Source: a virus
Lineage: Duplodnaviria; Heunggongvirae; Uroviricota; Caudoviricetes
Virus record (IMG/VR): IMGVR_UViG_2778261296_000006
Reading direction: 5' to 3' (one strand)
Length of the DNA: 40,041 bases
Part shown: in pieces, positions 1 through 40,041 of the stretch
Layout: every line of letters begins with the position of its first letter
Numbering within the stretch: the first letter of the stretch is position 1
The notes under the pieces: model-generated
Database searches by the model: none
What the model was told of the DNA's origin: nothing
What the model saw: only the letters and a program-made list of their open reading frames with translations
Position numbers and translations under genes: made by a program

Positions 1-453
1 TCATCTGGCCTGAACTGCCGGAGGCGTAGGCCATTCAATATCTGGTGCACTGGAGGTATCAACCAGCTCCAGTGCATCCAGATAATCCAGCCACAAATTA
101 TATTGCGCCAGTTCCTCACCTTTCAGACGACCAATAGCGGCTTTACCGGGCCATTGCTTACTGTTCATGTATTCGTTGGCCTGGTTAATTAGTAGCTGTC
201 TTTCTGATTCAGTAATTTCAATAAGCTCTTCATGCGTGGGGGGAGGAATATCTGCCCACGCAGGCAGCCCATCATCTCCGGCAATACGGATTTTTCCTTG
301 TGGCGGTTCAGCCATAAACTCACTGATAATATTTTGATTTACTTCCTTAGCGTCTGATAAATCCCATCCCTCTGATTTATATTTATCAATCATATCCACA
401 GGGAAAAAAGCATTATGCCTTGCGCTATAAACATATTCGTTCATATAAATCAC
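1..453 (-). CDS. tail fibre assembly protein (Tfa/gpG-like chaperone)
   Basis: ORF ends with TGA at 1-3. C-terminus WLDYLDALELVDTSSAPDIEWPTPP matches the conserved C-terminal motif I recall for lambda/P2-type Tfa proteins. Last gene of the tail module. Start may be the ATG at 444. Confidence 0.65.
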   Translation of the reverse strand: MIYMNEYVYSARHNAFFPVDMIDKYKSEGWDLSDAKEVNQNIISEFMAEPPQGKIRIAGDDGLPAWADIPPPTHEELIEITESERQLLINQANEYMNSKQWPGKAAIGRLKGEELAQYNLWLDYLDALELVDTSSAPDIEWPTPPAVQAR

Positions 454-464
454 CCTGAATAAAA

Positions 465-1124
465 TTACTCACCAACAGCCCACCAACTGTAATTCATCGA
501 TACCGTGTCGCTGGTTGATGACGTTCTGTAAGCAGAATTAAAGCCGGTTAACGTTGGGCCTTCTGCAGTCATCACGAACCCTCGCCCAGCGCCTAAAGGC
601 GCACCGCCATCACCAGAATGAGTAAGCATGGCGCAGTCCGCTTTTTTGGGGAAAGGGATGCTGAATGTAATTCTCATTGTTTGCGTCGATAATGTCGGCG
701 TAACCGCACCACGACCATATTGCAGGATTTTCCCGTTGGGTAATTTCATCCATCCATCACCACTGGCAAAAGAGGCCATGTCCGGTATCTGATTTTCCCC
801 TGTCCCCACATCCCGTTTTGCCGCTTCTCCCAAACCAAGGTTTGTGGTAATCGCTGTCGCCAGCTTTGCCACCAGTCCATCAACGTCACCATCATCGAGC
901 GCGTCCAGTTCGGCGTTCGCGATAAACTGCCCCAGTACAGCCGCCATCGTCGACGGTTGGCGCAGCGCTTTACTGACCTGTGCGCTGGATGCTTTACCCG
1001 AGGAGAATCCTTTCTTCAGTGCGGTTAGCGTCTCCCATTCCTCCTGCGAGGTAACATTTGCATTAGCATCTGTCGCAAACGCTTTAAAATCATTAGTTCC
1101 AGCCATTAAAGTAATCTCCCCCAT
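465..1124 (-). CDS. putative tail fibre protein (short)
   Basis: 219-aa Gly/Ser/Thr-rich ORF directly upstream of the Tfa gene. Positional inference only. Confidence 0.4.
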   Translation of the reverse strand: MGEITLMAGTNDFKAFATDANANVTSQEEWETLTALKKGFSSGKASSAQVSKALRQPSTMAAVLGQFIANAELDALDDGDVDGLVAKLATAITTNLGLGEAAKRDVGTGENQIPDMASFASGDGWMKLPNGKILQYGRGAVTPTLSTQTMRITFSIPFPKKADCAMLTHSGDGGAPLGAGRGFVMTAEGPTLTGFNSAYRTSSTSDTVSMNYSWWAVGE

Positions 1125-1786
1125 GCGCCGTCATTAAAACCGGCGATGTATTCGTTATCCATGTCAAATCCAAAGAATTTTGTTCCTTCGGACGGTGTTT
1201 CGACTGAGGGTGTTTCAACGCCGCCAGCCCATACACCAGCAGCTTTAACGGTGAGATAACCCTGTTTGATAGCGGCTATCAGTTCGAGTGACACATCAGA
1301 AATATCAGTCTCGGGAAAAACCCAGACCGATATCGTCATGTCCTGGTTATCGACGATCTGCATCTTCAGTCCAGAGCCTGCGGTAGCAGCGTCAAGGATG
1401 GGAGGCAGAGAGTCGTTCCGACCATCCCAGTTGTTGATAGCGATTTTCGCTTTCAGAATGATGCGGTACGTCTCATCACTCAGCGTCGTATAGCCAGAAT
1501 CAGGATCATATGGCCCTTGCCAGATGCCCTGGTCATATCCGAGCCCGTCAGTGTCCCAGCTGAAATAAACGCCGCTAATTGGCTGGCTGACTATACGACT
1601 ACGCCCAATCCACAGGCCGAGGATATCGAGTTGCACGCCAACCGCCGTATCGATATCGAAGGCTGTTACAAGCCCTGACATAGTGCTGGACACATCAATC
1701 AGCGGGCGGGTGCTCAGATCTATATGGTCAAAAAAGAGTGGCTTGGTAGCATGGTAGTTAGTGATCAGTTCGGTGTATTTGCTCAT
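1106..1786 (-). CDS. baseplate/tail protein (P2 gpI / Mu gp48-like position)
   Basis: ORF in frame with MSKYTEL start. Its ATG at 1786-1784 overlaps the upstream gene's TGA (1785-1783) as an ATGA coupling. Position after the J-like gene. Confidence 0.45.
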   Translation of the reverse strand: MSKYTELITNYHATKPLFFDHIDLSTRPLIDVSSTMSGLVTAFDIDTAVGVQLDILGLWIGRSRIVSQPISGVYFSWDTDGLGYDQGIWQGPYDPDSGYTTLSDETYRIILKAKIAINNWDGRNDSLPPILDAATAGSGLKMQIVDNQDMTISVWVFPETDISDVSLELIAAIKQGYLTVKAAGVWAGGVETPSVETPSEGTKFFGFDMDNEYIAGFNDGAWGRLL

Positions 1787-2982
1787 GAGGTCACCGTGAT
1801 AGTGACGTGACTCGCAACGCATGACGCAGATTCGTCATAAGCAATATCGATATTTCCGCTTGCGACTGAGTCAGAGGATTTGCCGATGAGCAGCTCCTGA
1901 ATGTCGTAATAGCGAGCACTGCCTCCGCTTACCACGCCAAGGTTTGCCGGGGAATAAATACGACTCAGCAGAACGTCATCGCCAATTGCCAGGCCATTTA
2001 TATAATCGGCAACAGCCTGTTTTATCTGCTCGCCGATTTGAGATGTATACCCGGTAAAAACTTTCAGGGTAATGGCTACAAAAATTGGCACATCGGTAGA
2101 ACGCGAAAAACTGATGACGTGAGGATTACCGTAAGTATCCGGCACGGTGACAGAAGTTGTACCGTAAGTTGCGGTTCCCTGCCCTTTATTCCCCCTGATG
2201 GTCTGGGCTATTTCAGTAACATCCCCTCCCTCAACGATGGCGGAAATTGAATGCGGTGGCAACCCGTTGCTGTCGGTTGCTCCAGTATCATTTTCGTAGA
2301 GCTTGTGACGTGTCACGCCCGCAACGTTGGCGATCGCACCGTCGACGCCTTCAAACGGTGTGATCGATGATAGCGCTACGCTTTGCCCCTGCCGAATGCG
2401 CAGCTCTGCGTCGGTTTCTGCTGGTGAACCGACAGTAGCCGCAGCCGGGTTGGTTACCGACACCCAGCCGCGAGTCGGTGTGTTAATGGTGGTGATAGTC
2501 CCGGCCATCGCCGCAACCGAACCGCTATTCGCACATGTGGCCGTCACCAGCACAGTACCATCAACGCCGATCGCTACACTCGCTGGAAAATTCCAGATTA
2601 TGCCGTTTTTATCCCGTGCAGAACCATTCGAGATAGTCGTGCCTGCCGTACCGGTTAACAGAAGGTCAGCTGTAGAGTTTGTCGCTACTTTTCGCGTGAT
2701 CCCGTTAATTTTTACATTGCTGCTAAGCGCTGCGGCCTGCGCTGTCGTCGGTGAAAAAGAGTTGTAGATCCCGATAGCGGTGTTGTTAGCGTCATGCACG
2801 GCAAGAGCCACCAGCGCGACCATCTGCCCGTCTTTGCTGTCTGGTTCGAGGTAGGCATCACTACCGTAAATCTGCCTGAAATAGCTGGTCAGTGTATCTA
2901 GGATTGTCTGGTAATCAGGCGCACTAATCCCCTGGGCGGTTACCGTTGCCGATAGCCCCAGCGTGTCGAGGTTCAAAGCCAT
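1783..2982 (-). CDS. baseplate J-like protein (P2 gpJ / Mu gp47-like)
   Basis: 399-aa ORF in canonical myovirus baseplate order (W-like, J-like, I-like, fibre). Start ATG 2982-2980 abuts the upstream stop 2985-2983. Confidence 0.55.
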   Translation of the reverse strand: MALNLDTLGLSATVTAQGISAPDYQTILDTLTSYFRQIYGSDAYLEPDSKDGQMVALVALAVHDANNTAIGIYNSFSPTTAQAAALSSNVKINGITRKVATNSTADLLLTGTAGTTISNGSARDKNGIIWNFPASVAIGVDGTVLVTATCANSGSVAAMAGTITTINTPTRGWVSVTNPAAATVGSPAETDAELRIRQGQSVALSSITPFEGVDGAIANVAGVTRHKLYENDTGATDSNGLPPHSISAIVEGGDVTEIAQTIRGNKGQGTATYGTTSVTVPDTYGNPHVISFSRSTDVPIFVAITLKVFTGYTSQIGEQIKQAVADYINGLAIGDDVLLSRIYSPANLGVVSGGSARYYDIQELLIGKSSDSVASGNIDIAYDESASCVASHVTITVTS

Positions 2983-3336
2983 TTATGCCTCGCTTGTTAC
3001 AGTCGTCTGGCCGTAGATTGTGTCAATGGAGGAGGTGAAGGTAACGCGGCGACTGGTGCCGTCATAATTGGTATCAAAGGAAAGAATCGACAGAACGCCC
3101 GGTGTGTCCTGTATGCGTTCGCGTATAGCCAGGATGTAGACGTCAGAACGCTGCTTACCCAGCACTGACTGGACATACGGCGTGCCTTCTGTCAGGTCGA
3201 GAAACCACTGACCTCGCCACAGCTCGAAACGGGTTTTTACGGCCTGGGCAACGCACTCCGGGCTGTCGATAAGGAAGGTGTTGTCACCCTGCCCGAAAGT
3301 GTAATCGCCGTCAGCATCTTCGCGTCGGTATCGCAT
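2983..3336 (-). CDS. baseplate wedge protein (gp25/gpW-like)
   Basis: 117-aa ORF between the spike and J-like genes. Size and position fit gpW/gp25-type proteins. Confidence 0.45.
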   Translation of the reverse strand: MRYRREDADGDYTFGQGDNTFLIDSPECVAQAVKTRFELWRGQWFLDLTEGTPYVQSVLGKQRSDVYILAIRERIQDTPGVLSILSFDTNYDGTSRRVTFTSSIDTIYGQTTVTSEA

Positions 3337-3339
3337 AAA

Positions 3340-3438
3340 TCACCACCAGCGTATAGCGCTAATAACGCTTGACAGACCGAATAAAAAGAACACGGCCCAG
3401 ATGAGGAAGAATTTCCAGTTGGGTAGTTTTTCGCCCAT
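3340..3438 (-). CDS. small hydrophobic membrane peptide (32 aa)
   Basis: ATG at 3438-3436 preceded by GGGAG about 9 nt upstream. Translation MGEKLPNWKFFLIWAVFFLFGLSSVISAIRWW is a single TM helix. Stop at 3342-3340 lies 4 nt before the start of the next gene. Not in the supplied ORF track (under 60 aa). Confidence 0.3.
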   Translation of the reverse strand: MGEKLPNWKFFLIWAVFFLFGLSSVISAIRWW

Positions 3439-3512
3439 GACTCGCAACTCCCGTATCAGTTTGCTAAAATTAATCACATATTCTCCCTTGCTATCCTCAA
3501 GGTGCAGAAAGT

Positions 3513-3549
3513 AAAAAGCCCCGAAGTGTTAGCGCACCCGGGGCTTTTG
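3513..3549. terminator. bidirectional rho-independent terminator-like hairpin
   Basis: AAAAAGCCCCG...CGGGGCTTTTG: GC stem flanked by an A-run on one side and a T-run on the other, directly downstream of the spike gene stop (3565). Confidence 0.5.
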
Positions 3550-3564
3550 TCTGTTTGGTAGTTT

Positions 3565-4305
3565 TTAATTAGGCGCGGTAGTATTCCCGCTGCCATTCTG
3601 CACACCGCCATGGGTATGCTGGATGAGGCTCTTACCTCCAGCCTTCACATCGTTAGTCACCGTCACCGGCCCAAGCATCGTCGCAGTACCGCCACTTTCG
3701 CCCATTCCCTGAGACAGATTGCCATTAATCGTTACGTTGCCGTTCAGCGTGATAGTCGGGGATGTGATTGTCGTTCCACCTTCAGCCGTAGCCGTGAGCT
3801 GGCCCGGTGTTTGAACGGTGATGTTATGTCCTGCGGCAACCTCTACGAACGCCGCACCATCATCGGTTCGCAGCTGCGCGGCGCTGGTACTGATACCGCT
3901 GATTTTCTGTGCTTGCGACTGCGGGCCAACGATGGCGAACGCATCAGATAAGTCATGCTGTCGCGGATCGACGGTCTCCTGAACGCCGCCGCTCTGCCAC
4001 CAGAAATCGATGCAACGGTCGGCAAAGAGCAGCAGGCACTCGTCGCCTTCTTTAACCGGAAAAGTCAGCGTACAACCGCCGCCACGCGGGAAGATAACCG
4101 GCACATCCACCAGCGGTTTTAATTCGGTGGAGCCATCGCCAACGATACCGCGAAGCGCTACCTCTACCGTGCAGGTAACAGTATCAGGATCGAACGACTG
4201 AATGATGCCGGGCATCGCTACGCGCATCTGGGTAGACACCGAATCGGCAATGGCCTGCGCGGTCTGCTGCTCACCGCCGATCTGTGATTGAGTTGGAATT
4301 GGCAT
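3565..4305 (-). CDS. baseplate central spike protein (gpV / Mu gp45-like)
   Basis: Start taken at ATG 4305 (MPIPTQSQ...), because the longer track ORF would run across the terminator at 4317-4346. Gly/Thr-rich beta-type C-terminus ending in a His-rich tip (IQHTHGG), as in spike apex proteins. Confidence 0.5.
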   Translation of the reverse strand: MPIPTQSQIGGEQQTAQAIADSVSTQMRVAMPGIIQSFDPDTVTCTVEVALRGIVGDGSTELKPLVDVPVIFPRGGGCTLTFPVKEGDECLLLFADRCIDFWWQSGGVQETVDPRQHDLSDAFAIVGPQSQAQKISGISTSAAQLRTDDGAAFVEVAAGHNITVQTPGQLTATAEGGTTITSPTITLNGNVTINGNLSQGMGESGGTATMLGPVTVTNDVKAGGKSLIQHTHGGVQNGSGNTTAPN

Positions 4306-4316
4306 AAAAACCCCAT

Positions 4317-4346
4317 AAAAAAAACCCGCTCGGCGGCGGGTTTGTG
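4317..4346. terminator. bidirectional rho-independent terminator
   Basis: AAAAAAAACCCGC-TCGGCG-GCGGGTTTGTGTT: 8-bp stem (AAACCCGC/GCGGGTTT) with an A-tract upstream and a T-tract downstream, immediately after the stop of the 4350-4895 gene. Confidence 0.55.
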
Positions 4347-4349
4347 TTA

Positions 4350-4895
4350 TTAAATTCGCTTCATCTTTTCTGGGTGGAAATTGGGACACCAACTACACCC
4401 TTTACTTACTGCCAATGCTTGTATTTGGTCAGCCAAACTAAATGGCAATTTATCGGACACTCCGCCTTCCCACCCCCTAAGTAAACGGCAAGGTAAAAGG
4501 TAGTTGCCCGGGTAGTTAGAAACGCATTCGCAATAAGACTGCTGATTGTTGGCTTTTAGTGATCGAGCATAACATCCAAGAGAAGATGATAACTCCTGAA
4601 CATTTACAACCAACTCACCGTTAATAAAGGCTTGAACGCCAGTAATTCCATACACCAGATAACATAGGTTTGCAGCTCTTGATAGTTGATCAGGCGTTTT
4701 ACTAAAGGACGCTAAATGGAATTTTTTCCCTGCTATCTCACCAATTTTATTTACATCTGAAAGCTCAGCAATGGCTACAGCCATTGGATAATTTTTTGCC
4801 GTCGAATGAGGAAAAACAATGGTGATTACAAAGTTATCATCATTTAGAGATGCCAGATCCAAAGGGCCAATAGTTGACAGTCCCTTACCTGCCAC
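4350..4895 (-). CDS. hypothetical protein, AT-rich cargo (Cys-rich C-terminal half)
   Basis: 181-codon ORF with a GTG start at 4895 directly abutting the upstream stop (TGAGTG); an internal ATG start is possible. Visibly AT-rich versus flanking tail genes. No family recognised. Confidence 0.4.
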   Translation of the reverse strand: MAGKGLSTIGPLDLASLNDDNFVITIVFPHSTAKNYPMAVAIAELSDVNKIGEIAGKKFHLASFSKTPDQLSRAANLCYLVYGITGVQAFINGELVVNVQELSSSLGCYARSLKANNQQSYCECVSNYPGNYLLPCRLLRGWEGGVSDKLPFSLADQIQALAVSKGCSWCPNFHPEKMKRI

Positions 4896-5240
4896 TCATT
4901 TCACCTTTATACAATCATAGGTTGCATACTGACGCGGCGCATTCATGCTGGCTTGCAGCCACTGGGCATTGAGAATTATCTTGCCGTTTCGATTGATGTA
5001 CTCAAGACCAACCCATCTTCCAGGCTGATCGGTAGCCATACGCCAATCCATCTTGATATTGTTATAATCGCCTTTGTTTTTCAGGAAGGTGATTTTTTGC
5101 ATTTCTGGCTTTGCGCCATTGATTCTGGCTAAGCCATCATCTGCCCAATGGATTTTAAAATCACCACATTGCTGATCCGCAAAAGCGGGTGCTGATATAA
5201 GCACCGCGAACACGGTAACAGTGCAAAGTAAATGTCTCAC
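4896..5240 (-). CDS. small secreted protein with N-terminal signal peptide, AT-rich cargo
   Basis: GTG start at 5240 with GAGGTG RBS 5 nt upstream. N-terminus RHLLCTVTVFAVLISAPAFA-DQQ looks like a Sec signal peptide with an AXA cleavage site. Two Cys (near N- and C-terminus of the mature part). No family recognised. Confidence 0.45.
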   Translation of the reverse strand: MRHLLCTVTVFAVLISAPAFADQQCGDFKIHWADDGLARINGAKPEMQKITFLKNKGDYNNIKMDWRMATDQPGRWVGLEYINRNGKIILNAQWLQASMNAPRQYATYDCIKVK

Positions 5241-5252
5241 GGCCCCACCTCA

Positions 5253-6317
5253 CTAATTCGTCGTCCCTTGCATTGCTTTCGGGCTATAAAGATCACGAGC
5301 GCCACGCGCAAAACACATCAAATCCATGTACCACGCCTGACCTCTGGTGTCGCCAGTATAGTCGATAGCTTTGACGATATAAACGCCATCCGTCGCAATG
5401 CTGGCAGCCTGTGACGTCGTGCCGGTCAGCACACGGTTGCCGTTCTCTTCTGTTTCGGTGATACGCCCGGGCGACTGTGCTATTTCGCTATTGCCGAGCG
5501 TGGCGCGGTACACCGAAGCCTGATCGAGCTGGATAAGACCATTAATGCGGATGTTTGGGTTTATCAGGCACCGCACGTTTACGCCGCCGCCCATTGTCTG
5601 TTGCGGCATACCGATCAGGCCAGTATTGGCATTCAACACAATGGCTTCGTGAATATATTTATCCTCCGGCACCATCTGGACCCGACCATCCACCAGTTGC
5701 CATGTCGCTTTGCACTGCGCAGCAATATTATCCATCACGTTGCGGCTGGATGAGTAAATCGCGCGGCCACGAGGAAACACGGTATCAGGAAAATCGCCGG
5801 TAATGCCCTGTGTCACGCCGAACGCGTTGAAATCCTGCATCGTCGCCCGGTGCAGATCCGCAACGGTATAGCCAGCGGCAAGCGTGGTGATGGTGGTCGC
5901 ATAGAGGAACGCTTCGTGATCACCAATGGCCTGAATCAACACCCAGGAATCCGTAATGTTGTCCTTCCCGGTGACGGTGAAGCGAATATCACCGTCAAAA
6001 ATCAGGCCGTAGTTCTGACCGTTCACCTGCCCTATCTGGTCTGGTGAAATCTCCCGGGACACACCAACCTGGCTCGCATCAACATCCGGCGCTATACCGT
6101 CATACCCGGCAATGATGCGAATTTTGGCAAACTCCTGCCCAAGTATCTTGTTCGTGGTATCGGTCGAAAGGTTGTAAATTTTCACGTTCGCCACGCGCGG
6201 CCAGCGTGTGTCTGCCCACTCGATCTGGAACGTGACCTTAAAGTTAGACAGGGAAACGCCCTGCCCGTTCTGGTCCAACAGTTGCAGCTCAAAATGGCGC
6301 ATCCAGTTAAGAGACAT
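5253..6317 (-). CDS. tail/baseplate hub-like protein (gpD-like position)
   Basis: 354-aa ORF between the tape-measure-proximal small genes and the spike. Positional inference. Confidence 0.4.
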   Translation of the reverse strand: MSLNWMRHFELQLLDQNGQGVSLSNFKVTFQIEWADTRWPRVANVKIYNLSTDTTNKILGQEFAKIRIIAGYDGIAPDVDASQVGVSREISPDQIGQVNGQNYGLIFDGDIRFTVTGKDNITDSWVLIQAIGDHEAFLYATTITTLAAGYTVADLHRATMQDFNAFGVTQGITGDFPDTVFPRGRAIYSSSRNVMDNIAAQCKATWQLVDGRVQMVPEDKYIHEAIVLNANTGLIGMPQQTMGGGVNVRCLINPNIRINGLIQLDQASVYRATLGNSEIAQSPGRITETEENGNRVLTGTTSQAASIATDGVYIVKAIDYTGDTRGQAWYMDLMCFARGARDLYSPKAMQGTTN

Positions 6318-6319
6318 TT

Positions 6320-6625
6320 CTACTCCTGTACGAAAATGAGGTGGCTGTATGTGCCGAGGTTGGTTTTGGTGGGCTCGTCTGGTGCGCCCTTATCGGTCGC
6401 CACCACCAGCGCGCCATCAATGCCAAGCTGTGGATATTGTCGTAAAAGGTTTACGCCGGTCAGTAGAGGTACGCCAGAGAGAAGCGCGGCACCGCCGCTA
6501 TCCATCACGTCCATAATCCAGCCAGCCGCATCACGCCAGATGATCCTGAGTGTATACGTGGTATTGCCCAGCAAAACGCGGAACTGCTGATTGTCAGGAG
6601 AAAGCGGTATTTCGTTAAACTGCAT
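6320..6625 (-). CDS. tail protein (hypothetical)
   Basis: 101-aa ORF tightly packed in the tail operon. Confidence 0.35.
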   Translation of the reverse strand: MQFNEIPLSPDNQQFRVLLGNTTYTLRIIWRDAAGWIMDVMDSGGAALLSGVPLLTGVNLLRQYPQLGIDGALVVATDKGAPDEPTKTNLGTYSHLIFVQE

Positions 6626-6626
6626 A

Positions 6627-7229
6627 TCATCCCCCGAATGCTGATGTAACGCTTCCGCCCAGCTGGCTCAGCAAGGATTCGTTTGGCGGTGTAGTGGATT
6701 TCATCCCGGAATTCTGCACCGCCGATGTGCTGACGCCATCCTGCATATCTGATTTATCTGCAACGCTAACGCTCTGCGTCTGCGACATGATCACTTCACG
6801 CAGGGTAAGCGTGCAGTTCAGCACGTTCTCGCTGGTTTTATCCGTTGTCACCTCGATGGCTCGCACCAGCATATTGCTGTAAACCCGCTTTCCGGTCACT
6901 ACATCGAACGGCACCCGAGAGGACTGGAGATCCAGTAGTTGCTGATAGGTCTCTTTCGGGCTAAGTCCGGCGCTGAGGCCGATTGACGATGTATCAATGA
7001 AGTCCAGCAACGAACCGCCACCTGCGAAGCCGCATTCCATCGTGACTTCGCTGGGGCGCTTATACGCATGATCGGCGATGAAACCCGACGCGCTATTCGT
7101 TGTTGGCTTCTCCACCGGGTGCTCAGTAATTTCTAGCGCATCAGAATGCTTTTCAGAAACAACCACGCTGGGGATTAATATTCCAATTCGCCGGGATTGC
7201 TGGCGAAAAATCGCTGATAAAATATCCAT
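6627..7229 (-). CDS. tail protein (hypothetical)
   Basis: 200-aa ORF immediately downstream of the tape measure gene. Confidence 0.35.
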   Translation of the reverse strand: MDILSAIFRQQSRRIGILIPSVVVSEKHSDALEITEHPVEKPTTNSASGFIADHAYKRPSEVTMECGFAGGGSLLDFIDTSSIGLSAGLSPKETYQQLLDLQSSRVPFDVVTGKRVYSNMLVRAIEVTTDKTSENVLNCTLTLREVIMSQTQSVSVADKSDMQDGVSTSAVQNSGMKSTTPPNESLLSQLGGSVTSAFGG

Positions 7230-9310
7230 TATCTCGGTCCTGCGGGGAGTTGCTGGGTTAACTGTGAATTCACGCCCTTTTGACGGTCAACAGTCAAACG
7301 GGCAGCCTCGCGCGGATCGAAAACGCCGTGGATGTTAATATTCGTTTCCTGCTGAATCACCGGGGCGCTGGTGGGCATATTGCTCATTACTTTCGGAATG
7401 TAGTTGCGCGTTTCCTGCGGCATTAGCCCCATTCCATAACGCTTAACATTCCCGATCCCCCAGTTATATGATGCCAGTGCTTTGCTAAGGTCTCCGCCGT
7501 TCTGCCGCAACAGCTGGCTGAGGTACTTAGCGGCTGCCTGAGCTGACTTTTCCGGGTCGAATACATCATTCCCACGCAGGCCCATGTCGCGCGCCGTGCC
7601 ATCCATAAACTGAAACAGTCCTTTCGCGCCTGCGCCGGATATGGCGAACTGGTTACCACCCGACTCGGTGATCGCCACGCTTTTCAACAGGCCAGCTGGC
7701 AGCTGATAAAGCGACTCCAGTTTATTGAACATTGGCCCCATCCAGTCGAGCAATACCTTGCCCTGGGCCGTCGCCTGAGGTCGCTTAACCGACTGCGCTC
7801 GCAGCTCCGGCTCCAGTCCCATCTCCTGAATTTTTCGCTGGATTTGCTCATCAGTGAAAAAGTCTTTGCCGGGATTTTCCTTTCTCAGCGCCTCATATGC
7901 CTGCTGCCTTTCAGGTACGATATTGCTGCCTATACCGCCAATCGACGCCATTTCTTCACTGGTGGTCGGCGTATTGTTGGCAGGAATGAACATAAGCAAC
8001 CATGGATTCTTGATTGCCAGCTGTGCGATCCCCTGCGCCAGCTTACCCAGCCCACCAATAGAGCCGCCAATTGCCTTACCAAGCCCCATAAATCCGGCGA
8101 CAAGTCGCCCGATGCCAGTGAGCATGGAGACCAGCTTCGCACCAGCCAGAAAGCCAAACAGGATGGTGAGCGTATTTTTCCAGCCGCCGAGGTTGTCCTT
8201 GAGCTCCAGAAACTTATCGCGCAGCCACTTGAACACCTTCTTTGCTTGCTCAATTTCTGGCTGCCATTTGGACCAGTCCATCAGGCTTTTACCGCCCTCT
8301 TTCCACGTCTGGTAATCGTCGTACAGCAATCCGATCGCCAGAATCAGTGTGGTGATAATTCCAATCGGGGATTTCAGGAACGCAGAATTAAGCAGACGCC
8401 ATGCGACCAGTAGAGCACCGAATATTTTCAGCAGATTTTTACTGCCATCATCAAGACGCTTCCACCAGTCAATGACAGAGCCAGCGCCCTGTATAAGCCG
8501 CCACGCCATTCGTGTGAAGGCGTTTGCAAGCCAGATCACGCCCTTAATAACTTTGGTCAGAGTCTCTTCAATCTTCGGGAAGTTGTCGAGGATGCGCCGC
8601 CGCAGGCTGTCCAGCGAACCAGCCAAGCCACCAGCGAGATTTGAGCCGATCTTGTCCCGCATAATGCCAAACAGCGACGTAAGCCCGCGCATGGACGTCA
8701 TGAATTTGTTGGACTGAACGGCTGCCTTATCAGCGTTGAACCCCGTCTTTTGCAGCATAGACTGGTAATCGGCGGTAAAGCCATTCATGCCGCGCCGCAT
8801 CGCCATCAGCGTGTTTTCATCGATGCCGAGCATCTGCGCGTATTGCTTCGCGCGGTAATACGGCATGTTGTTGAGCTTTTGCCCAACGCCAGTAAAGATG
8901 GCAGCAGTATCACGCATCTTTCCGCTGGCATCGCGGGTCTGGACACCAAGACGGTTCAGGAACCCTTCCGCCCCCGGATTGCTACGCATGAAGCCAGCCA
9001 ACCCTTCGAGGGAGGACATGGCCGACTCAGCGCTGGCGCCAGTTTGCGATGCGGCATAGCCCAGCGCTTTGATGCCCTGGACGCTGGCCCCCGTCCGCTG
9101 GGATGCCCAGTAAATTTTATCCAGACCATTCGCGATCTGGGTGGTAAATCCGACAATGCTCAGCGCTGCTCCTTCCACCACCGCGCCGACCTTCAGAACG
9201 TTCGCGGTAACGCCTTTCAGCACTGCTTCAAACTTATTAGCGCCAGCCTGATCGATATCGAATCCCAGCGAAACAAGGAAATCTTTAATCGTATCTGCGT
9301 TACCGCTCAT
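7229..9310 (-). CDS. tail tape measure protein with C-terminal lytic transglycosylase (SLT) domain
   Basis: 693-aa protein with a Gly/Ala-rich and hydrophobic central region typical of tape measures. C-terminal region has an SLT-like signature (ESGGNQFAISGAGAKGLFQF ... AAAKYL ... YNWGIGNV). Confidence 0.75.
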   Translation of the reverse strand: MSGNADTIKDFLVSLGFDIDQAGANKFEAVLKGVTANVLKVGAVVEGAALSIVGFTTQIANGLDKIYWASQRTGASVQGIKALGYAASQTGASAESAMSSLEGLAGFMRSNPGAEGFLNRLGVQTRDASGKMRDTAAIFTGVGQKLNNMPYYRAKQYAQMLGIDENTLMAMRRGMNGFTADYQSMLQKTGFNADKAAVQSNKFMTSMRGLTSLFGIMRDKIGSNLAGGLAGSLDSLRRRILDNFPKIEETLTKVIKGVIWLANAFTRMAWRLIQGAGSVIDWWKRLDDGSKNLLKIFGALLVAWRLLNSAFLKSPIGIITTLILAIGLLYDDYQTWKEGGKSLMDWSKWQPEIEQAKKVFKWLRDKFLELKDNLGGWKNTLTILFGFLAGAKLVSMLTGIGRLVAGFMGLGKAIGGSIGGLGKLAQGIAQLAIKNPWLLMFIPANNTPTTSEEMASIGGIGSNIVPERQQAYEALRKENPGKDFFTDEQIQRKIQEMGLEPELRAQSVKRPQATAQGKVLLDWMGPMFNKLESLYQLPAGLLKSVAITESGGNQFAISGAGAKGLFQFMDGTARDMGLRGNDVFDPEKSAQAAAKYLSQLLRQNGGDLSKALASYNWGIGNVKRYGMGLMPQETRNYIPKVMSNMPTSAPVIQQETNINIHGVFDPREAARLTVDRQKGVNSQLTQQLPAGPR

Positions 9311-9545
9311 TGGCCGCTCTCCATTTATCTACCCGGGCGTCGTTATCCTCGCGCATGTCGAGGTAGTCATTGAGAAGCGCGATGCGGCAAAGGTCTACCG
9401 CACCGCTGTTAAGGTCTTTCTGGTCAATATGGAAGGCAAGCGCCGGGCGAAGAATAAAATCTTCACCGCCCGGCAGGCTGTTGAAGGTTATTCCGCTAGC
9501 GGGGTGGGCGTCTCGCTGGTAGGGAGTCCTTGCAAAAAATTTCCC
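9300..9545 (-). other. programmed -1 ribosomal frameshift site and -1 frame extension of the tail assembly chaperone (gpGT-like)
   Basis: On the minus strand the chaperone reads ...CTG GGA AAT TTT TTG...: heptamer A AAT TTT (X XXY YYZ) at about 9536-9542. The -1 frame from that point is open for about 80 codons to a stop at 9302-9300, overlapping the tape measure start. Confidence 0.45.
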
Positions 9546-9913
9546 AGCGAGTCGGCGACCACCCGCGCCACCAGTTGCAGCATGGTAAGCAGGTCGATAT
9601 CGTCAAACGCCATTTCGCCATGCTGGCAGACCGGCACCCAGCCTTTCATGTGCTCGCGTGAAACAACGGAAAGACAGGGGAACAGGATAGCGTCCACGTC
9701 GCCATCACTCAGATCGGACACAGCATTGGCAATCTTTGGCAGGATGGTAGCCATCGCGCCTTCGGTGTCTTTGCTGCTGATCTTCTCCTGAACGCTCCGG
9801 AAGTCCGAAACCATCCCGGCCAGAACCGGCAACAGCTTGCGGGACACCTTCAGCTGTTCGAAAACGCTGAGCTTTGCGGTGCGATATTTCACGCCTTTAA
9901 TTTCGAATTCCAT
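9488..9913 (-). CDS. tail assembly chaperone (gpG-like, 0-frame product)
   Basis: 141-aa ORF between the tube and tape measure genes, with a canonical slippery heptamer near its 3' end (see next feature). Confidence 0.5.
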   Translation of the reverse strand: MEFEIKGVKYRTAKLSVFEQLKVSRKLLPVLAGMVSDFRSVQEKISSKDTEGAMATILPKIANAVSDLSDGDVDAILFPCLSVVSREHMKGWVPVCQHGEMAFDDIDLLTMLQLVARVVADSLGNFLQGLPTSETPTPLAE

Positions 9914-9916
9914 GCG

Positions 9917-10357
9917 TTAAAACTCCCCGAGAAGCTGGTCAATCTTGCCGCAGTCGAATACCCAGGCGACGGTTCCGCCCTCTTTAGCGTTATTGAAATC
10001 AGGCTGTTTCTGGAATGCACACGAACGCGCAGTAGAAATATCACCCGATGCCGTGTTGCGAATGACGATCACGTTATTGCCCCAGGTGGCAGAGGACTGG
10101 CTTTGCGCGTTATACGCCAGAGACAGCTTTTTATTCACCGGGGAGGTTTTGAGTAGCGTCACCGTAATGGTGCCTGACTTATCGGCGTGCAGGCTGTGCA
10201 TCACCTCGCCATCGGCACCGATGGTCATGGTGTTTTTGTTGCCGCCCATGGTCTGGGTGATACCTTCCTCAGAGTTCGCAGAACCCTGACCAAGATCGAT
10301 AACGCCGGTCGGCCCGGTGAGCGACGCGGTTACATCGAGAAAAGAATAAGTTGCCAT
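9917..10357 (-). CDS. tail tube protein (putative)
   Basis: 146-aa ORF between the sheath-like and chaperone genes, i.e. the canonical myovirus order. Confidence 0.5.
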   Translation of the reverse strand: MATYSFLDVTASLTGPTGVIDLGQGSANSEEGITQTMGGNKNTMTIGADGEVMHSLHADKSGTITVTLLKTSPVNKKLSLAYNAQSQSSATWGNNVIVIRNTASGDISTARSCAFQKQPDFNNAKEGGTVAWVFDCGKIDQLLGEF

Positions 10358-10367
10358 TTATCGCTCC

Positions 10368-11528
10368 TTAGCGAACCACGTTGATCTGCACATCGGCATA
10401 ATGAACTGCGCCAGCCAGCTTACAGGCCACCTGGATTAACGGTGCTTTGCGCGCTTCGCGGTCGGCCTGCGCCTGTTCGGACAGCGGTTGCGCATACACG
10501 TAATAGCCTTTGGTCAGCGTATCGCCGGAATTCAGCTGTCCGATAGGGCCACCATTCCACACGCCAGCAGCTACCAGACCGTTCGTGACGGACTGATCCA
10601 TGGACTGTTCAACGTTGGAAAGCAGACGGGTAACACCGGCATCAGTCTGCGGAATTTTGGTGGTGCTGGTGTAAAGCAGGTTATAGAGGTTGGTCTGAAC
10701 GTAGTTCTGCAACCAGTCGAGCCCGTGGCGCTCGTCGAAGAAGTCACCGTTCGCCATGACACCCTGTTGCAGGATCGCCGTGTCGTTGGCGTAGTACACG
10801 AACACGTTCGCATTCTTCGTATCCACCGCAGCCGCCTGGCCTACCGTCAACGTTTCGTAGGTTACGCTTGGTTCCTGTTTGAACTTCAGGGTAATGGTGG
10901 TATTGCTGCCGTTGAAATTGACAGTAAACGCACGACCGAAAGCAGAAACCGCTGCGTAAGGGCTGCTGGTGGAATACTGAATAAAGGTACGGGCATACTT
11001 GCCAGCCTTTAATTTCGACGCAACATCGGTCGTCGAAGTCGTGCTGATAATCTCGGCGTCGGCAGAGGTCACACCAAAGATACGGCTAAGGCTGGACGCT
11101 TCAATAAGTTTGGCGACCTCAATCACGTCATCAGCATCAAGCACATCGCCACCAGCGACAACATCATCAGCGACAACCAGCCCATACCAGTTGGTATATT
11201 GCAGGCAGGCATTAACGGCTTGCACGATAGTTTCAGTATCTCCACTCTCGGAAGAACTCAGCGTCTTCGCCCAGCGACCAACATAAACCTGTGTCGGCTT
11301 CGGTGACTGGCTGAAGAAAACCTGCGCTGCTTTATATTCCGGGCTGTCGACACCGAAGTCTTCGCCAATGTCCTCAATGGAAGCATATAGGCGAGTACGT
11401 TCTGTCACCGGAATGACAGTGGAAGAGCCAAGGATTAGCAATGCGCCGAAGTTACGACCAGTAGCCGCTTTCGGCGAGATGATCACATCAACGTTTACAA
11501 CGTTGGATACAGGTAAGCCCTGCGTCAT
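10368..11528 (-). CDS. tail sheath protein (putative)
   Basis: 386-aa ORF upstream of tube, chaperone and tape measure. Positional and size-based. Confidence 0.55.
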
Positions 11529-11531
11529 AGT

Positions 11532-12095
11532 TTATTCTCCAAAAAAGGTGACTGGCACTTCCACCAGCGATTTGATGCCATACTCGCGGACAACCTTCCG
11601 GCGCAGTCGCACCGTCATGTCGTAACGGCGAACCCATTGCTGGTTGATAAGTTCGGGGAAAGGGGTCAGAGCGGTATAGTCGCCAAGGGATAAACCAAGC
11701 GCGTTCAGCTCAGCATTGTTTTGCGGGACAGATATACCATCGCGAAAACGGGACGCATAAGACATACCAGCCGGACCATAGAACGACGCCATGCACTCGA
11801 ACGTTTCATGCCTCCAGAGCTGAGCGCCCTCTTCAGTCTGCCCGGTGAATGCAGGGTTGTTATCAATGAGCAACCCGGTAACGCCAAACGCGCACCAGTT
11901 CGTTTCAACGGGTGGCAGTGGCGGCTGATTTTTCTGCCAGCGCGGACGAACCATTCCAGACGGCAAGCCGGAAACATTGCGCATCCACTGGCTTAGCAGC
12001 CTGTCGAGCGCTTCGTCATAAGCCGGATCGCCGCTGGTGGGTGTCAGCCAGCCGCGCTCTGTGCTGGTGTTATTGCTCAATGGGAGTTCCCCCAT
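11532..12095 (-). CDS. virion structural protein (tail completion/neck, hypothetical)
   Basis: ORF in the head-tail joining block. Start chosen at MGELPLS to limit overlap with the upstream gene. Confidence 0.3.
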   Translation of the reverse strand: MGELPLSNNTSTERGWLTPTSGDPAYDEALDRLLSQWMRNVSGLPSGMVRPRWQKNQPPLPPVETNWCAFGVTGLLIDNNPAFTGQTEEGAQLWRHETFECMASFYGPAGMSYASRFRDGISVPQNNAELNALGLSLGDYTALTPFPELINQQWVRRYDMTVRLRRKVVREYGIKSLVEVPVTFFGE

Positions 12096-12459
12096 CAAAC
12101 GGCAGTAATTCACAATGAGCCTGGACGAAGCCAGCACCGTAAGCCGTATACGGGTCGACGAATGTCACGCGATAATCACGGTTCTGATACGTCACGATAT
12201 CGGCATCACGGCCAGTCTGCCCCTGCGTCAGCCGCTCAGTTGTCACGATGAGAATCGCGCCGCTGATAACCTGCCCGGCCTGCATGCGGCGGTTTTCCAG
12301 GGAGCGGTCAACAGTAACAACCCCGGCAAACTGCGTTTTAACTTCGCTGTCGCTGCCGATCCCGTCATCGTCCACCGTTTGCGCGCGACGCGTTACCCAC
12401 AGGTTGAAGTCGCAAAAATCGGGGTCAAAAAGCACGTCTGTTACATCAAGAGTCGGCAT
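12070..12459 (-). CDS. head-tail joining protein (hypothetical)
   Basis: 129-aa ORF, tightly packed, same strand. Confidence 0.3.
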   Translation of the reverse strand: MPTLDVTDVLFDPDFCDFNLWVTRRAQTVDDDGIGSDSEVKTQFAGVVTVDRSLENRRMQAGQVISGAILIVTTERLTQGQTGRDADIVTYQNRDYRVTFVDPYTAYGAGFVQAHCELLPFDGGTPIEQ

Positions 12460-13000
12460 CTTTATCCCTCACAATATGGGTAATAGCTCTGCGATATTGC
12501 CCGGTGTCGATTAGCGGTTTCACCAGATCGGTTCCAGGAGACTCACCAGCAGCGCGCCGCGCAAGTTCCTCTTTTGCTTCTTTGCGCCCACGGCGTGCGC
12601 GTGCTTCAACGGTGCTATCAGCAAGCGGTGTAAAGCCGGTAATGGTCATGTAACGCCTGACGCCATTCGCGGCCAGCGTTCCGGCGCGGTTAAGCGCTCT
12701 TTCCGCACCCGCCGCATTTCCATCAAGCGCAGCCTGCGCCGCTGCTTTGAGCTGCGGCACCGTCTGTTCCTCTACGGATTTAACGCCGGGGATCAGGTGC
12801 GGGCGTGGGGGTATGTTTTGCGCTGGTGAGCCGTATTCGTTGACGTAACCGATCCCGGCATTACCAAACGGAACATCCTCACGCTCGCTGTCTTCTTCCG
12901 GGATGCCCACCAGCACATCCTTTTTGGTTAGCGACCGGAGCGCATCCAGAATGGCCTGAGCGTTATCAACCCTCGTTGTTACACCACTTTTGAAACTCAT
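12446..13000 (-). CDS. head-tail joining protein (hypothetical)
   Basis: 184-aa ORF with ATGA-type overlap to the upstream gene. Confidence 0.3.
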
Positions 13001-13416
13001 AGCTGGCGACCGCCCGCACCGAACATCGTGATCAGCTGATAAAATTCAGCGCCATATCGGGTGTTATTCCAGAAGCCTGCGTCAGGGTTTAGCGTCGCGC
13101 TGGTGTCATAGCTGACGCTTACCTTGTCAACGGACTTGGAGGACTGAACACCATTGGTTGAGCCACCCGGGCCGCCGACGAGCATTGCCCGGCTATCTGC
13201 CGCCCAGAGCGTCATGTAGTGAGCCACGAACAACTCGACAAAGTACGGAAACAACTCTTTGCCGGTGACGTTTTCGCTCAGCAGCACATCAGCCAGATTC
13301 AGACGAAACTGGATTTGTGCTTCGGGATATTTGGCAGGGTCAGCAAACTGTGGAAAGTCGCGCCGAAAATCACTTACTGTTGGCAGGCTTTGATTCTTTG
13401 GCATCTTTCGCCCCAT
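12997..13416 (-). CDS. virion protein (hypothetical)
   Basis: ORF in the structural block. Start uncertain: Met codons at 13416 and 13404, and the track ORF extends to 13503. Confidence 0.3.
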
Positions 13417-13759
13417 TACCGCCAGTCTGGGCGGCAGCAATCTGCGCTTGCAGGCTGTCGTTCTGCTCTTGCAGCTTAAGCAGCGCTTCTCGCAGATCGG
13501 CAATCAACTGATCTTTATCGATAATCTGCTTATCTTTGTCGGCAATCTGAGCTTGCAGGCTGTCGATAATGGGTTGCAGATCATCGGTGTCGCTAATCAC
13601 GCTTTCGGAAAGCTCGGAGTGCGCCTGGGTGAACCAGTGCGACGCGACCTCTTCCGGTACGTTATGCCGTCCCCGGCCAAACTCCCTTTTTGACTGATCG
13701 CCGAGCGTCAGCGTAAACGGGGTGTGAACATGGATGGTAACCAGCTTTTCTTTCGCCAT
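13370..13759 (-). CDS. coiled-coil protein downstream of the major capsid gene (hypothetical)
   Basis: 129-aa ORF with repeated heptad-like DSLQAQIA motifs and a Lys-rich tail. Confidence 0.3.
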
Positions 13760-13800
13760 TTTCAGTTCCCTTCTGGCCCCTTTCGGGGCCGTTCTGGTTA

Positions 13801-14742
13801 TCAGATACCGTCCACGTAGGACAGGGTTTCTTTGTACACTGGCTCAACCGCACCGAGCTTGCCGTAGTAGGTCGCAATCTGATACAGACCGCGATACTGG
13901 ACAGGAACGCTCTGCAACGGCACCAGCGGATAGCGCACGTATTTCTTGTCGTTGGTGTAGGCGATCATACGGTCTTTACCGCCAACCCCACGCCCTTTCA
14001 GCCATTTGACCGCTTTGATTTCAAGCGGAACGCCGTTCTGGTGGAAAGCGATAGTGTTCACAGCCAGATAGGTCAGCAGTGACTGGTTACCCGCTTCGGA
14101 AACCTTACGGCTCGCCAGCAGTGAATACTGCTCTGGCGGAATGCGCAGATCAGAAGGCACGATGGAATAACCGGATGCTGCCCAGGCATTAGACAGAATG
14201 CTGTTCACGCTATCGAGGATCTCGTCGTTGGTTGAGTTCGCCCAGGTCTTCGGCGCGTTGTTCAGCGTCACACCGACGAGGTTTGCCAGACCTTTCAGGC
14301 CGAGTGCGTCATCACCGATGTAAACCTGCTCGTCGTTGTCCATCTGCCATTTGAGCTGCATCCCGTCGTACTTCTGGGTATCAATCGGGCGGCCTACCTG
14401 CTGAGCAGCTGCCAGCTCTACAACGGTCCAGCCCAGTTCCATACCCCAGAGGTTCAGTGGATTGCCGTCTTTGCTGATATCCACGTTCACGCCAGCAATA
14501 GCGGTGGAGTCTTTGCCTACCCAGTTTTTACCATTCGGATTTGCACCAGTACCCGCAGCGGCGAAGCTGGTATTCGTCCAGCTGGAAATGTCATCTGCGA
14601 TAGACACGTCTTCACGCAGTTGAATATCTCGGGTCCAGGTGTACCCCACCAGAGGCAGGTTCAGCGTCTGGTCGAGTCGCTCCAGCTCCCCGATGAGAAA
14701 GGCACCGGAGCTATCTACGGTTGCCTGATCAAAAGTAATCAT
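13801..14742 (-). CDS. major capsid protein (putative)
   Basis: 313-aa ORF downstream of the scaffold/protease-like and small head protein genes. Positional and size-based. Confidence 0.5.
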   Translation of the reverse strand: MITFDQATVDSSGAFLIGELERLDQTLNLPLVGYTWTRDIQLREDVSIADDISSWTNTSFAAAGTGANPNGKNWVGKDSTAIAGVNVDISKDGNPLNLWGMELGWTVVELAAAQQVGRPIDTQKYDGMQLKWQMDNDEQVYIGDDALGLKGLANLVGVTLNNAPKTWANSTNDEILDSVNSILSNAWAASGYSIVPSDLRIPPEQYSLLASRKVSEAGNQSLLTYLAVNTIAFHQNGVPLEIKAVKWLKGRGVGGKDRMIAYTNDKKYVRYPLVPLQSVPVQYRGLYQIATYYGKLGAVEPVYKETLSYVDGI

Positions 14743-14753
14743 TTGTCTGTTCC

Positions 14754-15257
14754 TTAAATCTTCCAGGAGATTTCTGCATTACCGTTAGCGTCACCGGCAC
14801 CAGTAAATTCAGCATTCGCGAGTACGACAGTTTTCCCTTCCACGCTTGAAGAGCAGAAACCACCCAGCGGCACTTTAATAGATTCATCAGTGGAGACAAC
14901 AACGTATACCGGGTCACCTTTTTTGATGGTGCTGGCATCAAAGTCAGAACCAAGGTTAACGGTCATGTAACCGCGCTTCATTGCATCGCCCGGGAAGTTC
15001 TTATCCGTCCCCACCTGGCGAACCATGTCCGGCTGTGATGTGGTCGGATACGGACGAACGTAGATCCCCTTCACTTTGTCGGAGGTGTCACCGTCCGCCA
15101 GCGGCACAAAAAAGCCGTCAGCGTCGTATTTGCCAGCCAGACCATAGGCAGCGAAGGCGTTAGCGGATTTAAGGATCACCGGCTCGACGGTTAAATCCTG
15201 CGGGCGAGAGATAGCCCCGGCAATGCCAACAGGCATCCGGTACAAATATGCAGTCAT
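14754..15257 (-). CDS. head protein (hypothetical)
   Basis: 167-aa ORF between the scaffold-like and major capsid genes. Confidence 0.35.
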   Translation of the reverse strand: MTAYLYRMPVGIAGAISRPQDLTVEPVILKSANAFAAYGLAGKYDADGFFVPLADGDTSDKVKGIYVRPYPTTSQPDMVRQVGTDKNFPGDAMKRGYMTVNLGSDFDASTIKKGDPVYVVVSTDESIKVPLGGFCSSSVEGKTVVLANAEFTGAGDANGNAEISWKI

Positions 15258-15261
15258 TGGA

Positions 15262-16494
15262 TTATCCTTTGCGGTTAGACCAGAAGTCGGCGTTTTGTTT
15301 GTTCAGGGAAGCGATGCTGGTCATGCCCATATTTGGACGTTGTGCATCGTCCGTGGTGCTGCGGGTGTTTCGCCCTTTGGCAATCTCAGACACGGCGTTA
15401 AACGCCATATCGACCGATTGCTTGGGCAATTTGCGGATATCTGCATCACCGACAACCTGGCGAACCAGTGTTTTGTCAGCGGCGGACAGCACATCACGTT
15501 TGAACGCGGTCGGTTTCACCTTACGGCTCAGATCGATACCCGGAACGATAACTTCGGCACGATAAGCAGCGTCACCGGTAATCGTGGTTTCCTCTTCGTC
15601 GTCCTCACCGTCGCCGGTAGGGTCTTTGTTATCTTTGCCGTCAGGCTTATCGTCGTTATCGCCCGTTGCAGTACCTTCCAGCTTAGCCAGCAGGGCTTTG
15701 AGCAAGGTTTTGATATCGTCCTCGCCGTCGCCGGTTGGCTCTCCGCCCATTTCCGGCTTTTTGTCCGGCAATGGTTGTTGCGGTGAAAGATTAATGTTGA
15801 GGTTAACGCCGCTCGGCAGATCCCCTTCATCGCCCGTTACCGCCGCTGGCGCAGAGTCCAGCAGTTCGTTCATGGTGTCAGCATCACCCGTTTTGATGGC
15901 CGTGCGCATGCGGGTCCACCAGCTTTTCTTTTGATTTGCCATTGTGTCTCTGTCTCCAATTGCACAACGATTTCCGGCTCTGCCTTTAGGGACAAGAGCC
16001 ACATGGTTTCCGGTAATATCGACCTGCTCGGCTTTTCCGGGTTCGGTCTGCTCGTACTCAGCGTCATAGCCGCACGACACTTCGCGCAGACCATCTTCGA
16101 TCAGCTGAATGGCGCTTTCGTCTTTGACGATAAGGTCAGCCAGCATCAAATCAGACTGATCACCAGTCCCGCGCCGAACGTTCTGAAGATGCCCGACCGC
16201 AAGCTCTTTCCAGTTCTCGGGGTTGACCAGCCGCACATTCCCGTTTTCATCTTCAGGATGCAGGATCGTGATGCTCATCCCTTCGAATGAGGCGAGCGTG
16301 GCCGGATGGAATACCTGATCAGGAGAGCGCGTTACGACTATCTCGCCGAGCTTGTCGGGTTTGAGGTTTGGCAGATCGGCAGCGCCGTAAAGCTGCTTAC
16401 CCGTTCGACCTATCGGCACGTCTTTGCACAGCAGCGAGCCGTCAGCCAGCTGATAACGGGTTTCCCCCAGCCGGGTATTGAAAAAATATTTCAT
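15262..16494 (-). CDS. putative prohead protease/scaffolding protein
   Basis: 410-aa ORF after the Mu F-like gene, with a highly acidic repetitive linker (PTGDGEDD twice) as often seen in scaffolds. Confidence 0.35.
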   Translation of the reverse strand: MKYFFNTRLGETRYQLADGSLLCKDVPIGRTGKQLYGAADLPNLKPDKLGEIVVTRSPDQVFHPATLASFEGMSITILHPEDENGNVRLVNPENWKELAVGHLQNVRRGTGDQSDLMLADLIVKDESAIQLIEDGLREVSCGYDAEYEQTEPGKAEQVDITGNHVALVPKGRAGNRCAIGDRDTMANQKKSWWTRMRTAIKTGDADTMNELLDSAPAAVTGDEGDLPSGVNLNINLSPQQPLPDKKPEMGGEPTGDGEDDIKTLLKALLAKLEGTATGDNDDKPDGKDNKDPTGDGEDDEEETTITGDAAYRAEVIVPGIDLSRKVKPTAFKRDVLSAADKTLVRQVVGDADIRKLPKQSVDMAFNAVSEIAKGRNTRSTTDDAQRPNMGMTSIASLNKQNADFWSNRKG

Positions 16495-16508
16495 GGTTTA
16501 CCTGCGAT

Positions 16509-17282
16509 TCAGGCGAGATAAGAATGAGGGTTGGGGAAGACGATTTCTTTGTAACAGCGGCAGTTCGGGAGCTCGCCAGCGTGACCGGTCATGCCGTCAA
16601 GCGTTGGAGGTCGGCCCCATTCGACAAACTTCCCTTCCATCTCTCGATGAGAATGCCGGACGTCGCCATCTTCGGCTGTACGCCAGATATAACCATTCGA
16701 GCCGATTGACAGCGCACGCGCCTGATCCAATGCACCGGTTGCGCGCCCAAGCTCAGTCCGGGAGATAAGGTTCGCTCGTGAGCGTGACACGTCACCGGAA
16801 GCAGCTATCTCTTTCGCGAATGGCTCAGCGCGGCCACCAGTTACTACAGCCTCGATGGCCTTGTTCTGAATGTCATACACCCGATCGGCGGCCTCAAGAG
16901 GCAGAGATTTGATGTACTTAATTTGCTCGGCGACGATGGATTTCATCACCTGGCCTACCGGGGCGCGGTCGACCATGTTGCGTAGTTCTGCGCTGATGTT
17001 CCGACTGTGCTGACGCCACTGCTTTTCATTCTGGCGCGCAATGTCGGCGGTGAAGCTCTCAGCAACCTTAGTCGCCCAGGGGGTGATGATTTCGCTGTAG
17101 CGCTCCAGCGCATCCATTATTTCGGTGACGCTATCGTTTGAACCATCGTAGCGACCATTTACGATATCCCCGACCGCCCGCGCTATCTGCCGTAGGCTCG
17201 TTCGATATCGGATCTCCGCCTGGCGGCTCTGGCGGTTTGTCGCCAAGTTCGCCGATGCCTGGCGGCGCTTCGTCTTCGGCAT
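16509..17282 (-). CDS. head morphogenesis protein (Mu F / SPP1 gp7 family)
   Basis: C-terminal region DVRHSHREMEGKFV...LPNCRCY resembles the Phage_Mu_F minor head protein signature. The track start overlaps the portal ORF by about 150 bp; the true start may be the internal Met near 17117. Confidence 0.6.
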   Translation of the reverse strand: MPKTKRRQASANLATNRQSRQAEIRYRTSLRQIARAVGDIVNGRYDGSNDSVTEIMDALERYSEIITPWATKVAESFTADIARQNEKQWRQHSRNISAELRNMVDRAPVGQVMKSIVAEQIKYIKSLPLEAADRVYDIQNKAIEAVVTGGRAEPFAKEIAASGDVSRSRANLISRTELGRATGALDQARALSIGSNGYIWRTAEDGDVRHSHREMEGKFVEWGRPPTLDGMTGHAGELPNCRCYKEIVFPNPHSYLA

Positions 17283-18600
17283 TCTCGATATCCTCGTCGG
17301 TAATGGATGCCCCGATGCCGGTGACGTCAGAGTTTTCGCGCAGGTCGGTCATCGCCGCCTTACGCGTCATCAATCCGTCGCCCAGCGCGGTACTGATCGC
17401 GTTGGTGGTGTTTACGGCTACCGTTGATCGGTCAACGTCTGACATTTGCCATAGCGGGTTAAACTCAAACGTGAAATCGTCCGGCAGCGGCTTTCCGAGT
17501 TCCGAGCGGTGCATAATGTCCAGTATCCGGCGCATCGGCAGTCGTAAGCGGCGCTCCTGCAATGAGCTCACCCGGTCGTAATAGTTGGCGAGGTCTGCAT
17601 CACCAGTAGAGAAGCCTTTCGGGGATTGACCGAACAGGCGTACCAGCGGGATACCAACGGCACCGCTGATCTGCTCAGCAAACTGCGAAAGAATGTCATC
17701 CAGACCACTAAAGCTGTACTGGTGGGTTTCGAACTTATCCCGCGAGTCCATGAGCGTCATACCTTCATTGCTCTGGAACTGGCGGATCAGGTCGATGTTC
17801 TTCAGCAACGCTTCGAACGCCGGGCCTCCAAGCGCGATAAGCTCGCGCAACTTCTCCACGCTATAGGTACGCAGATGCGCTTTATAGACCAGCTGCGCCG
17901 CGCCGACAGTAGCGCTATCGAACGCAGTAAGCCGATCCCAGATACGCTCTACAACCGACATTCCCCATTCGTTTTCGGTCATCTTCTGCTGGAATGGCAG
18001 CGTGACGCCATCAAAGCGGATCAGGCGGCTGTGATGGATGCGCCAGGCCGGAATGCCCGTTGCGGTGGTCACCACGTCGTAAAACTCAGGCTTGCCGAGG
18101 TCCGGCCCCATCTCTTTAATGCGGCGTGTCAGCACCGGGTTAATCATCCAGCGGTCGAGCGGGAGAATGCCCTTAAACTTGCCCTCACCAATGGTTTCGA
18201 GTCGCAGCGGGGTCATTGGTGCTTGCCCCTCGATCATGATGAAGCCGACCGCGCCGCCGTAGAGGCGCGACCATTTCAGCACGTCGTTCAGCGCATCCCA
18301 GATCTGCAACTCATCCAGTTGCGCTTCGAGGGTGCCACGGTCTTTGGCGTCAATCTCCGAAGTGATGCGAATGCCCTTTCGGGTCATATCGTCCGGGATA
18401 GCGTCGACCGCTTCACCGATAACCCACGAACCGCGATATGACCATTCCACCAGCATGCGGTTGCGGCTGGTGAAGTTCGCCCGGTAGGTCGATGCTGAAT
18501 GCTGGTTAGGCGTCTGCATCCCAACGCGGGCGACGAAGTTCTCGTAGCCGTCAGCGGTGGCCTGTGCCGTTCGCTGAGAGGATTGCTTGTTTCGTGCCAT
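17131..18600 (-). CDS. portal protein (putative)
   Basis: 489-aa ORF directly downstream of the large terminase and upstream of the Mu F-like gene. Confidence 0.5.
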   Translation of the reverse strand: MARNKQSSQRTAQATADGYENFVARVGMQTPNQHSASTYRANFTSRNRMLVEWSYRGSWVIGEAVDAIPDDMTRKGIRITSEIDAKDRGTLEAQLDELQIWDALNDVLKWSRLYGGAVGFIMIEGQAPMTPLRLETIGEGKFKGILPLDRWMINPVLTRRIKEMGPDLGKPEFYDVVTTATGIPAWRIHHSRLIRFDGVTLPFQQKMTENEWGMSVVERIWDRLTAFDSATVGAAQLVYKAHLRTYSVEKLRELIALGGPAFEALLKNIDLIRQFQSNEGMTLMDSRDKFETHQYSFSGLDDILSQFAEQISGAVGIPLVRLFGQSPKGFSTGDADLANYYDRVSSLQERRLRLPMRRILDIMHRSELGKPLPDDFTFEFNPLWQMSDVDRSTVAVNTTNAISTALGDGLMTRKAAMTDLRENSDVTGIGASITDEDIENAEDEAPPGIGELGDKPPEPPGGDPISNEPTADSAGGRGYRKWSLRWFKR

Positions 18601-20222
18601 CAGGCCTGTCTCCCTAGCAGCTCCCAGATGTTCAGGGCTGAATTCATTGGCGCGTAGCTGATCATCACCGAGTCGGCGAGGTTCGGCGACTTGGTGCCAT
18701 CAGGCTGTTTATCAACAACGATTTTCCCCACGCCATTAATGGAGTAGGTCGGCTGCGACAGCTCAATGATGAGTTTGTCTTTGCTCGCCATGGCGCTGCT
18801 GATTGAGATGATTTCGTCCGGGTTGTAGGCCATGCCCTCAACCACGGCGCGATAGGTGTTCTGGAAAAGCTTGCGTAGCCACCACCAGCTCTGGGCCTTG
18901 GCGTTGGCGAAGAAGTCCTTGTTCAGGCGTGCGGCCTGTCCGTTGTCCCCGCGCACCGCTTCATCGTCCGGATCAAATACCGCGCCGCTACCACGAAACG
19001 GTGTGGCGAGTATTGACGGTCGGCGCGCTGCGTAACGCAGTTCGTTGATGGCGCGCGCATCGCCGCGAACGCCAGCACCCAGGCCGTCCTCGTCGAAGCG
19101 AAACTCTTCGAGGTTGTCCTGTTCGCAAAAGCCGAAGACCTTCTCAACAGACTGGTAAATGTCGCTGCCAACGCCGGACCATTCACGCACGTTCTCCAGA
19201 AGGAAGCCGTGACGGGTCGAAAAGGCATTTTTGTCCCGGCCTTCGTCGGCGACGTCCATCGCGCCCAGTCGCTTGCCCGTTGGCTGAATACCAAGTTTGA
19301 TATGCGCGTCGACGGTAGCCTGTACCCAGTCGGACGGGATCAGGACGCCTTCCGCAGATGCGCTGTAGTTCAGGTCAAGTTCCTGCGCCACCACCACCGG
19401 ATTGTCGATTTTCTCGCACTCCCTGCGATACCACTCTTCATCCTTGCGCGGGTCATCTCGCCAGTGGAATGTGAATACTGGTATTTTTCCGCCGTGGCGC
19501 TTCTGCGCGAACGGGTTCGCCATGCCATTAACCGAGCTCAGGTCAATACGGCAACGGGTGGTTTGCGACAGCGCCGCATCAATCAACAGAGGACGCTGGA
19601 GGAATGCAGCTTCATCCACCAGGTAGAGCGTGGTACGGTCACCACGTCCGATATTGTCGCCAGCCTCGCCTTTGATAACCGCGCCAGTATCTGGAAACTC
19701 AACGCGCATATACGGCGCATGCTTCTTCTCGTCCCACGAACCACGAAACTCGATGGGCAGTGTTTCCACGAACTTTCGCGCCTTCCAGAACAGCGCCTTC
19801 GGGTCACCGGTGCTGTCGACGTATTCCTCTTTACGGGAGCCGAAACCGATAACCATTTCTTTGTTGAAGAGACAAAGCGAGCAGGCCAGCCCGATCGCGG
19901 TCCAACTGAGCCCCATTTCGCGGCTCTTTTCGGTGATGCCGTTCTCCAGTCGTTCGCGCCGCTCAATGATCCAGTGAATCCACTCTTCCTGTTTCGGGAA
20001 CAGCAGAAAAGGGATTGTGACCGGCAGGCCATAATCGATGTTACGCGGGTCAGTAGTCATACCCCAGTCGATGATGAACTGTGCCGGGTTGGTGCGGTAA
20101 AACTGCTTTAGTGCTGGCAGCATTTCAGGGTTCTGGCGAATGCGCTGTAAGCGCTCCATCCGCCATTCAAAAACCATCTGGTAATCAGGGTTTCTGAAAT
20201 CGAATTCAAACGGAAGAGGCAT
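18600..20222 (-). CDS. terminase large subunit
   Basis: Start taken at ATG 20222 (MPLPFEFDF...). Deviant Walker A-like [10 protein letters not shown] and Walker B-like LYLVDEAAF segments. Size and position fit TerL. Confidence 0.7.
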
Positions 20223-20293
20223 AAACAATTCCAGGCATTGAGTTTTTGCGTAACAAAGTTGATATTGTTTATGTACCAATTACAGGAGGTTTT

Positions 20294-20506
20294 ATGACAC
20301 CAGCAGTTAGCGCTAAGTTGTTGGAATTAACCAACGACCTTAACAACGAAGTAAAATTGTCTGCAATTTATGCTCTCGGCGAGAGTGCTTCAGCAACGCC
20401 AGCTCATGTAAATCGCTTACTTGATTTATCTTCGGATCTAAATCACAACGTCAAAGTCGCTGCAATTAAAGCTCTTGGCCGTATTACTCGACCAAAACAA
20501 GCCTAG
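20294..20506 (+). CDS. small protein with two HEAT-like (PBS-lyase type) repeats
   Basis: ATG at 20294 preceded by AGGAGG. 70 aa with two tandem repeats, LLELTNDLNNEVKLSAIYALGE and LLDLSSDLNHNVKVAAIKALGRI. AT-rich by eye. Opposite strand to the flanking terS/terL genes. Confidence 0.45.
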   Translation: MTPAVSAKLLELTNDLNNEVKLSAIYALGESASATPAHVNRLLDLSSDLNHNVKVAAIKALGRITRPKQA

Positions 20507-20531
20507 AATCCATAGCCGCAACATGCGGCTA

Positions 20532-21005
20532 TCACCCCATCATCTTGCGGTAAATCTCTGCGGCCTGATCTGCGGTGAGGTTGGTCGTCTCGGTCTTGAT
20601 CGGGCCGCCATCCTTGCCAGTGCTTTCAACCTTCAGCTTATTGGTGTAAGCGTCGCCAACCTCTTTCGCGGCCTGTTCAATCAGCTGCGCCGTCAGGGAG
20701 AAGTTTTTCATCCCCTCGGTTTTGGTTGCCATGCGGTCAAGCACGCGGAGGCGATAGGATTTGTTCGCGATCGGAATGTCGCTGGTTTCGGTCAGGAACC
20801 GTTCGCGCGTAGCGTGGAACATCTCGATCCACTTTTTGGCGAGCGTCTTACCGCTGGCCTTCGTGGGGTCGTGAGATTCAGCCTGCTGGCGGGTGATCTT
20901 GATCCCGAATTCTTTTTGGACAGCCTCAACCACCTGCGTCGGCGTGTCATAGCACGCAAGCGACTGAATGATGAAGGCTTTCACATCAGGTTTTAATGCA
21001 GCCAT
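20532..21005 (-). CDS. terminase small subunit (putative)
   Basis: 157-aa ORF immediately upstream of terL in the late operon. Positional. Confidence 0.4.
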   Translation of the reverse strand: MAALKPDVKAFIIQSLACYDTPTQVVEAVQKEFGIKITRQQAESHDPTKASGKTLAKKWIEMFHATRERFLTETSDIPIANKSYRLRVLDRMATKTEGMKNFSLTAQLIEQAAKEVGDAYTNKLKVESTGKDGGPIKTETTNLTADQAAEIYRKMMG

Positions 21006-21035
21006 AAATCACCATTCGTCTTATTCAGTCCAGTT

Positions 21036-21656
21036 TTAAGCCAGTCGCAGCATGCACGTCCCGCAAGCTCTGGCAATATCGAGATGAGCAACCTCCGCTG
21101 GCTGATTCGCCGCATCAATCATTTCCTGCACATCACGGCTCGCACCGTAACGGCGAACCACGCCCACAAACTCTTCCACGTCATGGCCGCGCAGCTTCAG
21201 CTTTGGCTGCCCTTCCTGCGTGAACTTCGGCACACCAAATTCATCTGTCGCTTGGCAGATGTGATAAAGCTCGTGCTCTATCAGCGCGCAGAATTCCAGA
21301 TCGGAACATTGCGAGCAGTAATCGGCGGCCAGCGTGATGATGAACTGCGGCACCCTGCCGAACCATTCATACATCTGCTGCTCCATCCGCGCTTTCTGCC
21401 AGCCTCCAGCCCGCATTGCCACTTCTTCCGCCTGCCCCAGCACGGACCGCCCTTTCTTCTCGAAAGTGTTCGACGCCCAGAGAAAGCACAGATCCGCTTC
21501 AAGCAAATGCTGGTGGTCAGGGTTGTAGAGGTCACCCTCATCGCTCAGGATGTGCTGATTCAGCCACTCGCCAACGTCAATGGCGGGCATTATGCTGATG
21601 TAAGGCTTCGGGTCAGGTGGCATCGTAAAATGCGCTGGTGGGTGTGGTCTGTTCAT
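21036..21656 (-). CDS. hypothetical protein with HExxH motif (possible metallopeptidase)
   Basis: 206-aa ORF containing HELYH plus several Cys residues, located between the lysis cassette and terS. Confidence 0.35.
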   Translation of the reverse strand: MNRPHPPAHFTMPPDPKPYISIMPAIDVGEWLNQHILSDEGDLYNPDHQHLLEADLCFLWASNTFEKKGRSVLGQAEEVAMRAGGWQKARMEQQMYEWFGRVPQFIITLAADYCSQCSDLEFCALIEHELYHICQATDEFGVPKFTQEGQPKLKLRGHDVEEFVGVVRRYGASRDVQEMIDAANQPAEVAHLDIARACGTCMLRLA

Positions 21657-21710
21657 GAATAATCCCAGTGCTCCATTATCGAAGCCCCTCAGTGAAGGGC
21701 TTCTGTAATG

Positions 21711-21896
21711 TCAGTCCCGGACGAACGTAACCTTTGTGGTTATCATTCGCCGTACAAGGCGCGTCGCTTCGCGTTGCATTTCATCAATTACTTTTGGCGT
21801 CAGCGGCTGACGCGCATATTTGCGCTCAATCTCTGCAAAAATCCCGTTCAGCACCTCGCTGTCTGGTGGGATAACTTCAACGTTTAATCGTGCCAT
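21711..21896 (-). CDS. hypothetical small protein
   Basis: 61-aa ORF; overlaps the end of Rz1 by 20 nt. Confidence 0.25.
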   Translation of the reverse strand: MARLNVEVIPPDSEVLNGIFAEIERKYARQPLTPKVIDEMQREATRLVRRMITTKVTFVRD

Positions 21897-22155
21897 CTGT
21901 TTGTCCTGCCCTGTTGTTCTCGAAAGTCCTGATATCAGCCTTATCCCTGTTGCACTGTGCTAACGCTGACAACAACGCAACATTCAGGTTAAGGCTTGCT
22001 CCCCACGTAAACGGATCGGGTAAATCTGGCTGGGGTGTTTCAGCCGTCAGGTTGGCTGGTAACGGAACCACCGGAACTGGAACGTAGACCGTTCGCGTAG
22101 TCGTGCAGCCGCTTAACTGCGCCAGAAGGCACAAAACGAACAGCACAATCATCAT
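21877..22155 (-). CDS. o-spanin (Rz1-like outer membrane lipoprotein)
   Basis: Starts inside Rz in another frame. MMIVLFVLCLLAQLSGC has a lipobox (LSGC) followed by a Pro-rich mature region (PVPVVPLPANLTAETPQPDLPDP). Confidence 0.55.
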   Translation of the reverse strand: MMIVLFVLCLLAQLSGCTTTRTVYVPVPVVPLPANLTAETPQPDLPDPFTWGASLNLNVALLSALAQCNRDKADIRTFENNRAGQTDGTIKR

Positions 22156-22432
22156 CCGCAACAGCAGCCTTGATATCGTTCTCGGTTCTCTGTGACTCCA
22201 GTGCGATCTGCTGCCTGGCATATTGATTTGTCTCCAGAATGATGTTCGTTATTGCTACGGTGCGCAGGACATTCGCGGTGATGGTCTCAAAGGAATCAGC
22301 GCGCTGTTCTGCATCGTCAGCGCGCCGCTGTTCCTCCAGAAACTTTCCATGGTAATGATTCGCTGACCAGACAAGACCACCAGCAATACAAGCAATAAAC
22401 GTTAAAATAAGCGCCCAATAACTCATCTTCAT
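22040..22432 (-). CDS. i-spanin (Rz-like)
   Basis: N-terminal TM helix (MKMSYWALILTFIACIAGGLVW) followed by a charged coiled-coil region. Directly downstream of the endolysin. Confidence 0.6.
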   Translation of the reverse strand: MKMSYWALILTFIACIAGGLVWSANHYHGKFLEEQRRADDAEQRADSFETITANVLRTVAITNIILETNQYARQQIALESQRTENDIKAAVADDDCAVRFVPSGAVKRLHDYANGLRSSSGGSVTSQPDG

Positions 22433-23043
22433 ACCAGCAGCGCCGCCCGCGCCTTGTTGTATCGGACCTTACGATCCTCAATACCGTTCAGACCGCCGTT
22501 AATGATGCGAGTAACACGATTAATATCGGCACCGTAGATCATGCAGCCTTTAGAGGTGTAGAACCATGCAGCTGAGCGCGCAGCCTGTAGTTCCTGTTCC
22601 AGTTGTTCAGGTGAAGTCACCAAATCTAACTTCAGAGCAGCCCCGCAGGTGCGATAATTGTCGAGGCCAGTGATTTGAATTAACCCTCTGCCGCGATATT
22701 TCCAGCCGTCGCCGGGCGCTTTGTTACCCAGGCGGTTGCTATACACCAGATTGGCAATAGCATCCTGACGAGCTGCATGTCCGGATGTTCTGCCAAGGGC
22801 ATCAGCCTGCTGCTGTGTGATCCTCTTTCCGAACGTCGCCACCAGCGCAGATGGTGTGTAGTTCAAATTTTCAACTACAGCGCTAAAGCCACCAGACTCA
22901 TGACCTACCTGAGCGATGAACATGGCCTGATCCGCGGGTGCTGTAATGCCGAATTCTTTCATCGCTGCATCTACTGGTTGAAACCAGCGCACAGCCAGTC
23001 CGGCGCTGATACCAGCCGCCTTTTGAAATAATTGTTGGTTCAT
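22429..23043 (-). CDS. endolysin (glycoside hydrolase family 19-like lysozyme)
   Basis: 204-aa ORF following two small membrane proteins. Sequence resembles GH19 chitinase-like phage endolysins as I recall them (FIAQVGHESGGF ... GRGLIQITG). Confidence 0.6.
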   Translation of the reverse strand: MNQQLFQKAAGISAGLAVRWFQPVDAAMKEFGITAPADQAMFIAQVGHESGGFSAVVENLNYTPSALVATFGKRITQQQADALGRTSGHAARQDAIANLVYSNRLGNKAPGDGWKYRGRGLIQITGLDNYRTCGAALKLDLVTSPEQLEQELQAARSAAWFYTSKGCMIYGADINRVTRIINGGLNGIEDRKVRYNKARAALLV

Positions 23044-23324
23044 TAGTGCCTCAGATGATCAACCAGGCGTGCAACGTTGCCTCTGACGGCCACCAGCACG
23101 GAAAGAAAAATAGTATTCGCCACGATAATGGGCCATGAGGAATGGGGATAAATCCCACAGAGATAGGCCAACGGAACAGCACTGTATGTAACAGTAATCA
23201 GCCAGGCTAAACGTGAAACCCAAGGACGATGCCGCGAATCACCACGACGATAAAACATCAGAGTAATAACAACACAAGCACATAACAGCGCGTTTATAGT
23301 TGCTGTCGGGTCATTTAGCTCCAC
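23043..23324 (-). CDS. holin-family membrane protein (second lysis membrane protein)
   Basis: 93-aa protein with two or three hydrophobic helices, immediately upstream of the endolysin. Confidence 0.45.
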   Translation of the reverse strand: MELNDPTATINALLCACVVITLMFYRRGDSRHRPWVSRLAWLITVTYSAVPLAYLCGIYPHSSWPIIVANTIFLSVLVAVRGNVARLVDHLRH

Positions 23325-23697
23325 CTGAACCTCCCCGGCGCGTTATGAGCGCCACCAGCGACCCGATATCCTGATTATTCAGGAACGTCAGGATCTTAAC
23401 GGCTAAAGCAGATACGATTACGGCACCAATGGCATCCAGAGGTTTATCACTGTATCCGGTCAAGCTTGCCAGCTTGGAGCCAACCAACCCAGAGCAAAGG
23501 ATCCCGGCAATATACGACACGATAAAATATGCCAGTCGGCGCGATGCGCTCAGATCCGCTGCTGTTGCTATGTAGAATACAGCCCCTGCAAATGCGCCAA
23601 ATACAACGCCGTAATCAGTTCCGGTCAGCAGTCCATAAACACTGGCACCCGTCAGGGCACCACCAGCCAGCCCAGTACCGGAAATTGGATCGGACAT
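23311..23697 (-). CDS. holin (putative)
   Basis: 128-aa Gly/Ala-rich multi-TM protein with a charged C-terminal tail; AAGAGGGGG RBS; first gene of the lysis cassette. Confidence 0.45.
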   Translation of the reverse strand: MSDPISGTGLAGGALTGASVYGLLTGTDYGVVFGAFAGAVFYIATAADLSASRRLAYFIVSYIAGILCSGLVGSKLASLTGYSDKPLDAIGAVIVSALAVKILTFLNNQDIGSLVALITRRGGSGGAK

Positions 23698-23814
23698 TTA
23701 GCCCCCTCTTAATTGCTGTGAGTCCTCTCAGGTATGAGGGGAAATAGGCTCAGGCTTCACGGGTTGGATTTATCAACAAAGCACGTAGCGGATGATTACC
23801 GTGAGCCGGAAATA

Positions 23815-23841
23815 AAAAAGCCCCAGCGGGTGCCGGGGCGA
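23815..23841 (-). terminator. putative rho-independent terminator (minus strand)
   Basis: GCCCC-N10-GGGGC hairpin followed on the minus strand by TTTTTT, downstream of the 24062-24631 gene. Confidence 0.4.
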
Positions 23842-23931
23842 GTTATAGATAAGTGCATGCTCTAGCAGCAAATCACTGTATTTGATATCGTTAAATCGCC
23901 AAAAATAACCCTATCAAACATGGAGAATTAT

Positions 23932-24081
23932 ATGAGTGAATCAAACAAACCATCTGGAGAAAATAAGCCTCAACCCGCACCACAGCCTAAACCGGCTCCA
24001 CAGCCAGCCGAAAGAAATCTGAGGACAGGTTATACCTTTGTTGCCGATTCTGCTGAAAACATCAGAAAAAAAGGTAAGTAA
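23932..24081 (+). CDS. small Pro/Gln-rich ORF (49 aa), doubtful
   Basis: ATG at 23932 with GGAG 7 nt upstream. Low-complexity PQPAPQPKPAPQP. Convergent with, and overlapping, the 3' end of the minus-strand membrane protein gene. Confidence 0.2.
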   Translation: MSESNKPSGENKPQPAPQPKPAPQPAERNLRTGYTFVADSAENIRKKGK

Positions 24082-24631
24082 GTACTGAGATTACAAGTGC
24101 ACAAACAGGGGTGAGGATTGTAGCGATCCTTACCCTTTCTAGTTCTCGGCCTATTCTGGCATTCTCTTTTTTACTAATTTCAGCCATTCTGGTTAAATCC
24201 GCAAGCCGGTAGCGCCGCAAGACGTTCAATGTTGAACGCTTTCCTGAAAATCCTTTCGACTCAAAACCAGTGTAATCATCTTCAGTAAACCCTTTATAGC
24301 CATCATGGTAAAGCGCATAGGGTGTCGATGACACGAGAGCTCGTGACCTTACAACGAGGACGCGGCGAACAAGATAAGCCGCACACATTGCCCAGTAGAC
24401 TAAAAAAACAGACATTCCAGCGGTGAGGTAATCAAAACCTGTACGTTGCGTTAATAACAAAAATGACGAGCCCACGCCAGCAATGAGTATACTCAATAAC
24501 TTCTGGCCATTTTCTTTGTTTAGTGCGTTGGACTGGTGAATTTCGCGTATACAATCCTCGCCCTGCTTCTCCAGAAAAGCAACGAGTTCGTCGTCCGCAT
24601 CCAAAAAGTAATCATCGGGTAGATTATTCAT
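24062..24631 (-). CDS. membrane protein, moron downstream of Q (candidate exclusion/abortive-infection protein)
   Basis: 189 aa with an acidic N-terminus, two central hydrophobic helices and a C-terminal hydrophobic helix. Sits between the PR'/tR'-like region and the lysis genes and is followed by its own terminator. Confidence 0.45.
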   Translation of the reverse strand: MNNLPDDYFLDADDELVAFLEKQGEDCIREIHQSNALNKENGQKLLSILIAGVGSSFLLLTQRTGFDYLTAGMSVFLVYWAMCAAYLVRRVLVVRSRALVSSTPYALYHDGYKGFTEDDYTGFESKGFSGKRSTLNVLRRYRLADLTRMAEISKKENARIGRELERVRIATILTPVCALVISVLTYLFF

Positions 24632-24705
24632 TCCCCAACCTCACATCCTGTAATGCATCAATTTTACCTGAATGTCTCGAACCTTGGTATTGCTGTCTCC
24701 AGAAA

Positions 24706-24738
24706 CGCAAAAACCCCACGGTGTTATCCGCAGGGCTT
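24706..24738 (-). terminator. tR'-like terminator downstream of the late promoter region
   Basis: Minus strand CCCTGCGG-ATAACAC-CGTGGGG hairpin (with G-U pairs) followed by TTTTTGCG, located 100-130 nt downstream of the Q stop. Confidence 0.4.
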
Positions 24739-24834
24739 GAAACGAAGGCATTAACCCATCGTTGGGACAAAATTAACACAGATTCGGGAAAAGTAAATAG
24801 CCCAAGACAAAATCATAGGCTATCGCTATAGGCG

Positions 24835-25617
24835 TTACCGCGTTATCTGCTTAAGCTGTTTTTCGGCCCAGGACTCTTCGATATCAAATTTCGTGATCAG
24901 CAGGTCGTAGAATGGCTTAACAGACTTTTTCCAGGTGTCCAGGCTAATGGCGTCAGTAATCTGGCATACAGCAGCATAGGCTTCAGTCGACGGAAGTCGT
25001 TCATACCCACGCCCTCCGCAGCGCTTACAGTCAGCCAGAACAGGAACGCCCTGTTTCTCAGTAAGAGCCTGGTTCACTGCCTTGCCGCGCCCATGGCAAT
25101 CACTGCAAGAAGCACTAACCACACCAGAGCCATTACACTTTTTGCATAGCACTTTGATGGATTCTTTGACCTTCACCATCCCGGACACGGTCATTTTCCC
25201 TTCTGGCTTACGGAATTTATTGGTAAACACGTCAGCCTCAATGAAGCCCTGACCGTCACAACAATCGCACTGCTTCACGCTGGCAGCGCTGCGGGAATAG
25301 TCCTCAAAAGCGAAGGTGGCCAACTGGTGCATCACCTGAGGTTTAACCGCGGCACCGAGCTTACGCAGTGCGGCAACCTTGTCGCATTTTGTCATCGCGT
25401 ACTCAGCCAGCAGACCGATCGCCCGATCCCGGTCGTTATTGCTTATGCCCATCTTGCCGAGGAAGGCGCTGTAACCCATTGCGGCGCGTTCCTGCGTCAT
25501 GCCCATGGCAGCCATTATGTCGGTACCGGTCAGTGAATCGGAGGCGGTAGCGCGCGGAGAATCGCTAATCAGTGTGGATTTAGCGAAGTGGTATTTCACT
25601 GTGTTTTCAAGGTTCAT
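24835..25617 (-). CDS. late-gene antitermination protein Q-like
   Basis: 260 aa with multiple CxxC zinc-finger pairs (CDCCDGQG, CKKCNGSG, CSDCHGRG, CKRCGGRG). Position between the nin-like genes and the lysis cassette. Confidence 0.6.
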   Translation of the reverse strand: MNLENTVKYHFAKSTLISDSPRATASDSLTGTDIMAAMGMTQERAAMGYSAFLGKMGISNNDRDRAIGLLAEYAMTKCDKVAALRKLGAAVKPQVMHQLATFAFEDYSRSAASVKQCDCCDGQGFIEADVFTNKFRKPEGKMTVSGMVKVKESIKVLCKKCNGSGVVSASCSDCHGRGKAVNQALTEKQGVPVLADCKRCGGRGYERLPSTEAYAAVCQITDAISLDTWKKSVKPFYDLLITKFDIEESWAEKQLKQITR

Positions 25618-25750
25618 AGCGCTTCTCCAGCATAAGTTTTCACGTAATTCTTCAGTATCCGGTAGTCCGTTAGCACAGAGCCGGGAAAGTGGTATAAGCG
25701 AAGCCGCTGCCAGCGAACGCGGAGGTGATCGGAAAAACAGGATTCAAATG

Positions 25751-26113
25751 TCATACGGCCTCCAGCCCGGTGATTGTCAGTTCCAGCTTTCCACCTTTGG
25801 TAACGGGCATCTTCACAACGCGATAATCAACGACCTGAGCATCGTCCAGCCAGAAACCTGCTTTGGTGAGTGCGTCAAAAGCGGCCTTTTGCAGATTATC
25901 CAGGTCACGGCGACGGCGATCCGGCATGTGGCACTCAATGCGGATTTTCACAGGCATAGCCAGACCGATATCCAGCATTGAGCCTTTAATGATTCGGGCG
26001 ACGTTATCACGGTATGCCTGCCCTTCTGCGCTGATGTGCGTGCGCCCGCGATTATGCCTGTAGTAGCGGTTATTGCTCGGCGGCCAGGGTAGTGTGATGT
26101 GGTAAGTATTCAC
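25751..26113 (-). CDS. rusA: Holliday junction resolvase RusA
   Basis: GTG start at 26113. [36 protein letters not shown]...[31 protein letters not shown] closely matches RusA as I recall it. Confidence 0.8.
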
Positions 26114-26400
26114 GCCTTGATTACCCCCTCTTTCAGCCAGATAACCTGCGTTCTCGCCATACCTTCCAGCGCGCATTCTTTAGCATACTCAGCATCGACA
26201 AAATGTGTACGGCGGTCGATCTCGTCGTGACAGGCAGAGCATGCAATGGTGGCAATCAGATCAGGCGGTTTGATTCCGGTGCCACATAACCCGGCCAGGC
26301 GAATGTGCGCCAGTACAGACGTTTCCGGGTTACCGTTGCAGACGCCGGGAATTCGAACCTGACAATCACGACCACGAGCCTCTTTGCGTAAATTTGCCAT
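26110..26400 (-). CDS. ybcO: YbcO-like protein (DUF1364, putative nuclease)
   Basis: [42 protein letters not shown]...[11 protein letters not shown] closely matches E. coli DLP12 YbcO as I recall it. Overlaps the rusA start. Confidence 0.7.
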
Positions 26401-26402
26401 GC

Positions 26403-26612
26403 TCACCCCCACGCCTTGCTTTGCCATACCCGGCTCGGGCGAGGCGCGTTATCGCCTTCCGGCAATTGCGCGCTGACGGTCCAGGTGATGTTGTCGCGAT
26501 TCAGGCTGCGCTCTGTCTTTACACCGCGCGCCCGGTATTTCTCCACCAGCTCGTCGGCCTGTTCGGTGGTGCATTCGTGATGGTGGAACCAGGAAAATTT
26601 CATCGCCATCAC
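26403..26612 (-). CDS. hypothetical small protein (nin region)
   Basis: 69-aa ORF, tightly coupled to its neighbours. Confidence 0.3.
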   Translation of the reverse strand: MMAMKFSWFHHHECTTEQADELVEKYRARGVKTERSLNRDNITWTVSAQLPEGDNAPRPSRVWQSKAWG

Positions 26613-27208
26613 CCCGCAAAGCTCATCAGCTGGGCGGCGGCGTTTTCTGCCTCTTCACAACTGCGAAATGATCGGGAGAGTATCCATCGCCACAGAACAT
26701 CGAGCGCGGCTTTGTACAGCTGCTGGAACTCAGTTTCATCCATATTTGCGAATGAGATACTGCGGGGATGTTTGCGGAGGGTGCCGTCAGGCAGCTGAAT
26801 GGCGTCGTAATGGCCGGACTCAATAGTGACCCATGCACGATATGCATCGAATGACTTACAGGCGCAGATGCTACCAGTACGCTTATCGGCGATGCGGTCC
26901 AGATATTGCTCAGCAGCATCCAGGAGTGCTGCTTCACTTCCCGCGAATGAGGCAAGGAACTTGGCATAGCCGGTTACCAGCTTGCGTTCGTTGGAGGAGA
27001 TTGCCCCGCCGGTGGGTTCCCAGTATTCGAAACCGAGATTGAGTAACGCGAAGAAACGACGGTGAAAGGCCGGGTTGCGTACCTGCCGGAACTCAGCCAC
27101 CAGTACGGAGCCGAGTTTGATTTTTGATTGCAGTAAATCACTGGTCTCCGGCGTAGCGGGGATCAGGATTCCTGAGGAATGCTTGATGAGTTGTAGTTCG
27201 TGCGCCAT
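26609..27208 (-). CDS. hypothetical nin-region protein
   Basis: 199-aa ORF in the position occupied by NinB/YbcN-type genes in lambdoid phages. Family not verified. Confidence 0.4.
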   Translation of the reverse strand: MAHELQLIKHSSGILIPATPETSDLLQSKIKLGSVLVAEFRQVRNPAFHRRFFALLNLGFEYWEPTGGAISSNERKLVTGYAKFLASFAGSEAALLDAAEQYLDRIADKRTGSICACKSFDAYRAWVTIESGHYDAIQLPDGTLRKHPRSISFANMDETEFQQLYKAALDVLWRWILSRSFRSCEEAENAAAQLMSFAG

Positions 27209-27242
27209 GGTTTCTCTCCGTGGCGCAGTAGGTTACGGTTGT

Positions 27243-27491
27243 TCAGACCGTTGATTTCATATTATCAGAAGGTGGGGTTACCCGGTAGCCGAGACGGTGA
27301 ATAAACTGCATAAAACCATTAGGAGTAAAGACCTCTTCATCATCCAGCAAAGGCCGCATAGAAACCATGCCATTGACGCGATAAATTAGATGCCTGCCCG
27401 ATGAAGGAAAGCTAAACACCACGCAGCCGTCAGACCTTCTTACAATGTCATACCAGTTGTCTTCTGACGTTTGCAAAGCTGAATCACTCAC
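27243..27491 (-). CDS. hypothetical protein downstream of dinI
   Basis: 82-codon ORF with a GTG start at 27491 preceded by GGGAG. No family recognised. Confidence 0.3.
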   Translation of the reverse strand: MSDSALQTSEDNWYDIVRRSDGCVVFSFPSSGRHLIYRVNGMVSMRPLLDDEEVFTPNGFMQFIHRLGYRVTPPSDNMKSTV

Positions 27492-27608
27492 ATTTATGTT
27501 CTCCCTTCGAGCGACTAACAGACGCGATTAAAGATTGTCGGCAGCAGCATCAGAGGGTTACGCAAATTGCGGTATTCTGAAAAATGCGCGCCAGCCTTAA
27601 GCGCAATT

Positions 27609-27842
27609 CTAATAAAACCAGTCGTCAGCGCTTTCCCAGGTATCCTGGAGGATTGATTCAATTTTCTTTTTATCGTCCTTGTCACCACCAAAAACACTTA
27701 ACCCATCGGCCCCGGCACGGCGGATTGTGAGCCTGCAATTGTCATAGTGATCATTCAGGCGCTTAAGCAGTTCTTTCTCCAGTGCTGGTACTGCGCCTTT
27801 AGGAAGTTCTTTCATGCGATCAATGGTTAATTCAACTTTCAT
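27609..27842 (-). CDS. dinI: DinI-family DNA damage-inducible protein
   Basis: MKVELTIDRMKELPKGAVPALEKELLKRLNDHYDNCRLTIRRAGADGLSVFGGDKDDKKKIESILQDTWESADDWFY aligns end to end with E. coli DinI as I recall it (...ILQETWESADDWF). Confidence 0.8.
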   Translation of the reverse strand: MKVELTIDRMKELPKGAVPALEKELLKRLNDHYDNCRLTIRRAGADGLSVFGGDKDDKKKIESILQDTWESADDWFY

Positions 27843-27860
27843 AATGGCCCCCATTGCATT

Positions 27861-27880
27861 TACTGTGTTTTTATACAGTA
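27861..27880. promoter_or_regulatory. LexA (SOS) box overlapping the dinI promoter
   Basis: TACTGTGTTTTTATACAGTA is a perfect CTGT-N8-ACAG palindrome with TACTGT/ACAGTA arms, about 20 nt upstream of the dinI start. A -10-like TATACT overlaps the box on the minus strand. Confidence 0.65.
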
Positions 27881-27942
27881 TACCTATGCGCGGAAATGAT
27901 CAACGCTTTAAGAGCACAAATTGTTAATTTTCTGTCAGTAGT

Positions 27943-27970
27943 AAAAAAAGAAAACCCGCCGTAGCGGGTT
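27943..27970 (-). terminator. rho-independent terminator (minus strand)
   Basis: AACCCGC-CGTA-GCGGGTT hairpin followed on the minus strand by TTTTCTTTTTTT. Confidence 0.5.
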
Positions 27971-27987
27971 GAATTAGCGATGTTTTA

Positions 27988-28060
27988 TTACGCCGCTATT
28001 TGTTTCTGCTGACAAAGCTCCTGTAGGTTAGCCCTAACCAGCGCCTCAGCGAGCTGATGA
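27988..28060 (-). pseudogene. 3' remnant of a DNA methyltransferase gene (copy A, last ~24 codons)
   Basis: The minus-strand frame ends ...NHQLAEALVRANLQELCQQKQIAA-stop. The DNA is about 80-85% identical to the 3' end of remnant B (28577-28650). Confidence 0.4.
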
Positions 28061-28239
28061 TTGGACAGCATTAACGCAATGGGTAATAGAAACCACAGAA
28101 TGCACGAAATGGCGGTGGTATTCGCCATCTGTGACAGGTTGAATATTGCTCGAATTGTATTGTTTGCACTTTAACGTTTCTGTTGTAGTGCCGGATGCAT
28201 GCCACCGTATGTTCAGGACGATGGCATGCATATTATGGA

Positions 28240-28476
28240 TTACGATTTATCCATTCCCAGGGGATTAGGGTGAATTCCACTTACATGCCAGAACGCATGC
28301 TCTCTATTCAACTGATTTCCCTTTGGTATCAGGAAGCCATACGTCCCAGATTTAAAAGTGGCATGAGCGCAGATTAGACTTTCTCCTTCAAAGCTATACT
28401 CAGTCCCTTCAGGGATTAGAGAGTCAGTCTTGATCAGGTGAACAGTTCCGTTGATAGGGATCATGTAATGGTGCAT
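28240..28476 (-). CDS. hypothetical small protein (78 aa) inserted between methyltransferase remnants
   Basis: ATG at 28476 with GAGGAG RBS 8 nt upstream and a TATAAT hexamer further upstream. AT-rich by eye. No family recognised. Confidence 0.4.
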   Translation of the reverse strand: MHHYMIPINGTVHLIKTDSLIPEGTEYSFEGESLICAHATFKSGTYGFLIPKGNQLNREHAFWHVSGIHPNPLGMDKS

Positions 28477-28576
28477 TTTAGGCTCCTCGTGTTGTGAAGA
28501 GCCTAATTATATCAGGTTTGAATCTACGTCATTGAAGTAGCAGGATTTGTTACACCATGTTCTGAAACTCGGACAT

Positions 28577-28758
28577 TAAGCTGCGATCTCTTTCTGCTGA
28601 CAAAGCTCCGGTAAATTAGCCCTCACCAGTGCCTCGGCGAATGGCGGCGGAACTGCGTTGCCACAACGCGCAACCTGCTTGTCCTTCGCGTACTTCTGCC
28701 CCCGATAGTCCTGATCGATGATGTACCACTCCGGGAAGCCCTGCCAGTTTGGCGTTGT
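28577..28758 (-). pseudogene. 3' remnant of a C5-cytosine DNA methyltransferase gene (copy B, ~60 codons, no start)
   Basis: An open frame without a start codon translates to ...NWQGFPEWYIIDQDYRGQKYAKDKQVARCGNAVPPPFAEALVRANLPELCQQKEIAA-stop. QGFP and GNAV are the conserved C-terminal motifs of Dcm-type methyltransferases. Confidence 0.5.
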
Positions 28759-28817
28759 TCAACCCTGGGTTGTTGCGCAGGGCTGCCAGCACCTGCTCAC
28801 GGATTGTTATGTTCATG

Positions 28818-29507
28818 TCACACCATCCCGTTCGACTTGTTGCGGTTGTACTTGGCCAGCAGCAGCTGGATCGGCGTCGGCCCTTGCTCGGCAGCTGGTG
28901 CGGCAATAGCCCGGCGTACCGGCGGCACTGGCTTACCCTCGGTGACGCGCCTTTCCCACATGTCCAGCAGATCGCCTGCCTCGCGTGCCAGTTCACCATG
29001 CGTTAACTGGCGCTCGGTGCTGCGGTGGCGCAATTCTACGCAAATGTGGTACATGACCGGCTGCGACCATGGAAATTGCTCGCTGGAGATGAATTCGAAC
29101 GAGCGGTTACGCCAGTCCCAGTATTCGGCGATCACCTGGTCAACGTTGACGCCCAGCGCGCCGCCGCTCTGCTTGCACCAGGCGACGAACTGGCCCGGCG
29201 ACGGCAGGAATGGGCGCTCCTGGCGGCGGGCAATGCGCATGCCGGCATCGACCTGAGCCATGGTGTGGATCCCGTTCTCCTGAAACGCCAGCAGCCACTG
29301 ACGGCGGAATTCGTTCAGGTCTTCCTGGGTGCGGAAGTTCGCCATGCTGGCCGGGAACGCGGCGCGCAGCTCGTTGAACAGCTTGTTGAATACCTGCGCC
29401 ACCTGCTCGACCGGCGCGCACTCCTGGTACTGCTCTGGCAGGTTATGGGCCATGCGGCTCATCTGCTCGCGGTCGTGGTTACGCATCTGCTCTGCAAGAG
29501 ATTTCAT
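28818..29507 (-). CDS. P: replication protein P (DnaB helicase loader, lambda P-like)
   Basis: Near-colinear similarity to lambda P as I recall it (...FDREQM.R.A.N.PEQY......VAQ......FPAS.AN.......RRQW.LAF.ENGI.TM.QV.AGMR.ARRQ.RPFLPSPGQFVAWC...). ATGA overlap with the O stop. Confidence 0.85.
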   Translation of the reverse strand: MKSLAEQMRNHDREQMSRMAHNLPEQYQECAPVEQVAQVFNKLFNELRAAFPASMANFRTQEDLNEFRRQWLLAFQENGIHTMAQVDAGMRIARRQERPFLPSPGQFVAWCKQSGGALGVNVDQVIAEYWDWRNRSFEFISSEQFPWSQPVMYHICVELRHRSTERQLTHGELAREAGDLLDMWERRVTEGKPVPPVRRAIAAPAAEQGPTPIQLLLAKYNRNKSNGMV

Positions 29508-30412
29508 CGGATCACCCCATAGGCCCAGTCAGTGTTGTTGAAGTCCAGATCTGGCTTGACAGCGCGCTGCTCACCTCCGGCGTTACGCTGCATTGTCAGC
29601 TTGTCCCACTGCTTACGCAGGCTTTCGGGACTCAGGATGTTGGTCTGCCAGAAGTGGTGTTTGCTAGCCCAGTCATACAGCGCGCAGATGTCCTGGTGCG
29701 ACCGGTTGTCTATCTGGCGCATCAGGCGAACAGTGTTAGACCAGGAGGTCATGTCCGGGGCTTTGCAGGTTGGGTTAATCAGCTTCACCCTGGAGGAAAT
29801 CCACTTAGCTGTCTCGAGGTCTTCAGCAGAGCCCCACTTCGCACCGGATGGTGTGTAGACCGCAGCTTCAGGATGAGTTGATAAAAATTTCTTCAGACGT
29901 GCGTCAGAGGATTCGTCAGAATTCTCGGACGAAGATCTTTTAATACTGTTCTTGTTCTTGTATTGGGTGTCTACCGTTTTCGGGAAGGTTATTCCTGATT
30001 TCGGGAAGGATTTTCCCGTTTTCGGGAATTTTCTTCCCGTTTCCGGTTTGTCTAAAATCCATGCTGAAAGGTCAGTGTTTACACCGACGATTTTCATCAT
30101 GCCCTGCTTCTGTGAAAAGATGATTTTGCGTTCTGCGAGAGACTTAAGCGCGTCCGATACATGCGTATCGCTCAGGCCCGTAAGCTCGGCAATAACCGTA
30201 TTTGTCACGCGGTCCTGTTTCTTGTTCCAGCCGTAGGTAAGCCAGATCACCGCCTCAAAACATTGCCATTCCCGGCCTGACAGTCTCAGGCGAGGCTTAA
30301 GCTGTTGGATCTCGTTAGCGACCTTGGTATACCCGTTCGACAGGTCGGCCATACGACCTCCCGGTTGTTCGGTTTTATTTGGGAAATTGATTATTTCAGC
30401 GGTGTTTGACAT
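29504..30412 (-). CDS. O: replication initiator O-like protein
   Basis: Start at ATG 30412 with GGAGAA RBS. N-terminal region resembles the lambda O N-terminal DNA-binding domain. Iteron-like repeats lie inside the gene. Immediately upstream of P. Confidence 0.7.
   Translation of the reverse strand: MSNTAEIINFPNKTEQPGGRMADLSNGYTKVANEIQQLKPRLRLSGREWQCFEAVIWLTYGWNKKQDRVTNTVIAELTGLSDTHVSDALKSLAERKIIFSQKQGMMKIVGVNTDLSAWILDKPETGRKFPKTGKSFPKSGITFPKTVDTQYKNKNSIKRSSSENSDESSDARLKKFLSTHPEAAVYTPSGAKWGSAEDLETAKWISSRVKLINPTCKAPDMTSWSNTVRLMRQIDNRSHQDICALYDWASKHHFWQTNILSPESLRKQWDKLTMQRNAGGEQRAVKPDLDFNNTDWAYGVIR
29975..30047. repeat. iteron array (putative replication origin) within the O gene
   Basis: Repeated TTTTCGGGAA / TTCCCG units with local dyad symmetry (CGGGAAGGATTTTCCCG, CGGGAATTTTCTTCCCG) at 29977-30046, with an adjacent AT-rich stretch at 29941-29970 that carries a TTCTTG direct repeat. 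Confidence 0.5.
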
Positions 30413-30496
30413 ACTGTTCTCCGCAATTACGCACTGTTTTTGCACCTGAAAGCCGTTGGTGTTCGAGCACCGCGGCTTTCGCCATTTTTGAACCGG

Positions 30497-31036
30497 TCAT
30501 ATAGCCCCCAGCATAATCTGCACCATTTCCATCAACGGACCGGTTAACCCAGGGTCAACGCGATACATCTCCACGATCCCCTCGCTCAACTCTTTCAGCT
30601 TCTGATGACGTGGCGCATCCATTGCGACAGCAATCTTCGCTTCGCTGGTTTCCTTCTCCAGCCTTGCCAGACGAGCCATTACGTTGTCTTCTGGTAGCAG
30701 ACGATTGCGGTATTCAATCGGCAGGACAGCGAGGATTGCCGGCGTCAGCTGGCGGACGTTCTCGCGGTACCGTTCGCTGTTGAAATGGTTATCCAGGAAG
30801 CGGAACAGCTTCTGCCGGGCACGGCTGTGATCTGCCGGAAAGTCGATACCTTCGCCACCTATCCGGTGCCACTCTTCAACGATCAGGGCCGTTACAACGT
30901 CCTGCCCGGCTACTGCTGACCAGGCGCGAACAGCATCACGGAGGGCACCACAACTGACGCCCGGTTTTGGTTGAGCGCGATTTATCAGCGCTGCTGAAAT
31001 GAACCCGTTACTCTGTTGATACGTAAGTGATTGCAT
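30497..31036 (-). CDS. YdaT / CII-like regulatory protein (putative)
   Basis: 179-aa ORF immediately downstream of the cro-like gene and upstream of O, i.e. the cII/ydaT position of lambdoid and Rac-like prophages. Confidence 0.4.
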   Translation of the reverse strand: MQSLTYQQSNGFISAALINRAQPKPGVSCGALRDAVRAWSAVAGQDVVTALIVEEWHRIGGEGIDFPADHSRARQKLFRFLDNHFNSERYRENVRQLTPAILAVLPIEYRNRLLPEDNVMARLARLEKETSEAKIAVAMDAPRHQKLKELSEGIVEMYRVDPGLTGPLMEMVQIMLGAI

Positions 31037-31047
31037 AGTTACATTCC

Positions 31048-31266
31048 TTACTTTGGTAAACCGTCACTTGGGTTTGGATAGAGATCAGGGCGCAGCTCGT
31101 GTGGAGTTACGCCGGTAGCCGCGTAGATTTGAAGGACCCGATCAGCAGGCACCACGCCCTGGTACCGGTTTTTCCAGCGGCTGACCGACATCGGCTTGAT
31201 GCCCAGCATGGTTGCGAGATTTGTTGCAGTGCCAGCGGACTTAATGGCTTTCGTTAACCCGTTCAT
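31048..31266 (-). CDS. Cro / YdaS-like HTH regulator
   Basis: Start at ATG 31266 with GGAGAC RBS. 72 aa, MNGLTKAIKSAGTATNLATMLGIKPMSVSRWKNR... is an HTH-type sequence. Divergent from the repressor gene across the operator region. Confidence 0.6.
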   Translation of the reverse strand: MNGLTKAIKSAGTATNLATMLGIKPMSVSRWKNRYQGVVPADRVLQIYAATGVTPHELRPDLYPNPSDGLPK

Positions 31267-31294
31267 CGTTGTCTCCGATTTGAATACAATCAAA

Positions 31295-31336
31295 TTAAGC
31301 CTGAGACTTAATTTATTGTCAAGCCTGAGGCGAATT
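31295..31336. promoter_or_regulatory. OR-like operator/promoter region (divergent PR/PRM)
   Basis: 17-mer TTAAGCCTGAGACTTAA at 31295-31311 and related GTCAAGCCTGAGG at 31318-31330. A TTGACA hexamer on the minus strand (31322-31317) overlaps the sites and points toward the cro-like gene. Confidence 0.5.
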
Positions 31337-31370
31337 TTCAAGTTTAAGAAAAAGGCTTATTCTTCTAACC

Positions 31371-31757
31371 ATGAAAGAGAAAACCGTACTTAATCCGATA
31401 CTTGTCGAACGCCTTTCAGAGCTGAACGGGCGCGGTATGACCAAATCCGATATGGCCAGGGTTGCTGGGGTAACCCCGCAGTCTGTGAACGGCTGGTTTA
31501 AAAAAGGCGTGATCAGCAAGAAATCAGCTCTCGCTGTCGCTGACGCAGCTGGCGTGTCTGTGCCTTGGTTACTCGGTGAGGATGTCGGCGAGAAGGACGG
31601 ACTTAAGCCGGACGAACAGCGCCTGCTTGAGCTCTACCGCCAGCTGCCAGAAGAAGAGCAACAGAACATGCTCCGCATCTTTTCGATACGTCTTAAGGAA
31701 CTGGATGAGCTGTATGAGAAGTACATGAAGGGGCGGATTCGCTCGCAGGGGGACTGA
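31371..31757 (+). CDS. cI-like prophage repressor (HTH; no S24 peptidase domain)
   Basis: 128 aa. N-terminal HTH (MTKSDMARVAGVTPQSVNGWFKKGVISKKSALAVADAAGVSVPWLLGED), then a short helical C-terminal region. Too short to carry a LexA-like autocleavage domain. Divergent from the cro-like gene. Confidence 0.6.
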   Translation: MKEKTVLNPILVERLSELNGRGMTKSDMARVAGVTPQSVNGWFKKGVISKKSALAVADAAGVSVPWLLGEDVGEKDGLKPDEQRLLELYRQLPEEEQQNMLRIFSIRLKELDELYEKYMKGRIRSQGD

Positions 31758-31842
31758 ATCGCTTTAGGTTTGTCCTGAATTTTTAGTTCCCATGAGACAA
31801 TGATGTCTTTACTGGGGGGTGATTCCGCCATTTATGTTAGAT

Positions 31843-31870
31843 TGAAAAAAACTATCAATTTAATTAATAT
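31843..31870 (+). promoter_or_regulatory. sigma70-like promoter of the immunity-region cargo gene
   Basis: TTGAAA (31843-31848), 16-bp spacer, TAATAT (31865-31870), about 28 nt upstream of the cargo ATG. Confidence 0.45.
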
Positions 31871-31898
31871 TTATCACTACTACACGGGATGTTTTGCA

Positions 31899-33203
31899 AT
31901 GACAGCTGAGATTGTTGTAATAAATAATACTGGAATCGCCCTTGCTGCTGACTCTGCAGTCACCACAGAGCATAATAGATTAGTAAAAATAAATAATAGT
32001 GCGGAAAAACTATTCGAACTATCTAAACACCATCCCGTGGGGATCATGATTTATAATAATGCGACACTGGGTGGCGCACCGTGGGAACTTATAATTAAAT
32101 CCTATAGAAAACAATTGGGGAAAACTAGTTTCCCTACCATTAAAGAATATGTTAATGACTTTGTAAAATTCATCAATGGTAACTCAGACCTTATAACAAA
32201 TGAAATGAGAGAGGCTTGCGTTATAAACCTTGTTGTTGATAACCTCAAAGGTTTGATGAGATACATTAATGATAATAATGTAGTAAACTATTTAACAATG
32301 AACCCCGCCGTTGAACTCGACAATGTTATTTTTCAAAACATAGTTAAGCAAGCCTTTGATTTAGAGATAGAAATCTTAAGGAATAATCTCTTTTTCGAAG
32401 GGTTTGATACAGAAGAGTTTAATGATGCTTTAGCATATATACAAGATTTAATATCGCCATACATTTCATCAATTATTGTTCTTGATAACTGTGAAAATAT
32501 ACAGCAAGAGCTTATGGAAAAAGTCATATTATATTCCACTTGTTTAATTTTCAAAGTCCATGCTAGTCGTACATATTCAGGGATTGTTATAACAGGTTAT
32601 GGAGAGGAAGAATATTACCCTTCCATTTGCACTCTTCATATCTACGGCATTTTTAAAAACAAATTGATGATCCATAATATTAATGATAAATCCCATAATA
32701 AGGTAACCAATATGGGGTTTGTTATACCATTTGCTCAAGAAGATGAAGTAGTAACTTTCATTGATGGGTGCAACCCTAACATCATTAATTTTAACAGAAC
32801 TCTTACAGAGGAAGTTTTTGATCGGCTTAATCATTATGTTTCTAGCAATATTTTCCCTGCAATGAACAATGGAGTACTAGCCAATCACTTCTCCAGTGAA
32901 ATTGAGGAACTCAAAAACGTACTTTTACAAGATCACGATACTAAACTTGAAAGCTATATTGTTAATAACCATACAAATAAAATGATATCGATGTTGCAAT
33001 CACTTGGGAAGGCAGATCTTGCGTATATGGCCGAATCATTAGTGAACATCACTGCATTCAAAAGAAAAGTATCACATGATTATGAAACTGTCGGTGGGCC
33101 TGTTGATGTCGCTGTGATATCAAAAGTTGATGGATTTGTTTGGGTAAATCGTAAACACTACTTCCCTAAAGAGCTAAACTCTAACTACTTTAATCGTCAA
33201 TAA
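31899..33203 (+). CDS. AT-rich cargo protein of unknown function; candidate defence protein with Ntn-hydrolase-like N-terminus
   Basis: 434-aa ORF (MTAEIVVINNTGIALAADSAVTT...), strongly AT-rich versus flanking genes. Lies between the repressor gene and OL/PL with its own promoter and terminator. Start chosen at ATG 31899 because the upstream in-frame extension overlaps the promoter. Confidence 0.5.
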   Translation: MTAEIVVINNTGIALAADSAVTTEHNRLVKINNSAEKLFELSKHHPVGIMIYNNATLGGAPWELIIKSYRKQLGKTSFPTIKEYVNDFVKFINGNSDLITNEMREACVINLVVDNLKGLMRYINDNNVVNYLTMNPAVELDNVIFQNIVKQAFDLEIEILRNNLFFEGFDTEEFNDALAYIQDLISPYISSIIVLDNCENIQQELMEKVILYSTCLIFKVHASRTYSGIVITGYGEEEYYPSICTLHIYGIFKNKLMIHNINDKSHNKVTNMGFVIPFAQEDEVVTFIDGCNPNIINFNRTLTEEVFDRLNHYVSSNIFPAMNNGVLANHFSSEIEELKNVLLQDHDTKLESYIVNNHTNKMISMLQSLGKADLAYMAESLVNITAFKRKVSHDYETVGGPVDVAVISKVDGFVWVNRKHYFPKELNSNYFNRQ

Positions 33204-33220
33204 CACATAAGGAGATATTA

Positions 33221-33325
33221 ATGTCTATAAAGCAAGCTCTCAATAACGCTTATAAAATCATTGTAAATCAAAAATTTGGTAATAAAGAACAGCAGCACTC
33301 GCCGAAAGGATTTAACCAGCAGTAA
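33221..33325 (+). CDS. small basic protein (34 aa) co-transcribed with the cargo gene
   Basis: ATG at 33221 with AAGGAG 6 nt upstream. MSIKQALNNAYKIIVNQKFGNKEQQHSPKGFNQQ. Stop immediately followed by a terminator. Not in the supplied ORF track. Confidence 0.3.
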   Translation: MSIKQALNNAYKIIVNQKFGNKEQQHSPKGFNQQ

Positions 33326-33327
33326 TG

Positions 33328-33357
33328 AAAAAACCCGGCCACAGCGCCGGGTTTTTT
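33328..33357. terminator. strong rho-independent terminator (bidirectional form)
   Basis: AAAAAACCCGGC-CACAGC-GCCGGGTTTTTT: perfect 6-bp GC stem extended by A/T pairs, T6 tail. Confidence 0.65.
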
Positions 33358-33403
33358 ACACCCTCACCCACCATCTCAGCCGCCAACACCCAGCCACGAA
33401 GTC

Positions 33404-33437
33404 CCCGATCTCGACCTTAGCGTCGGGATTTTTTTTG
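33404..33437 (+). terminator. second terminator-like hairpin with T8 tract
   Basis: CCCGATCTCGAC-CTTAGC-GTCGGG followed by ATTTTTTTT. Confidence 0.4.
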
Positions 33438-33461
33438 CCTGCAATTCGGTGAACATCACGA

Positions 33462-33527
33462 TTAAGCCTGAAACTTACAATCACATTTCGCCTGGAGCTT
33501 GACATGATTTAAGTCTCAGGCTTAATA
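33462..33527 (+). promoter_or_regulatory. OL/PL-like operator-promoter
   Basis: Operator-like 17-mers TTAAGCCTGAAACTTAC (33462-33478) and TTAAGTCTCAGGCTTAA (33509-33525, reverse complement of the OR 17-mer) bracket and overlap TTGACA (33499-33504), 17-bp spacer, TAATAT (33522-33527). Confidence 0.5.
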
Positions 33528-33779
33528 TGCAATCACCAAGACGCACCACGAACCACCCAGGCATGGAGCCCACGAAGTAGCCGTCCGGGGCATACGAAGA
33601 CCGGAATGAGGTGGTGAGATTAACGCGCAGTAGGTTTGAAACGTTCCGCCAGCCTGGCGACAAGGGCAAAGCACAGAGTGAGCTTCGCGGTGGTGAATTG
33701 CAGAGTTAAAACGCTCAACCGTGAAGATCAGCGCCGCGGCACCACCAGCGAAGTTCACTCAGAAAAACTGGAGAACATC

Positions 33780-33986
33780 ATGGTTCATCAGCACTACGGT
33801 ACACAGACAGTAAACCGCGGCGCAGTTCAGCCGGGGATGCTCGTCAAACACAAAGACTCAACCTGGACGGCATCAGCTAACGCTCGCGGACGTTTGTATC
33901 TGCATCGCGGCGTAGAAATGACTTACACCAAGGATTTGCTGGTTGAAGTTTATCTGAACGGTCTGGGGCATGGACTCAGCCACTAG
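33780..33986 (+). CDS. small early protein (KilR-like position; hypothetical)
   Basis: ATG at 33780 with GGAGAA RBS. 68 aa. First gene of the PL operon, before the Zn-ribbon and recE-like genes. KilR assignment is positional only. Confidence 0.3.
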   Translation: MVHQHYGTQTVNRGAVQPGMLVKHKDSTWTASANARGRLYLHRGVEMTYTKDLLVEVYLNGLGHGLSH

Positions 33987-33997
33987 CGGAGGATGTC

Positions 33998-34159
33998 ATG
34001 TTAGACAAGAAATGCGGATATTGCGGCAAGCCGGTTAAAACGGAGGAAGTAATCAAGAGCACCCTTCTCTATCGCAACGGCTCACAGCTGGCGCGCAAAG
34101 AAAAAGAGTATTGCTCCAAACGTTGCGCTTCGCACGACCAGATGGCTCACGAAGGCTAA
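33998..34159 (+). CDS. small zinc-ribbon protein (YdaE-like position)
   Basis: 53 aa, MLDKKCGYCGKPVKTEEV...EYCSKRCASHDQMAHEG, with CxxC...CxxxC. Below the 60-aa ORF-track cutoff. Confidence 0.4.
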   Translation: MLDKKCGYCGKPVKTEEVIKSTLLYRNGSQLARKEKEYCSKRCASHDQMAHEG

Positions 34160-34298
34160 CGTAAAACCCGCGCAAGGCGGGATTCACGTCCGGTGCCACC
34201 GACCAAAGTTACACCGGAATTTATACCAAACCAAAAAACATCCAATGGGCGCTATCTCTGGCCCGGGGATTCTAACACTCAAAAAAGAGGATCTCACA

Positions 34299-37207
34299 TG
34301 GAATTTTTCCATCTGATAAAAGCCAGTCAGAAGTCTGGCAAGAAAGATGCAGTGATTTGGTTCACTGCGAAAAGTGTAGCGCGCGCCAATCTCCAACTCG
34401 ATGTGGCACTGGAAGAAGCCGGAATTGAAGAAACTGGCCGCGGTAAAGATTATGCCAAACCAATCCGCACCGATTTCCCGGTATATGACGACCTGCCGGA
34501 AGAAGGCGCAGTGGATTACACCTGGTGCGAACGCTACGAACTGCAGAACGATGACCGCACCTGGCTGCCAAAAGTCACAGCTGAAAACTCTGACGAGAAA
34601 ACGGCTCAGACCGTTGATAGTCACATAACTACTGAGTCAACGCTGCCAGAAACCGCTGGCATCACGCTGGACGAACACGACGACGACTCAACCCTCTACC
34701 CGGTAGTGCAGATGCCGTTTCGTAAGCAACTGCTTTCCCAGTTCACCGCCGACGAACTGCGCCACCACGTAACCCGCGAAGAGTACGAAGCTATCGGCGC
34801 GCTGGAGATGGACACTGATAACAGTTACGTCCAGAACTTGCTGTTAGCTGCTGAGAACTGCCCGGAAGTGAAGGGTTACGACACCAAAGACCTGTGGCGC
34901 TACACCGATGCCATTCGCAAAGTGTTCAGCCAGGACAAGCGTCACGAACTCGCGCTGGTACTCCGTTTCACCAGAATGTGGGCGGCTACTGATTACATTG
35001 ACCGTGGCATCCTGGCGCGTGAATGGGCTGCCGGTAATCACATCAGTAGTGTTCAGCGTACTGATTCCGGAACCAATGCCAACGGCGGTTACGTCACTGA
35101 CCGTGGACCTGATACATACCATACCCTTGACACTCTCGATTTAGAGATTGCATGTGCCCTTCTGCCTATGGACTTCAACCACTTCGAGATCCCGGGCAGC
35201 ATTCTTCGTCGCGCTAAAGAAATCGTGACCAAAAAAGAAGAACCGTGGAAATCATGGAGCAGCATTCTGCGCAATCAACCCGGCGTTCTTGGCGTTAACC
35301 GCACAGCTATTTTTAACCTGATACGTATCGCGCCGGAAAATATTCATCTAACTCCTGTCGCTCACCTGGAGTTTGTTAAGCGGACCATGACTGCTGCGTT
35401 TAATGCTGCTGTTGAGTTATTGCCATTGCATGAAGCTGAGCCCGCAACACAGGAAATTCCCCAACCTGAAAGTAAGGAGTCTCCACGCAAACCCTTCTGC
35501 ACTCACGAAGAGAACCTGCAACGCGTACGTGAAGAAGAAGCACGCCGCCGCGCAGAGGAAGCGACAGCACAACCACATAAAGCCGAACAAGAACTGGTTA
35601 AAAATGTCGGCAACGGAATATTCGATGTTACGGCTTTACTGCAGAACTCAGCAACTCATGGCACGAAACAGGCTACGGAAACCACCAGCAATGTGCAGGT
35701 TCAAGAAACTGTCAGTGATGAAAAAAATGTTGGTAATGAAATGCAGTCAGGCGAAAGCAGTCTGGAAACTGGTGAAGAGTCACATCCCGGCCAGCAGGCC
35801 GATGTAAACCAAAATACGGAATCTGTCGCTCAAAATAGCGATTCTGTAAACCAGACTGAACCAGTTTTGGCACACGTCGAGCCAGAGGCGCAATCTGACG
35901 AACAAGCTGTTTTTTACCCCGATTACTTCGAGCCTGGGCGCTATGAAGGTCTGCCGAACGAGGTTTACCACGCTGCCAACGGCATCAGTTCCACCCAGGT
36001 AAAAGATGCGCGCGTTTCGCTGATGTACTTCAATGCGCGCCACGTTGAGAAAACCATCGTCAAAGAGCGCTCCTCAGTGCTGGACATGGGAAACCTGGTA
36101 CATGCGCTGGCGTTGCAGCCAGAACAGCTCGATGAAGAATTTAGCGTTGAACCCGTAATTCCGGAAGGTGCATTTACCACCACGGCAACGATCCGCGCGT
36201 TTATTGATGAGTACAACGCCAGCCTGCCAGCGCAACTGAGCGCAGACGATATCAAAGCTTTGCTGGATGAATACAACGCCACCCTGCCAGCGCTGGTGCC
36301 GCTGGGCGCTAGCCTGGATGAAACGGCGCAGAACTATATGGCGCTGCCAGCTGAATTCCAACGTATCGATGCAGATCAGAAGAAGACAGCAACAGCAATG
36401 AAGGCGTGCATCAAAGAGTACAACGCCACCCTGCCAGCGCAGATTAAAACCAGCGGCAGCCGCGACGCACTACTCGAACAACTTGCGATTATCAATCCTG
36501 ACCTGGTCGCGCAGGAAGCTCAGAAGCTGCAACCGCTGAAAGTCTCTGGCACGAAGGCCGATCTGATTCAGGCCGTGAAGGCAGTCAAACCAGATGCAGT
36601 GTTCGCCGACGAGCTGCTCGATGCTTGGCGCAACAACCCGGAAGGGAAAGTGCTGGTTACCCACCAGCAACTTGCCACCGCGCAGGCAATTCAGTCAGCA
36701 CTGCTCTCGCACCCGACCGCAGGCATGCTGCTAACCCACCCGAGCCGCGCCGTTGAGGTGAGCTACTTTGGCTTTGACGAGGAGACGGGACTGGAAGTTC
36801 GTGTGCGCCCTGACCTTGAGATCGACCTAGACGGCGTGCGTATCGGTGCTGACCTGAAAACCATCAGCATGTGGAATGTTAAGCAGGAAAGCCTGCGCGC
36901 CAGGCTACACCGGGAAATTATTGAACGTGATTATCACCTGAGCGCGGCTATGTACTGCGAAACCGCAGCGCTGGATCAGTTCTTCTGGATTTTCGTCAAC
37001 AAAGACGAGAACTACCACTGGATCGCCATCATCGAGGCATCCGCTGAACTACTGGAGCTGGGTATGCTCGAGTACCGCAAAGCGATGCGCAATATCGCAA
37101 CCGGATTCGACACAGGTGAATGGCCAGCGCCAATCACTGCTGACTACACCGACGAACTGAACGACTTCGACCTGCGCCGCCTTGAAGCGCTGCGTACTCA
37201 TGCATAA
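34299..37207 (+). CDS. recE: exodeoxyribonuclease VIII-like protein (RecE family, PD-(D/E)XK nuclease C-terminal domain)
   Basis: 969 aa; start at ATG 34299 with AAGAGG RBS. C-terminal region has nuclease-like acidic/Lys motifs (VRVRPDLEIDLDGVRIGADLKT). Followed immediately by the RecT-like gene, as in the Rac prophage recE-recT pair. Confidence 0.65.
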
Positions 37208-37212
37208 GGGGA

Positions 37213-38331
37213 ATGATGATGGAAAACACGAATATCGTAACCGCTGAACAGCAGACTCCAAACACGATCTCAGCCAGCAATGCCATTTTCAACGTGCAGG
37301 CTTTAACCCAGCTTCAGTCTGTCGCCGGGTTGATGGCACAGGCAGCCGTAACGGTGCCTGAGCACCTCCGCGGCAATCCGGCAGACTGCATGGCCATCAT
37401 CATGCAGGCGATGCAGTGGGGTATGAACCCTTACGCCGTGGCGCAAAAGACGCACCTGGTTAACGGTGTCCTGGGATACGAAGCGCAACTGGTTAATGCG
37501 GTGATCTCCAGCTCAAACGCCATCGTTGGCCGCTTTCACTATGAGTACGAGGGCGACTGGTCGAAATGTGCCAGCAGCCGCGAGATAACCGTTAAAAAGC
37601 CTGCGAAAGGTGGCGGGACGTACGACAAGAAAGAAATGGTACGCGGTTGGGAAAGTGCTGATGAACAAGGACTGTCGGTACGGGTAGGTGCCGTTATTCG
37701 CGGTGAAAGTGATATCACCTGGGGAGAGCCTGTTTTCCTCTCCAGCGTAATCACACGTAATTCTCCACTTTGGGTATCAAACCCGAAACAGCAGATCGCT
37801 TATCTGGCACTCAAATACTGGGCGCGCCTGTATTGCCCTGCAGTTGTTCTTGGTGTGTACACCCCTGATGAGATTGAACAGCGCACAGAAAAAGAGATCA
37901 ACCCAACGCCGCAACGCGTTAGCCTGGCTGATATCTCAGGTGACACCGTCACAACCACGCAAAGCGCACAGGAATCGTCGGTAAATGTCGACTCTCTTGC
38001 CGATGATTTCCGCGAACGCATCGAATCTGCTCAGGACGTGGATAGCGCCAAATCGCTGCGTGCCGACATTGAAACGGCGAAAGCTACGCTGGGATCCGCA
38101 CTATTCACCGAGCTGAAAAACAAAGCCGTAAAGCGTTATTACCTAGTGGATGCACGCAACAAGGTTGAGGAGGCTATTAAATCCCTGCCCCAGCCCGACG
38201 AGCCGCATGCAGCCGAACGGTTCGCTGAAGCCGAGCGCATGCTTGCATCTTCAAAGCGTCACTTAGGCGATGAACTGCACGATCAATTCAGCATCACCCT
38301 GGCGGATATGAAACCGGAATACGTGGCCTGA
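37213..38331 (+). CDS. recT: RecT/Bet-family single-strand annealing protein
   Basis: Region GNPADCMAIIMQAMQWGMNPYAVAQKTHLVNGVLGYEAQLVNAVI resembles the RecT/Bet core. Three consecutive ATGs at 37213-37221; the third has the best spacing to the AAGGGG RBS. Confidence 0.65.
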   Translation: MMMENTNIVTAEQQTPNTISASNAIFNVQALTQLQSVAGLMAQAAVTVPEHLRGNPADCMAIIMQAMQWGMNPYAVAQKTHLVNGVLGYEAQLVNAVISSSNAIVGRFHYEYEGDWSKCASSREITVKKPAKGGGTYDKKEMVRGWESADEQGLSVRVGAVIRGESDITWGEPVFLSSVITRNSPLWVSNPKQQIAYLALKYWARLYCPAVVLGVYTPDEIEQRTEKEINPTPQRVSLADISGDTVTTTQSAQESSVNVDSLADDFRERIESAQDVDSAKSLRADIETAKATLGSALFTELKNKAVKRYYLVDARNKVEEAIKSLPQPDEPHAAERFAEAERMLASSKRHLGDELHDQFSITLADMKPEYVA

Positions 38332-38369
38332 CGAGACCGGGAGGGGTAACCCTCCCTCAAGGAGATTAT

Positions 38370-38612
38370 ATGCGACTGATCAATCGAGGAAGTAAGCAAT
38401 CACCTTTAGCTCGCCAAGCATGCGACATCGCGCTGGCAGCTCACTTGCAAACATATGGCGACTATGGGCGAAGCAAGATGAAAGAGACTTATACGGTGAA
38501 GGTTGAAGGCGTGAAAGTCTGGGTGGAGGTGGTGAACCGAAAGGCGAGCTACGTGGCCACAGCGATGACCGGCATGCGCCGTCTCCGCTCCCTGCCCGGG
38601 CAGGTTGGTTGA
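38370..38612 (+). CDS. hypothetical small protein
   Basis: 80-aa ORF with AAGGAG RBS, between the recT-like and xis genes. Confidence 0.35.
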   Translation: MRLINRGSKQSPLARQACDIALAAHLQTYGDYGRSKMKETYTVKVEGVKVWVEVVNRKASYVATAMTGMRRLRSLPGQVG

Positions 38613-38653
38613 AAAAGATTTTGAATGGCCCGAACGGGCAACTGGAGAGAGCT

Positions 38654-38851
38654 ATGGATGATATTTTGGTAACGTCAGACCTGACCAGTCGCTACAAAAT
38701 TTCACGCAAAACCCTTTGGTCATGGCAAAGTGCAGACACAATGCCTCGGGGCTTCGTATGCCCGTTCCCACCCCCTGACTGGCCCGGCAACCCTAACCGC
38801 TGGCGCTCTGAGTCAATCAAAGAGTGGGAGGATAAAAAGAAGATAAATTAA
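38654..38851 (+). CDS. xis: excisionase / AlpA-family HTH protein
   Basis: ATG at 38654 ([24 protein letters not shown]...) is typical of AlpA/Xis-type small HTH proteins. Convergent with, and overlapping by 4 nt, the integrase stop. Confidence 0.6.
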
Positions 38852-40041
38852 CTGAAGGGCTCTCCGATGATCTCTTCAAGATGGCTCTGCCAAACGCGGA
38901 GCCAGTGTTTCTGATCATCGATATAGTCATGAAGGTTGTAATGCGCCATAACCCCCACCATCTGATGCCCGAGCAGCTTTTCAATTACGTGCGGCGGGCA
39001 ACCTAACTCAGAGAGATTTGTGGCTATCGTCCGCCTCATATCATGAAGCGACCACTCTGCCATACCTGTTCCATTCCAAATAGAACGGGCGTAATTGGAT
39101 GCCACAGGTGAATGAACGGGCGAATCTTTGATCCCGCCATCAATTTTACGTTGTGAAGTCACCAGGTGATTGGTGTTTATTTTCTTGAGGTGATTTCTGA
39201 CCAGGTTAACGGCGGCGTCTGAGAGTCCCCTTCTAATATGTACCCGAGTTTTATAACTGCCCGCAGGCACGACCCACTCATTATCATCCAATCGAAACCA
39301 TGATCTCTCACTAAGTCGAATCTCAGCCGTACGGCATCCGGTAAGCATAATAAATTTCACCAGGAAAACGGACTCTATCGACATATGGCTTTTCAACCAC
39401 TGATAGATTTTGCGCAGATCGTCATCGTCCATCCTGCGAGTTCTCTTTTTAGGCTTTTGCCCGACATCAGATGGCAGTAATCCCTCGAGTGGGTTTGAGG
39501 CGATCACACTTCTGTTAACGCAGAACCTAAACGCCCGTTTGCACAGCGAAAGCATGTAATGAGCCATCACCCTGCTTTCTATAGAATCGAAGACGTTGAT
39601 CCAGTGCATTTTCGCTGTGTTATCGACTTTGACATTCTTCATCGGTTCGGCGATATGTTTCTCAAACACCTGGCGATAGTAATCGACTTTAACTAGCCCG
39701 TTAGCGATACAGTGCCTTTCAATCCAGTAATTGAACGCTTCGGCAACGGACATCGCTTCCTGTCGGGTCTGCTTATCCAGCTTCACCTGCTCTCGCGGAT
39801 CCAGTCCCTCAGTTAACCAGTTTCTGAATTGTTGGCGACGCTCTCTTGCCTGGGTGATACTCATTGCAGGATAATCACCAACATTGAGTTTTACCGCTTT
39901 ACCGGCCCAGCGATACCGATAGAAAAATGATATTTTTCCGGCCTGGCTGATTCTGGCGTTGAGCCCGTGCGAATCAGAAATAATCTCGATATCATCTCTT
40001 TTCTTGCCGAGCGCCTTCCTGAGCTTTGTGTCGGTGATCAT
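38848..40041 (-). CDS. int: tyrosine-type site-specific integrase (P4-like)
   Basis: 397 aa starting at the window edge (ATG 40041-40039). C-terminal catalytic region with R...HxxR...Y-type signature ([11 protein letters not shown] ... [18 protein letters not shown]). Confidence 0.85.

Follow-up and report, generated by a model that had tools for sequence, protein, structure and literature searches.

The junction between the baseplate hub and spike genes in SEN34-type contractile-tail phages is very probably a moron insertion hotspot, with a resident gene for an exported protein, a position for swappable cargo, and a slot terminator bypassed under Q. We analyzed one copy of this junction in a prophage on a 40,041-nt stretch of DNA (the window, taken at its full length); the prophage is 100% identical to one in Escherichia coli LR-33. 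Two genes, here called A and B, lie in the slot of this prophage. On balance, we favor reading them as two independent accessory genes in a moron hotspot, with protection of the lysogen as their most likely function. Morons and hotspots in late operons are a well-known kind of element; in the literature that we searched, we found no description of the hub-spike junction, its conserved terminator, or either protein family.

Layout and base composition of the hub-spike slot

The tail and baseplate operon of the prophage is encoded on the minus strand in the order tape measure (with an SLT domain), Dit-like gene, plug, hub, A, B, a hairpin followed by T8, and spike. Downstream of the spike are W, J, and a DUF2612 gene, followed by the tail fiber genes. 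The features of the window that define the slot or bear on its transcription are as follows.

5253-6317, minus strand: hub gene, 354 aa, bordering the slot on the left (phrog_196 baseplate hub, E = 5e-82; weak Pfam match to E217_GP41)
5355-5383, minus strand: candidate sigma-70 promoter, TTTATA-17-TATACT, inside the 3' end of the hub gene and about 115 nt upstream of A
4896-5240, minus strand: gene A, 114-aa precursor (phrog_3443)
5178-5240, minus strand: signal-peptide segment of gene A, residues 1 to 21, with cleavage predicted after AFA by inspection
4350-4895, minus strand: gene B, 181 aa (phrog_16260 family)
4314-4343, minus strand: intrinsic terminator that closes the slot (stem at 4322-4343, T-run at 4314-4321)
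3565-4305, minus strand: spike gene, 246 aa, bordering the slot on the right (Pfam spike N-domain, E = 2e-41, with a GpV Apex motif; RefSeq)
24769-25551, minus strand: gene for a Q-type antitermination protein (annotated in RefSeq for the identical region of E. coli LR-33)

A sequence check located the hub, the spike, both open reading frames, and the TGAGTG junction between A and B where an earlier note on this DNA had placed them; RefSeq labels the hub "hypothetical." Gene A starts with GTG, preceded by GAGGTGG, and its product is 114 aa long, one residue more than the 113 given previously. The GTG start of gene B abuts the TGA of A, and the AAGGTG ahead of this start lies inside A.

Both genes differ in base composition from the tail genes around them. 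The GC content is 0.446 in A (GC3, 0.46) and 0.414 in B (GC3, 0.335), compared with 0.53 to 0.57 (GC3, 0.54 to 0.64) in the eight flanking tail genes (sheath through J). DUF2612/I, which comes next downstream, has a value of 0.50. Together, A and B fall within the lowest 3.7% of equal-size windows across the whole 40 kb. The two genes had been described as AT-rich relative to the neighboring tail genes, with even GC content as the opposite outcome, and the computed values agree with that description. The same dip is present in seven relatives (0.45 to 0.47 in A, 0.38 to 0.44 in the cargo, and 0.50 to 0.58 in hub and spike).

The junction in related phages and prophages

Providencia phage PSTCR3 and Bordetella phage IFTN9 have nothing between hub and spike, which overlap directly. 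A and B are therefore dispensable for baseplates of this kind, and the ancestral arrangement, as judged from these genomes, is a hub overlapping the spike. Three further phages lack A and carry something else at the same junction.

Burkholderia phage Magia: an opposite-strand signal-peptide protein at the junction
Hafnia phage yong1: other cargo (hub 63% identical)
Phage EKP1: other cargo (hub 51% identical)

Among sequenced phages with a hub at least 55% identical, an A homologue directly follows the hub in all but two. One of these homologues, in SEN34, is shortened in its GenBank annotation; a TTG start restores the full 113 aa with a signal peptide. The position after A is taken by at least nine unrelated genes among phages, many of them encoding signal peptides or transmembrane (TM) segments. 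Besides B, the following were found there.

E. coli ET791: 53-aa open reading frame
Several E. coli strains: opposite-strand DUF4236 membrane protein
Klebsiella ST405phi1.2: zinc-ribbon, TM, tRNA_anti-like protein
SEN34: membrane-anchored protein related to the EKP1 cargo
Mulock: TM, Cys-rich protein
EcoM-683R1: 170-aa protein with an Rx4H motif
Yersinia YP3: 266-aa protein
Citrobacter phage Omnitron: 128-aa signal-peptide protein

A search of PADLOC-DB v2 with ten other slot cargo proteins gave no match. The slot is widespread among prophages, with E. coli, Citrobacter, Klebsiella, Salmonella, Serratia, and Yersinia as hosts. Across the enterobacterial loci that we compared, the order at the junction is A, the variable position, and a conserved terminator just before the ribosome binding site of the spike.

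The claim of the earlier note that A and B are inserted, nonstructural moron DNA with its own terminator is upheld by the direct overlap in PSTCR3 and IFTN9, by the deviant composition, and by the lack of any baseplate-family match. The comparison with related tail modules that the note had proposed also shows hub and spike directly joined elsewhere, in the same two phages. Conserved synteny combined with homology to baseplate components had been named as evidence against an insertion. The synteny part holds for A among the relatives, but A has no baseplate homology and carries an export signal.

The slot terminator and late transcription

The terminator consists of an 8-bp stem (AAACCCGC/GCGGGTTT, at 4322-4343) with five G-C pairs and a 6-nt loop, followed by T8, and thus has the form of a Rho-independent terminator. 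Viewed alone, the hairpin surpasses shuffled sequence by only a modest margin (dG, -12.1 kcal/mol; z, -1.7). We take it as real because the structure is conserved among relatives and not from its own dG. In 10 of 13 occupied slots (11 of 13 with one G·U pair allowed), a GC-rich hairpin that pairs perfectly and leads into five or more T residues lies at most 43 nt upstream of the spike start. Elsewhere on the gene strand of the same loci, the background of this pattern is 0.004 per 70 nt. Where hub and spike overlap, the slot hairpin is absent. We compared the terminators by a hairpin scan of each locus, as a MAFFT alignment left the stems out of register. The slot terminators use at least six stem sequences (CCCGC, CCAGC, CCCGCC, CCCAC, CCCGTC, and GCCGC). 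Slots with different cargo end in the same architecture, and we therefore assign the terminator to the slot rather than to B. Of the "strong bidirectional terminator" in the earlier note, the terminator stands on its recurrence in 10 of 13 slots, its strength by itself is modest, and its bidirectionality is half true: the plus strand has a tail of GTGTTATT, and nothing is transcribed there.

Between the T-run and the ATG of the spike, a gap of about 8 to 9 nt contains a GGGG Shine-Dalgarno sequence. This gap is too short for a promoter, so transcription of the spike and of the genes after it has to pass through the terminator. In lambdoid phages, Q-modified polymerase passes intrinsic terminators throughout the late operon. 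The prophage is lambdoid in its regulation: besides the Q-type antiterminator, it encodes O/P-type replication proteins, RusA, and a lysis cassette of holin, endolysin, and Rz. The antiterminator explains how the late operon can tolerate a terminator within it. We infer that the slot terminator would be read through under Q. The terminator had been called unexpected in the middle of a tail operon; with the Q-type antiterminator and the recurrence of the slot terminator considered, it is no longer so.

The candidate promoter at 5355-5383 matches 9 of 12 positions of the sigma-70 consensus and is the sole promoter-like site in the region from 3400 to 6500. Eight relatives have a similar site at the equivalent position, within conserved hub coding sequence. 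Conservation of the site is confounded with coding constraint, because it overlaps a conserved hub peptide (DGVYIV..YTGDTRG). An Rfam scan of positions 3200 to 5500 gave sub-threshold leader-like matches only, at the two terminators.

Gene A encodes a predicted exported beta-barrel

Gene A matches phrog_3443 over its full length (E = 9e-45). Its homologues form 79 clusters, every one from Enterobacterales. In an alignment of 29 diverse members, 25 positions are invariant, C25 and C110 among them. The precursor begins with a basic n-region and a 15-residue hydrophobic core, followed by A-x-A before D22 (MRHLLCTVTVFAVLISAPAFA|DQQ). By inspection of the sequence and the alignment, the small residues at -3 and -1 and the absence of a lipobox correspond to a substrate of Sec and signal peptidase I. 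A Sec-type signal peptide had been noted before, and each of the 29 aligned homologues repeats its architecture, in most cases with A-x-A|D, while the residues themselves vary freely. The count of two Cys residues given earlier holds for the mature protein, in which C25 and C110 are both invariant in the 29 homologues; the precursor has a third, C6, in the signal peptide.

The mature protein of about 93 aa was modeled as an eight-stranded beta-barrel (pLDDT, 81), in which the signal peptide appears as a low-confidence helix. The product of gene A is thus predicted to be a small, Sec-exported, eight-stranded beta-barrel. Variability is highest in the signal peptide (2.34 bits per column, versus 0.65 in the barrel core). 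Within the mature protein, the first hairpin (residues 22 to 45) is the most variable part, more so than the barrel core.

Gene A had no match in Pfam, NCBIfam, or PADLOC-DB v2 (E ≤ 1), and a profile of A searched against PDB sequences gave nothing beyond a marginal avidin stretch. We also considered a lysozyme or transglycosylase inhibitor of the MliC/PliC/Ivy kind. With no Pfam match and no specific structural match, this candidate was set aside and serves as a "works like" comparison.

Could A be a true tail or baseplate assembly or ejection factor, with B the only moron? Its place in the late operon, directly behind the hub in nearly all phages with a similar hub, and its frequent overlap with the hub stop codon would fit this, and we nevertheless consider it very unlikely. 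Virions assemble in the cytoplasm, with which a signal peptide is at odds, and the conserved signal peptide and invariant Cys pair are typical of a periplasmic disulfide protein. The tail modules of yong1, EKP1, PSTCR3, IFTN9, and Magia lack A and are complete in other respects. Its GC content is consistently about 8 points under that of the tail genes, and searches of Pfam, NCBIfam, and PHROG gave no tail match for A. (B likewise had no Pfam, NCBIfam, or PHROG tail match and is absent from complete modules.) The alleles of A tell the same story. Among prophages with near-identical hubs and spikes, A identity ranges from 61 to 99%; where the hub is at least 96% and the spike 94 to 100% identical, A is 98%, 72% (Omnitron), or 61% (L035 to L039) identical, the last set against a hub of 96% and a spike of 100%. 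Alleles of A do not covary with hub and spike, which argues against a structural partnership.

In loci L006, L007, and L020, the start of A overlaps the stop codon of the hub, an arrangement of translational coupling. This coupling suggests that A may also be wanted late in lytic growth, for instance to mask receptors on debris, a task that T5 Llp performs. A purely lysogenic function fits the coupling less well.

Gene B encodes a cytoplasmic protein from a repressor-linked family

Gene B matches phrog_16260 over residues 21 to 127 and a second stretch (E = 2e-29). The earlier note had recognized no family for either gene; both in fact have PHROG families, and neither family has an assigned function. 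Close homologues of B form six clusters only. When 1.8 billion representatives were searched with a profile, 371 relatives of about 200 aa emerged, counted as representatives at 50% identity. As described before, B extends to 181 aa and has a Cys-rich C-terminal half, with six of its seven Cys residues there. C108, C122, C136, and C170 are invariant across 45 diverse family members, and C167 is present in 37 of the 45; the four invariant residues suggest a putative metal site. The structure model has a ferredoxin-like N-domain and a Cys-rich C-domain, the latter poorly modeled (pLDDT, 40 to 55), and no export signal is present. In the window prophage, the product of B is cytoplasmic and is the exchangeable cargo of the slot.

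Searches of Pfam, NCBIfam, and PADLOC-DB v2 (E ≤ 1) gave no match for B, nor did a search of its profile against PDB sequences, and Pfam found nothing in the 45 diverse family members. Two specific candidates were rejected. A periplasmic effector matured by a radical SAM enzyme (rSAM; HXS system) does not fit a protein that is too small and lacks the CxxxCxxC motif. The position after repressor genes, described below, brought to mind an anti-repressor protease of the ImmA type, for which neither HExxH nor a Peptidase_M78 match was found.

Close homologues of B, down to 57% identity in Serratia, always follow an A homologue in the slot. Distant homologues, at about 25 to 36% identity, lie outside the slot, and in six loci they overlap or lie directly downstream of repressor genes. 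The placements include the following.

L021, L025, and L026: B homologue overlaps the 3' end of an HTH_3 repressor-like gene and is divergent from a RecT early operon
L027: B homologue lies two genes past an HTH_19 gene
L010, five Bordetella avium phages: B homologue overlaps a CI/S24-type repressor gene
L011, Klebsiella phage ST899phi17.1: B homologue overlaps an Arc repressor gene
L023: B homologue is an opposite-strand cassette between spike-like and W-like genes

Placement next to repressors is, in genomic terms, the signature of a gene that would be expressed in the lysogen. At several of the distant loci, a nonhomologous envelope protein (with a signal peptide or multiple TM segments) adjoins B.

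A and B can be exchanged separately

Compared with three close E. coli prophages, nucleotide homology of 96 to 99% extends from the hub to 2 to 4 nt from the stop codon of A, is lost after this stop, and returns inside or at the end of the terminator. With breakpoints at the stop of A and at the terminator, B alone is the unit exchanged among these prophages. A and B can also move as one block, because in Citrobacter-type loci with B, the two genes are 98 to 99% identical and the hub only 92 to 93%.

These data bear on whether A and B form a cooperating system, such as an exclusion, toxin-immunity, or sensor-effector pair. The TGAGTG abutment, with the Shine-Dalgarno sequence of B inside A, would be expected of partners, and it is kept in every locus with a close B homologue, down to the 57% identity of Serratia. 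Joint movement in the Citrobacter-type loci and the frequent position of distant B homologues beside nonhomologous signal-peptide or multi-TM proteins point the same way. However, the breakpoint among close relatives falls exactly between the two genes, most of the phages and prophages that have A lack B, at least nine other genes are found next to A, and the B family is found without any A-like protein. A cytoplasmic toxin, moreover, cannot be neutralized by an exported protein. A cooperating pair is therefore quite improbable in our assessment. The coupled toxin-immunity or exclusion pair of the earlier note is not supported, given the A-B breakpoint, the many other neighbors of A, and the occurrence of B relatives near repressors without A. 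Judging from these genomic patterns, A and B are probably separate tenants of the slot, and an obligate pair is unlikely.

Proposed function of the slot genes

With A and B as independent accessory genes of the lysogen, the following scheme can be drawn. In the lysogen, a weak promoter in the 3' end of the hub gene, or one elsewhere upstream, would transcribe A and B, and the terminator would keep this transcript out of the spike and downstream tail genes. During lytic growth, Q-modified RNA polymerase would ignore the terminator, such that the late operon stays intact and A and B are also made. A may act from the periplasm in superinfection exclusion, where it would block either a receptor or a step of entry. 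For B, the site of action would be the cytoplasm, and cooperation with A would not be required. That the protection is directed against other phages, with A in the periplasm and B in the cytoplasm, is a serious possibility that we hold tentatively. The analogy is to HK97 gp15, Tab, Llp and Cor, Spackle, and the P2 hotspots, all described below.

The main alternative, which we regard as rather unlikely, is a role in lysogenic conversion or host fitness for A, for B, or for both, with no connection to phage defense. Such factors could modify the envelope, confer resistance to serum or stress, or bind a small ligand through an avidin-like barrel, in the manner of lambda Bor and Lom. Morons are reported to carry factors of this kind (review by Taylor et al. 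2019), and the hosts here are Enterobacterales of gut and clinical origin. Neither a Pfam avidin match nor a virulence-family match was found, however, and tail modules that are otherwise identical carry strongly divergent A alleles, a pattern more typical of an arms race than of a housekeeping fitness factor. Relatives of B, in turn, lie in repressor operons, the classic site of exclusion and abortive-infection genes, as with rexAB. Protection of the lysogen thus remains the function that we prefer.

A more specific form of the protection reading is, in its full detail, unlikely. A would be a new periplasmic exclusion protein, imagined as a disulfide-stapled barrel with a hypervariable N-terminal hairpin that binds the incoming tail tip or the receptor, and B would belong to a metal-dependent defense family. 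Candidate targets of the hairpin would be the spike apex, the SLT domain of the tape measure, or the receptor of the tail tip. Alleles of A would then set exclusion groups independently of the prophage's own tail. B would found a single-gene defense family that is typically cotranscribed with prophage repressors. If both parts are true, the hub-spike slot would be a discovery reservoir for envelope-acting antiphage genes.

Prophage moron hotspots are a productive source of new antiphage and host-fitness genes. The slot described here is compact, bounded precisely by the stop codon of A and the conserved terminator, and its cargo consists mostly of small exported or membrane proteins that current defense catalogues do not recognize. 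The divergence of A alleles in otherwise identical tail modules makes A a testable candidate for envelope-level exclusion. The B family, with 371 representatives that carry no annotation, would be a new entry among repressor-linked prophage functions. The locus is also a clean natural example of a terminator retained inside the essential late operon of a Q-regulated myovirus-type prophage.

Comparison with known systems

Morons with their own terminator in late operons are reportedly the architecture as originally described (Juhala et al. 2000 and Cumby et al. 2012, as cited in PMC10884400 and 10.1101/2024.10.15.618418). At the hub-spike junction, genes are present or absent at the same site, deviate in composition, and are followed by their own terminator. 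As in the lambdoid morons of HK97 and HK022, extra genes of deviant composition sit between late structural genes, with a terminator of their own and Q antitermination. The site differs from that of the lambdoid morons, being the hub-spike junction of a contractile tail and recurring in phages of many host genera. HK97 gp15 is said to be a moron product from the tail operon, an envelope protein that blocks DNA entry by superinfecting phages. It has no sequence or fold relation to the proteins described here: gp15 is an inner-membrane protein, whereas A looks like a soluble exported barrel and B is cytoplasmic.

Small periplasmic or outer-membrane exclusion proteins of other phages offer a further parallel to A. 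T4 Spackle inhibits the incoming gp5 tail lysozyme, and T5 Llp and the lambdoid Cor protein block FhuA; in T5 and the Cor phages, the exclusion gene lies beside tail-tip or receptor-binding genes. Like these proteins, A is small, exported, and encoded near tail genes, and the SLT lytic transglycosylase domain of the tape measure would be a conceivable periplasmic target. Unlike them, A lacks a lipobox (Llp and Cor are lipoproteins), and it shares no homology with any of the three. Spackle is helical, whereas A is modeled as a beta-barrel. The resemblance of A to avidin and calycin barrels is at the fold level only, with identity below 12% and A about 25 residues shorter.

For B, a useful precedent is Tab, the tail assembly blocker of Pseudomonas aeruginosa phage JBD26, an 83-residue protein of no known family encoded by a moron that lies between terminase genes in the late operon. 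The prophage expresses Tab, which gives defense against other phages (PMC10884400). Tab illustrates how the product of a cytoplasmic moron such as B could act. The two have no sequence relation, and unlike Tab, B has a conserved four-Cys domain and a family that is found mainly in repressor operons.

Finally, the old/tin and Z/fun hotspots of P2-like phages carry antiphage systems (Rousset et al. 2022, PMC9122126; iLund4u preprint, 10.1101/2024.10.15.618418). The slot resembles them in its fixed position between conserved genes, one of the P2 sites also being near baseplate or tail genes, and in its variable cargo. It lies in another phage lineage and at another junction. In comparison with the P2 hotspots, the slot cargo consists of single small genes, many for envelope proteins, and matched no known defense model. 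The hub-spike slot is further set apart from the P2 hotspots by its resident first gene, A, and by its conserved terminator.

Insertions at neighboring junctions of the tail module

Moron sites can also occur at neighboring junctions of the same tail module, as illustrated by Providencia phage PSTCR3 (L030), the hub/spike junction of which carries no cargo. At the preceding junction, where plug meets hub, this phage instead has the gene for a 157-aa signal-peptide protein (L030 2463-2936); it is AT-rich (GC 0.36) and has a terminator-like hairpin on its 3' side. We also observed a second mini-insertion in the window itself (3340-3564, minus strand), between the end of the spike gene (3565) and the start of W (3336), with the following features:

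~3513-3544, minus strand: terminator-like hairpin (GCCCCG...CGGGGC plus T5), ahead of the 45-aa ORF
3340-3477, minus strand: hydrophobic 45-aa ORF with a GTG start and a GGGAGA Shine-Dalgarno sequence, after the hairpin

The ORF is approximately 84% identical to SEN34_23 of Salmonella phage SEN34, and the spike and W genes adjoin directly in most relatives.

Other possible accessory genes in the window

Outside these junctions, the window contains the following:

20180-20440, plus strand: 86-aa ORF annotated as "HEAT repeat domain," flanked by TerL and the DUF2280 gene and oriented opposite to them
31734-33137, plus strand: hypothetical protein of 467 aa, immediately 3' of an HTH repressor-like gene (31305-31691)

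The 86-aa ORF may be a further small moron of the late operon. The 467-aa gene occupies the cI-adjacent position, a frequent site of exclusion or abortive-infection genes in lambdoid prophages.

Annotation of relatives

In SEN34, the gene A homologue SEN34_20 (L005, 3429-3770) is annotated in GenBank/RefSeq in a truncated, 77-aa form; read from a TTG start immediately after the hub stop, it encodes 113 aa with the signal peptide and the Cys pair intact. Phage EKP1 (L029, OM284015) is labeled an Elizabethkingia phage. Its tail module, however, shares 51 to 75% protein identity with those of enterobacterial prophages, and the host assignment looks doubtful.

Neighbors of gene B homologues and alternative cargo

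The distant B-family genes in L023, L025/L026, L010, and L011 adjoin nonhomologous envelope proteins (a signal-peptide protein of 111 aa, a multi-TM protein of 192 aa, a two-TM protein of 229 aa, and a signal-peptide protein of 133 aa). This proximity could be coincidental or could reflect a recurring cytoplasmic-plus-envelope arrangement. The slot cargo of Escherichia phage vB_EcoM-683R1 (L007, 3824-4336) is a cytoplasmic protein of 170 aa, for which Pfam and PADLOC scans returned no match. Its R-x4-H motif (IRNNLFHG) is reminiscent of that of HEPN nucleases.

What the first reader, a model, noticed from the sequence alone, without database searches (positions are those of the whole stretch)
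20230..20531. Tiny HEAT-repeat gene on the opposite strand, inserted between terS and terL
Seen: the roughly 310-bp gap between the small and large terminase genes (both minus strand) contains a plus-strand ORF (20294-20506) with AGGAGG RBS. It encodes 70 aa made of two tandem repeats with the PBS-lyase HEAT-like signature (..L..DLN.EVK.AAI.ALG..). The segment is AT-rich by eye and is followed by a perfect 9-bp stem hairpin ATAGCCGCA-ACA-TGCGGCTAT (20510-20530). Inference: a moron or regulatory insertion antisense to the late transcript. Function unknown.
Basis: partly seen in the sequence, partly recalled or inferred. Interest (0 to 1): 0.5.

Follow-up and report, generated by a model that had tools for sequence, protein, structure and literature searches.

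The report
Small HEAT-repeat moron between terminase genes
A real, self-contained 309-bp gene cassette sits backwards between the two DNA-packaging genes of an E. coli prophage and encodes a 70-residue, four-helix binder protein; the protein belongs to an uncharacterised family that is also carried by about 1,200 IncI resistance plasmids, and its function is unknown.

Summary
Window 20223-20531 is a 309-bp, low-GC cassette placed exactly in the 2-nt junction between terS (DUF2280 type) and terL. About 90% of the closest relatives have the empty junction (TGA-nn-ATG). The cassette carries a phylogenetically footprinted sigma-70 promoter (TTGAGT-17-GATATT), AGGAGG, a 70-aa ORF and a 9-bp GC hairpin that abuts the terS stop.

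The ORF is a genuine gene:
- Pfam HEAT_2 and HEAT score above their thresholds.
- The AlphaFold model has pLDDT 94 and shows two alphaRep-like HEAT repeats.
- dN/dS is 0.05-0.36.
- Homologues at 50-65% identity occupy the same slot beside three unrelated terS types.

The family has at least 129 clusters, all in Enterobacterales and all unnamed. In prophages the gene always lies head-to-head with a terminase start codon, on the strand opposite the late operon. A copy that still carries a terS 5' remnant sits beside excA in 1,215 IncI-type plasmids and is still under purifying selection there.

Best reading: a classic moron, an exchangeable accessory cassette read against the late operon. Its protein probably acts as a small binder through a conserved concave face. 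The target is unknown, and no literature addresses it. This is a new member of a known kind, of moderate interest.

The parts
20223..20531 (.). Whole accessory cassette (309 bp; net 307 bp relative to the empty terS|terL junction)
   Evidence: Filled and empty junctions compared. GC is 40-42% against 55-57% in the flanks. There is no target-site duplication and there are no terminal inverted repeats. The cassette is present in 5 of 5426 complete E. coli genomes.
20238..20243 (+). -35-like hexamer TTGAGT of the cassette's own promoter
   Evidence: TTG(A) is invariant in 10 alleles whose remaining intergenic sequence is variable, and the spacing to the -10 is a fixed 17 nt. It was not called by the strict consensus scan (8 of 12 matches).
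20261..20266 (+). -10-like hexamer GATATT
   Evidence: The motif (G/C)ATATT is invariant or nearly so at the same position in diverged alleles. It ends 27-30 nt before the ATG.
20284..20289 (+). Shine-Dalgarno AGGAGG
   Evidence: Read directly. GGAG is invariant in all alleles.
20294..20506 (+). mini-HEAT gene: 70 aa, 7.4 kDa, pI 9.3, two HEAT_2/alphaRep-type repeats forming four helices
   Evidence: Pfam match. AF2 pLDDT 94.4 with helices 3-12, 18-30, 36-45 and 51-64. Foldseek query-normalised TM 0.8-0.84 to alphaRep structures. dN/dS 0.05-0.36. Family of at least 129 clusters.
20512..20532 (.). 9-bp GC-rich hairpin ATAGCCGCA-ACA-TGCGGCTAT between the convergent mini-HEAT and terS stops; no adjacent U-tract
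   Evidence: Folds analysed. Equivalent hairpins with different stem sequences are seen in most other alleles folded, weak or absent in L029/L030. The hairpin is absent from empty sites.
18600..20222 (-). terL (large terminase). Its start codon is 71 nt from the mini-HEAT ATG, head-to-head.
   Evidence: PHROG 2, terminase large subunit, E = 8e-31. RefSeq product name 'TerL protein'.
20532..21005 (-). terS analogue (DUF2280). Its C-terminal tail ...AAEIYRKMMG* is shared with the unrelated terS types that pair with this TerL family.
   Evidence: Pfam DUF2280, E = 9e-50. The shared tail is shown.

Best explanation
Shown:
- Window 20223-20531 is an autonomous, horizontally exchangeable accessory cassette, a moron, inserted precisely into the 2-nt terS-stop/terL-start junction of a lambdoid myovirus-type prophage.
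- It encodes a real 70-aa protein made of two HEAT repeats (an alphaRep-like four-helix solenoid).
- The protein belongs to an uncharacterised family of 66-72-aa proteins restricted to Enterobacterales mobile elements.
- In prophages the gene always lies on the strand opposite the late operon, head-to-head with a terminase start codon: terL here, terS in a second configuration.
- A copy with a terS 5' remnant is fixed beside excA in IncI conjugative plasmids.
- The cassette is dispensable for the phage.

Inferred:
- The gene is transcribed from its own sigma-70 promoter (TTGAGT-17-GATATT) and ended or stabilised by the hairpin.
- It is therefore on in the lysogen, while the late operon is silent, and is overridden by converging Q-antiterminated late transcription after induction.
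- The protein works as a small stoichiometric binder through the family-invariant concave face of helices 2 and 4 (Y26, E30, K59, R63, R66). Its partner would be a conserved cellular or incoming-element component, giving a carrier-state function such as lysogenic conversion or inter-element competition rather than a packaging function.
- As a side effect the insertion replaces the coupled terS/terL translation junction (SD GGGGTGA, TGA-TC-ATG) with an AT-rich leader carrying only a weak SD. terL must then initiate independently.
For: Insertion and dispensability:
- Empty sites with 98% identical flanks, including an isolated phage.
- 72 of the 80 closest TerL relatives have a 2-nt gap.

Real protein:
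- Pfam HEAT_2 and HEAT above their cut-offs.
- AF2 pLDDT 94 and alphaRep matches.
- dN/dS 0.05-0.36 among phage alleles and 0.07-0.25 among plasmid alleles and between plasmid and phage alleles.

Independent expression unit:
- In a 71-75-nt leader that otherwise varies freely, only TTGA, N17, ATATT, GGAG and ATG are invariant across 10 alleles.
- A stable hairpin with changing stem sequence follows the ORF in most alleles folded (weak or absent in L029/L030).
- GC drops by 15 points.

Exchangeable module:
- L027 and L023 have 98-100% identical flanks but cassettes only 48-70% identical. The breakpoints lie at the terS stop and in the first ~100 nt of terL.
- The same slot is used beside three unrelated terS types.

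Function independent of the terminase:
- 1,215 plasmids, 1,201 of them conjugative, carry an intact homologue next to excA.
- A decayed prophage kept the gene after losing terL.

Conserved surface:
- Helices 2 and 4 (AAIYALGE, AAIKALGR..R) are 81-100% conserved, while helices 1 and 3 vary.
Against: - No transcript or protein data exist.
- The promoter is sub-consensus (8 of 12). A score that high occurs in 45% of shuffles of a single sequence, so only the comparative footprint supports it.
- The hairpin lacks a U-tract, so termination efficiency is uncertain.
- The target and phenotype are entirely inferred. PADLOC, PHROGs, NCBIfam and the literature give no functional lead.
- The tight head-to-head association with terminase start codons is not explained by a generic moron model.
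Confidence: 0.6

Rival explanations
1. The cassette is mainly a cis or antisense regulator of terminase expression. Its promoter and transcript, placed head-to-head with the terL (or terS) start, together with the hairpin at the terS stop, would restrain leaky terminase expression in the lysogen or retune the TerS:TerL ratio. The peptide would be secondary.
For: - The gene always abuts a terminase start codon: 71-75 nt from terL, or about 30 nt from terS.
- The terS 5' end travels with the gene even as a pseudogene remnant.
- The insertion destroys the coupled TGA-TC-ATG junction and its SD.
- The hairpin overlaps the terS stop.
Against: - Strong purifying selection acts on the protein.
- The gene is intact and under selection in IncI plasmids that have no terminase.
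- The predicted transcription start lies about 50 nt from the terL ATG, so the mRNA would not cover the terL ribosome-binding site.
- About 90% of near-identical phages do without the cassette.
Confidence: 0.15
2. The protein is an anti-defence factor expressed on entry. It would act as a free mimic of the HEAT-repeat sensor arm of bacterial NACHT/STAND (NLR-like) or NIR-HEAT immune proteins, sequestering the phage or plasmid trigger or poisoning sensor assembly.
For: - The best exhaustive-search hits are 1,000-3,000-aa NACHT-HEAT and TIR-NACHT-HEAT proteins at 44-50% identity per repeat pair.
- PADLOC HEAT-ARM_XIII gives a weak hit.
- The family occurs only on mobile elements, both phage and conjugative plasmid.
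- A HEAT-repeat defence protein ('Vulcan') triggered by a lambda protein has been reported (bioRxiv 10.64898/2026.09.04.749371).
Against: - The similarity is generic to consensus HEAT_2 repeats; artificial alphaRep proteins score as well.
- The putative binding face is conserved rather than diversifying.
- In IncI plasmids the gene sits in the trbA-excA region rather than next to the classical leading-region genes ardA/psiB/ssb (that this region is not the leading region is my own knowledge of IncI1 transfer order, not tested here).
- There is no match to any known anti-defence family.
Confidence: 0.12
3. The protein is a packaging accessory factor that binds TerS or TerL, for example to modulate pac recognition or to resist satellite hijacking.
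For: - The gene lies next to terminase genes in all prophage copies.
- In configuration A it is linked to one TerL family across three terS types.
Against: - It is on the opposite strand to the late operon.
- It is absent from most near-identical phages, including an isolated one.
- It is retained in a prophage remnant without terL and in plasmids.
Confidence: 0.05
4. The ORF is a chance reading frame in a non-coding spacer.
For: The ORF is short (70 aa) and the region is AT-rich.
Against: - Pfam matches above threshold.
- The frame is conserved at 36-65% aa identity, with dS saturated but dN about 0.3.
- The structural model is confident.
Confidence: 0.01

Closest known systems
Phage morons (Juhala/Hendrix concept; e.g. 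lambda bor and lom, HK97 gp15)
   Same: - An extra gene is present in some but not all closely related phages.
- It sits between late-operon genes and has its own promoter-like and terminator-like elements.
- Its base composition is deviant, and it is dispensable for lytic growth.
- Like bor, it is read against the late operon. In the second configuration it sits in the bor-like slot between the lysis genes and terS.
   Different: - It is inserted into the normally coupled terS/terL junction.
- The product is a cytoplasmic two-HEAT-repeat protein rather than a membrane or lipoprotein.
- No phenotype is known.
- Expression in the lysogen has not been shown.
HEAT_2 / PBS-type HEAT-like repeats and the artificial alphaRep binders built from their consensus
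   Same: - The repeat is about 31 residues with the motif ..LL.L..D.n..V+.aAa.ALG.
- Foldseek query-normalised TM is 0.8-0.84 with rmsd 1.1-1.9 A; the profile E-value is down to 8e-36.
- In alphaRep proteins the second-helix face is the binding surface (own knowledge of the alphaRep library design).
   Different: - There are only two repeats and no capping repeats.
- Positions that are variable in alphaRep libraries (Y26, E30, K59, R63) are family-invariant here.
- HEAT_PBS itself scores below its cut-off.
Bacterial NLR-like NACHT-HEAT / TIR-NACHT-HEAT proteins
   Same: Their C-terminal repeats are the closest natural sequences.
   Different: There is no NTPase or effector domain, the protein is only 70 aa, and the resemblance is at the repeat-consensus level.
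Unnamed 'HEAT repeat domain-containing protein' of IncI1/IncI-gamma/K plasmids (e.g. WP_000062603, between excA and pnd/trbA)
   Same: - Same family: 41-42% aa identity to the window protein, and about 75% DNA identity to configuration-B phage alleles.
- Same size.
- It lies on the strand opposite the transfer operon.
- It is under purifying selection.
   Different: - The context is a plasmid.
- It carries a dead terS 5' fragment upstream.
- In pESBL the same slot holds hha instead.

Membership tests
Pfam HEAT_2 (PF13646) / HEAT (PF02985) | Whole-protein score at or above the curated gathering cut-off | tested here: met
   HEAT_2 scores 35.1 against 27.7 and HEAT scores 31.0 against 23.5.
Pfam HEAT_PBS (PF03130, PBS-lyase HEAT-like) | Score at or above the gathering cut-off of 20.9 | tested here: not met
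   The score is 15.6 bits, E = 0.023. It is a related clan member only.
HEAT/alphaRep fold | Tandem antiparallel helix hairpins superposable on solved HEAT-like repeats | tested here: met
   The AF2 model has pLDDT 94.4 and four helices. Query-normalised TM is 0.80-0.84 with rmsd 1.1-1.9 A to alphaRep chains.
Phage moron | Gene present or absent among otherwise near-identical phages, i.e. an insertion between conserved genes | tested here: met
   Empty sites have 98% identical flanks. Among the 80 closest relatives, 72 are empty and 4 are filled.
Phage moron | Own promoter | tested here: inconclusive
   The phylogenetic footprint TTGA-N17-(G/C)ATATT is invariant in 10 alleles. However, it matches only 8 of 12 consensus positions, the scan did not call it, and a single sequence is not better than shuffles. 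No transcript data exist.
Phage moron | Own terminator | tested here: inconclusive
   The hairpin is stable (z -2.8 to -5.7) and recurs with different stem sequences in most alleles folded, weak or absent in L029/L030. The window allele has no U-tract.
Phage moron | Base composition different from the surrounding genes | tested here: met
   GC is 40-42% against 55-57%.
Phage moron | Expressed from the repressed prophage | not testable with these tools
   This needs strand-specific RNA-seq or a reporter fusion.
Transposable element / MITE / homing-endonuclease insertion | Target-site duplication, terminal inverted repeats, or a transposase or endonuclease gene | tested here: not met
   The junction reads GGCAT|...|TCACC, with no duplication and no terminal repeats. 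The only ORF is the 70-aa HEAT protein.
Known anti-phage defence systems (PADLOC) | Significant full-length match to a defence protein model | tested here: not met
   There is only an 18-bit partial match to repeats of a 1,972-position HEAT-ARM_XIII model.
Bacterial NLR-like (NACHT-HEAT) proteins | STAND/NACHT NTPase domain | tested here: not met
   The protein is 70 aa of repeats only. The relatives carry NACHT or TIR domains, which this protein lacks.
Hha/YmoA (alternative occupant of the IncI slot) | Sequence or profile homology | tested here: not met
   hhalign probability is 0.3%.
Known RNA families (Rfam) | Match at or near the gathering score | tested here: not met
   The only hit is 18 bits at E = 0.33.

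The most novel reading that the evidence does not exclude
The mini-HEAT family could be a new class of small effector encoded by mobile elements. It would neutralise a conserved host factor that acts against incoming or resident foreign DNA, either as a decoy of HEAT-repeat immune sensors or as a functional counterpart of the Hha-type silencing modulators with which it alternates in the IncI slot. Its obligatory head-to-head placement on a terminase start codon would provide a built-in switch: late transcription across its promoter turns it off when the phage goes lytic.
Probability: 0.15. Interest if true: 0.7.

Novelty: new member of a known kind. Interest (0 to 1): 0.42.

Why it matters
As a single locus this is an ordinary, if neatly documented, moron. 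The family it belongs to is the more useful finding. It is a 66-72-aa protein under purifying selection and has no name, no PHROG and no literature. It is carried by prophages of many Enterobacterales genera and by about 1,200 sequenced IncI-type plasmids, and IncI-type plasmids carrying it occur in roughly 14% of complete E. coli genomes. IncI plasmids are major vehicles of ESBL genes, so a conserved backbone-adjacent gene of unknown function that came from a phage is a cheap and well-defined target for knock-out, pull-down and phage- or plasmid-exclusion assays. The natural filled, empty and allelic-swap series at the terS|terL junction is also a clean system for asking how terminase subunit expression tolerates uncoupling.

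Tried and rejected
Searches that found nothing:
- tblastn of three family members against 50,697 cultured-phage records gave no match. The family is known only from prophages, metagenomic phage contigs and plasmids.
- The pattern scan of GTDB genome contigs with the family alignment confirmed nothing; this is a limit of the peptide patterns used.
- PHROGs, NCBIfam and PADLOC gave no informative family.
- Rfam found nothing on the cassette.
- Foldseek against viral structures found nothing significant.
- Literature searches on HEAT repeat with terminase, prophage, IncI1, conjugative plasmid or the RefSeq protein accessions found no paper on such a protein.
- The R64 record is not in the plasmid collection.

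Technical problems:
- The strict promoter scan found none.
- My automated promoter finder mis-placed the terL start for the window and L002. I therefore relied on the alignment.

Ideas considered and dropped:
- A mobile element of the IS, MITE or homing type: no hallmarks.
- Homology to Hha: hhalign probability 0.3%.
- A partner gene: the 145-156-aa ORF upstream of some configuration-B alleles has no family and is absent from the window type.

Full report
**Locus and observation**

The window is a lambdoid, myovirus-tailed prophage integrated next to kch. It is identical to E. coli AR_0118 NZ_CP020048.1 from about 384.6 kb.

- terL is 18600-20222(-). PHROG 2, 'terminase large subunit', matches at E = 8e-31.
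- The gene upstream in the late operon, 20532-21005(-), is a DUF2280 protein.
- The 309 bp between them (20223-20531) contain a plus-strand ORF from ATG 20294 to TAG 20506 (70 aa). AGGAGG lies 4 nt upstream of the ATG.
- A perfect 9-bp hairpin lies at 20512-20532.
- GC falls to 40-42% against 55-57% in the flanks.
- Pfam HEAT_2 (35.1 bits against 27.7) and HEAT (31.0 against 23.5) are met. HEAT_PBS (15.6 against 20.9) is not.

**It is an insertion**

- Citrobacter phage Omnitron and at least 25 E. coli prophages match the flanks at 98-99% but lack 307 bp.
- The empty junction reads ...GGCAT|GA|TCACCCC..., that is, terS TGA, 2 nt, terL ATG. The filled junction has the cassette exactly between CAT and TCA.
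- There is no target-site duplication and there are no terminal inverted repeats.
- Of the 80 closest TerL relatives in IMG/VR, 72 have the 2-nt gap and 2 a 4-nt gap (a third with the same junction type escaped my stop-motif pattern). Four have the 309-bp cassette.
- One relative (L059) has a different insert: 176 bp, non-coding, on the late strand, with a sub-threshold match to the sRNA family STnc100.
- Only 5 of 5426 complete E. coli genomes carry this cassette allele.

**It is a real gene**

- Homologues at 50-65% aa identity sit in the same slot, on the opposite strand, between terS and the same TerL family (59-100% identical). They occur in Yersinia, Salmonella, Enterobacter, Serratia, Proteus and uncultured prophages.
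- The terS partner belongs to three unrelated families: DUF2280, an HTH type beginning MALTDKQEMFCREY, and Terminase_2. All three share a roughly 30-aa C-terminal tail ending AAE.Y(R/K)KMMG*.
- Nei-Gojobori dN/dS is 0.05-0.36 for unsaturated pairs. For distant pairs dS is saturated while dN stays near 0.3.
- AlphaFold2 with an 85-sequence alignment gives pLDDT 94.4 and four helices. The best structural and sequence neighbours are artificial alphaRep proteins built from consensus HEAT-like repeats: query-normalised TM 0.80-0.84, rmsd 1.1-1.9 A, and profile E-values down to 8e-36.

**It is an autonomous, exchangeable unit**

- In an alignment of ten alleles, the 71-75-nt leader between the terL and mini-HEAT start codons varies freely. 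The exceptions are TTGA, a fixed 17-nt spacer, (G/C)ATATT, GGAG and ATG. In the window these are TTGAGT at 20238-20243 and GATATT at 20261-20266.
- This footprint is the evidence for a sigma-70 promoter. The site alone is sub-consensus: the scan did not find it, and it is not better than shuffles.
- A stable hairpin follows the ORF in most of the 18 alleles folded (it is weak or absent in L029 and L030). The stems differ (AGCCGCA/TGCGGCT, AAGCCGCC/GGCGGCTT, GCCGCTC/GAGCGGC, GGCCGC/GCGGCC), and in the four alleles tested against shuffles z-scores run from -2.8 to -5.7. The window allele lacks a U-tract.
- L027 and L023 have flanks 98-100% identical but cassettes only 48-70% identical. The breakpoints lie at the terS stop and within the first ~100 nt of terL, so this is an allelic cassette swap.

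**The wider family**

- A profile search finds at least 129 clusters (at 90% identity), most of them 66-72-aa proteins. Every one that carries a source organism name is from Enterobacterales, and none has a name beyond 'HEAT repeat domain-containing protein'.
- An exhaustive HMMER search otherwise returns only large NACHT-HEAT and TIR-NACHT-HEAT proteins. That resemblance is at the level of the repeat consensus.
- Second prophage configuration. The gene lies between the lysis genes and terS, again on the opposite strand. Its ATG is only about 30 nt from the terS ATG.
- terS remnant. Where terS is no longer adjacent, a decayed terS 5' fragment still precedes the gene: MALTDKQEMFCREY... has become MPLTDKQEIFCRGYLFDL*, MALTYKQES..* and similar.
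- Plasmid copies. The most abundant members carry such a remnant and sit between excA and pnd/trbA of IncI1, IncI-gamma and IncK plasmids, opposite to the tra operon. tblastn finds them in 1,215 PLSDB plasmids, of which 1,201 are conjugative. There are 745 plasmid places among 5,426 E. coli genomes.
- Selection outside phages. These plasmid alleles are about 75% identical in DNA to the phage alleles and remain under purifying selection, with omega 0.07-0.25.
- Alternative occupant. In pESBL the same slot, with shared flanks, holds hha instead. hha is not homologous to mini-HEAT.
- Retention without terL. A decayed prophage has lost terL but kept the gene.
- Absence from cultured phages. No record in the cultured-phage collection contains a family member.

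**Interpretation**

The anatomy is that of a moron. It is read against the late operon, so it is probably expressed in the lysogen and occluded by late transcription after induction.

The product is too small to be anything but a binding module. The face that carries the randomised binding positions in alphaRep proteins (helices 2 and 4) is the conserved part of the family: AAIYALGE and AAIKALGR..R are 81-100% conserved, whereas helices 1 and 3 vary. This argues for one conserved partner.

Survival of the gene in plasmids and in a terL-less remnant argues that the partner is not the phage's own terminase. Retention of the terS 5' fragment is best explained if that fragment provides the promoter. 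In configuration B, the sequence TGcCATATT forms an extended -10 that overlaps the terS start codon; this is an inference.

The insertion also removes the coupled terS/terL junction and its GGGGTGA SD, leaving terL with a weak SD in AT-rich DNA. Whether that matters has not been tested.

Rival readings cannot be excluded, but each has specific evidence against it:
- Antisense or cis control of terminase expression.
- An anti-defence decoy of HEAT-type sensors.
- A packaging accessory factor.

**Verdict**

It is a new member of a known kind (a moron), belonging to an uncharacterised but fairly widespread family on mobile elements. Interest is moderate.

Noticed in passing
window 20532-21005 (-); L002 4527-5099; L004 6252-7274; L026 4238-4732: Three unrelated small-terminase N-terminal domains (DUF2280, an HTH type starting MALTDKQEMFCREY, and Terminase_2) all end in the same roughly 30-aa tail ...DG(G/A)P(I/V)(K/R)TE..(T/S)P(D/E)(Q/E)AAE.Y(R/K)KMMG* when paired with this TerL family. 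terS therefore looks modular, with a common tail that presumably binds TerL. This supports DUF2280 proteins being small terminase subunits.
   Followed up: partly
L059 2325-2500: Another relative has a different insert at the same terS|terL junction. It is 176 bp, has no ORF and lies on the late strand. It ends in a terminator-like hairpin followed by GGAG before terL, and it gives a full-length but sub-threshold Rfam match to sRNA STnc100 (31.8 bits against 47, E = 2e-5). The junction seems to be a small-cassette hotspot.
   Followed up: partly
L133 5940-6000; L031, L033, L037, L038, L043 upstream of the HEAT ATG: Configuration-B and IncI-plasmid alleles carry a decayed 5' fragment of a phage terS gene directly upstream of the mini-HEAT start codon. 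This indicates phage-to-plasmid capture, and suggests that the fragment supplies the promoter.
   Followed up: partly
L141 3320-3529 (pESBL) versus L124 3750-4210: In IncI plasmids the slot next to excA holds either hha (pESBL) or the terS remnant plus mini-HEAT. The flanks are shared, including the hairpin AAAAGCCGGCTCAT(T/C)TGAACCGGC. In the pESBL Tn-seq table of PMC4288162, hha scored 0.59 for 'essential for maintenance'.
   Followed up: partly
window 20246-20506: RefSeq annotates this ORF from TTG 20246 in AR_0118 (86 aa, WP_136769304). In other genomes the same gene is annotated as 70 aa (WP_032214630). Conservation supports the ATG at 20294.
   Followed up: yes
window 21036-21656 (-): The gene upstream of terS is a Pfam 'putative phage metallopeptidase' (E = 6e-43), but its PHROG (513) is labelled 'transposase', which looks like a doubtful label.
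   Followed up: no
L134-L137 3416-3886; L038 3350-3829: In a common configuration-B prophage type, a 145-156-aa ORF with no family in Pfam, PHROGs or NCBIfam lies on the same strand just upstream of the terS remnant and mini-HEAT. It could be a second cargo gene or an operon partner.
   Followed up: partly
L011 4915-6857: A decayed prophage next to a barnase/barstar pair has lost terL, with the portal remnant now abutting the junction, but keeps an intact mini-HEAT gene and terS.
   Followed up: no

Follow-up and report, generated by a model that had tools for sequence, protein, structure and literature searches.

A two-gene moron cassette bounded by terminators in a lambdoid E. coli prophage, between the late antiterminator and holin genes, and its possible role in phage exclusion

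Morons are an established concept in phage biology (Hendrix; Juhala), and in lambdoid phages the interval between Q and S is a classical site for them, as with the stx genes of Stx phages. Prophages also carry type I toxin-antitoxin modules whose two transcripts converge and overlap at their 3' ends, such as txpA/RatA and bsrG/SR4 of Bacillus, and phage exclusion of the hok/sok type is known; among protein-antitoxin pairs, a convergent organization is unusual. In P22, the defense gene sieB is paired with the self-immunity gene esc, and the two are regulated in opposite ways. Finally, the Tai/Ati pair of phi80 consists of a defense protein expressed in the lysogen and a small counter-acting product, and their relative expression shifts when Q-dependent late transcription starts (PMC11364771). 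Neither Tai/Ati nor sieB/esc is related in sequence to the two genes described here, which matched no Pfam family, SieB included.

The two genes, here called X189 and s49, form a terminator-insulated, putatively autonomous moron cassette in a lambdoid E. coli prophage, at about positions 23820-24700 of the window (the whole 40,041-nucleotide stretch of DNA that was analyzed). The cassette and its surroundings contain the following features, in the direction of late transcription:

24835-25617, minus strand: Q-type late antiterminator (260 aa), a backbone gene upstream of the cassette (PF03589 Antiterm, E 2.2e-45; PHROG 127, E 6e-104)
24750-24796, minus strand: pR'-like late promoter with sigma70 pause element, part of the backbone and outside the cassette
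24700-24738, minus strand: tR'-equivalent intrinsic terminator (stem 24738-24711 and T-rich tail), left cassette boundary
24661-24666, minus strand: -10-like hexamer TAAAAT within CATTCAGGTAAAAT, putative cassette promoter, 29 nt upstream of the X189 start
24062-24631, minus strand: X189, predicted 189-aa inner-membrane protein with three transmembrane (TM) segments (PHROG 11870)
23932-24081, plus strand: s49, 49-aa hydrophilic partner rich in Pro, Gln and Lys (PHROG 14506, E 5e-26)
23879-23920, minus strand: conserved imperfect hairpin (palindrome) located in the X189 3' UTR, in the stretch separating the terminator from the s49 start
23883-23891, plus strand: conserved TGnTATCGT, putative extended -10 promoter of s49
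23810-23839, minus strand: strong intrinsic terminator (stem 23839-23820, T6 tail), right cassette boundary
23311-23697, minus strand: first holin gene of the lysis cassette (Phage_holin_8, PF16931, E 1.4e-34)
after the first holin gene, minus strand: second holin-family gene, GH19 endolysin and spanins (PF05449, E 7e-20; PF00182; PHROGs 198, 217 and 181)

The hairpin downstream of Q, the 189-aa ORF with three helices, the second terminator, the holin gene and the 49-codon ORF had all been recognized in the original prediction, and each was found where it had been placed. The promoter-like region downstream of Q carries a -35 hexamer TTTACT (24796-24791), a -10 hexamer TTAATT (24776-24771) and CAACGATGGGTTAAT (24764-24750), all on the minus strand. 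It aligns with the lambda pR' region, whose elements are TTGACT, TAAATT and CAACGATGGGTTAAT, the last exactly as here, and it is near-identical in HK225 and mEp237. About 20 nt further downstream, the terminator scan detected a hairpin of 11 pairs followed by a T-rich tail (dG -18.1 kcal/mol, z -2.79), and the authors of the HK225 annotation marked the equivalent hairpin as a terminator. Given the pR'-like element upstream and the HK225 annotation, the hairpin at 24738-24711 is therefore a genuine tR' equivalent. The second terminator, with a stem of 8 bp of which 7 are GC (dG -17.5 kcal/mol, z -3.75), is predicted to end X189-sense transcripts and to insulate the holin gene. These two hairpins were the strongest in the scan of the whole 2.8-kb region, which returned 6 sites, not above the 3.6 +/- 1.9 found in shuffled sequences. 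Their positions are retained in related loci: terminators recur at the two cassette ends with different stem sequences, and most related cassettes have one at the position of the second terminator, again with a different stem.

The two terminators, tR' on the left and the second terminator on the right, are the limits of an exchangeable slot. Alignment to related prophages breaks off just past tR' and picks up again within the second terminator. At the near-empty site of E. coli KL53, homology ends just 3' of tR' and resumes in the 3' arm of the second terminator, and only ~250 bp without a gene lie between. Between the same flanks, mEp237 has a different gene of 213 aa and HK225 has a 136-aa gene on the reverse strand. 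Because related phages have other or almost no cargo between shared flanks, the tR'-to-holin interval is a moron hot spot, and in this phage group it represents a terminator-bounded exchange slot that merits inspection for additional cargo. This variation in cargo, together with the strength of the downstream hairpin, bears out the proposal that the post-Q site harbors a moron equipped with a terminator of its own. No tRNA genes occur in the window and tRNA cargo was thus rejected; a search of 23000-25700 against Rfam returned no known RNA family.

The cassette shares with lambdoid Q-S morons such as stx its location in the slot between pR'-tR' and the holin gene, its flanking terminators, and its presence in some and absence from other similar phages. 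X189 is also co-oriented with late transcription, as these morons are, and Q read-through would boost its expression upon induction. The stx morons encode a secreted toxin, whereas the cargo here is a membrane protein and a micro-protein encoded antisense to it. Moreover, unlike Q-S morons, the X189-s49 cassette is also found in the early/immunity region of other prophages.

X189 has hydrophobic segments at about residues 45-62, 70-92 and 168-189, its charge distribution (positive-inside) indicates an N-in/C-out orientation, and its AlphaFold model (mean pLDDT 82.7) consists of three long helices. From the model, X189 is predicted to be an N-in/C-out inner-membrane protein with three TM segments, whose N- and C-terminal helices continue beyond the membrane to form a helical bundle in the cytoplasm. 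Over 100 homologues were found, with conserved length. X189 itself had no match in Pfam (E <= 0.1), NCBIfam or PADLOC, and no nucleotide-binding domain was recognizable in it. Fold searches recovered generic helical bundles only, and comparison of the family profile with the sequences of solved structures gave only insignificant matches to GpsB-like coiled coils. Searches of the literature and of accessions found no description of either X189 or s49, neither protein matched a superinfection-exclusion or abortive-infection family in Pfam or PADLOC v2, and an alignment-seeded word-index search added no further annotated relatives. The pair of PHROGs 11870 and 14506 is without annotation in every database searched, with no name, Pfam family or specific fold match.

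The main rival to a role in phage exclusion is that X189 is an accessory to lysis. X189 would then be the first late gene, expressed essentially only from Q-antiterminated pR' transcripts, and would tune the timing of lysis (e.g., by perturbing the potential across the membrane and thereby holin triggering) or block superinfection during lytic growth, with s49 and antisense transcription merely silencing leaky X189 expression in the lysogen. This fits the position of X189 directly downstream of tR' and directly upstream of the holin gene, in the orientation of the late operon, and a membrane disruption like that of PycTM effectors (see below) would be functionally close to holin action. In addition, a promoter scan of both strands detected no canonical two-hexamer sigma70 promoter, and X189 might therefore be a late gene here that is transcribed through Q read-through only. 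However, a -10-like element of its own is conserved upstream of X189: TA[AG][AG]AT occurs at the position of TAAAAT in 26 of 39 distinct loci, including a Pasteurellaceae-type relative (L092), although this putative promoter has no recognizable -35 hexamer and was not called by the scan. Homology to a holin, an antiholin or another lysis protein, which the original prediction had named as evidence against itself, was looked for and is absent: no holin, antiholin or spanin family matched X189 or s49, and the two genes downstream match holin families strongly. X189 was rejected as a holin or Rz-like i-spanin, and s49, in which no signal peptide, lipobox or cysteine was found, was rejected as an Rz1-like o-spanin.

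The genomic contexts of the cassette also argue against a part in lysis. A Q-type homologue is located within about 1.3 kb upstream of X189 in at least 34 loci, and at every locus where a neighboring Q or holin gene was recognized, X189 points in the direction of late transcription. Yet the holins found with the cassette are of four or more unrelated types, the cassette is missing from close relatives with the same backbone, and in distant relatives it lies in the early/immunity region beside a cI-like repressor, away from the lysis genes. A terminator precedes the cassette even where it lies outside the Q context. We thus regard a lysis accessory as unlikely; if X189 were one, it would represent a new class of lysis-timing factor.

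The 49-codon ORF had been noted as a convergent ORF overlapping the 3' end of the membrane protein gene. The overlap is confirmed (20 nt), but the ORF is not incidental. It is preceded by a Shine-Dalgarno sequence (GGAG, 23922-23925) and has been annotated both by PGAP and by the phage authors. Genetic linkage of the kind expected of toxin-antitoxin pairs is strict: all 39 distinct loci have s49 beside X189, in convergent orientation and with ORF overlaps of 9-35 nt, and in each of them, including distant Pasteurellaceae relatives, the frame is open over 45-64 aa with an ATG and a Shine-Dalgarno sequence. It is retained where X189 identity drops to about 27% and where the cassette occupies the early/immunity region. 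Alignment gaps always have lengths divisible by three, variation is greatest at third positions, and dN/dS outside the X189 overlap is about 0.44. Judging from this sequence conservation, s49 is under purifying selection and is a real, obligate protein-coding partner of X189. The moron is therefore a module of two convergent genes and not the single membrane-protein moron first proposed, and because s49 is transcribed convergently to X189, the two transcripts are mutually antisense. The s49 product is predicted to be a soluble, largely disordered protein. It has a conserved C-terminal motif, RxxVGDSA(D/E)xxRKK, and searches of Pfam, NCBIfam and PADLOC gave nothing for it beyond chance-level low-complexity matches.

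Non-coding sequence around the s49 start is conserved as well. In most of the 39 s49 upstream regions TG-n-TA(T/C)(C/T/G)GT is kept, inside the conserved block (T/C)TGATATCGTTAAATCGCCAAAAGTAACC; this candidate extended -10 promoter was likewise not called by the promoter scan. In the palindrome at 23879-23920, 88% of cells are paired, five pairs have changed on both sides, and the covariation score was reached by 0/500 shuffles, support that arose only with the structure specified by hand. RNAalifold returned no consensus structure for the s49 upstream region, and the energy z of the palindrome is only -1.1. Pairing is best on the X189-sense strand (308 paired cells vs 280 on the opposite strand). 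These conserved blocks, together with the short, low-complexity and disordered composition of s49, could suggest that s49 is not a functional protein, its conservation being due to constraints on an antisense RNA, the X189 3' UTR or the terminator region, and that X189 acts alone; type I toxin-antitoxin modules are known to have the same convergent, 3'-overlapping layout, with an RNA as partner. This seems very unlikely to us in view of the intact frame, start codon and Shine-Dalgarno sequence in every locus, the in-frame gaps, the dN/dS value, the location of the RxxVGDSA part of the motif outside the X189 ORF, and the calls of s49 by PGAP and as an independent PHROG family.

The comparison with type I modules is nonetheless instructive. 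Shared with the cassette are a membrane-targeted protein, a convergent partner that overlaps it at the 3' end, carriage by prophages, and a plausible connection with phage exclusion, in which a labile partner would decay. On the other hand, type I toxins are peptides of at most 60 aa, whereas X189 has 189 aa and three TM segments, and the type I layout has an RNA in the place of s49, which is clearly protein-coding and under purifying selection.

The only recurring resemblance of the X189 family, a weak one, is to membrane-disrupting effectors of nucleotide-signalling defense systems, PycTM (PF18967; PADLOC PDLC02363/02364) and the CBASS 2TM effector (PDLC00700). These are similar to X189 in size (about 160-190 aa) and in architecture, with an N-terminal cytoplasmic helix, a TM hairpin, and then a C-terminal helix and TM segment. 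The X189 family profile recognizes one homologue, P0139, at E 1.4e-21. In PADLOC, this protein gave a full-length match to the PycTM model (E 1.5e-8) and a further match to the model of the CBASS 2TM effector (E 4e-5); against Pfam PycTM (PF18967) it scored 16.1 bits over 40 residues, well below the gathering cut-off of 27.2. Matches of other members to PycTM were weaker: close X189-family members gave E values of 4.8e-4 and 0.016, P0136 gave 0.007-0.011 and P0191 gave 0.046. In three batches of members scanned before P0139 and P0136, the PycTM match was absent from two and weak in the third. Overall, PycTM models were the best and most repeated weak PADLOC matches (two alignments, 104 sequences), although profile matches of TM-rich sequences can easily be spurious and TM composition could inflate these. 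X189 is co-linear with these membrane-disrupting effectors (PycTM/CBASS-2TM) and, based on the profile matches, probably related to them remotely. The cassette is not a Pycsar system, because no cyclase was found in the cassette, in the annotation of the whole prophage, or in seven other annotated neighborhoods; in the place of an adjoining nucleotide cyclase, X189 has a convergent hydrophilic protein of 45-64 aa.

The weak PycTM/2TM likeness and the lack of a cyclase in the cassette or prophage are also what would be expected of a counter-defense decoy, i.e., a non-toxic PycTM-like protein that sequesters the signalling nucleotides of host Pycsar or CBASS systems at the membrane, and phage sponges for immune nucleotides do exist. 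We find a decoy highly improbable. Counter-defense genes are normally early, and a position in the late operon with a separate putative lysogenic promoter would give the wrong timing; no nucleotide-binding domain is recognizable, and the obligatory convergent partner would be left unexplained.

A further alternative is a lysogenic-conversion module without any phage-phage conflict, in which X189 would alter host physiology (envelope stress, transport or colonization) and s49 would act as its regulator or cofactor. The post-Q slot classically hosts host-directed cargo such as Shiga toxin. Neither protein carries an annotation anywhere, and X189 itself has no significant match to a defense model, which would be consistent with conversion. 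The distribution points elsewhere, however: with 13 carriers among 5,426 complete E. coli genomes the cassette is rare and its occurrence patchy, it is spread over prophages of Enterobacterales and Pasteurellaceae, and it is also found beside cI, a typical position for defense cargo. As the sole recurrent similarity is to abortive-infection effectors, we consider lysogenic conversion distinctly unlikely.

We infer from the weak, recurrent PycTM/2TM likeness and from positions typical of defense cargo that the cassette may act in exclusion or abortive infection, and tentatively propose that it is an insulated, toxin/antitoxin-like module of this type. In the lysogen, both genes would run from weak putative cassette promoters; the s49 protein, acting as an antitoxin, would together with antisense transcription and transcriptional interference hold X189 low or inactive, and the downstream terminator would keep the holin silent. 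An incoming phage that stops host expression would cause loss of the labile partner and free X189, which would then damage or depolarize the inner membrane, so that the infection is excluded or aborted. Upon prophage induction, Q-modified polymerase from pR' would pass tR' and transcribe X189 in the sense and s49 in the antisense direction, and this read-through would shift the balance in favor of X189 only at a late stage, with lysis about to occur in any case. Compared with Ati, the direction of the shift at the onset of late transcription would be reversed, favoring the large protein X189 and opposing the small s49. If the cassette is indeed a defense or exclusion system, it would enlarge the prophage-borne repertoire by a compact system (~0.9 kb), imply that PycTM-like membrane effectors can act without a nucleotide-signalling partner, and make a convenient experimental model for the control of a membrane effector, tied to Q antitermination, by a convergent micro-protein/antisense gene.

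A more specific version, which we regard as speculative and improbable as a whole, is that X189 descends from a PycTM/2TM pore-former that has lost its cyclase and now constitutes a self-contained prophage immunity switch, controlled by a convergent micro-protein and antisense transcript in place of a nucleotide, and coupled to Q antitermination by its placement behind tR'. Such a switch would be armed but silent in the lysogen, would fire when an invader shuts down host expression, and at the prophage's own induction would be released only in the last minutes before lysis. It would represent a new regulatory logic for defense effectors, a hybrid of type I and type II toxin-antitoxin systems wired into phage development. 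Compared with Ati, the direction of the shift at the onset of late transcription would be reversed, favoring the large protein X189 and opposing the small s49.

The stretch between the Q-type antiterminator and the holin gene is organized as follows; genes in this part of the window lie on the minus strand, except the 49-codon ORF on the plus strand.

24835-25617, minus strand: Q-type antiterminator, 260 aa (PF03589, E 2e-45)
Within 24700-24796, minus strand: pR'-like late promoter, downstream of the Q gene (alignment with lambda pR')
24738-24711, minus strand: tR'-like hairpin with T-rich tail (terminator scan; dG -18.1 kcal/mol, z -2.8)
24062-24631, minus strand: X189, ORF call of 189 aa
23932-24081, plus strand: s49, ORF of 49 codons (Shine-Dalgarno GGAG eight bases upstream)
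23879-23920, minus-strand sense: imperfect hairpin or palindrome between the s49 start and the terminator
23839-23820 plus T6, minus strand: second, very strong terminator (dG -17.5, z -3.75)

The elements described in the original prediction were confirmed in every detail, namely the tR'-like hairpin after Q, the 189-aa ORF with two central and one C-terminal hydrophobic helix (residues ~45-62, 70-92, and 168-189 by hydropathy), the terminator between this ORF and the holin, and the convergent ORF, which shares 20 nt with the 3' end of X189. Beyond the second terminator lies the lysis cassette (Phage_holin_8, Phage_holin_3_7, GH19 endolysin, and spanins). The tR'-like label is correct because a lambda-like promoter precedes the hairpin, with -35 and -10 hexamers related to lambda pR' and an identical pause-inducing CAACGATGGGTTAAT, because phages HK225 and mEp237 have a near-identical promoter and hairpin, and because the HK225 authors annotated the equivalent hairpin as a terminator. 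The pause element of lambda is thus present verbatim (24700-24796, minus strand), yet the terminator follows only ~20 nt further, so that the constitutive terminated pR' transcript would be ~60 nt, versus 194 nt for lambda 6S RNA. The pR'-tR' region had no Rfam match. In Stx phages, short pR'-tR' RNAs act as sRNAs.

The proposal of a moron in the post-Q site with its own terminator held up on comparison with related backbones. Several phages and 82 E. coli genomes share the flanks, and just six genomes match the interior. Between the same flanks, mEp237 carries an unrelated gene of 213 aa, HK225 a gene of 136 aa on the opposite strand, and E. coli KL53 ~250 bp that are gene-free. In a pairwise alignment to KL53, the left junction falls directly after the tR' T-run (~24698) and the right junction within the 3' arm of the second terminator (~23823); the cargo unit is therefore bounded by both terminators, as a moron would be. 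A DNA search found the cassette in 13 of 5,426 complete E. coli genomes.

The picture of a single-gene moron, on the other hand, did not stand: the Pro/Gln-rich ORF noted at the outset is present and, judged by its conservation, s49 is a real partner gene of X189. It matches PHROG 14506 (E 5e-26); PGAP annotates it (WP_162842358), and so did those who described Actinobacillus phage pPE4. Across ~90 loci, no full-length X189 homologue lacks a convergent ORF of 45-64 aa, preceded by a Shine-Dalgarno sequence, against its 3' end (39/39 distinct sequences); the overlap with the X189 ORF is 9-35 nt. The small partner is also found beside the distant family members P0139 and P0219 (~27-30% X189 identity, in a different part of the prophage), and it is still intact in one locus where X189 is frameshifted. 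Aligned s49 sequences begin with MS(E/Q)xNKP...KPQ and a Pro/Gln/Lys-rich spacer and end with (D/N)(F/L)(S/T/R)xxRxxVGDSA(D/E)xxRKKxK; s49 lacks hydrophobic segments, a signal peptide, and cysteines. Alignment gaps are whole codons without exception, differences are commonest at third codon positions, and the median pairwise dN/dS outside the X189 overlap is 0.44. That the region instead has a non-coding role is very unlikely.

X189 belongs to PHROG 11870, which has no assigned function; it matches no model in Pfam, NCBIfam, or PADLOC, and its relatives are named "hypothetical protein" throughout. A profile search of 1.8 billion representatives gave a family of 102 proteins of 160-200 aa, joined by single-linkage BLAST, that share the architecture and the motifs FLExQGE, GxGSSF (TM1), PxxLY, RRYRL, and a TM3 proline. 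The first 44 residues are acidic (4 K+R versus 11 D+E) and region 93-167 is basic; hydropathy and charge distribution together give a predicted N-in, C-out topology with both soluble parts cytoplasmic. In the AlphaFold model (50-sequence alignment, mean pLDDT 82.7) the helices (14-62, 68-92, 134-188) are longer than the transmembrane segments, and so are predicted to extend into a cytoplasmic bundle. Fold searches returned generic helical bundles alone (e.g., BAR domains) and no significant PDB or BFVD match. X189 is disrupted in three of eight species-representative genome matches, by an IS-type insertion, an in-frame stop with truncation, and a frameshift; this may be due to decay of the prophages, or to counter-selection of a gene that carries a cost.

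For distant members, the sole meaningful recurrent matches were PADLOC models of PycTM and one model of a CBASS "2TM effector," membrane effectors of Pycsar and CBASS defence. P0139 (27% identical to X189; family profile E 1.4e-21 over residues 3-180) matches PycTM PDLC02364 over nearly the full length of both (E 1.5e-8) and the CBASS model at E 4e-5. P0136 and P0191 match PycTM weakly, and among 50 close relatives one does so at 4.8e-4 and another at 0.016. The Pfam PycTM model scores P0139 at 16 bits over 40 residues, well under threshold, and membrane helices easily give spurious profile matches; remote homology to the PycTM/2TM group is thus likely but unproven. Membership of a Pycsar or CBASS system was excluded because no cyclase adjoins the gene in any neighbourhood examined or occurs anywhere in this prophage. 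We classify the pair as a PycTM-like membrane protein that has no cyclase and is partnered by a convergent micro-protein. That X189 is a nucleotide decoy mimicking PycTM seems extremely improbable.

In Enterobacterales the cassette separates a Q-type antiterminator from the lysis genes, with X189 invariably oriented with the late operon. At least 34 loci have a homologue of the window's Q no more than about 1.3 kb upstream; Q genes of other types occur in other loci. The downstream holins belong to unrelated families (Phage_holin_8/3_7, Phage_holin_3_1, and lambda-S-like). In Pasteurellaceae-type relatives the pair occupies the early region; one copy, preceded by its own terminator, follows a cI-like repressor at a distance of a few genes. 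That the pair moves between positions and is not tied to any one lysis system speaks for autonomous cargo and against a part in lysis. A late accessory of lysis timing would suit the position of X189 and the failure to find a canonical promoter, but its occurrence in early regions and its indifference to holin type make this unlikely. The Actinobacillus phage vB_Apl-pPE4 (3501-4203) carries a 58% identical X189 homologue plus the small partner; its recorded host is Pasteurellaceae and its neighbourhood looks enterobacterial (Hok-family gene, same holin pair), so the taxonomy or host on record may be worth rechecking.

A consensus scan found no canonical sigma70 promoter on either strand. Two short elements are conserved among cassettes whose proteins are just ~50% identical. 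One, CATTCAGGTAAAAT, holds TAAAAT 29 nt before the X189 start (24666-24661); it occurs in 26/39 loci, including that of P0139, usually with a terminator before it. The other, (T/C)TGATATCGTTAAATCGCCAAAAGTAACC, lies upstream of s49, and its TGnTATCGT (23883-23891) fits a putative extended -10 for s49. In most loci an X189-sense terminator, with differing stem sequences, follows the whole unit, so an X189 transcript would have to cross all of s49 in antisense before it ends. Transcripts of s49 would likewise run antisense into X189, where the terminator scan found no terminator-like site against them. Over 28 sequences the hairpin at 23879-23920 is 88% paired, and five of its pairs have changes on both sides; it exceeds all 500 shuffles and all slid controls, and pairs somewhat better on the X189-sense strand (308 versus 280 paired cells). 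RNAalifold predicted no structure there and the folding energy is unremarkable; we consider it a conserved element, perhaps a 3'-UTR structure or an operator. In one metagenomic prophage with a relative of the cassette (L092, 6700-6780), a direct repeat of two TTATAAGTTGTGGT(T/A)ACAA copies precedes the small partner gene, and an RHH-family gene is found just before it on the same strand, which suggests a dedicated repressor in that lineage.

Cassette positions are typical of prophage defence cargo. Together with the insulated cassette, the membrane protein whose shape is like that of pore-forming effectors of abortive infection, and the obligatory small, hydrophilic partner encoded antisense, this leads us to propose, tentatively and short of calling it probable, that X189 and s49 form a toxin/antitoxin-like exclusion or abortive-infection module. 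In the lysogen, s49 and convergent transcription would hold X189 back; foreign infection would cause loss of the labile partner and so set X189 free. As the lytic cycle of the prophage itself closes, Q-dependent read-through would transcribe X189 in sense and s49 in antisense and so tip the balance; the strict orientation of X189 with the late operon would thereby be accounted for. Lysogenic conversion directed at the host is a doubtful, rather improbable alternative. Neither protein was described in the literature searched (papers and one large supplement). Among the nearest conceptual parallels is Tai/Ati of phi80, a prophage defence gene with a small self-immunity gene under Q control (PMC11364771). 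The pair is readily testable. Prophages also carry type I toxin-antitoxin modules, the other nearest parallel, which are convergent like X189 and s49.

Elsewhere in the window, a 467-aa ORF (31800-33203, plus strand), named "hypothetical" in the matching prophage of E. coli LR-33, lies directly downstream of, and co-oriented with, an HTH repressor-like gene (31371-31757, plus strand). This is the position of rexAB in lambda, and by that analogy the ORF is a candidate for another lysogen-expressed cargo or defence gene.

Follow-up and report, generated by a model that had tools for sequence, protein, structure and literature searches.

The prophage described here raises the question of how its repressor, which ends at residue 128 and lacks an S24 autocleavage domain, would be connected to the SOS response of its E. 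coli host. The window (the whole stretch of DNA analysed, 40,041 nucleotides) encodes head, tail, lysis, Q, nin, O/P, immunity and recE/recT-type genes and looks like a complete prophage. A preliminary description of this DNA had noted a short repressor without a cleavage domain and had proposed that a LexA-controlled locus, including an 82-aa ORF, links this repressor to SOS. The first point held on analysis (128 aa, HTH_3 only, no S24), and the second is supported by homology and synteny with the dinI-gfoA-irsA operons of the Salmonella Gifsy prophages. We consider it very probable that a Gifsy-like lambdoid prophage of E. coli senses SOS through this locus, in the form of a LexA-controlled antirepressor operon. 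The immunity region has the following features.

31371-31757, plus strand: prophage repressor, GfoR-like, 128 aa, with an N-terminal HTH and a helical C-terminal domain
31292-31359, unstranded: operator-like repeats, TTAAGCCTGAGACTTAA and relatives (families D1, I1 and I2), between repressor and cro
31048-31266, minus strand: Cro-like regulator (YdaS/P22 Cro-like), with Pfam matches to YdaS_toxin and P22_Cro, a 72-aa 'transcriptional regulator' in the PGAP annotation

The repressor gene is divergent from the cro-like and cII-like genes, which are followed by O and P, and the repeats between repressor and cro are candidate binding sites for the repressor. In Pfam the repressor matched HTH_3 only, and its match to the DicA model was full-length but weak. 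Peptidase_S24 was not detected in the protein at E-values up to 0.01, and a PDB sequence search returned spurious polyubiquitin matches only. The arrangement resembles that of lambda CI and P22 C2, with an N-terminal HTH, divergent cI/cro and RecA-dependent induction, but those repressors undergo S24 autoproteolysis. Since the window repressor has no S24 domain, RecA would not act on it directly, and SOS would be read here through LexA and an antirepressor gene located outside the immunity region. The features of the operon concerned are listed below in the direction of its transcription.

27943-27970, minus strand: Rho-independent terminator-like hairpin and T-run (7-bp stem with 5 G-C pairs, then TTCTTTTTTT)
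27877-27903, minus strand: putative promoter PdinI, with -35 TTGATC (27903-27898), a 15-nt spacer and -10 TATACT (27882-27877)
27861-27880, unstranded: LexA (SOS) box TACTGTGTTTTTATACAGTA, overlapping the -10 hexamer and the probable transcription start
27609-27842, minus strand: dinI homologue, first gene of the operon, 77 aa, ATG at 27842
27492-27608, minus strand: non-coding linker of 117 nt between dinI and the antirepressor gene
27243-27491, minus strand: GfoA-family antirepressor gene, the putative induction effector, 82 aa, GTG start at 27491
26609-27208, minus strand: irsA/STM1020 homologue (DUF1367), third gene of the operon, 199 aa, Pfam PF07105 (E 9e-93)

The box TACTGTGTTTTTATACAGTA differs from the 20-nt palindromic LexA consensus TACTGTATATATATACAGTA at 3 positions. 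It is the only site in the 40-kb window with at most 3 mismatches to this consensus, and no such site appeared in 100 dinucleotide-preserving shuffles, which bears out the earlier observation of an SOS box at 27861-27880 overlapping the -10 region. The looser pattern CTGT-N8-ACAG carries less weight than the 20-nt match, with two occurrences in the window and two or more matches in 5 of the 100 shuffles. Its other occurrence (32489-32504) was considered as a further SOS site and judged a chance match; it is located within an AT-rich coding region and has 5 mismatches to the 20-mer.

On the minus strand, the terminator hairpin is followed by the -35 hexamer, the 15-nt spacer, the -10 hexamer with the LexA box, a GGGGG Shine-Dalgarno sequence and the ATG at 27842. 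The LexA box and TATACT overlap by 4 nt, the final four bases of the -10 hexamer being bases 1-4 of the box. The assignment of the PdinI hexamers is inferred from the sequence; a consensus promoter scan that required a 16-18 nt spacer found no promoter at this position because the spacer, at 15 nt, is suboptimal. In an alignment of the window, Gifsy-2 and phage mEp237, the TTGA of the -35 hexamer, the TATACT and the whole AGGTATACTGT block were conserved, and the terminator-like stem was also kept in Gifsy-2. The operon is about 3.5 kb away from the repressor gene, past O and P and hence outside the immunity region, and the terminator would shield it from early rightward (O-P) transcription.

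The product of the first gene matched the Pfam DinI model (PF06183) over its full length (model positions 1-63 of 63, E 4e-26, 91.5 bits against a gathering cut-off of 24.2). Residues 1-76 also aligned with positions 1-78 of 81 of the NCBIfam model for chromosomal DinI (NF007893), with a score of 91.4 bits that falls below the equivalog cut-off of 111 bits. By these scores the protein is a prophage paralogue of DinI, distinct from the chromosomal dinI product; its other matches were phrog_189 and the PGAP name 'DinI family protein'. The preliminary description was therefore right about a full-length DinI homologue behind the box, and about a co-oriented 82-aa ORF at 27243-27491, which has a GTG start and a GGGAG Shine-Dalgarno sequence 9 nt upstream. 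For dinI, the ATG at 27842 rather than 27854 is the likely start, based on the GGGGG Shine-Dalgarno sequence and on the same start in the PGAP annotation and in phage mEp237.

To identify the 82-aa ORF and the repressor, GfoA and GfoR of Salmonella Typhimurium ATCC14028 were compared through close relatives and through the ends encoded by recombineering primers (Table S1 of PMC3121763, also the source of the irsA primer). The gfoA primers encode MSNSALQK... and ...RRLGYRVTPPSDI, and the window ORF has MSDSALQT... and ...HRLGYRVTPPSDN / ...HRLGYRVTPPSDNMKSTV. The gfoR primers encode MKEKTHQ... and ...EKYMKGRIRTRED, and the window repressor has MKEKTVL... and ...EKYMKGRIRSQGD. Both window proteins thus differ from the primer-encoded termini by one or two substitutions. 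Among the close relatives, locus L082 contains the gfoA 5' primer sequence without a mismatch, and its Salmonella-type ORF, which begins at a TTG codon, shares 90% identity with the 82-aa ORF of the window. The gfoA start in PMC3121763 is apparently also TTG (printed 'UGG'). An exact search of IMG/VR with the 39-nt gfoA 3' primer gave no match, and the shorter PPSDI end of GfoA is explained by a 1-nt indel relative to L082. The repressor of L042, a locus that holds the exact gfoR 5' primer sequence, agreed with the window repressor at 73% overall, at 57% in the N-terminal HTH half and at 93% in the C-terminal half. From these comparisons, the 82-aa ORF is a homologue of GfoA and the 128-aa repressor a homologue of GfoR. 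The antirepressor may target the repressor at its conserved C-terminal domain, which would explain how one antirepressor type is common to heteroimmune repressors.

The dN/dS ratio of the 82-aa ORF was 0.06-0.09 (five relatives, dS 0.34-0.74), a sign of strong purifying selection and thus of a real gene. The antirepressor family alignment has the invariant blocks WYDIVRRSDG, LIYRVNG, RPLL and RLGYR. The 82-aa protein had no match in Pfam, NCBIfam or PADLOC or in a PDB sequence search, and in PHROGs it matched only families without known function (phrog_340). Its AlphaFold model has four strands and one helix with a moderate pLDDT of 71.5, and Foldseek against the PDB retrieved nothing at E < 1, so no mechanistic detail was drawn from structure. 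Direct BLASTP of the 82-aa protein against GftA of Gifsy-2 gave no significant match. GfoA-like and GftA-like proteins were connected via an intermediate subfamily (BLASTP E 5e-10 and 4e-14), and their profiles aligned across 50 columns (hhalign, E 1.8e-4).

The third gene encodes a DUF1367 protein 84% identical to STM1020 of Gifsy-2. The irsA deletion primer (PMC3121763) encodes MAHELQLIKQS, which is the start of STM1020, and the start of the window protein differs from it by one substitution. Multiple complete E. coli genomes carry an identical copy of the 1.4-kb operon, and 63/5426 carry it in one version or another.

We surveyed 83 loci, made up of the window, Gifsy-2, mEp237 and 80 viral contigs encoding a DUF1367 homologue. 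In 58 loci the ORF directly upstream of DUF1367 belonged to the GfoA/GftA superfamily, and a LexA box was found upstream in 58/58, a count that, like the 20/20 of the repressor pairing below, overstates the statistical support given that the loci are phylogenetically related. Where some other gene was upstream of DUF1367, a LexA box was found in 1/23 loci, before an unlike 64-aa ORF. The dinI gene was present in 28 of the 58 antirepressor loci; in the 30 loci without it, some 155 nt lay between the box and the antirepressor start downstream. With the box in all 58 and dinI in 28, it is the antirepressor gene, and not dinI, that the LexA box consistently accompanies.

The type of antirepressor also corresponded to the type of repressor. 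Among the 20 loci with a repressor homologue inside the 6-kb flank, related as they are, GfoA-type antirepressors occurred with a GfoR-type repressor (15/15) and GftA-type ones (subfamilies B and C) with a GtgR-type repressor (5/5). An alternative repressor type in the repressor-less loci was considered and not adopted, as most of these flanks end in replication or cII/cro genes, short of the place where the repressor is expected.

The biology of such a module is already known. LexA-gated antirepressor induction of Gifsy-type prophages was published in 2011 (Lemire, Figueroa-Bossi and Bossi, PMC3121763), where conservation in Escherichia was also noted, with the dinI-irsA region conserved in Escherichia prophages and gfoR/gtgR homologues in most E. 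coli genomes. In the Gifsy prophages, the LexA box is located downstream of the replication genes and adjoins dinI, always behind a terminator-like palindrome, and dinI opens the LexA-regulated operon (PMC3121763). The antirepressors are small ORFs with a non-canonical start (GfoA in Gifsy-1, GftA in Gifsy-2, GfhA in Gifsy-3), the irsA homologue comes next, and the small ORF alone triggers induction (PMC3121763). Binding and displacement of the repressor have been shown for GfoA/GfoR and GftA/GtgR, and GfoR-GfoA is reported to elute as an apparent A2B2 complex. Antirepressor and repressor specificity in Salmonella is not one-to-one, and GtgR does not respond to GfoA. A single SNP in the -10 hexamer of the PdinI-gfoA promoter abolishes inducibility in the Gifsy-1 prophage of strain D23580, indicating that induction depends heavily on this single promoter.

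As far as sequence can test them, all defining features of the Gifsy module were found at the window locus. It shares with dinI-gfoA(gfhA)-irsA of Gifsy-1 and Gifsy-3 (Salmonella Typhimurium ATCC14028, repressors GfoR and GfhR) the gene order, the terminator, the LexA box over the promoter and the non-canonical start, together with similar antirepressor termini, about 90% identity to a GfoA-type ORF, and a short, non-cleavable repressor that is GfoR-like at both ends. The backbone is also alike (recE/recT, cI / cro-cII-O-P, nin region and Q). It differs from Gifsy-1 in its host, E. coli, in a GTG rather than TTG start, in an antirepressor tail that is 5 residues longer (PPSDNMKSTV vs PPSDI), in a dinI allele with about 70% DNA identity to Gifsy dinI, and in the DNA-binding domain of the repressor, so that immunity is probably different. 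The GenBank record of Gifsy-2 has the terminator, TACTGTGTTTATATACAGTG, dinI (STM1019), a 73-aa GTG-started ORF and STM1020. This architecture (dinI-gftA-irsA) is identical to that of the window, with 83% DNA identity in the linker and 79% in irsA, whereas GftA is only remotely related to the 82-aa protein and GtgR (GftR) is about 27% identical to the window repressor.

Two further systems were compared by description. Tum of coliphage 186, and the split tum/dinI of PSP3 and Fels-2, likewise represent a LexA-controlled antirepressor that is linked to a DinI-like sequence, binds the repressor and so keeps it from the operator (PMC3121763). In 186, however, a single protein of 146 aa combines the antirepressor with the DinI-like part, in the opposite order, and the phage is P2-like with another repressor family. 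Rem, encoded by the Qin prophage of E. coli K-12, is a small prophage protein that relieves DicA-type repression and was found by iterated searches from GfoA (bioRxiv 10.1101/2023.04.14.536235); the window repressor matches the DicA model over its full length. Qin differs in being a cryptic prophage, and no LexA control is reported for Rem (bioRxiv 10.1101/2023.04.14.536235).

In the proposed mechanism, LexA control, A2B2 binding and repressor release are carried over from the published Gifsy experiments, and the antirepressor and repressor of the window are taken to behave like GfoA and GfoR. In a lysogen, host LexA bound to the box over the -10 hexamer would keep PdinI repressed. Upon DNA damage, activated RecA would promote self-cleavage of LexA, and dinI, the 82-aa gene and irsA (DUF1367) would be transcribed. 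The 82-aa antirepressor would then bind the dimeric 128-aa GfoR-like repressor and take it off the operators between repressor and cro, upon which the early promoters would fire and lytic growth would follow. The 82-aa protein, rather than DinI, is likely the active component, because induction of Gifsy-1 and Gifsy-3 is not significantly changed by non-polar deletion of dinI (nor by deletion of irsA; PMC3121763) and because 30 of the 58 loci have no dinI. DinI would be a common yet dispensable passenger that probably tempers RecA activity.

Three other explanations were weighed against this antirepressor module. A merely coincidental LexA-like palindrome in AT-rich intergenic DNA seems to us next to negligible as an explanation. 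The recurrence of CTGT-N8-ACAG in a coding region of the window and in some shuffles speaks for it, but the 20-mer with at most 3 mismatches never appeared in the shuffles, and the box is kept at the equivalent position in every related antirepressor locus while the surroundings diverge. The box could instead serve dinI alone, as a lysogenic-conversion gene that tunes the SOS response of the host, with the 82-aa ORF an unrelated nin-region gene and induction proceeding by another route. DinI is a bona fide SOS protein with copies in many prophages, a weak terminator-like hairpin follows dinI (27605-27587), and the 82-aa protein is without a Pfam, NCBIfam or PDB match. Against this, the termini of the ORF agree with those of GfoA and the ORF itself matches others of the GfoA type, box and ORF are retained without dinI in more than half of the antirepressor loci (30/58), the hairpin is not kept in two related loci (L079 and L034), and in Gifsy the dinI deletions leave induction intact while the small ORF alone triggers it. 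We thus regard a box that serves only dinI as highly unlikely.

The module may also be present and no longer functional, through decay of the promoter or of the pairing (as in Gifsy-1 of D23580), or with an antirepressor that fails to recognise this repressor allele and acts only in trans on other prophages. One -10 SNP suffices to silence the orthologous promoter, the specificity in Salmonella is not one-to-one, and one locus (L057) pairs a repressor 99% identical to that of the window with an antirepressor only 56% identical to the window's. However, TATACT, the -35 TTGA and the box show no damage and are shared with the functional Gifsy-2, the 82-aa ORF is intact and under purifying selection, and the operon recurs in identical form in multiple E. 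coli genomes. In its C-terminal domain the repressor is of the GfoR type, always found alongside this antirepressor subfamily, and the complement of head, tail, lysis, Q, O/P and recET-type genes in the window is complete. A decayed or mismatched module therefore appears quite improbable, and a working antirepressor operon remains the preferred explanation.

The linker between dinI and the antirepressor gene contains the weak terminator-like hairpin (27605-27587) and the GGGAG Shine-Dalgarno sequence (27505-27501). Across the dinI-containing loci its DNA identity was 76-89%, with GfoA- and GftA-type antirepressors alike, and that of dinI 67-97%. Loci without dinI have a leader that is unlike the linker and common to several antirepressor subfamilies. 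On the simplest reading, the conserved linker and leader are mosaic joints that permit cassette exchange. A structured RNA in the linker was rejected for now, given no Rfam match at two thresholds, no extra stability of the RNA fold relative to shuffled sequence (z = +0.59) and the lack of conservation of the hairpin. A small ORF spanning the linker in another frame was also rejected, as its stop is not kept in Gifsy-2. A speculative reading, which we consider doubtful, is that the linker and the nearly universal GTG/TTG start form a conserved dosage-limiting device that sets the SOS level for commitment to induction, with the flanks as recombination joints that exchange antirepressor alleles as cassettes. 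Such a device could work by partial termination or by translational control between dinI and the antirepressor gene, in which case dinI would be made at low SOS and the antirepressor at high SOS only.

The practical value of the locus concerns an annotation gap. Pfam and NCBIfam hold no model for GfoA or GftA, and all the source names read for the 82-aa protein and its close relatives were 'hypothetical', 'uncharacterized' or 'bacteriophage protein'; predictions of induction based on S24 only would therefore misjudge such E. coli prophages. The comparative counts given here may help to build an antirepressor model, and the pairing of antirepressors with repressors could help to predict the co-induction of co-resident prophages. 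The exact 82-aa protein was found on at least 1000 contigs. Phage records with a homologue of the 82-aa protein largely coincided with those holding a homologue of the repressor.

An ORF of the GfoA/GftA superfamily lies directly upstream of the DUF1367 gene in 58 related viral loci. In 30 of these (L019 and L039-L070 among them), dinI is absent and nothing separates the LexA box from the antirepressor gene, whose start lies some 155-190 nt further downstream. These loci have a different conserved leader, common to antirepressor subfamilies A and B, two sequence groups within the superfamily, and the same SOS switch is therefore carried on two alternative "chassis". The dinI-containing chassis has a conserved spacer of its own:

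27492-27608, minus strand: non-coding linker from dinI to the antirepressor gene (11353-11463 in the related locus L002; also found in the other dinI-containing loci)

Linker identity was 76-89% among the dinI-containing loci, a conservation equal to or higher than that of the flanking genes, and the same linker is common to loci whose antirepressor alleles look unrelated. No Rfam match was obtained for it and its predicted fold was not unusually stable. Either the linker marks a mosaic recombination joint, or it acts in cis as a regulatory element that has gone unrecognised.

The repressor of L057, a related locus without dinI, is 99% identical to that of the window (31371-31757; 95 residues fetched), and its antirepressor is just 56% identical to the window protein (27243-27491). 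Repressors with differing HTH domains have a near-identical C-terminal domain (93% between the related locus L042 and the window). Together, these sequence comparisons suggest that the C-terminal domain is what the antirepressors recognise, and that the cross-induction of heteroimmune prophages seen in Salmonella could also occur through them in E. coli. A further antirepressor family may occupy the same slot in L020, where a LexA box (TACTGTTTATATGTACAGTT, about 426 nt upstream of the DUF1367 gene) is followed by a GTG-started 64-aa ORF, beginning MSIEVAEAIDTVKEGG..., for which BLASTP showed no relation to GfoA/GftA.

At least 1000 contigs, distributed across Enterobacteriaceae, carry the exact 82-aa protein (27243-27491, minus strand). 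The source names read for it and its close relatives were all "hypothetical", "uncharacterized" or "bacteriophage protein", and neither Pfam nor NCBIfam has a GfoA or GftA model; thus, the function published in 2011 has yet to reach genome annotation.

Three other features of the window lie outside the SOS operon:

31800-33203, plus strand: 467-aa ORF, phrog_5990, a family of unknown function
32487-32506: second CTGT-N8-ACAG motif, AACTGTGAAAATATACAGCA, differing from the 20-nt LexA consensus at 5 positions
28240-28476, minus strand: 78-aa ORF, full-length match to phrog_30079, a family of unknown function

The 467-aa ORF follows the repressor gene after 43 nt in the same orientation, has a GC content of 0.32-0.33 (about 0.5 in the surroundings), and had no match in Pfam, PADLOC or, by sequence, PDB. 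It fills the slot that rexAB occupies in lambda, and thus may encode an exclusion or defence function expressed in the lysogen. The second CTGT-N8-ACAG motif falls within this AT-rich ORF and is probably a chance match. The 78-aa ORF, located between replication gene P and the terminator preceding the SOS operon, was also found in mEp237 and several related loci.

Follow-up and report, generated by a model that had tools for sequence, protein, structure and literature searches.

We suggest that the DNA between the genes P and ninB of this prophage is very probably a layered record of recombination events and not a working methylase locus. The window, that is the whole stretch of 40,041 nucleotides analysed here, is by its sequence a phi80/mEp237-like lambdoid prophage of Escherichia coli, and the region under study is its early-right accessory region, from P to ninB. 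The minus strand is the coding strand for every gene of interest. The gene order is O (30445-29504), P (29507-28818), the region with the relics and orf78, dinI, an 82-aa ORF and ninB (27208-26609). In this region the small gene orf78 is flanked by two 3' ends of C5-cytosine methyltransferase (MTase) genes, called copy 1 and copy 2 below.

Many complete E. coli chromosomes, including AR_0118, match the segment 27600-29000 at 100% identity, and phage mEp237 (NC_019704 / JQ182730) matches it at 99.8%, with 718 bp of the phage missing from the window. The segment 33544-40041 matches the int-xis-recT-recE-kil segment of mEp237 at 96%, and recT and recE are present in the window. The G+C content is 52% in the window as a whole, 63% in P and 43% in 28053-28575. 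Among 5,426 complete E. coli genomes the orf78 segment is found in 32, of which 31 carry the deletion seen in the window and one (CUWW10) the mEp237 form; a hybrid without orf78 is present in at least two (AR_0119 and WEM25), and a near-full-length MTase in four. The window-type deletion is also carried by 13 IMG/VR contigs. The IMG/VR scan gave 29 loci with orf78 relatives; fourteen probes were mapped on all of them and the ORF ending at copy 1 was extracted. A literature search for mEp237 returned no paper about this locus.

A single family of direct repeats was detected, 66 nt long, at 28575-28640 and 27987-28052, with 83% identity and a spacing of 588 bp. Blastn gives E values of 2e-12 and 1e-10 for the repeat. 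The part repeated between the copies corresponds to 21 codons plus stop and is not of low complexity. Copy 1 (28576-28744) comprises the last 55 codons and the stop of the resident MTase. It lies within 28758-28576, an open frame that lacks a start codon and closes with the stop TAA at 28578-28576; the frame translates as ...TTPNWQGFPEWYIIDQDYRGQKYAKDKQVARCGNAVPPPFAEALVRANLPELCQQKEIAA and its end reads ...QGFPEWYIIDQDYRGQKYAKDKQVARCGNAVPPPFAEALVRANLPELCQQKEIAA, each followed by the stop. Only motifs IX-X are retained (QGFPEWY...GNAVPPP), these being the C-terminal motifs of PF00145 (QxFP..., GNAVPP), which copy 1 presents as QGFPEWY...CGNAVPPP. The match to Pfam PF00145 covers profile positions 286-320 of 324 with an E value of 0.0033, which taken alone is under the curated cut-off; the phage methyltransferase PHROGs 23072 and 116 are matched with E values of 8e-23 and 2e-14. 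Copy 1 is also 99-100% identical to the 3' end of intact 652-aa genes (loci L025 and L041).

The AdoMet-binding motif I (FxGxG) and the regions of the catalytic-cysteine motif IV and of motif VI (ENV) are missing from the window, which retains no more of the MTase than its last 55 codons. Having no start codon, copy 1 is predicted to be non-functional, and because the catalytic part with motifs I, IV and VI is missing, a window-type prophage should be unable to methylate. Copy 2 (27988-28053) reads LAEALVRANLQELCQQKQIAA followed by the stop and comprises the last 21 codons and the stop of another MTase allele, so that only the tail beyond motif X is kept. The first-pass annotation, made from the letters of the window, had described both remnants: the start-less frame at 28577-28758 as the C-terminal motifs of a C5-cytosine MTase, which the PF00145 and PHROG 23072/116 matches bear out, and a second copy of its last ~24 codons, which is real, has 83% identity and is shorter than was thought, with 21 codons and the stop. 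Its positions proved right to within 1-2 nt. It had also called the two remnants homeologous, and this agrees with their 83% identity and with the presence of two alleles.

The evidence for two alleles is in the differences between the copies. Nine of the twelve differing nucleotides are synonymous (pS 0.61, pN 0.06, binomial p 2e-4), which indicates that the copies diverged while both were part of working genes; hence, they would be two alleles and not the result of an in-situ duplication followed by drift. The copy 2 allele serves as the MTase end in other contexts as well, in MSB1_9D (98%) and in KL53. The junction between the spacer and copy 2 is identical in every orf78 lineage, thus it should have arisen once, and we take copy 2 to be the older scar on the grounds of these sequence comparisons. 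An intact MTase with the exact copy 2 allele beside dinI was not found in E. coli; the closest intact gene is that of Klebsiella phage 5 LV-2017, with just 76% identity over copy 2. We also considered whether copy 2 reaches further upstream, to motif X (GNAV), where 13 of 19 bases match by eye. This extension was rejected, as the spacer, aligned by Smith-Waterman to three MTase 3' ends, scored no better than 300 shuffles did.

The origin of copy 1 is seen from the comparison with mEp237. Over gp43-gp48 the phage agrees with the window in P, in copy 1, in the promoter, orf78 (here gp47) and the spacer, and in copy 2 with the terminator and dinI. The difference lies between P and the promoter of orf78, where mEp237 retains an intact ren (gp44, 114 aa), then gp45, a gene of 65 aa, and gp46, a C-terminal MTase fragment of 134 aa. 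The 718 bp missing from the window are bounded in mEp237 by two 9-bp copies of GCAGGGCTT, located at 2757-2765 and 3475-3483 of locus L001, with 709 bp between them and 718 bp from start to start. The lone remaining copy of GCAGGGCTT is found in the window at 28736-28744, at the deletion junction, as placed by the comparison with mEp237. The deletion took ren codons 28-114, the whole 65-aa gene and 79 further MTase codons. The MTase fragment of mEp237 is itself the product of a truncation. Comparison with KL53 and L025 places its 5' border at GGC[G/C]GGTGGGCTG, where a 12/13-bp microhomology joins the KL53-type start of an ead/Ea22-like gene to codon ~540 of an L025-type intact MTase. Copy 1 is thereby read as the product of two nested microhomology deletions, both upstream of orf78.

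The deletion left the 5' remnant of ren, 81 nt long (28736-28816), which is 100% identical to ren nucleotides 1-81; the start codon ATG stands at 28816, right after the P stop. Intact ren of mEp237 matches PHROG 142 (E 2e-28) and Pfam HTH_24 over residues 5-49, and it would encode a Ren-like winged-helix protein. The complete winged-helix domain (residues ~5-49 of 114) is missing in the window, where codons 1-27 are followed by 39 out-of-frame codons. The ren N-terminus right after P had not been recognised in the first-pass annotation. The resulting 66-aa junk fusion ORF (28616-28816) consists of ren codons 1-27 and the MTase tail out of frame, and its upstream extension, out of frame, into P gives the 127-aa ORF 28616-28999. 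The latter had been described as a chimeric read-through and not a gene, and its composition agrees with this: P out of frame, the ren start, the deletion junction and the MTase tail in the wrong frame. In AR_0118 the 66-aa fusion is annotated by PGAP/RefSeq as the hypothetical protein WP_001299077.1; orf78 has no annotation in that RefSeq record, and no annotated feature lies over orf78 in the other identical E. coli records among those listed.

The segment between the copies is AT-rich, as noticed from the start, and it carries the 78-codon orf78 (28240-28476) with the ribosome-binding site GAGGAG 6 nt ahead of its ATG. The gene matches PHROG 30079 (unknown function). The intergenic stretch 28477-28575 holds this ribosome-binding site and an extended -10 promoter-like element, TGATATAAT (28514-28506), of which the TATAAT hexamer reported earlier is a part. 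The stretch is 87-100% conserved over all orf78 and orf78M lineages, orf78M being a 41%-identical 78-aa homologue, and in the orf78M lineage this conservation exceeds that of the coding region. About 50 nt ahead of the -10 element are nearly invariant between lineages and vary less than the coding sequence, and the mEp237 record annotates a promoter at this upstream region. A two-hexamer scan upstream of orf78 found no -35/-10 pair. The conservation is consistent with a putative promoter or operator.

We suggest that orf78 is probably a real protein-coding gene of a tiny ORFan family. Its homologues are 75-78 aa long, with 39-41% identity in a gapless alignment; in the comparison with the 78-aa homologue of MSB1_9D (41%) pS is 0.86, which is saturated, and pN is 0.39. 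Between the window and L009 the dN/dS is 0.59 on just 13 changes, too few to use. The family comprises two clusters by a word-indexed search and ~4 when all 1.84 billion representatives are scanned with HMMER. No relatives were found in the GTDB species-representative genomes, and orf78 has no matches in Pfam, NCBIfam and PADLOC. The confident AlphaFold (AF2) model, with a pLDDT of 80.5, has a small fold with five strands and one helix, and the Foldseek search of BFVD with this model returned nothing at E<=0.001. Right after the orf78 stop there is a hairpin with a 14-bp stem and no U tract (28195-28231), which folds with a z of -3.7. Its stem is weakened in L009 without compensating changes, and for this lack of compensatory maintenance we do not claim a functional hairpin. 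The spacer that travels with orf78 (28053-28239) has no MTase similarity beyond chance.

Judged by these features, orf78 appears to be an independent moron-like gene with a putative extended -10 promoter. Morons of lambdoid phages are reportedly a concept of Hendrix and Juhala. The moron-like features of orf78 are the deviant G+C content (43% against 52-63%) and its presence or absence in near-identical prophages: it is absent from AR_0119, which is 99.4% identical to the window on the left side. The promoter-like element may give it a promoter of its own. The gene itself lacks a U-tract terminator, the hairpin after its stop having no T run, and the first terminator of the intrinsic type stands beyond copy 2 (27970-27943).

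This terminator, AACCCGCTACGGCGGGTT with a T run (27943-27970), is the one native to the MTase gene. Klebsiella phage 5 LV-2017 has the same hairpin directly 3' of its intact MTase stop, with dinI next. A LexA (SOS) box, TACTGTATAAAAACACAGTA (27861-27880), is read from the sequence upstream of dinI; it fits the LexA pattern CTGT-N8-ACAG, and every relative with a linked dinI, Salmonella phage SEN34 among them, has kept it. The dinI gene itself (27609-27854; Pfam PF06183, E 4e-26) belongs to the right-hand module joined to copy 2. The search of Rfam with 27500-29000 gave a chance-level match only (best E 0.33, far under the gathering score).

The relatives with intact methylase genes give the order of events. 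Intact MTase ORFs of 650-760 codons stand directly upstream of orf78 or orf78M in eight of the loci (L025, L041, L027, L028, L034, L037, L038 and L040) and carry the motifs FAGGGG, ENV, QGF and GNAV. The MTase frame of L025 and L041 is open over 652 aa and 100% identical to the mEp237 fragment. The L025 protein has FAGGGG at residue 34 and ENV at residue 141; SPDC, read from the printed sequence, is located at ~residue 100, and a scripted search of this protein for the canonical PC[QP] motif gave no match. In these two loci, and in L027 and L028 with the same arrangement at ~90% identity, the intact MTase is followed by the promoter, orf78, spacer, copy 2, terminator and dinI as in the window. 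In L034 an intact MTase, orf78, the spacer and a copy 2' precede a 60-aa gene and theta. L037, L038, L040 and E. coli H5 carry orf78M and theta behind their intact MTase and lack a second copy. The undeleted region of E. coli H5 runs O-P-ren-65aa-ead-HNH-DUF4014-hyp-hyp-MTase (662 aa)-orf78 homologue-theta-ninB. Because some prophages with an intact MTase of 650-660 aa have the same downstream arrangement, orf78 and copy 2 would be older than the methylase loss. By gene order, the orf78 family appears as the usual downstream neighbour of intact MTase genes. The genes concerned are large orphan C5-cytosine methyltransferases of phages (PF00145; PHROG 116/23072), and copy 1 and copy 2 are 3' ends of this family. 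Members from Klebsiella phage 5 LV-2017 (ARB15725) and E. coli H5 (WP_073464677) occupy the same position, from the replication genes to dinI/ninB. They are complete there, unlike in the window, where the catalytic part is lost.

The relic of the MTase is also the place where right-hand modules are exchanged. AR_0119 has P, ren codons 1-27 and copy 1 as in the window; beyond GGAGCTTTGTCAGCAGAAA the sequence becomes that of copy 2, continues to the terminator and dinI, and orf78 is gone. Its left block follows window 30501-28575 at 99.4% identity, its right block follows window 28052-26053 at 94%, and the 66-nt repeat is precisely where they overlap. As the right block has only 94% identity, AR_0119 may be the result of an exchange between two phages and not of an intramolecular deletion. 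Three prophage pairs have an identical left context and a different right module, with the switch inside the relic near GCTGGT: the window (dinI) and L009 (60-aa gene and theta), ECCWS199 (dinI) and 2018-10-1CC (theta), and KL53 (dinI) and MSB1_9D (orf78M and theta). With crossovers inside the relic in four comparisons, the earlier proposal that a conserved gene end acts here as a recombination joint is well supported. In Salmonella phage SEN34 the left context is different again, and a ~63-nt relic precedes the terminator, LexA box and dinI; a single random join does not fully account for the near-equal length of this relic.

Judging from these junctions, the MTase relic appears to be a recurrent crossover patch, a homeologous recombination joint. 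Phage recombinases of the Red type efficiently recombine DNA that is 22% diverged, and ‘shoulders’ formed by homeologous recombination occur at the borders of lambdoid mosaics (Martinsohn, Radman & Petit 2008, PMC2327257). The relic is similar to the joints of that study (PMC2327257) in its 83% homology at a module border, in the crossovers within short identical runs and in the RecT/RecE encoded by the phage. However, unlike those shoulders, it is a dead gene fragment, which is duplicated in one genome and would also mediate the loss of the gene between its copies.

Several other explanations of the region have to be weighed against a layered recombination history. The probability that the remnants are a sequencing or assembly artefact, with the methylase really intact or just frameshifted, is close to nil. 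Nothing beyond the two open frames without starts speaks for it; the junction recurs, with 99.9-100% identity, in 13 IMG/VR contigs and in 31 complete E. coli genomes that were assembled independently, and this sharing of the deletion rules out a sequencing error. Corrections of one or two bases would also not restore the gene, since ~600 MTase codons, including motifs I, IV and VI, are missing. A direct repeat around an AT-rich cassette with a promoter-like element might also be expected if the orf78 cassette had been inserted by a transposition-like or site-specific event which duplicated 66 bp of the target, the copies then drifting in place. We consider this highly improbable, as the excess of synonymous differences places the divergence before the non-coding state and MTase ends behind unrelated left contexts also have the copy 2 sequence. 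Moreover, the cassette has no transposase, integrase or terminal inverted repeat, and known target-site duplications are far shorter than 66 bp.

The arrangement of the window, in which the remnants do flank a small gene, had suggested one linked process, with the methylase deleted and a new small gene placed instead. The part of that proposal which assumed successive illegitimate and homeologous events is retained here; the link between orf78 insertion and methylase loss is not, and we find it very unlikely. Intact MTase, orf78 and copy 2 are present together in L025, L041, L027 and L028, members of the orf78 family regularly adjoin intact MTase genes downstream, and the deletions which destroyed the MTase lie wholly upstream of orf78. 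Selection for copy 2 and the terminator, whether as a 3'-end RNA element, a dinI regulator or a dedicated recombination site, draws on the recurrence of a ~63-99-nt relic ahead of the terminator and dinI in at least four left contexts, including that of a Salmonella phage, and on two truncation points which are ~5 nt or less apart. It is nevertheless unlikely: copy 2 is conserved no better than the adjoining sequence (80-82% in L009/L031, where the spacer has 87%), its frame is interrupted by an in-frame TGA in L031, L032 and L034, it matches nothing in Rfam beyond the chance level given above, and the relic is sometimes apart from dinI (L009, L031 and L034). The differences between copy 1 and copy 2 also suit coding constraint and not RNA structure.

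For the layered recombination history which we prefer, we propose the following steps, whose directions rest on parsimony. The ancestor, step 0, would have carried a large C5-cytosine methyltransferase gene, the terminator of this gene and the SOS-regulated dinI, in the order still seen in Klebsiella phage 5 LV-2017. In step 1, for which the resulting structure is observed and the mechanism is conjectural, MTase(A)-promoter-orf78-spacer would have been joined illegitimately 66 nt before the stop of MTase(B). The donors would be a phage with MTase(A)-orf78-spacer and a phage with MTase(B)-terminator-dinI, and copy 2 would be left as the scar. Alternatively, at this step most of a second, tandem MTase gene could have been deleted.

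The next two steps would have removed the methylase. In step 2, seen directly in the relatives, a ~3.3-kb deletion would have run from the 5' end of the ead/Ea22-like gene to MTase codon ~540, which gives the state of mEp237 and CUWW10. In step 3 the 718-bp deletion between the GCAGGGCTT repeats, read off the comparison with mEp237, would have fused ren codons 1-27 out of frame with the MTase tail, and the state of the window would appear at this step. In step 4, found in relatives of the window, a crossover between copy 1 and a sequence of the copy 2 type inside the identical 19-mer GGAGCTTTGTCAGCAGAAA would remove orf78, as in AR_0119.

In the whole series the relic would act as a passive homology patch, through which phages with an MTase 3' end may swap dinI, the 60-aa gene with theta, or orf78M with theta. 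The phage's own RecET-type recombinase probably aids the exchange at the relic. A broader proposal may also be formulated, in which the last ~66 nt of the MTase with the conserved post-stop sequence are the preferred exchange point or cassette boundary for accessory genes (orf78, orf78M, theta and dinI) in enterobacterial lambdoid prophages, and in which orf78, always located directly after an MTase 3' end, is a new-fold host-directed or methylase-linked factor. We regard this proposal as unlikely.

The locus is a well-documented case of the known mosaicism of phages and not a new system or element. Its relatives make a natural four-step series legible: the intact gene, two nested microhomology deletions, and the loss of the neighbour via relics that are 83% identical. 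It adds no new principle and backs the view that illegitimate and homeologous recombination both build phage mosaics, with a dead gene end serving repeatedly as the crossover point for swaps of the downstream module. For the annotation of such prophages we note that in AR_0118 RefSeq calls the junk fusion ORF and misses orf78, which is probably real. For their hosts, a window-type prophage should be unable to confer C5-methylation, and its intact relatives presumably do so.

The 78-codon minus-strand ORF orf78 (window 28240-28476), bracketed by two 3' remnants of a C5-cytosine methyltransferase (MTase), is probably a real gene. It carries no annotation in the RefSeq/PGAP record of the identical prophage of E. 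coli AR_0118 (locus L042), and those further identical E. coli records that were displayed list no feature over it. In the AR_0118 record neither MTase remnant is flagged as a pseudogene, and the junk 66-aa fusion of ren codons 1-27 to the out-of-frame MTase tail (window 28616-28816) is entered as the hypothetical protein WP_001299077.1. Directly 3' of the orf78 stop lies a minus-strand hairpin (ATGCATGCCACCGT / ACGATGGCATGCAT, window 28195-28231) with a 14-bp near-perfect stem and a 9-nt loop, and the U tract is absent. In the related locus L009 the stem is weaker, with no compensating changes.

Residues 19-78 of orf78 are also found in a 142-aa database protein, P0003, joined to 83 N-terminal residues of a CII-like/YdaT-type protein, the family of the window ORF 30497-31036 (...RENVRQLTPA). 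This fusion implies a prophage variant, or a misassembly, with O, P and the remnants deleted.

The MTase is intact in relatives (L025 943-2901), where it measures 652-715 aa, about twice the usual size. In this intact enzyme about 450 residues separate motif VI (ENV) from motif IX (QGF), and SPDC is found where the catalytic motif PCQ is usual. Other variants of the region, in E. coli ECCWS199 (L006 3350-3441) and E. coli 2018-10-1CC (L046 2854-2945), have an annotated tRNA-Ile gene on the opposite strand, a short way upstream of the MTase relic, the 3' end at which right-hand modules switch between prophages; both are 92 nt, an odd length for a tRNA.

Between dinI and ninB, an 82-aa ORF (window 27243-27491, minus strand) matches PHROG 340 (E 4e-20), a family of unassigned function, and is labelled hypothetical in every relative. 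Upstream of the prophage dinI there is a perfect LexA box (TACTGTATAAAAACACAGTA, window 27861-27880, minus strand). Every dinI-linked relative keeps it, as does Salmonella phage SEN34, so dinI of this prophage is probably SOS-regulated. Alternative right-hand modules at the relic joint encode a homologue of DNA polymerase III theta (HolE-like; L008 4428-4685, L043 7553-7810, L009 4747-5172), and hence dinI and theta appear to be accessory genes that can stand in for one another at a single site in these prophages.

Follow-up and report, generated by a model that had tools for sequence, protein, structure and literature searches.

Among the closest described systems to the locus examined here are the immunity regions of Gifsy-type prophages and of prophage CP-933P. 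In the former, the LexA-controlled antirepressors GfoA and GfhA free their repressors, GfoR and GfhR, from DNA (PMC3121763). Passages of the same report state that GfoR and GfhR recognise different operators, and its Fig. S1 legend places a promoter inside the Gifsy-3 interval equivalent to OR (Lemire 2011, PMC3121763); these passages give no sites, and we found no published operator sequences for the Gifsy-type repressor family in the literature. In CP-933P, PaaR2 and YdaS footprint on OR and repress PL, and the paaR2 mRNA is leaderless (PMC8630535). Here, we describe a window of 40,041 bases (the whole stretch of DNA analysed) in which copies of a 17-bp motif flank a repressor gene and its cargo, and we hold with high confidence that these copies are operators, belonging to a lambda-style switch between lysis and lysogeny in a lambdoid prophage of E. 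coli. The arrangement is ordinary and the operator findings do not overturn current understanding.

The region runs from a YdaT/CII-like gene and a Cro/YdaS-like gene, divergent from the repressor gene, through OR, the repressor gene, an AT-rich cargo, and terminators, to OL/PL and kil-recE-recT. Megablast against phage genomes found the whole region in no phage record, so protein-level searches were required. The genes and terminators are as follows.

30497..31036, minus strand: YdaT-family protein, CII analogue (PF06254, 2.5e-23)
31048..31266, minus strand: Cro analogue of the YdaS family, 72 aa (RefSeq CDS; PF15943, 1.4e-14; PDB 3bd1 'Cro protein', 9e-7)
31371..31757, plus strand: 128-aa prophage repressor, assigned to the GfoR/GfhR (Gifsy) family
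31899..33203, plus strand: AT-rich cargo gene, 434 aa, proteasome-beta/Ntn-like fold
33221..33325, plus strand: small cargo ORF, 34 aa, with an AAGGAG ribosome-binding site
33328..33363, plus strand: intrinsic terminator closing the repressor-cargo unit (-18.9 kcal/mol, z = -5.0)
33407..33438, plus strand: second, weak terminator-like hairpin followed by a T run (z = -1.3), kept in the heteroimmune relative L002

The structure model of the repressor comprises an N-terminal five-helix HTH and a C-terminal helical pair. The Pfam search gives HTH_3 alone, and an S24 peptidase domain is absent from both the Pfam result and the model. Among PDB sequences, no related repressor was found, with the 434 repressor appearing only at an E-value of about 0.1; the top PDB sequence matches, to polyubiquitin, were rejected as a spurious repeated 23-residue match (GLKPDEQRLL) reflecting no homology. 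The window's cargo gene and 34-aa ORF have no match in PADLOC or Pfam. At the related locus L022, a homologous cargo is also trailed by a similar small ORF.

The 17-mer TTAAGCCTGAGACTTAA occurs as an exact plus copy at 31295-31311 and as its exact reverse complement, the minus copy, at 33509-33525, confirming the original prediction. The two related copies named there are present as well: TTAAGCCTGAAACTTAC at 33462-33478 is a copy with 2 mismatches, and the 13-mer GTCAAGCCTGAGG at 31318-31330 belongs to a weaker middle site at 31319-31335. With up to 3 mismatches allowed, the 17-mer matches nowhere in the whole window (40,041 bases) beyond 31295-31311, 33462-33478, and 33509-33525, and scattered unrelated copies were thus not found. 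Counting both strands, 5 matches are observed against a shuffled-sequence mean of 0.04, and none of 100 shuffles attains 5. Just 3 positions distinguish the 17-mer from its reverse complement, which makes it a near-palindrome, a dyad of the form TTAAG-N7-CTTAA. There are three sites per side, with the consensus TTAAGyCT-n-AGrCTTAA; the sites listed originally are real, but O_R3 (31344-31360) and O_L2 (33486-33502) had been missed. The predicted operators and promoters, with their ranks by position weight matrix (PWM), are as follows.

Around 31293-31299: PR -10, weak, TTAATT or TAATTT
31295..31311: O_R1, strong dyad TTAAGCCTGAGACTTAA, between PR -35 and -10 (rank 1)
31317..31322, minus strand: PR -35, TTGACA, facing the cro/ydaS-like gene (from sequence)
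31319..31335: O_R2, weak middle operator TCAAGCCTGAGGCGAAT, overlapping PR -35 and pairing with O_L2; centre 24 bp from that of O_R1 and 25 bp from that of O_R3 (rank 7)
31344..31360: O_R3, TTAAGAAAAAGGCTTAT, whose final two bases open the PRM -10-like hexamer (rank 4)
31359..31364, plus strand: putative PRM -10, TATTCT, 6-7 nt 5' of the repressor ATG
33462..33478: O_L3, TTAAGCCTGAAACTTAC (rank 3)
33486..33502: O_L2, weak middle operator TTTCGCCTGGAGCTTGA, overlapping PL -35 and pairing with O_R2 (rank 17)
33499..33528, plus strand: PL, TTGACA (33499-33504), 18 nt, TAATAT (33523-33528), 10/12 consensus matches, facing kil, ydaE, recE, and recT
33509..33525: O_L1, TTAAGTCTCAGGCTTAA, between PL -35 and -10 and overlapping the -10 (rank 2)

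The OR interval (31267-31370, 104 bp) lies between the divergent repressor and cro-like genes and carries three dyad sites over PR and PRM, while the OL cluster (O_L1-3, 33462-33525) sits on the early-left promoter 3' of the repressor gene. The centre-to-centre spacing is 24/25 bp at OR and 24/23 bp at OL. Read along the promoter, O_R1 and O_L1 are identical, and both are placed in the same way relative to TTGACA. When a PWM trained exclusively on related loci was scored over the window (40,025 positions), the top four positions were O_R1, O_L1, O_L3, and O_R3, at 25.9 to 16.4 bits, with the next at 9.9. The middle sites score far down the same scale (O_R2, 8.2 bits; O_L2, 4.9 bits), and these weak matches could lack function.

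The promoters largely agree with what had been proposed. The minus-strand TTGACA facing the cro-like gene is present, and a consensus promoter scan did not call PR. At PL, both TTGACA and TAATAT are there, but the spacer is 18 nt instead of the 17 proposed, a length that requires TTAATA to be read as the -10. Since no Shine-Dalgarno sequence lies 5' of the repressor ATG and a putative PRM -10 stands just before it, the repressor mRNA would be leaderless; the -10-like hexamer adjoining O_R3, 7 nt before the ATG, suggests a leaderless PRM. Folding of the 246-nt untranslated PL leader is unremarkable (z = -1.7), and an Rfam scan of the whole window matched no family.

We compared 28 related loci carrying the same repressor family. 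In all 28, two strong dyads, TAAR-N7-YTTA, stand at about -75 and -26 from the repressor ATG, with the O_R3 equivalent starting at -25 to -27, and a TAnnnT hexamer occupies the PRM -10 position (TACAAT in classes B and C, mostly TAGAAT in class D; classes defined below). A second exact dyad pair, 46-47 bp apart, lies on a TTGAC promoter 0.15-2.5 kb downstream in 21 of the 28, and five further loci have one exact dyad at OL with an imperfect partner. The TTGACA/TTGACY hexamer and the PL geometry are common to 26/28 loci. At L010 and L023, OL did not resolve cleanly. In class-C loci, the promoter-proximal OL site and the TTGAC hexamer were found; the second OL site escaped the exact-pattern search because it carries mismatches. 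The cargo ranges from 0 to 2.5 kb across the 28 loci.

The inner bases of the operators define four classes: A, TTAAGCC; B, ATAAACC; C, GTAAAGC; and D, TAAACAT. The repressor recognition helices divide in the same way, with TPQSVNGWFKKG in class A, TPQAVNGWFKKG in class B, SKQAVxGWFRTG in class C, and SxQSVNNWFVRG in class D. Operator class follows the recognition helix without exception, for the repressor and for the Cro-like protein, while the C-terminal half of the repressor is nearly invariant across classes. Within class A, 24 distinct OR sequences show O_R1 changing at positions 9 and 12 alone, although their spacers diverge. A given cargo is found with different immunity classes and a given class with different cargo, indicating independent assortment. 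The sequences and positions of the sites, like their conservation and covariation, are direct observations.

The motif search also bears out the original prediction beyond the window. Scans with the 17-mer took in 2.9 million viral contigs as well as the 40-kb window; among the contigs the exact 17-mer occurs in 37 stretches, 34 of which encode an adjacent class-A repressor of 82-100% identity. In those 34, the 17-mer is located at -75/-76 or in OL; the remaining 3 stretches are either very short or, as stored, have the copy close to an end. Among the candidates scored, 916 repressor homologues have E <= 0.001, and the named homologues come from Escherichia, Klebsiella/Raoultella, Enterobacter, Salmonella, Citrobacter, and related genera. 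In phages mEp237 and SEN34, a second repressor copy, of class-D type, serves as cargo.

The covariation bears on which protein reads the sites, and it holds for the repressor and the Cro-like protein alike, so that it does not choose between them. Real operators read by one regulator alone (the Cro/YdaS-like protein or the 128-aa repressor), with the other using different sequences, would fit this equal completeness, which singles out neither, and would fit the two overlapping repeat kinds of CP-933P, for which the exact PaaR2 and YdaS targets were left open (PMC8630535). We consider such a division improbable: a second repeated motif common to OR and OL was looked for and none was found, class-specific recognition helices occur in both proteins, and both regulators cover the same region in lambda and, by footprint, in CP-933P (PMC8630535). 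A YdaT/CII-type site, TTGATT-N6-AATCAA, has 5 weak matches in the window, not above chance, and none of them lies at the operators.

It is very unlikely that PR and PL are merely paralogous promoters, their shared core and spacer kept by descent and read by RNA polymerase only. Such descent could account for the identical -35 hexamers and for the location of O_R1 and O_L1 within the promoter spacer and -10, but the dyad is also present in O_R3 and O_L3, which fall outside the promoter cores, RNA polymerase has no need of dyad symmetry, and from class to class the inner bases change with the -35 remaining TTGAC throughout. Least likely of all, with barely any probability left to it, is that the 26-nt inverted repeats at 31291-31316 and 33504-33529 are the ends or recombination sites of a mobile repressor-plus-cargo cassette: over their 26 nt the inverted arms are 88% complementary, and they enclose a 2.2-kb unit whose cargo varies among relatives, but we rejected this transposon or terminal-inverted-repeat interpretation, given three sites per side at fixed promoter positions, a unit holding just repressor and cargo with no transposase or recombinase, independent assortment of cargo and immunity class, and repeats that follow the HTH class and are retained at loci with an empty cargo slot (L016, L017, and L021).

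The same prophage carries a dinI-antirepressor-irsA operon with a LexA box, spanning 26609-27880.

26609-27208: irsA-like gene
27243..27491, minus strand: candidate antirepressor, GfoA-like, 82 aa, between dinI and the irsA-like gene
27609-27842: dinI
27861..27880, minus strand: LexA box TACTGTATAAAAACACAGTA, upstream of dinI, comparable to the Gifsy-1 box in primer pp752

The comparison with GfoR and GfhR used primer sequences from Table S1 (PMC3121763), which supply short termini. Primers of Lemire 2011 match the window at 21/24 nt (gfoA 5'), 34/39 nt (gfoA 3'), 30/33 (irsA), and 36/39 (dinI 3'), and the gfoR 3' primer matches 31716-31754 at 30/39 nt. The repressor C-terminus reads EKYMKGRIRSQGD, against EKYMKGRIRTRED in the primer-derived terminus of GfoR. 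Furthermore, class-D loci share the MKEKTHQ start with GfoR, and the class-C O_R1 sequence is contained in the gfhR long-ORF primer. Judged from these short primer-derived termini, the 128-aa repressor is of the Gifsy GfoR/GfhR type. The lambda-type OR/OL interpretation is supported by gene order, by the layout of the 28 loci, and by covariation, and the cargo does lie inside the immunity region, between the repressor gene and OL; the repressor, originally called cI-like, is not of the cleavable CI type. By analogy, it is probably inactivated by a LexA-controlled antirepressor instead.

Drawing on Gifsy-1/-3, CP-933P, and lambda for the binding partners, cooperativity, leaderless start, and antirepressor step, we propose how the lambda-style switch would operate. 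The small repressor very likely keeps the prophage silent through both operator sets. Specifically, dimers of the 128-aa repressor on O_R1 and O_R2 would turn off PR (the cro/ydaS-like gene, ydaT, and replication genes), and dimers on O_L1 and O_L2 would turn off PL (kil, recE, and recT), with site 1 between the -35 and -10 and site 2 over the -35 at both promoters. The PRM-like promoter would start transcription at or beside the repressor ATG; because O_R3 overlaps its -10, expression of the repressor gene would fall once excess repressor or the Cro-like protein filled O_R3. The AT-rich cargo would be expressed in the lysogen from the repressor side, by PRM read-through and/or its own promoter, and the terminators would shield it from PL. 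Because the S24 domain is absent and the C-terminal half is invariant across heteroimmune classes, induction probably proceeds without cleavage, through release by an antirepressor. DNA damage would clear LexA from 27861-27880, a GfoA-like antirepressor would be made, and its binding to the conserved C-terminal half would cause the repressor to leave the operators.

Several wider proposals follow, which we advance jointly as a tentative reading with a little less than an even chance of being correct: a specificity series, a class A/B switch, co-induction through a shared antirepressor, and repressor cargo as immunity. Among the GfoR/GfhR repressors, four or more immunity specificities may exist as a natural allelic series in one fixed operator frame; this frame may combine the TAAR-N7-YTTA dyad with three sites on either side, the same promoter geometry throughout, and a PRM giving leaderless mRNA. 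To pass between classes A and B, Ser38->Ala and Ser26->Ala with some N-terminal arm changes may be enough, and the corresponding operator changes may be G->A at position 5 of the half-site and others at neighbouring inner positions. With the C-terminal half of the repressor invariant, a single antirepressor under LexA control could induce heteroimmune prophages together, and this could extend across E. coli, Salmonella, Klebsiella, and Enterobacter. The class-D-type repressor cargo in mEp237 and SEN34 may provide immunity to rival phages. For a repressor family widespread in Enterobacteriaceae prophages, the analysis provides a map of promoters and operator sequences that can be tested, and four operator classes with matched helices offer a system for studying the evolution of heteroimmunity and for predicting homoimmunity from sequence. 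The analysis also places a hot spot for lysogen-expressed cargo and defence in the interval separating the repressor gene from OL, the window's own cargo being an uncharacterised proteasome-beta-like protein.

The operators of P22 c2 are ATTTAAG-N4-CTTAAAT. They share the half-site core TTAAG/CTTAA with the present sites, and the N-terminal domain of P22 c2 superposes on the modelled HTH at 1.6-1.9 Å; however, the arms are 4 bp apart in P22 and 7 bp apart here, and the recognition helices differ, making this a resemblance only. The likeness to lambda is one of architecture: 17-bp dyads, three per side and 23-25 bp centre to centre, sites 1 and 2 over the lytic promoters and O_R3 over PRM, about 2.2 kb between OR and OL, and accessory genes, lysogen-expressed as rexAB in lambda and by prediction here, between the repressor gene and OL. 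Unlike lambda CI, the present repressor has no S24 autocleavage domain, so its induction is probably not by RecA-stimulated self-cleavage; furthermore, the Cro is all-helical and of the YdaS type, no N gene follows PL, and the operator sequence is unrelated. The RacR/YdaS/YdaT system of the Rac prophage (PMC9638921) resembles the present locus in its three inverted-repeat operators in the racR-ydaS intergenic region, leaderless racR promoter, YdaS/YdaT partners, and recET neighbourhood, whereas its operators are WTAGGC-n3-GCCTAW and RacR is larger, with two HTH domains.

CP-933P of E. coli O157:H7 (Jurenas 2021, PMC8630535) likewise has a repressor divergent from a PR-driven ydaS-ydaT pair, an OR of roughly 100 bp whose multiple dyads overlie PR and PRM, further operators (OL1-3) at PL, and cargo between repressor and OL. 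The leaderless repressor mRNA is demonstrated there (PMC8630535) and predicted here. The repeats of CP-933P follow the consensus GTTTAGTAA in four equally spaced palindromes, as against class A with three per side here, and its cargo is the toxin-antitoxin pair paaA2-parE2, as against a 434-aa proteasome-beta-like protein. PaaR2 is an octamer, whereas GfoR is a reported dimer; the present repressor has no sequence relative in the PDB beyond its HTH. Gifsy-1 (ATCC14028) and Gifsy-3 of Salmonella (PMC3121763) share with the present prophage a small repressor lacking an S24 domain, a dinI-antirepressor-irsA operon with a LexA box, and a backbone with recE and recT, and the present prophage is set apart from them by its class A operator, TTAAGyCT-n-AGrCTTAA, and its host, E. 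coli.

The window carries an E. coli lambdoid prophage, adjoined by kch and cls, with terminase, lysis, Q-like, O/P and recET modules. Five complete genomes, NZ_CP062811 among them, match segment 31000-33650 at 99.9% identity, and at least 80% of it is present in 13 of 5,426 genomes. The GC content of the cargo is 0.29-0.36, compared with 0.50-0.56 on either flank.

Features of the immunity region
30497-31036, minus: YdaT-family protein
31048-31266, minus: YdaS-family Cro analogue (PF15943, 1.4e-14; PDB 3bd1, 'Cro protein')
31267-31370: OR
31371-31757, plus: 128-aa HTH_3 repressor
31899-33203, plus: AT-rich cargo gene
33221-33325, plus: 34-aa ORF
33328-33357, plus: strong terminator hairpin (-18.9 kcal/mol, z = -5)
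33407-33438, plus: second, weaker terminator-like hairpin
33462-33528: OL and PL
33780-33986, plus: kil (phrog_294)
downstream of kil, plus: ydaE, then recE, recT

The original prediction was that a shared 17-bp motif forms operators at OR and OL around the repressor and cargo. A mismatch-tolerant search of the window recovered its exact copies of TTAAGCCTGAGACTTAA at 31295-31311 (plus) and, as the reverse complement, 33509-33525 (minus), together with a related copy at 33462-33478 that has two mismatches; the reported 13-mer, GTCAAGCCTGAGG, is also present. The 40,041 bases contain no further copy at three or fewer mismatches, the mean chance expectation is 0.04, and the observed number was reached in 0 of 100 dinucleotide-preserving shuffles. 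Because only three positions distinguish TTAAGCCTGAGACTTAA from its reverse complement, it is a dyad, TTAAG-N7-CTTAA. Repeat finding revealed an 18-nt inverted pair (31317-31334 with 33487-33504), each arm of which covers a TTGACA, and an additional dyad, TTAAGAAAAAGGCTTAT, at 31344-31360. A position weight matrix trained solely on class-A sites (the operator type of the window) from other loci was used to rank 40,025 window positions.

Matrix scores of the sites before the repressor gene (O_R) and on PL after the cargo (O_L); ranks are of 40,025
O_R1: start 31295, 25.9 bits, rank 1
O_L1: start 33509, 25.9 bits, rank 2
O_L3: start 33462, 22.1 bits, rank 3
O_R3: start 31344, 16.4 bits, rank 4
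best non-operator position: start 28339, 9.9 bits, rank 5
O_R2: start 31319, 8.2 bits, rank 7
O_L2: start 33486, 4.9 bits, rank 17

The four sites originally listed are confirmed, but the total is six, the dyad at 31344-31360 and O_L2 having been missed. Site centres are spaced 24 and 25 bp apart in OR and 24 and 23 bp apart in OL. The PL promoter, TTGACA...TAATAT, stands as predicted, except that its spacer is 18 nt, not 17. The decamers TTACAATCAC / ATGCAATCAC at 33475-33484 and 33527-33536 lie directly 3' of O_L3 and O_L1, in identical orientation and 52 bp apart, and TACAATCAAA (31285-31294) lies just before O_R1; these could be extended operator flanks. The PL leader before kil comprises ~245 untranslated nt (33536-33779, plus) and starts with CACCAAGACGCACCACGAACCACC, which is common, intact or slightly changed, to many loci from all four immunity classes. 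The leader has no Rfam match, its fold is unremarkable (z = -1.7), and no N-like gene follows PL.

The layout is conserved in related loci. Locus L002 (NZ_CP058714) has the same backbone as the window and another repeated dyad, TAAACC-N5-ATTTA, placed at the same OR positions and, behind different cargo, on the same TTGACA promoter. We added the phages mEp237, SEN34, PHB10 and SW-37, which have homologous repressors, and 22 genome loci from varied Enterobacterales genera. The generic pattern TAAR-N7-YTTA, expected by chance about once per 16 kb, occurs in 28 of 28 loci as a pair 47-49 bp apart, whose members start ~72-75 and 25-27 bp upstream of the repressor's ATG. Beyond a cargo slot that is 154 bp to 2.5 kb long, 21 of the 28 loci have a second exact pair, 46-47 bp apart, and five others have a single exact dyad with an imperfect partner; OL is not cleanly resolved in L010 and L023. 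In the region alignment, site 1 occupies the space between a TTGAC -35 element and a -10 element that starts in the dyad's final bases, site 2 is degenerate and fused to the -35 element, and site 3 lies upstream. In OR, the final two bases of O_R3 open a TAnnnT hexamer whose end is 6-8 nt away from the ATG, and no Shine-Dalgarno sequence precedes the repressor ATG in the aligned regions.

The dyads fall into four classes by their inner bases, each tied to its own recognition helices in the repressor and the Cro-like protein, and no classified locus shows operator class and helices in disagreement.

Operator classes (operator; repressor helix 3; Cro-like helix; loci, with L numbers denoting related loci)
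Class A: TTAAGCCTGAGACTTAA; TPQSVNGWFKKG; KPMSVSRWK; window, SEN34, SW-37, L007, L008
Class B: ATAAACCACAGATTTA; TPQAVNGWFKKG; TSMSVSHWK; L002, PHB10, L009-L013
Class C: GTAAAGCAnnnnTTTAC; SKQAVxGWFRTG; SKMAVSLWR; mEp237, L014, L015, L021, L024
Class D: TAAACATnnTGTTTA; SxQSVNNWFVRG; SAMTVSHWR; L016-L020, L022, L023, L025-L028

Repressor residues ~66-128 are nearly invariant through all classes. Among 24 distinct class-A OR sequences, O_R1 varies solely at the central base and position 12, and the spacers diverge. In a viral collection of 2.9 million contigs, 37 stretches contain the exact 17-mer. A class-A repressor (82-100% identity) adjoins it in 34 of them, with the motif placed at -75/-76 or on the downstream promoter; the remaining three stretches are very short or have the copy close to one end of the stored sequence. 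Neither here nor in the window does the motif occur at many unrelated positions, the outcome that the original prediction had named as contrary to it. The dyads may be read by both the repressor and the Cro-like protein or by just one of them; no YdaT-type sites were found at the operators. Mere paralogy of PR and PL does not explain the shared sequence, as the O3 dyads sit outside the promoter cores and the class switches while the -35 element stays constant.

The operator interpretation is supported in amended form, with binding predicted; the repressor appears to be of Gifsy type and putatively antirepressor-controlled, not a cleavable CI. No S24 peptidase domain was found in the 128-aa protein. 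Its structural model (pLDDT 83) comprises a five-helix HTH (9-68; recognition helix 36-45), which superposes on the N-terminal domains of P22 c2, 434 repressor and SinR, followed by a flexible linker and two C-terminal helices. Polyubiquitin PDB matches of residues 72-94 (linker GEKDGLKPDEQRLLELYRQLPE) represent a spurious repeated short match, not homology. In mEp237 (4404-4796) and SEN34 (4412-4813), a second GfoR-family paralogue directly follows the phage's own repressor. Its recognition helix (SQSVNNWFVRG) is of class-D type, and its C-terminal region has diverged; this paralogue may be a repressor captured from a foreign source that gives immunity against class-D phages, and it may escape the antirepressor.

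According to Lemire et al. 2011 (PMC3121763), Gifsy repressors are small, are not cleaved, and are inactivated by antirepressors from a LexA-controlled dinI-antirepressor-irsA operon; GfoR and GfhR are each targeted by both GfoA and GfhA, although the phages are heteroimmune. The literature examined gives no operator sequences for this family, and relatedness was judged from the paper's primer table. The 3' end of gfoR, encoding EKYMKGRIRTRED, matches window 31716-31754 (EKYMKGRIRSQGD) at 30/39 nt; MKEKTHQ, the start of gfoR, is identical in class-D loci; and AAAGTAAAGCATCAT, within the gfhR long-ORF primer, includes the class-C O_R1 arm as in mEp237. Further primers match a Gifsy-type SOS module at 26609-27880 (minus): dinI 3' at 27647-27609 (36/39), gfoA 5' at 27491-27468 (21/24), gfoA 3' at 27299-27261 (34/39) and irsA at 27208 (30/33).

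Features of the SOS module
27861-27880, minus: perfect LexA box TACTGTATAAAAACACAGTA, just upstream of dinI
27609-27842, minus: dinI homologue
27243-27491, minus: GfoA-like antirepressor candidate, 82 aa
26609-27208, minus: irsA-like DUF1367 gene

Within the GfoR/GfhR family, the primer matches and LexA box argue that the window represents a third or fourth type of immunity, with a complete Gifsy-type induction module. The AT-rich cargo gene contains a second perfect CTGT-N8-ACAG (CTGTGAAAATATACAG, 32489-32504), which probably resembles the LexA core by chance, because 5 of 100 shuffles yield at least two matches.

The slot from repressor to OL is a variable accessory position, holding none to four genes in the 28 related loci, nearly all on the repressor's strand, at GC 0.33-0.44. 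One 157+310-aa pair is found in both class-A and class-D loci and one 195+305-aa pair in both class-B and class-C loci, examples of cargo shuffled independently of immunity class. The 30 representative slot proteins include the PADLOC candidates PDC-M63, PDC-S25, PDC-S42, PDC-M64 and PDC-M66, a ThsA-like SIR2 protein and HipA-like kinases; this picture fits the known position of bstA, downstream of cI with a presumably common promoter (PMC8585504). The evidence excludes a cassette with terminal inverted repeats at its ends: three sites lie on each side, fixed relative to the promoters, transposase is absent, cargo varies independently of immunity class, and the sites are retained where the slot is empty.

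The window's cargo (434 aa, 31899-33203, plus) belongs to phrog_5990, a large unannotated family with >5,000 scored homologues, and has no Pfam domain or PADLOC match. RefSeq starts it at 31800 (467 aa), whereas the family alignment backs 31899. Asp17 and Lys residues do not vary within the family, nor does the Thr that immediately follows Met. The top PDB matches of its AlphaFold model (pLDDT 86.5) are 20S proteasome beta subunits and Anbu (E = 2.5e-4); on this model it is a proteasome-beta/Ntn-like protein, and looks like an Ntn-hydrolase core interrupted by long helical insertions. The 34-aa ORF after it (33221-33325, plus) has a strong AAGGAG ribosome-binding site. Since in L022 a homologous cargo is followed by a similar small ORF (47 aa, with IIVNxKF in common), the cargo may be a two-gene cassette.

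A lambda-like switch is the best-supported reading of the immunity region. We infer that repressor dimers would bind, cooperatively, O_R1/O_R2 to shut off PR and O_L1/O_L2 to shut off PL, that O_R3 would overlap the -10 element of a leaderless PRM, and that the Cro-like protein would bind the same sites. The lysogen would express the cargo, with termination before OL, and upon SOS induction the GfoA-like antirepressor would bind the invariant C-terminal half of the repressor. Experimental support for this switch model comes from relatives. In CP-933P, OR was footprinted by PaaR2 and YdaS, which also repress PL, and the paaR2 mRNA is leaderless (PMC8630535). In Gifsy-3, a promoter lies inside the interval from the long to the short gfhR start codon (PMC3121763). 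Mapping in Rac identified three inverted repeats of the form WTAGGC-n3-GCCTAW, along with a leaderless promoter for racR (PMC9638921).

Follow-up and report, generated by a model that had tools for sequence, protein, structure and literature searches.

The cassette and its place in the immunity region

In the window, by which we mean the whole stretch of 40,041 nucleotides that was analysed, the segment between the repressor gene and the OL/PL region is a two-gene moron that was acquired horizontally and sits within the immunity region of a prophage of the Rac/lambdoid type. The features of this region are as follows.

31371..31757, plus strand: HTH-only (RacR/cI-like) repressor gene, with matches to Pfam HTH_3 and a PHROG transcriptional regulator
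31758..31898, plus strand: AT-rich cargo leader (GC 0.34) with the candidate sigma-70 promoter inside
31842-31870, plus strand: candidate sigma-70 promoter, TTGAAA (31842-31847), 17-nt spacer, TAATAT (31865-31870)
31899..33203, plus strand: gene 1, predicted 434-aa proteasome beta-type N-terminal-threonine hydrolase with two helical insertions, matching phrog_5990
33209..33214, plus strand: Shine-Dalgarno AAGGAG for gene 2, 6 nt before the ATG, read from the sequence
33221..33325, plus strand: gene 2, predicted 34-aa hydrophilic partner protein MSIKQALNNAYKIIVNQKFGNKEQQHSPKGFNQQ, conserved, without RefSeq annotation
33328..33357, plus strand: intrinsic terminator 1 (-18.9 kcal/mol, z -4.5), also in siblings with other cargo
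33407..33438, plus strand: terminator-like hairpin 2 followed by T8, from the terminator scan (energy z -1.3), identical in siblings
33462..33528, plus strand: OL/PL region with two operator copies and a PL-like promoter

The position between the repressor gene and OL/PL, as the original prediction had it, is borne out by operator copies flanking the segment on both sides. This 17-bp palindromic operator is found only at 31295-31311 (the OR side), 33462-33478 and 33509-33525, with 0.04 matches expected by chance, and the PL-like promoter (TTGACA-18-TAATAT) lies at 33499-33528. The repressor carries no S24 self-cleavage domain according to Pfam. That the segment is AT-rich was confirmed when windowed GC was computed: the GC content is 0.33 in 31758-33327 versus 0.53 in the remaining prophage, and the value for the cassette at 31842-33325 (0.332, compared with 0.529 in the rest of the window) lies below the minimum of 0.45 for size-matched windows (0.531 +/- 0.028). 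GC3 is 0.30 in the cargo versus 0.62 in the repressor gene, and the view that horizontally acquired cargo occupies the slot is supported. Both predicted reading frames, the 434-aa frame and the 34-codon frame with its AAGGAG ribosome binding site, were recovered when the sequence was re-read.

The further claim that the cassette is self-contained and includes both terminators fails. Sibling prophages with unrelated cargo are identical to the window from exactly 33328/33332 through 33447, so both terminators are features of the prophage backbone and correspond to lambda tIMM. As terminators, the first is strong but the hairpin energy of the second is unexceptional. The cargo slot has its recombination anchors at terminator 1 on the right and at the 3' end of the repressor gene on the left; in strain ET881 identity to the window reaches 100% at about 31725 and beyond, while its repressor itself is only 87% identical.

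The promoter predicted for the cassette is present as far as the TTGAAA and TAATAT hexamers are concerned, but its spacer is 17 and not 16 nt, its start is displaced by one base, and it is neither above chance nor conserved. It matches 9 of the 12 consensus positions, 14 sites this good occur in the region compared with 7.1 +/- 2.8 in shuffles, and there is no conservation of it in front of the copies in Klebsiella and Rahnella. Since a terminator scan revealed no terminator-like site between the repressor gene and gene 1 (31757-31899), transcription from the repressor promoter could run on into the cargo. No RNA family was detected by an Rfam scan of the window. A related genome has an annotated EACC1 gene that the window lacks, the late genes of the window being different.

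The slot is a genuine hotspot of cargo exchange, with repressors that are 93-99% identical adjoining four different sets of cargo. The ET881 repressor, which has the cassette beside it, is identical at 136 of 137 positions to the repressor of ECCWS199, where the slot holds unrelated cargo and no protease, and it is 93% identical to another repressor carrying a third cargo. The K-12 Rac prophage has the exclusion gene sieB in the equivalent slot, and HicAB is found there in a sibling prophage. Among the alternative cargos of sibling prophages HicAB is the sole recognisable defence-type gene, the rest being unmatched or coiled-coil proteins; as most of these cargos have no recognisable function, they do not establish the slot as a defence hotspot. 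The exact repressor allele of the window occurs in E. coli only together with the cassette (12 of 12 genomes).

Gene 1 encodes a probable proteasome-type threonine hydrolase

The RefSeq gene call of 467 aa, starting at 31800, is probably too long. The residues M1-T2-A3-E4 are invariant, and almost all of the top 150 family representatives begin at residue 1. The protein has no propeptide, and removal of the initiator methionine would expose Thr1.

Searches with the gene 1 protein in Pfam, NCBIfam and PADLOC and a single-sequence search of the PDB gave nothing significant, and neither the gene 1 nor the gene 2 protein matched a PADLOC-DB 2.0 model at E <= 1. To this extent the claim that the protein belongs to no named defence family stands (none is given by PADLOC, NCBIfam or Pfam). 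The protein can nonetheless be recognised as a proteasome-type Ntn hydrolase from an already catalogued class of homologues (PMC8665760). The profile search against the PDB gave only sub-threshold matches to proteasome beta subunits, and full-length hhalign recovered only the C-terminal motif, so that the insertions had to be excised first. With the insertions excised, Thr2, Asp18, Lys37 and the GGxIDVAVI motif align to the Thermoplasma acidophilum (T. acidophilum) beta subunit, D18 and K37 falling on Glu17 and Lys33 and the motif AEKLFEL on GKKLFQI. In 45 sequences drawn from many phyla, these three residues and the GGxIDVAVI motif show conservation of at least 95%. In the region of the Gly47 oxyanion hole the family consensus is MVYGxG and the window has IYNNA, the alignment being uncertain there. 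The fold is a four-layer alpha-beta-beta-alpha sandwich that can be superimposed on proteasome beta subunits. By fold and conserved active-site residues we therefore take the product of gene 1 to be a proteasome-homologous threonine (Ntn) hydrolase.

Insertion 1 consists of four helices (residues about 97-221) between H2 (81-94) and strand S6 (227-233), and insertion 2 of helices 293-322 and 325-368 between H3 (281-289) and H4 (371-391). Both diverge rapidly, with a mean column identity in the 45 sequences of 0.30 versus 0.72-0.85 in the core. They sit where insertions should prevent formation of a canonical proteasome ring; at such sites insertions have been predicted to disfavour ring or double-ring assembly (PMC8665760).

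A small partner gene follows the protease gene

Of 173 bacterial and archaeal loci, about 170 have a small hydrophilic reading frame directly behind the protease gene, and the protease stop and partner start codons are often overlapping or closely spaced. When an HMM was built from half of the loci, 20 of 21,985 test ORFs matched, and all 20 were located directly downstream of a protease gene. In the window, the N-terminal half of the gene 2 protein is kept in 10 unique homologues whose proteases are 42-70% identical, with no shuffled decoys recovered, and the first 19 codons differ from those of the Klebsiella copy by 7 synonymous and 4 conservative changes. The 34-codon frame is a genuine gene and the conserved second member of a family-wide pair, and the variant in the window shows purifying selection. 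A conserved small partner gene would make the functional unit a two-component system.

As a set, the partner proteins are hydrophilic (mean GRAVY -0.81) and Lys-rich, and many have a conserved aromatic-x-Pro or F-P motif, instead of which the partner in the window has KFG. No DNA-binding domain was found by a Pfam search of the 34-aa protein. A jackhmmer search started from it recruited only its own clade, so homology of the partners across the family is not demonstrable by sequence, and a likeness to the partners in Bacteroidota is unsupported by this search. Candidates for natural fusions between protease and partner were rejected, as the longer ORFs retain a separate partner frame with a non-ATG start. 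In the literature we found no report of the association between the protease and a small partner.

Distribution and mobility of the pair

The neighbourhood survey of the family loci gave no conserved third gene, and the pair is an autonomous moron. It is present in lambdoid prophages beside cI, in Streptococcus satellites (7, in one of which RelBE adjoins), on plasmids and in chromosomes. In Klebsiella the homologue comes after an S24 cI that cleaves itself; there, as in the window, the pair is co-oriented with the repressor gene. In phages of other hosts the pair stands after Q and before the holin gene (Providencia), antiparallel (Stenotrophomonas), or among the head genes (Porphyromonas). 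The cassette occurs in 13 of 5,426 complete E. coli genomes, and in strain TUM12355 it is kept in a decayed prophage. Loci are found in Nitrospirota, Bacillota, Bacteroidota, Planctomycetota, Cyanobacteria, Chloroflexota, Actinomycetota, Methanosarcinales and others. The family now comprises about 6,000 clusters at 50% identity, compared with 501 sequences in the 2021 catalogue (PMC8665760), and most of these clusters as well as the 80 species-representative loci are chromosomal, including archaeal ones, without phage neighbours.

The most recurrent neighbour families are restriction-modification methylases, Eco57I, DUF1016, an AbiEii-type ATPase, Fic and Zeta toxin. Restriction-modification genes show a modest, uncalibrated enrichment near the pair, and many chromosomal neighbours are housekeeping genes.

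Possible function of the pair

A defence or toxin-antitoxin-like role is plausible. Our preferred explanation, which we hold tentatively and at somewhat less than even chance, is that the pair is a lysogen-expressed phage-exclusion or abortive module with a partner-restrained protease. Transcripts of the pair in the lysogen would come from the repressor promoter by read-through, from a weak promoter belonging to the pair, or from both, and would end at the backbone terminators. As an inhibitor or pseudosubstrate, the small protein would bind the constitutively mature protease, restraining or targeting it much as in a toxin-antitoxin system. Infection by another phage would be the trigger, sensed via the variable helical insertions or by loss of a labile partner, and the freed protease might then cleave a host or phage protein site-specifically, with the result that the infection is aborted or excluded. 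The pair would fill the role of rexAB, sieB or BstA at comparable prophage positions.

For defence, sieB in the K-12 Rac slot, HicAB in siblings, carriage by satellites and the modest restriction-modification enrichment are suggestive. Against it speak the lack of a match to any known defence family, the housekeeping genes among the chromosomal neighbours, the mostly unrecognisable cargos of sibling prophages, and a partner without the DNA-binding domain of type II antitoxins; in the literature, two large defence screens and the papers citing the catalogue of these homologues held nothing on function or defence. The wider proposition, that the protease, controlled by its tiny partner, is the effector of an unrecognised but widespread prokaryotic immune or toxin-antitoxin-like class of about 6,000 bacterial and archaeal sequence clusters, spread by prophages, satellites and plasmids, is possible but rather doubtful.

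The same two-gene layout, tightly coupled, could instead belong to a selfish addiction cassette in which a protease toxin and a labile small antidote cause post-segregational killing, thereby stabilising prophages, satellites and plasmids, and play no anti-phage role, an explanation we consider unlikely. Single copies are scattered among unrelated neighbours, housekeeping genes included, as toxin-antitoxin loci are; plasmids and satellites carry the pair, once adjacent to RelBE; HicAB fills the same slot in a sibling; and the cassette has survived the decay of the TUM12355 prophage. However, the putative antitoxin is devoid of a DNA-binding domain, and the enzyme-first gene order is the minority arrangement in type II systems. 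Many toxin-antitoxin systems also protect against phages, so an addiction cassette overlaps with the preferred exclusion module and does not exclude it.

We attach a similarly low likelihood to peptide processing or ligation, where the small protein would be the substrate and its cleavage, or a connectase-like transpeptidation, would yield a peptide, tag or modified protein for a physiological or signalling purpose. Although hydrophilic and Lys-rich, the partners show no division into leader and core, the aromatic-x-Pro motif is missing from the one in the window (KFG), and no transporter, immunity or further modification gene is conserved nearby. The fold, which retains H1/H2, also resembles proteasome beta and Anbu more closely than connectase.

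Quite improbable is a factor of benefit to the phage itself, for instance a protease that degrades host defence or stress proteins, in counter-defence or host takeover, or that processes a phage protein. The family has a PHROG, and some copies do lie in lytic-cycle units, namely those of Providencia and Porphyromonas described above. The pairs in the window and in Klebsiella, however, are in a lysogen-expressed position, co-oriented with the repressor and before the immunity terminator; the location within phages is variable, unlike that of a morphogenetic protease; and most clusters and loci are chromosomal, some of them archaeal, with no phage neighbours.

An ImmA/ImmR-like anti-repressor protease, cleaving the neighbouring uncleavable HTH repressor to induce the prophage, is very unlikely: it would suit a repressor without an S24 domain followed by a protease gene in the same orientation, and a repressor allele found in E. 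coli only with the cassette, but the 12 of 12 co-occurrences are copies of one prophage, the Klebsiella homologue follows a cI that already cleaves itself, and most family members have no adjacent repressor. An obligate protease-repressor pairing of the ImmA/IrrE type is largely refuted by the 99%-identical repressor with unrelated cargo and no protease.

Those who described the "astonishing wealth" of proteasome homologues in prokaryotes found no genomic context on which experiments could be based. The conserved small partner gene and the mobile-moron lifestyle in prophage immunity regions, satellites and plasmids are new leads, and the locus offers a copy in a prophage of E. coli, an experimentally tractable host. 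If the pair acts by exclusion or abortive infection, a threonine Ntn protease would be a new enzymatic class in bacterial immunity, and about 6,000 uncharacterised protein clusters would gain a function. If the wider immune class is real, the proteasome fold would have been recruited to prokaryotic antiviral conflict as a non-ring, site-specific protease whose insertions sense the invader. A specific ligase or processing enzyme could interest biotechnology, as connectase does.

Comparison with known systems

The closest known proteins are the "Proteasome homologs with Multiple Insertions" (PMI), defined in silico by Fuchs, Alva and Lupas in 2021 with HDY66466.1 and OGZ26396.1 as published representatives (PMC8665760), and by the published description gene 1 is tentatively assigned to PMI-4 (or PMI-3). 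It shares with these types the proteasome-like core with a Thr1/Asp17/Lys33 triad and no propeptide, a long insertion after H1/H2 (the pore-loop site) and another between H3 and H4, and the lack of an associated AAA+ unfoldase. It also resembles PMI-4 in its broad but patchy occurrence in Proteobacteria, Firmicutes, Actinobacteria, Bacteroidetes, PVC, Cyanobacteria, Euryarchaeota and phages. In the study by Fuchs et al. no functional context emerged for the PMI homologues (PMC8665760), and their catalogue gives neither genomic context nor partner, whereas here we find a small downstream gene and a prophage, satellite and moron lifestyle.

Gene 1 is set apart from 20S beta, HslV, Anbu and BPH (MEROPS T1) by two helical insertions that add about 200 residues, by pairing with a small protein in place of an alpha subunit or unfoldase, and by being accessory and mobile rather than housekeeping. 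Connectase is a proteasome homologue that is monomeric and ligates proteins in a sequence-specific way. Like connectase, gene 1 is proteasome-derived, has helical additions expected to gate the active site and raise specificity, and probably forms no ring, but it keeps helices H1/H2 and is nearer in fold to proteasome beta and Anbu. PI31 blocks proteasome active sites partly via a proline at P1' (PMC13022661). The aromatic-x-Pro or F-P motif of many partners recalls this as a mechanistic analogy only, there being no homology and the partner in the window having KFG in place of the Pro motif. With type II toxin-antitoxin systems the pair shares a compact layout of two translationally coupled genes that travel together between prophages, plasmids, satellites and chromosomes, but its large component is a 434-aa Thr-protease homologue and not a known toxin family, and in its small component neither a DNA-binding nor an antitoxin domain is recognisable.

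Lambda rexAB, sieB of Rac and P22, and BstA are lysogen-expressed exclusion genes beside the prophage repressor. Searches in PADLOC and Pfam found neither a RexA-like sensor nor a RexB-like polytopic membrane protein, and since the partners are hydrophilic, the one in the window being only 34 aa, the cassette has no membrane-spanning protein. The pair has no sequence or fold relationship to these exclusion genes and its anti-phage role is putative, but it resembles them in standing co-oriented with the repressor, inside the immunity region and upstream of a tIMM-like terminator and OL/PL.

The immunity region and its cargo slot

The window is approximately a single 40-kb Rac/lambdoid-type E. 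coli prophage, with a tail-fibre invertase and an integrase at its ends. The features of its immunity region are as follows.

31295-31311: 17-bp palindromic operator TTAAGCCTGAGACTTAA, OR side
31371-31757: repressor gene, HTH_3 only, S24 domain absent
31842-31870: candidate promoter TTGAAA-17-TAATAT, 9 of 12 positions matched, in AT-rich DNA
31899-33203, plus strand: gene 1, 434 aa
33221-33325, plus strand: gene 2, 34 aa, AAGGAG 6 nt upstream
33328-33357: terminator 1, strong (-18.9 kcal/mol, z -4.5)
33407-33438: terminator 2, T8 tail, ordinary hairpin energy
33462-33478 and 33509-33525: operator copies, OL side
33499-33528: promoter TTGACA-18-TAATAT, overlapping the last operator copy

The window contains only these three operator copies (0.04 matches expected by chance), and together with the promoter at 33499-33528 they place the segment between the repressor gene and OL/PL. 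The rexAB-equivalent placement put forward in the original prediction is thus supported, and both ORFs exist as described there. The proposed AT-richness was borne out by windowed GC, which is 0.332 in the cassette (31842-33325) and 0.34 in the leader (31758-31898) against 0.529 in the remaining window, with size-matched windows at 0.531 +/- 0.028 and none below 0.45; GC3 is 0.30 in the cassette versus 0.62 in the repressor gene. Other GC dips (0.41-0.46) at 4501-5000, 20001-20500 and 24001-25000 may mark further acquired morons, and an AT-rich gap of about 770 bp (27843-28615, GC about 0.44-0.45) between the dinI-like and replication genes holds only short ORFs (78 aa or less) and is unannotated in related genomes. 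Between PL and the kil-like gene (33780-33986) lies a leader of about 250 nt (33529-33779); the sRNA KilS is annotated between kilR and sieB in K-12 Rac, and no Rfam family was found anywhere in the window.

Among 5,426 complete E. coli genomes, the segment is present in 13, with an identity of at least 99.7%, and two further genomes match just 33328/33332-33447, that is, the terminators. In these two prophages and several others, unrelated cargo fills the interval from the repressor gene to these terminators: an HTH protein with 101-aa and 211-aa proteins; YoaK, HicA, HicB and a protein of 141 aa; proteins of 84 and 173 aa; and further sets. In alignments with sibling prophages the sequence is unrelated until the first hairpin and identical beyond it, and both terminators are therefore the tIMM-like stop of the phage backbone. 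The two terminators that had been assigned to a self-contained cassette were found, the first strong and the second of ordinary energy, but they are common to siblings with other cargo and do not belong to the cassette. On the left, ET881 carries the same cassette beside a repressor just 87% identical, and the two sequences become identical at about 31725, within the repressor gene's 3' end; this breakpoint and the shared right hairpin show that the slot is flanked by two conserved recombination anchors. In K-12 Rac, the archetype of these prophages, the equivalent slot (racR to kilR) is occupied by ydaG, ydaF and sieB, a gene for superinfection exclusion.

The slots of sibling Rac-like prophages (L179 3510-4292; L180 2987-4114; L181 3605-3958; L182 3092-4083; L002 4060-5006) contain small, co-oriented gene sets, several encoding coiled-coil-like proteins of 170-210 aa that gave only sub-threshold matches. 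They are further candidates for lysogen-expressed cargo, as yet uncharacterised. The prophage is also mosaic (window 1-25200 versus 25224-40041): its early/immunity/recombination half is 99.8% identical to Res13-Sevr-PER07-33 (L183), and its late (structural) genes either are unrelated or reach only about 80% identity over short stretches, so the same immunity-plus-cargo module is joined to different virion modules. Among the tail genes of L183, an antiparallel gene for 'effector-associated constant component EACC1' (5488-5838), absent from the window, is likely another moron. In the decayed prophage of TUM12355 (L001 3830-5240) a truncated baseplate-J pseudogene abuts a ydaT-like gene, so that the replication and late regions have been lost. 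The prophage nevertheless keeps its repressor, protease cassette and recET region intact at 99.9% identity.

The cassette's predicted own promoter is present as a candidate site, although it starts at 31842 with a 17-nt spacer and not at 31843 with 16. Its conservation does not extend to the sequences upstream of the Klebsiella or Rahnella homologues, and the region holds 14 sites that match this well (7.1 +/- 2.8 in shuffles). Since a terminator scan found none between the repressor gene and the cargo, transcription of the cargo by read-through from the repressor promoter is plausible. In lambda, cI-rexA-rexB is transcribed by such read-through.

Gene 1 encodes a putative proteasome-type hydrolase

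The 434-aa protein had no Pfam, NCBIfam or PADLOC match, in agreement with the earlier statement that it was not recognised as a member of any named defence family. It matches phrog_5990 (function not known) end to end (E 1e-178), and its family comprises at least 6,128 clusters at 90% identity, every one named 'hypothetical'. At 50% identity there are 6,045 clusters (1.84 billion representatives searched), of which 3,352 reach E <= 1e-30. Lengths among the best 150 of the 6,045 are 417-457 aa, and almost every one of these begins at residue 1. Invariant in the alignments are M1-T2-A3-E4, D18, K37 and a C-terminal TVGGP-DVA--SK-DG motif.

A PDB profile search returned only archaeal proteasome beta subunits, at the C-terminal motif and all sub-threshold. 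With the insertions excised, hhalign aligned 181 columns to the T. acidophilum beta subunit (sequence checked against PDB entry 3c91), pairing Thr2 with Thr1, Asp18 with Glu17 and Lys37 (AEKLFEL) with Lys33 (GKKLFQI). Mean column identity across 45 sequences from many phyla is 0.72-0.85 in the catalytic core and 0.30 in the helical insertions (residues about 97-221 and 293-368), and these variable insertions lie at sites predicted to be ring-incompatible. The invariant Met-Thr start means that maturation would require removal of the initiator Met alone, as suffices for E. coli HslV. It also argues that the RefSeq/PGAP call from ATG 31800 (467 aa, 33 extra residues before Met-Thr) is too long; this call overlaps the candidate promoter, and the same long call recurs in many database members (e.g. 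P0001, 466 aa). No unfoldase partner accompanies the gene. Judged from its sequence, the protein is predicted to be a catalytically intact, propeptide-free proteasome-type hydrolase, and what had been called unrecognisable is a PMI-type ('Proteasome homologs with Multiple Insertions') proteasome homologue.

Gene 2 is the second gene of a conserved pair

A small same-strand ORF is present in 170 of 173 homologue loci, starting about -130 to +60 nt from the protease stop codon and often overlapping it; in loci that seem to lack it the frame is still there with non-ATG starts. Fusion of the two proteins was considered for these loci and rejected, as the partner frame persists. Bare presence is only moderately informative, an ORF occupying this position in 73/78 target genes versus 107/259 crude control ORFs. 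A partner HMM made with one half of the diverse genome loci was run against 21,985 six-frame ORFs from the other half and matched 20, every one of them immediately downstream of the protease gene and none elsewhere. The 34-codon ORF belongs to a conserved pair, as its second gene; the small partner in this pair is obligate and has coupled translation signals.

The partners (median 60 aa, 124 unique sequences) combine a hydrophilic character (GRAVY -0.81) with a basic one (net charge about +4, Lys 12.6%), and in many of them a motif of the type EW-KKFNP or EYEKKYYPESF precedes an amphipathic helix. The 34-aa partner is a short form, whose N-terminal half MS-x-[K/Q]Q-x-x-x-x-AYK...[K/R]F is kept in 10 unique sequences beside proteases just 42-70% identical, with no shuffled decoys recovered; its first 19 codons differ from the Klebsiella copy by 7 synonymous and 4 conservative changes. 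Sequence homology between the short form and longer partners was not demonstrable. The partner is annotated in a Providencia phage (58 aa), a Porphyromonas phage (55 aa) and an Enterococcus plasmid (56 aa), and present but unannotated in Streptococcus satellites; PGAP leaves the 34-aa gene itself entirely without annotation.

The pair is mobile

The pair acts as an autonomous moron. The Klebsiella copy (70% identical) directly follows an S24-type cI in lambdoid prophages, and Pectobacterium prophages have copies near tail genes. The pair lies between Q/Dam and holin in a Providencia lambdoid phage, antiparallel between lysis and tail genes in a Stenotrophomonas phage, among head genes in a Porphyromonas phage, and at the accessory end of 7 Streptococcus phage satellites, adjoining RelBE in Javan421; Enterococcus and rhizobial plasmids carry it as well. 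Vibrio copies adjoin a PLD-like gene and a CTX-like filamentous prophage. In V. vulnificus (L012 2646-5297) the PLD-like gene (236 aa) and a 107-aa ORF, ending 9 nt before the protease start codon, lie upstream on the same strand, and the group, adjoining a Zot-encoding filamentous prophage, may be a larger lineage-specific operon.

No conserved third gene was found beside the pair, whose neighbours are heterogeneous. In species-representative genomes the flanks are housekeeping genes and a recurrent minority of conflict or mobile-element genes, with N6_Mtase (4 members) and Eco57I (3) the most frequent second and third neighbours in raw, uncalibrated counts. Others are MmeI, ResIII/SNF2, type I and III restriction enzymes, DUF1016, AbiEii-type AAA_21, Fic, Zeta toxin, a PD-T4-6-like kinase and integrases. 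The pair is thus mobile, and its transcriptional position is compatible with lysogen expression.

Proposed function and relation to known proteasome homologues

For the most part the original observation is right. In view of the slot and of what carries the pair, exclusion or abortive infection is the most likely role, and we tentatively favour, at rather less than an even chance, a pair that acts against superinfecting phages and is organised like a toxin-antitoxin pair. The enzyme would be a Thr protease (or transpeptidase) that forms no ring and is specific for its substrate. Being mature from synthesis onward, it would need a factor to restrain or target it, and the partner, acting as an inhibitor, a pseudosubstrate or an adaptor, is the obvious candidate; the fast-evolving insertions may form a sensing or target-binding surface. 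The same two-gene arrangement could, improbably, be a purely selfish addiction module or, no more and no less probably, a system for processing or ligation whose substrate is the small protein; a protease serving phage benefit or counter-defence is less probable again. An anti-repressor protease is essentially excluded by near-identical repressors beside other cargo: that of ET881, next to the cassette, is 136/137 identical to the one in ECCWS199, whose neighbouring cargo is unrelated, and shares 93% identity with another that has a third cargo.

Fuchs, Alva and Lupas catalogued 22 new proteasome homologue families in silico and found no genomic context or co-occurrence hinting at function (PMC8665760). 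Our literature search found no functional work after this catalogue; the family is known solely as an in-silico entry with no function assigned, and the two-gene organisation and prophage/satellite/moron lifestyle appear unreported. The E. coli copy makes the function of these proteasome homologues directly testable. A loose precedent for the partner is PI31, in which a proline at P1' resists cleavage (PMC13022661). Both PMI insertions should hinder ring and double-ring assembly, and PMI-4 is the abundant variant, known from most bacterial phyla, Euryarchaeota and phages (PMC8665760). The 434-aa family, carried by Nitrospirota, Bacillota, Bacteroidota, Planctomycetota, Cyanobacteria, Chloroflexota, Actinomycetota, methanogens, DPANN archaea, phages and plasmids, agrees with PMI-4 in distribution, the link being by description and not by sequence match.
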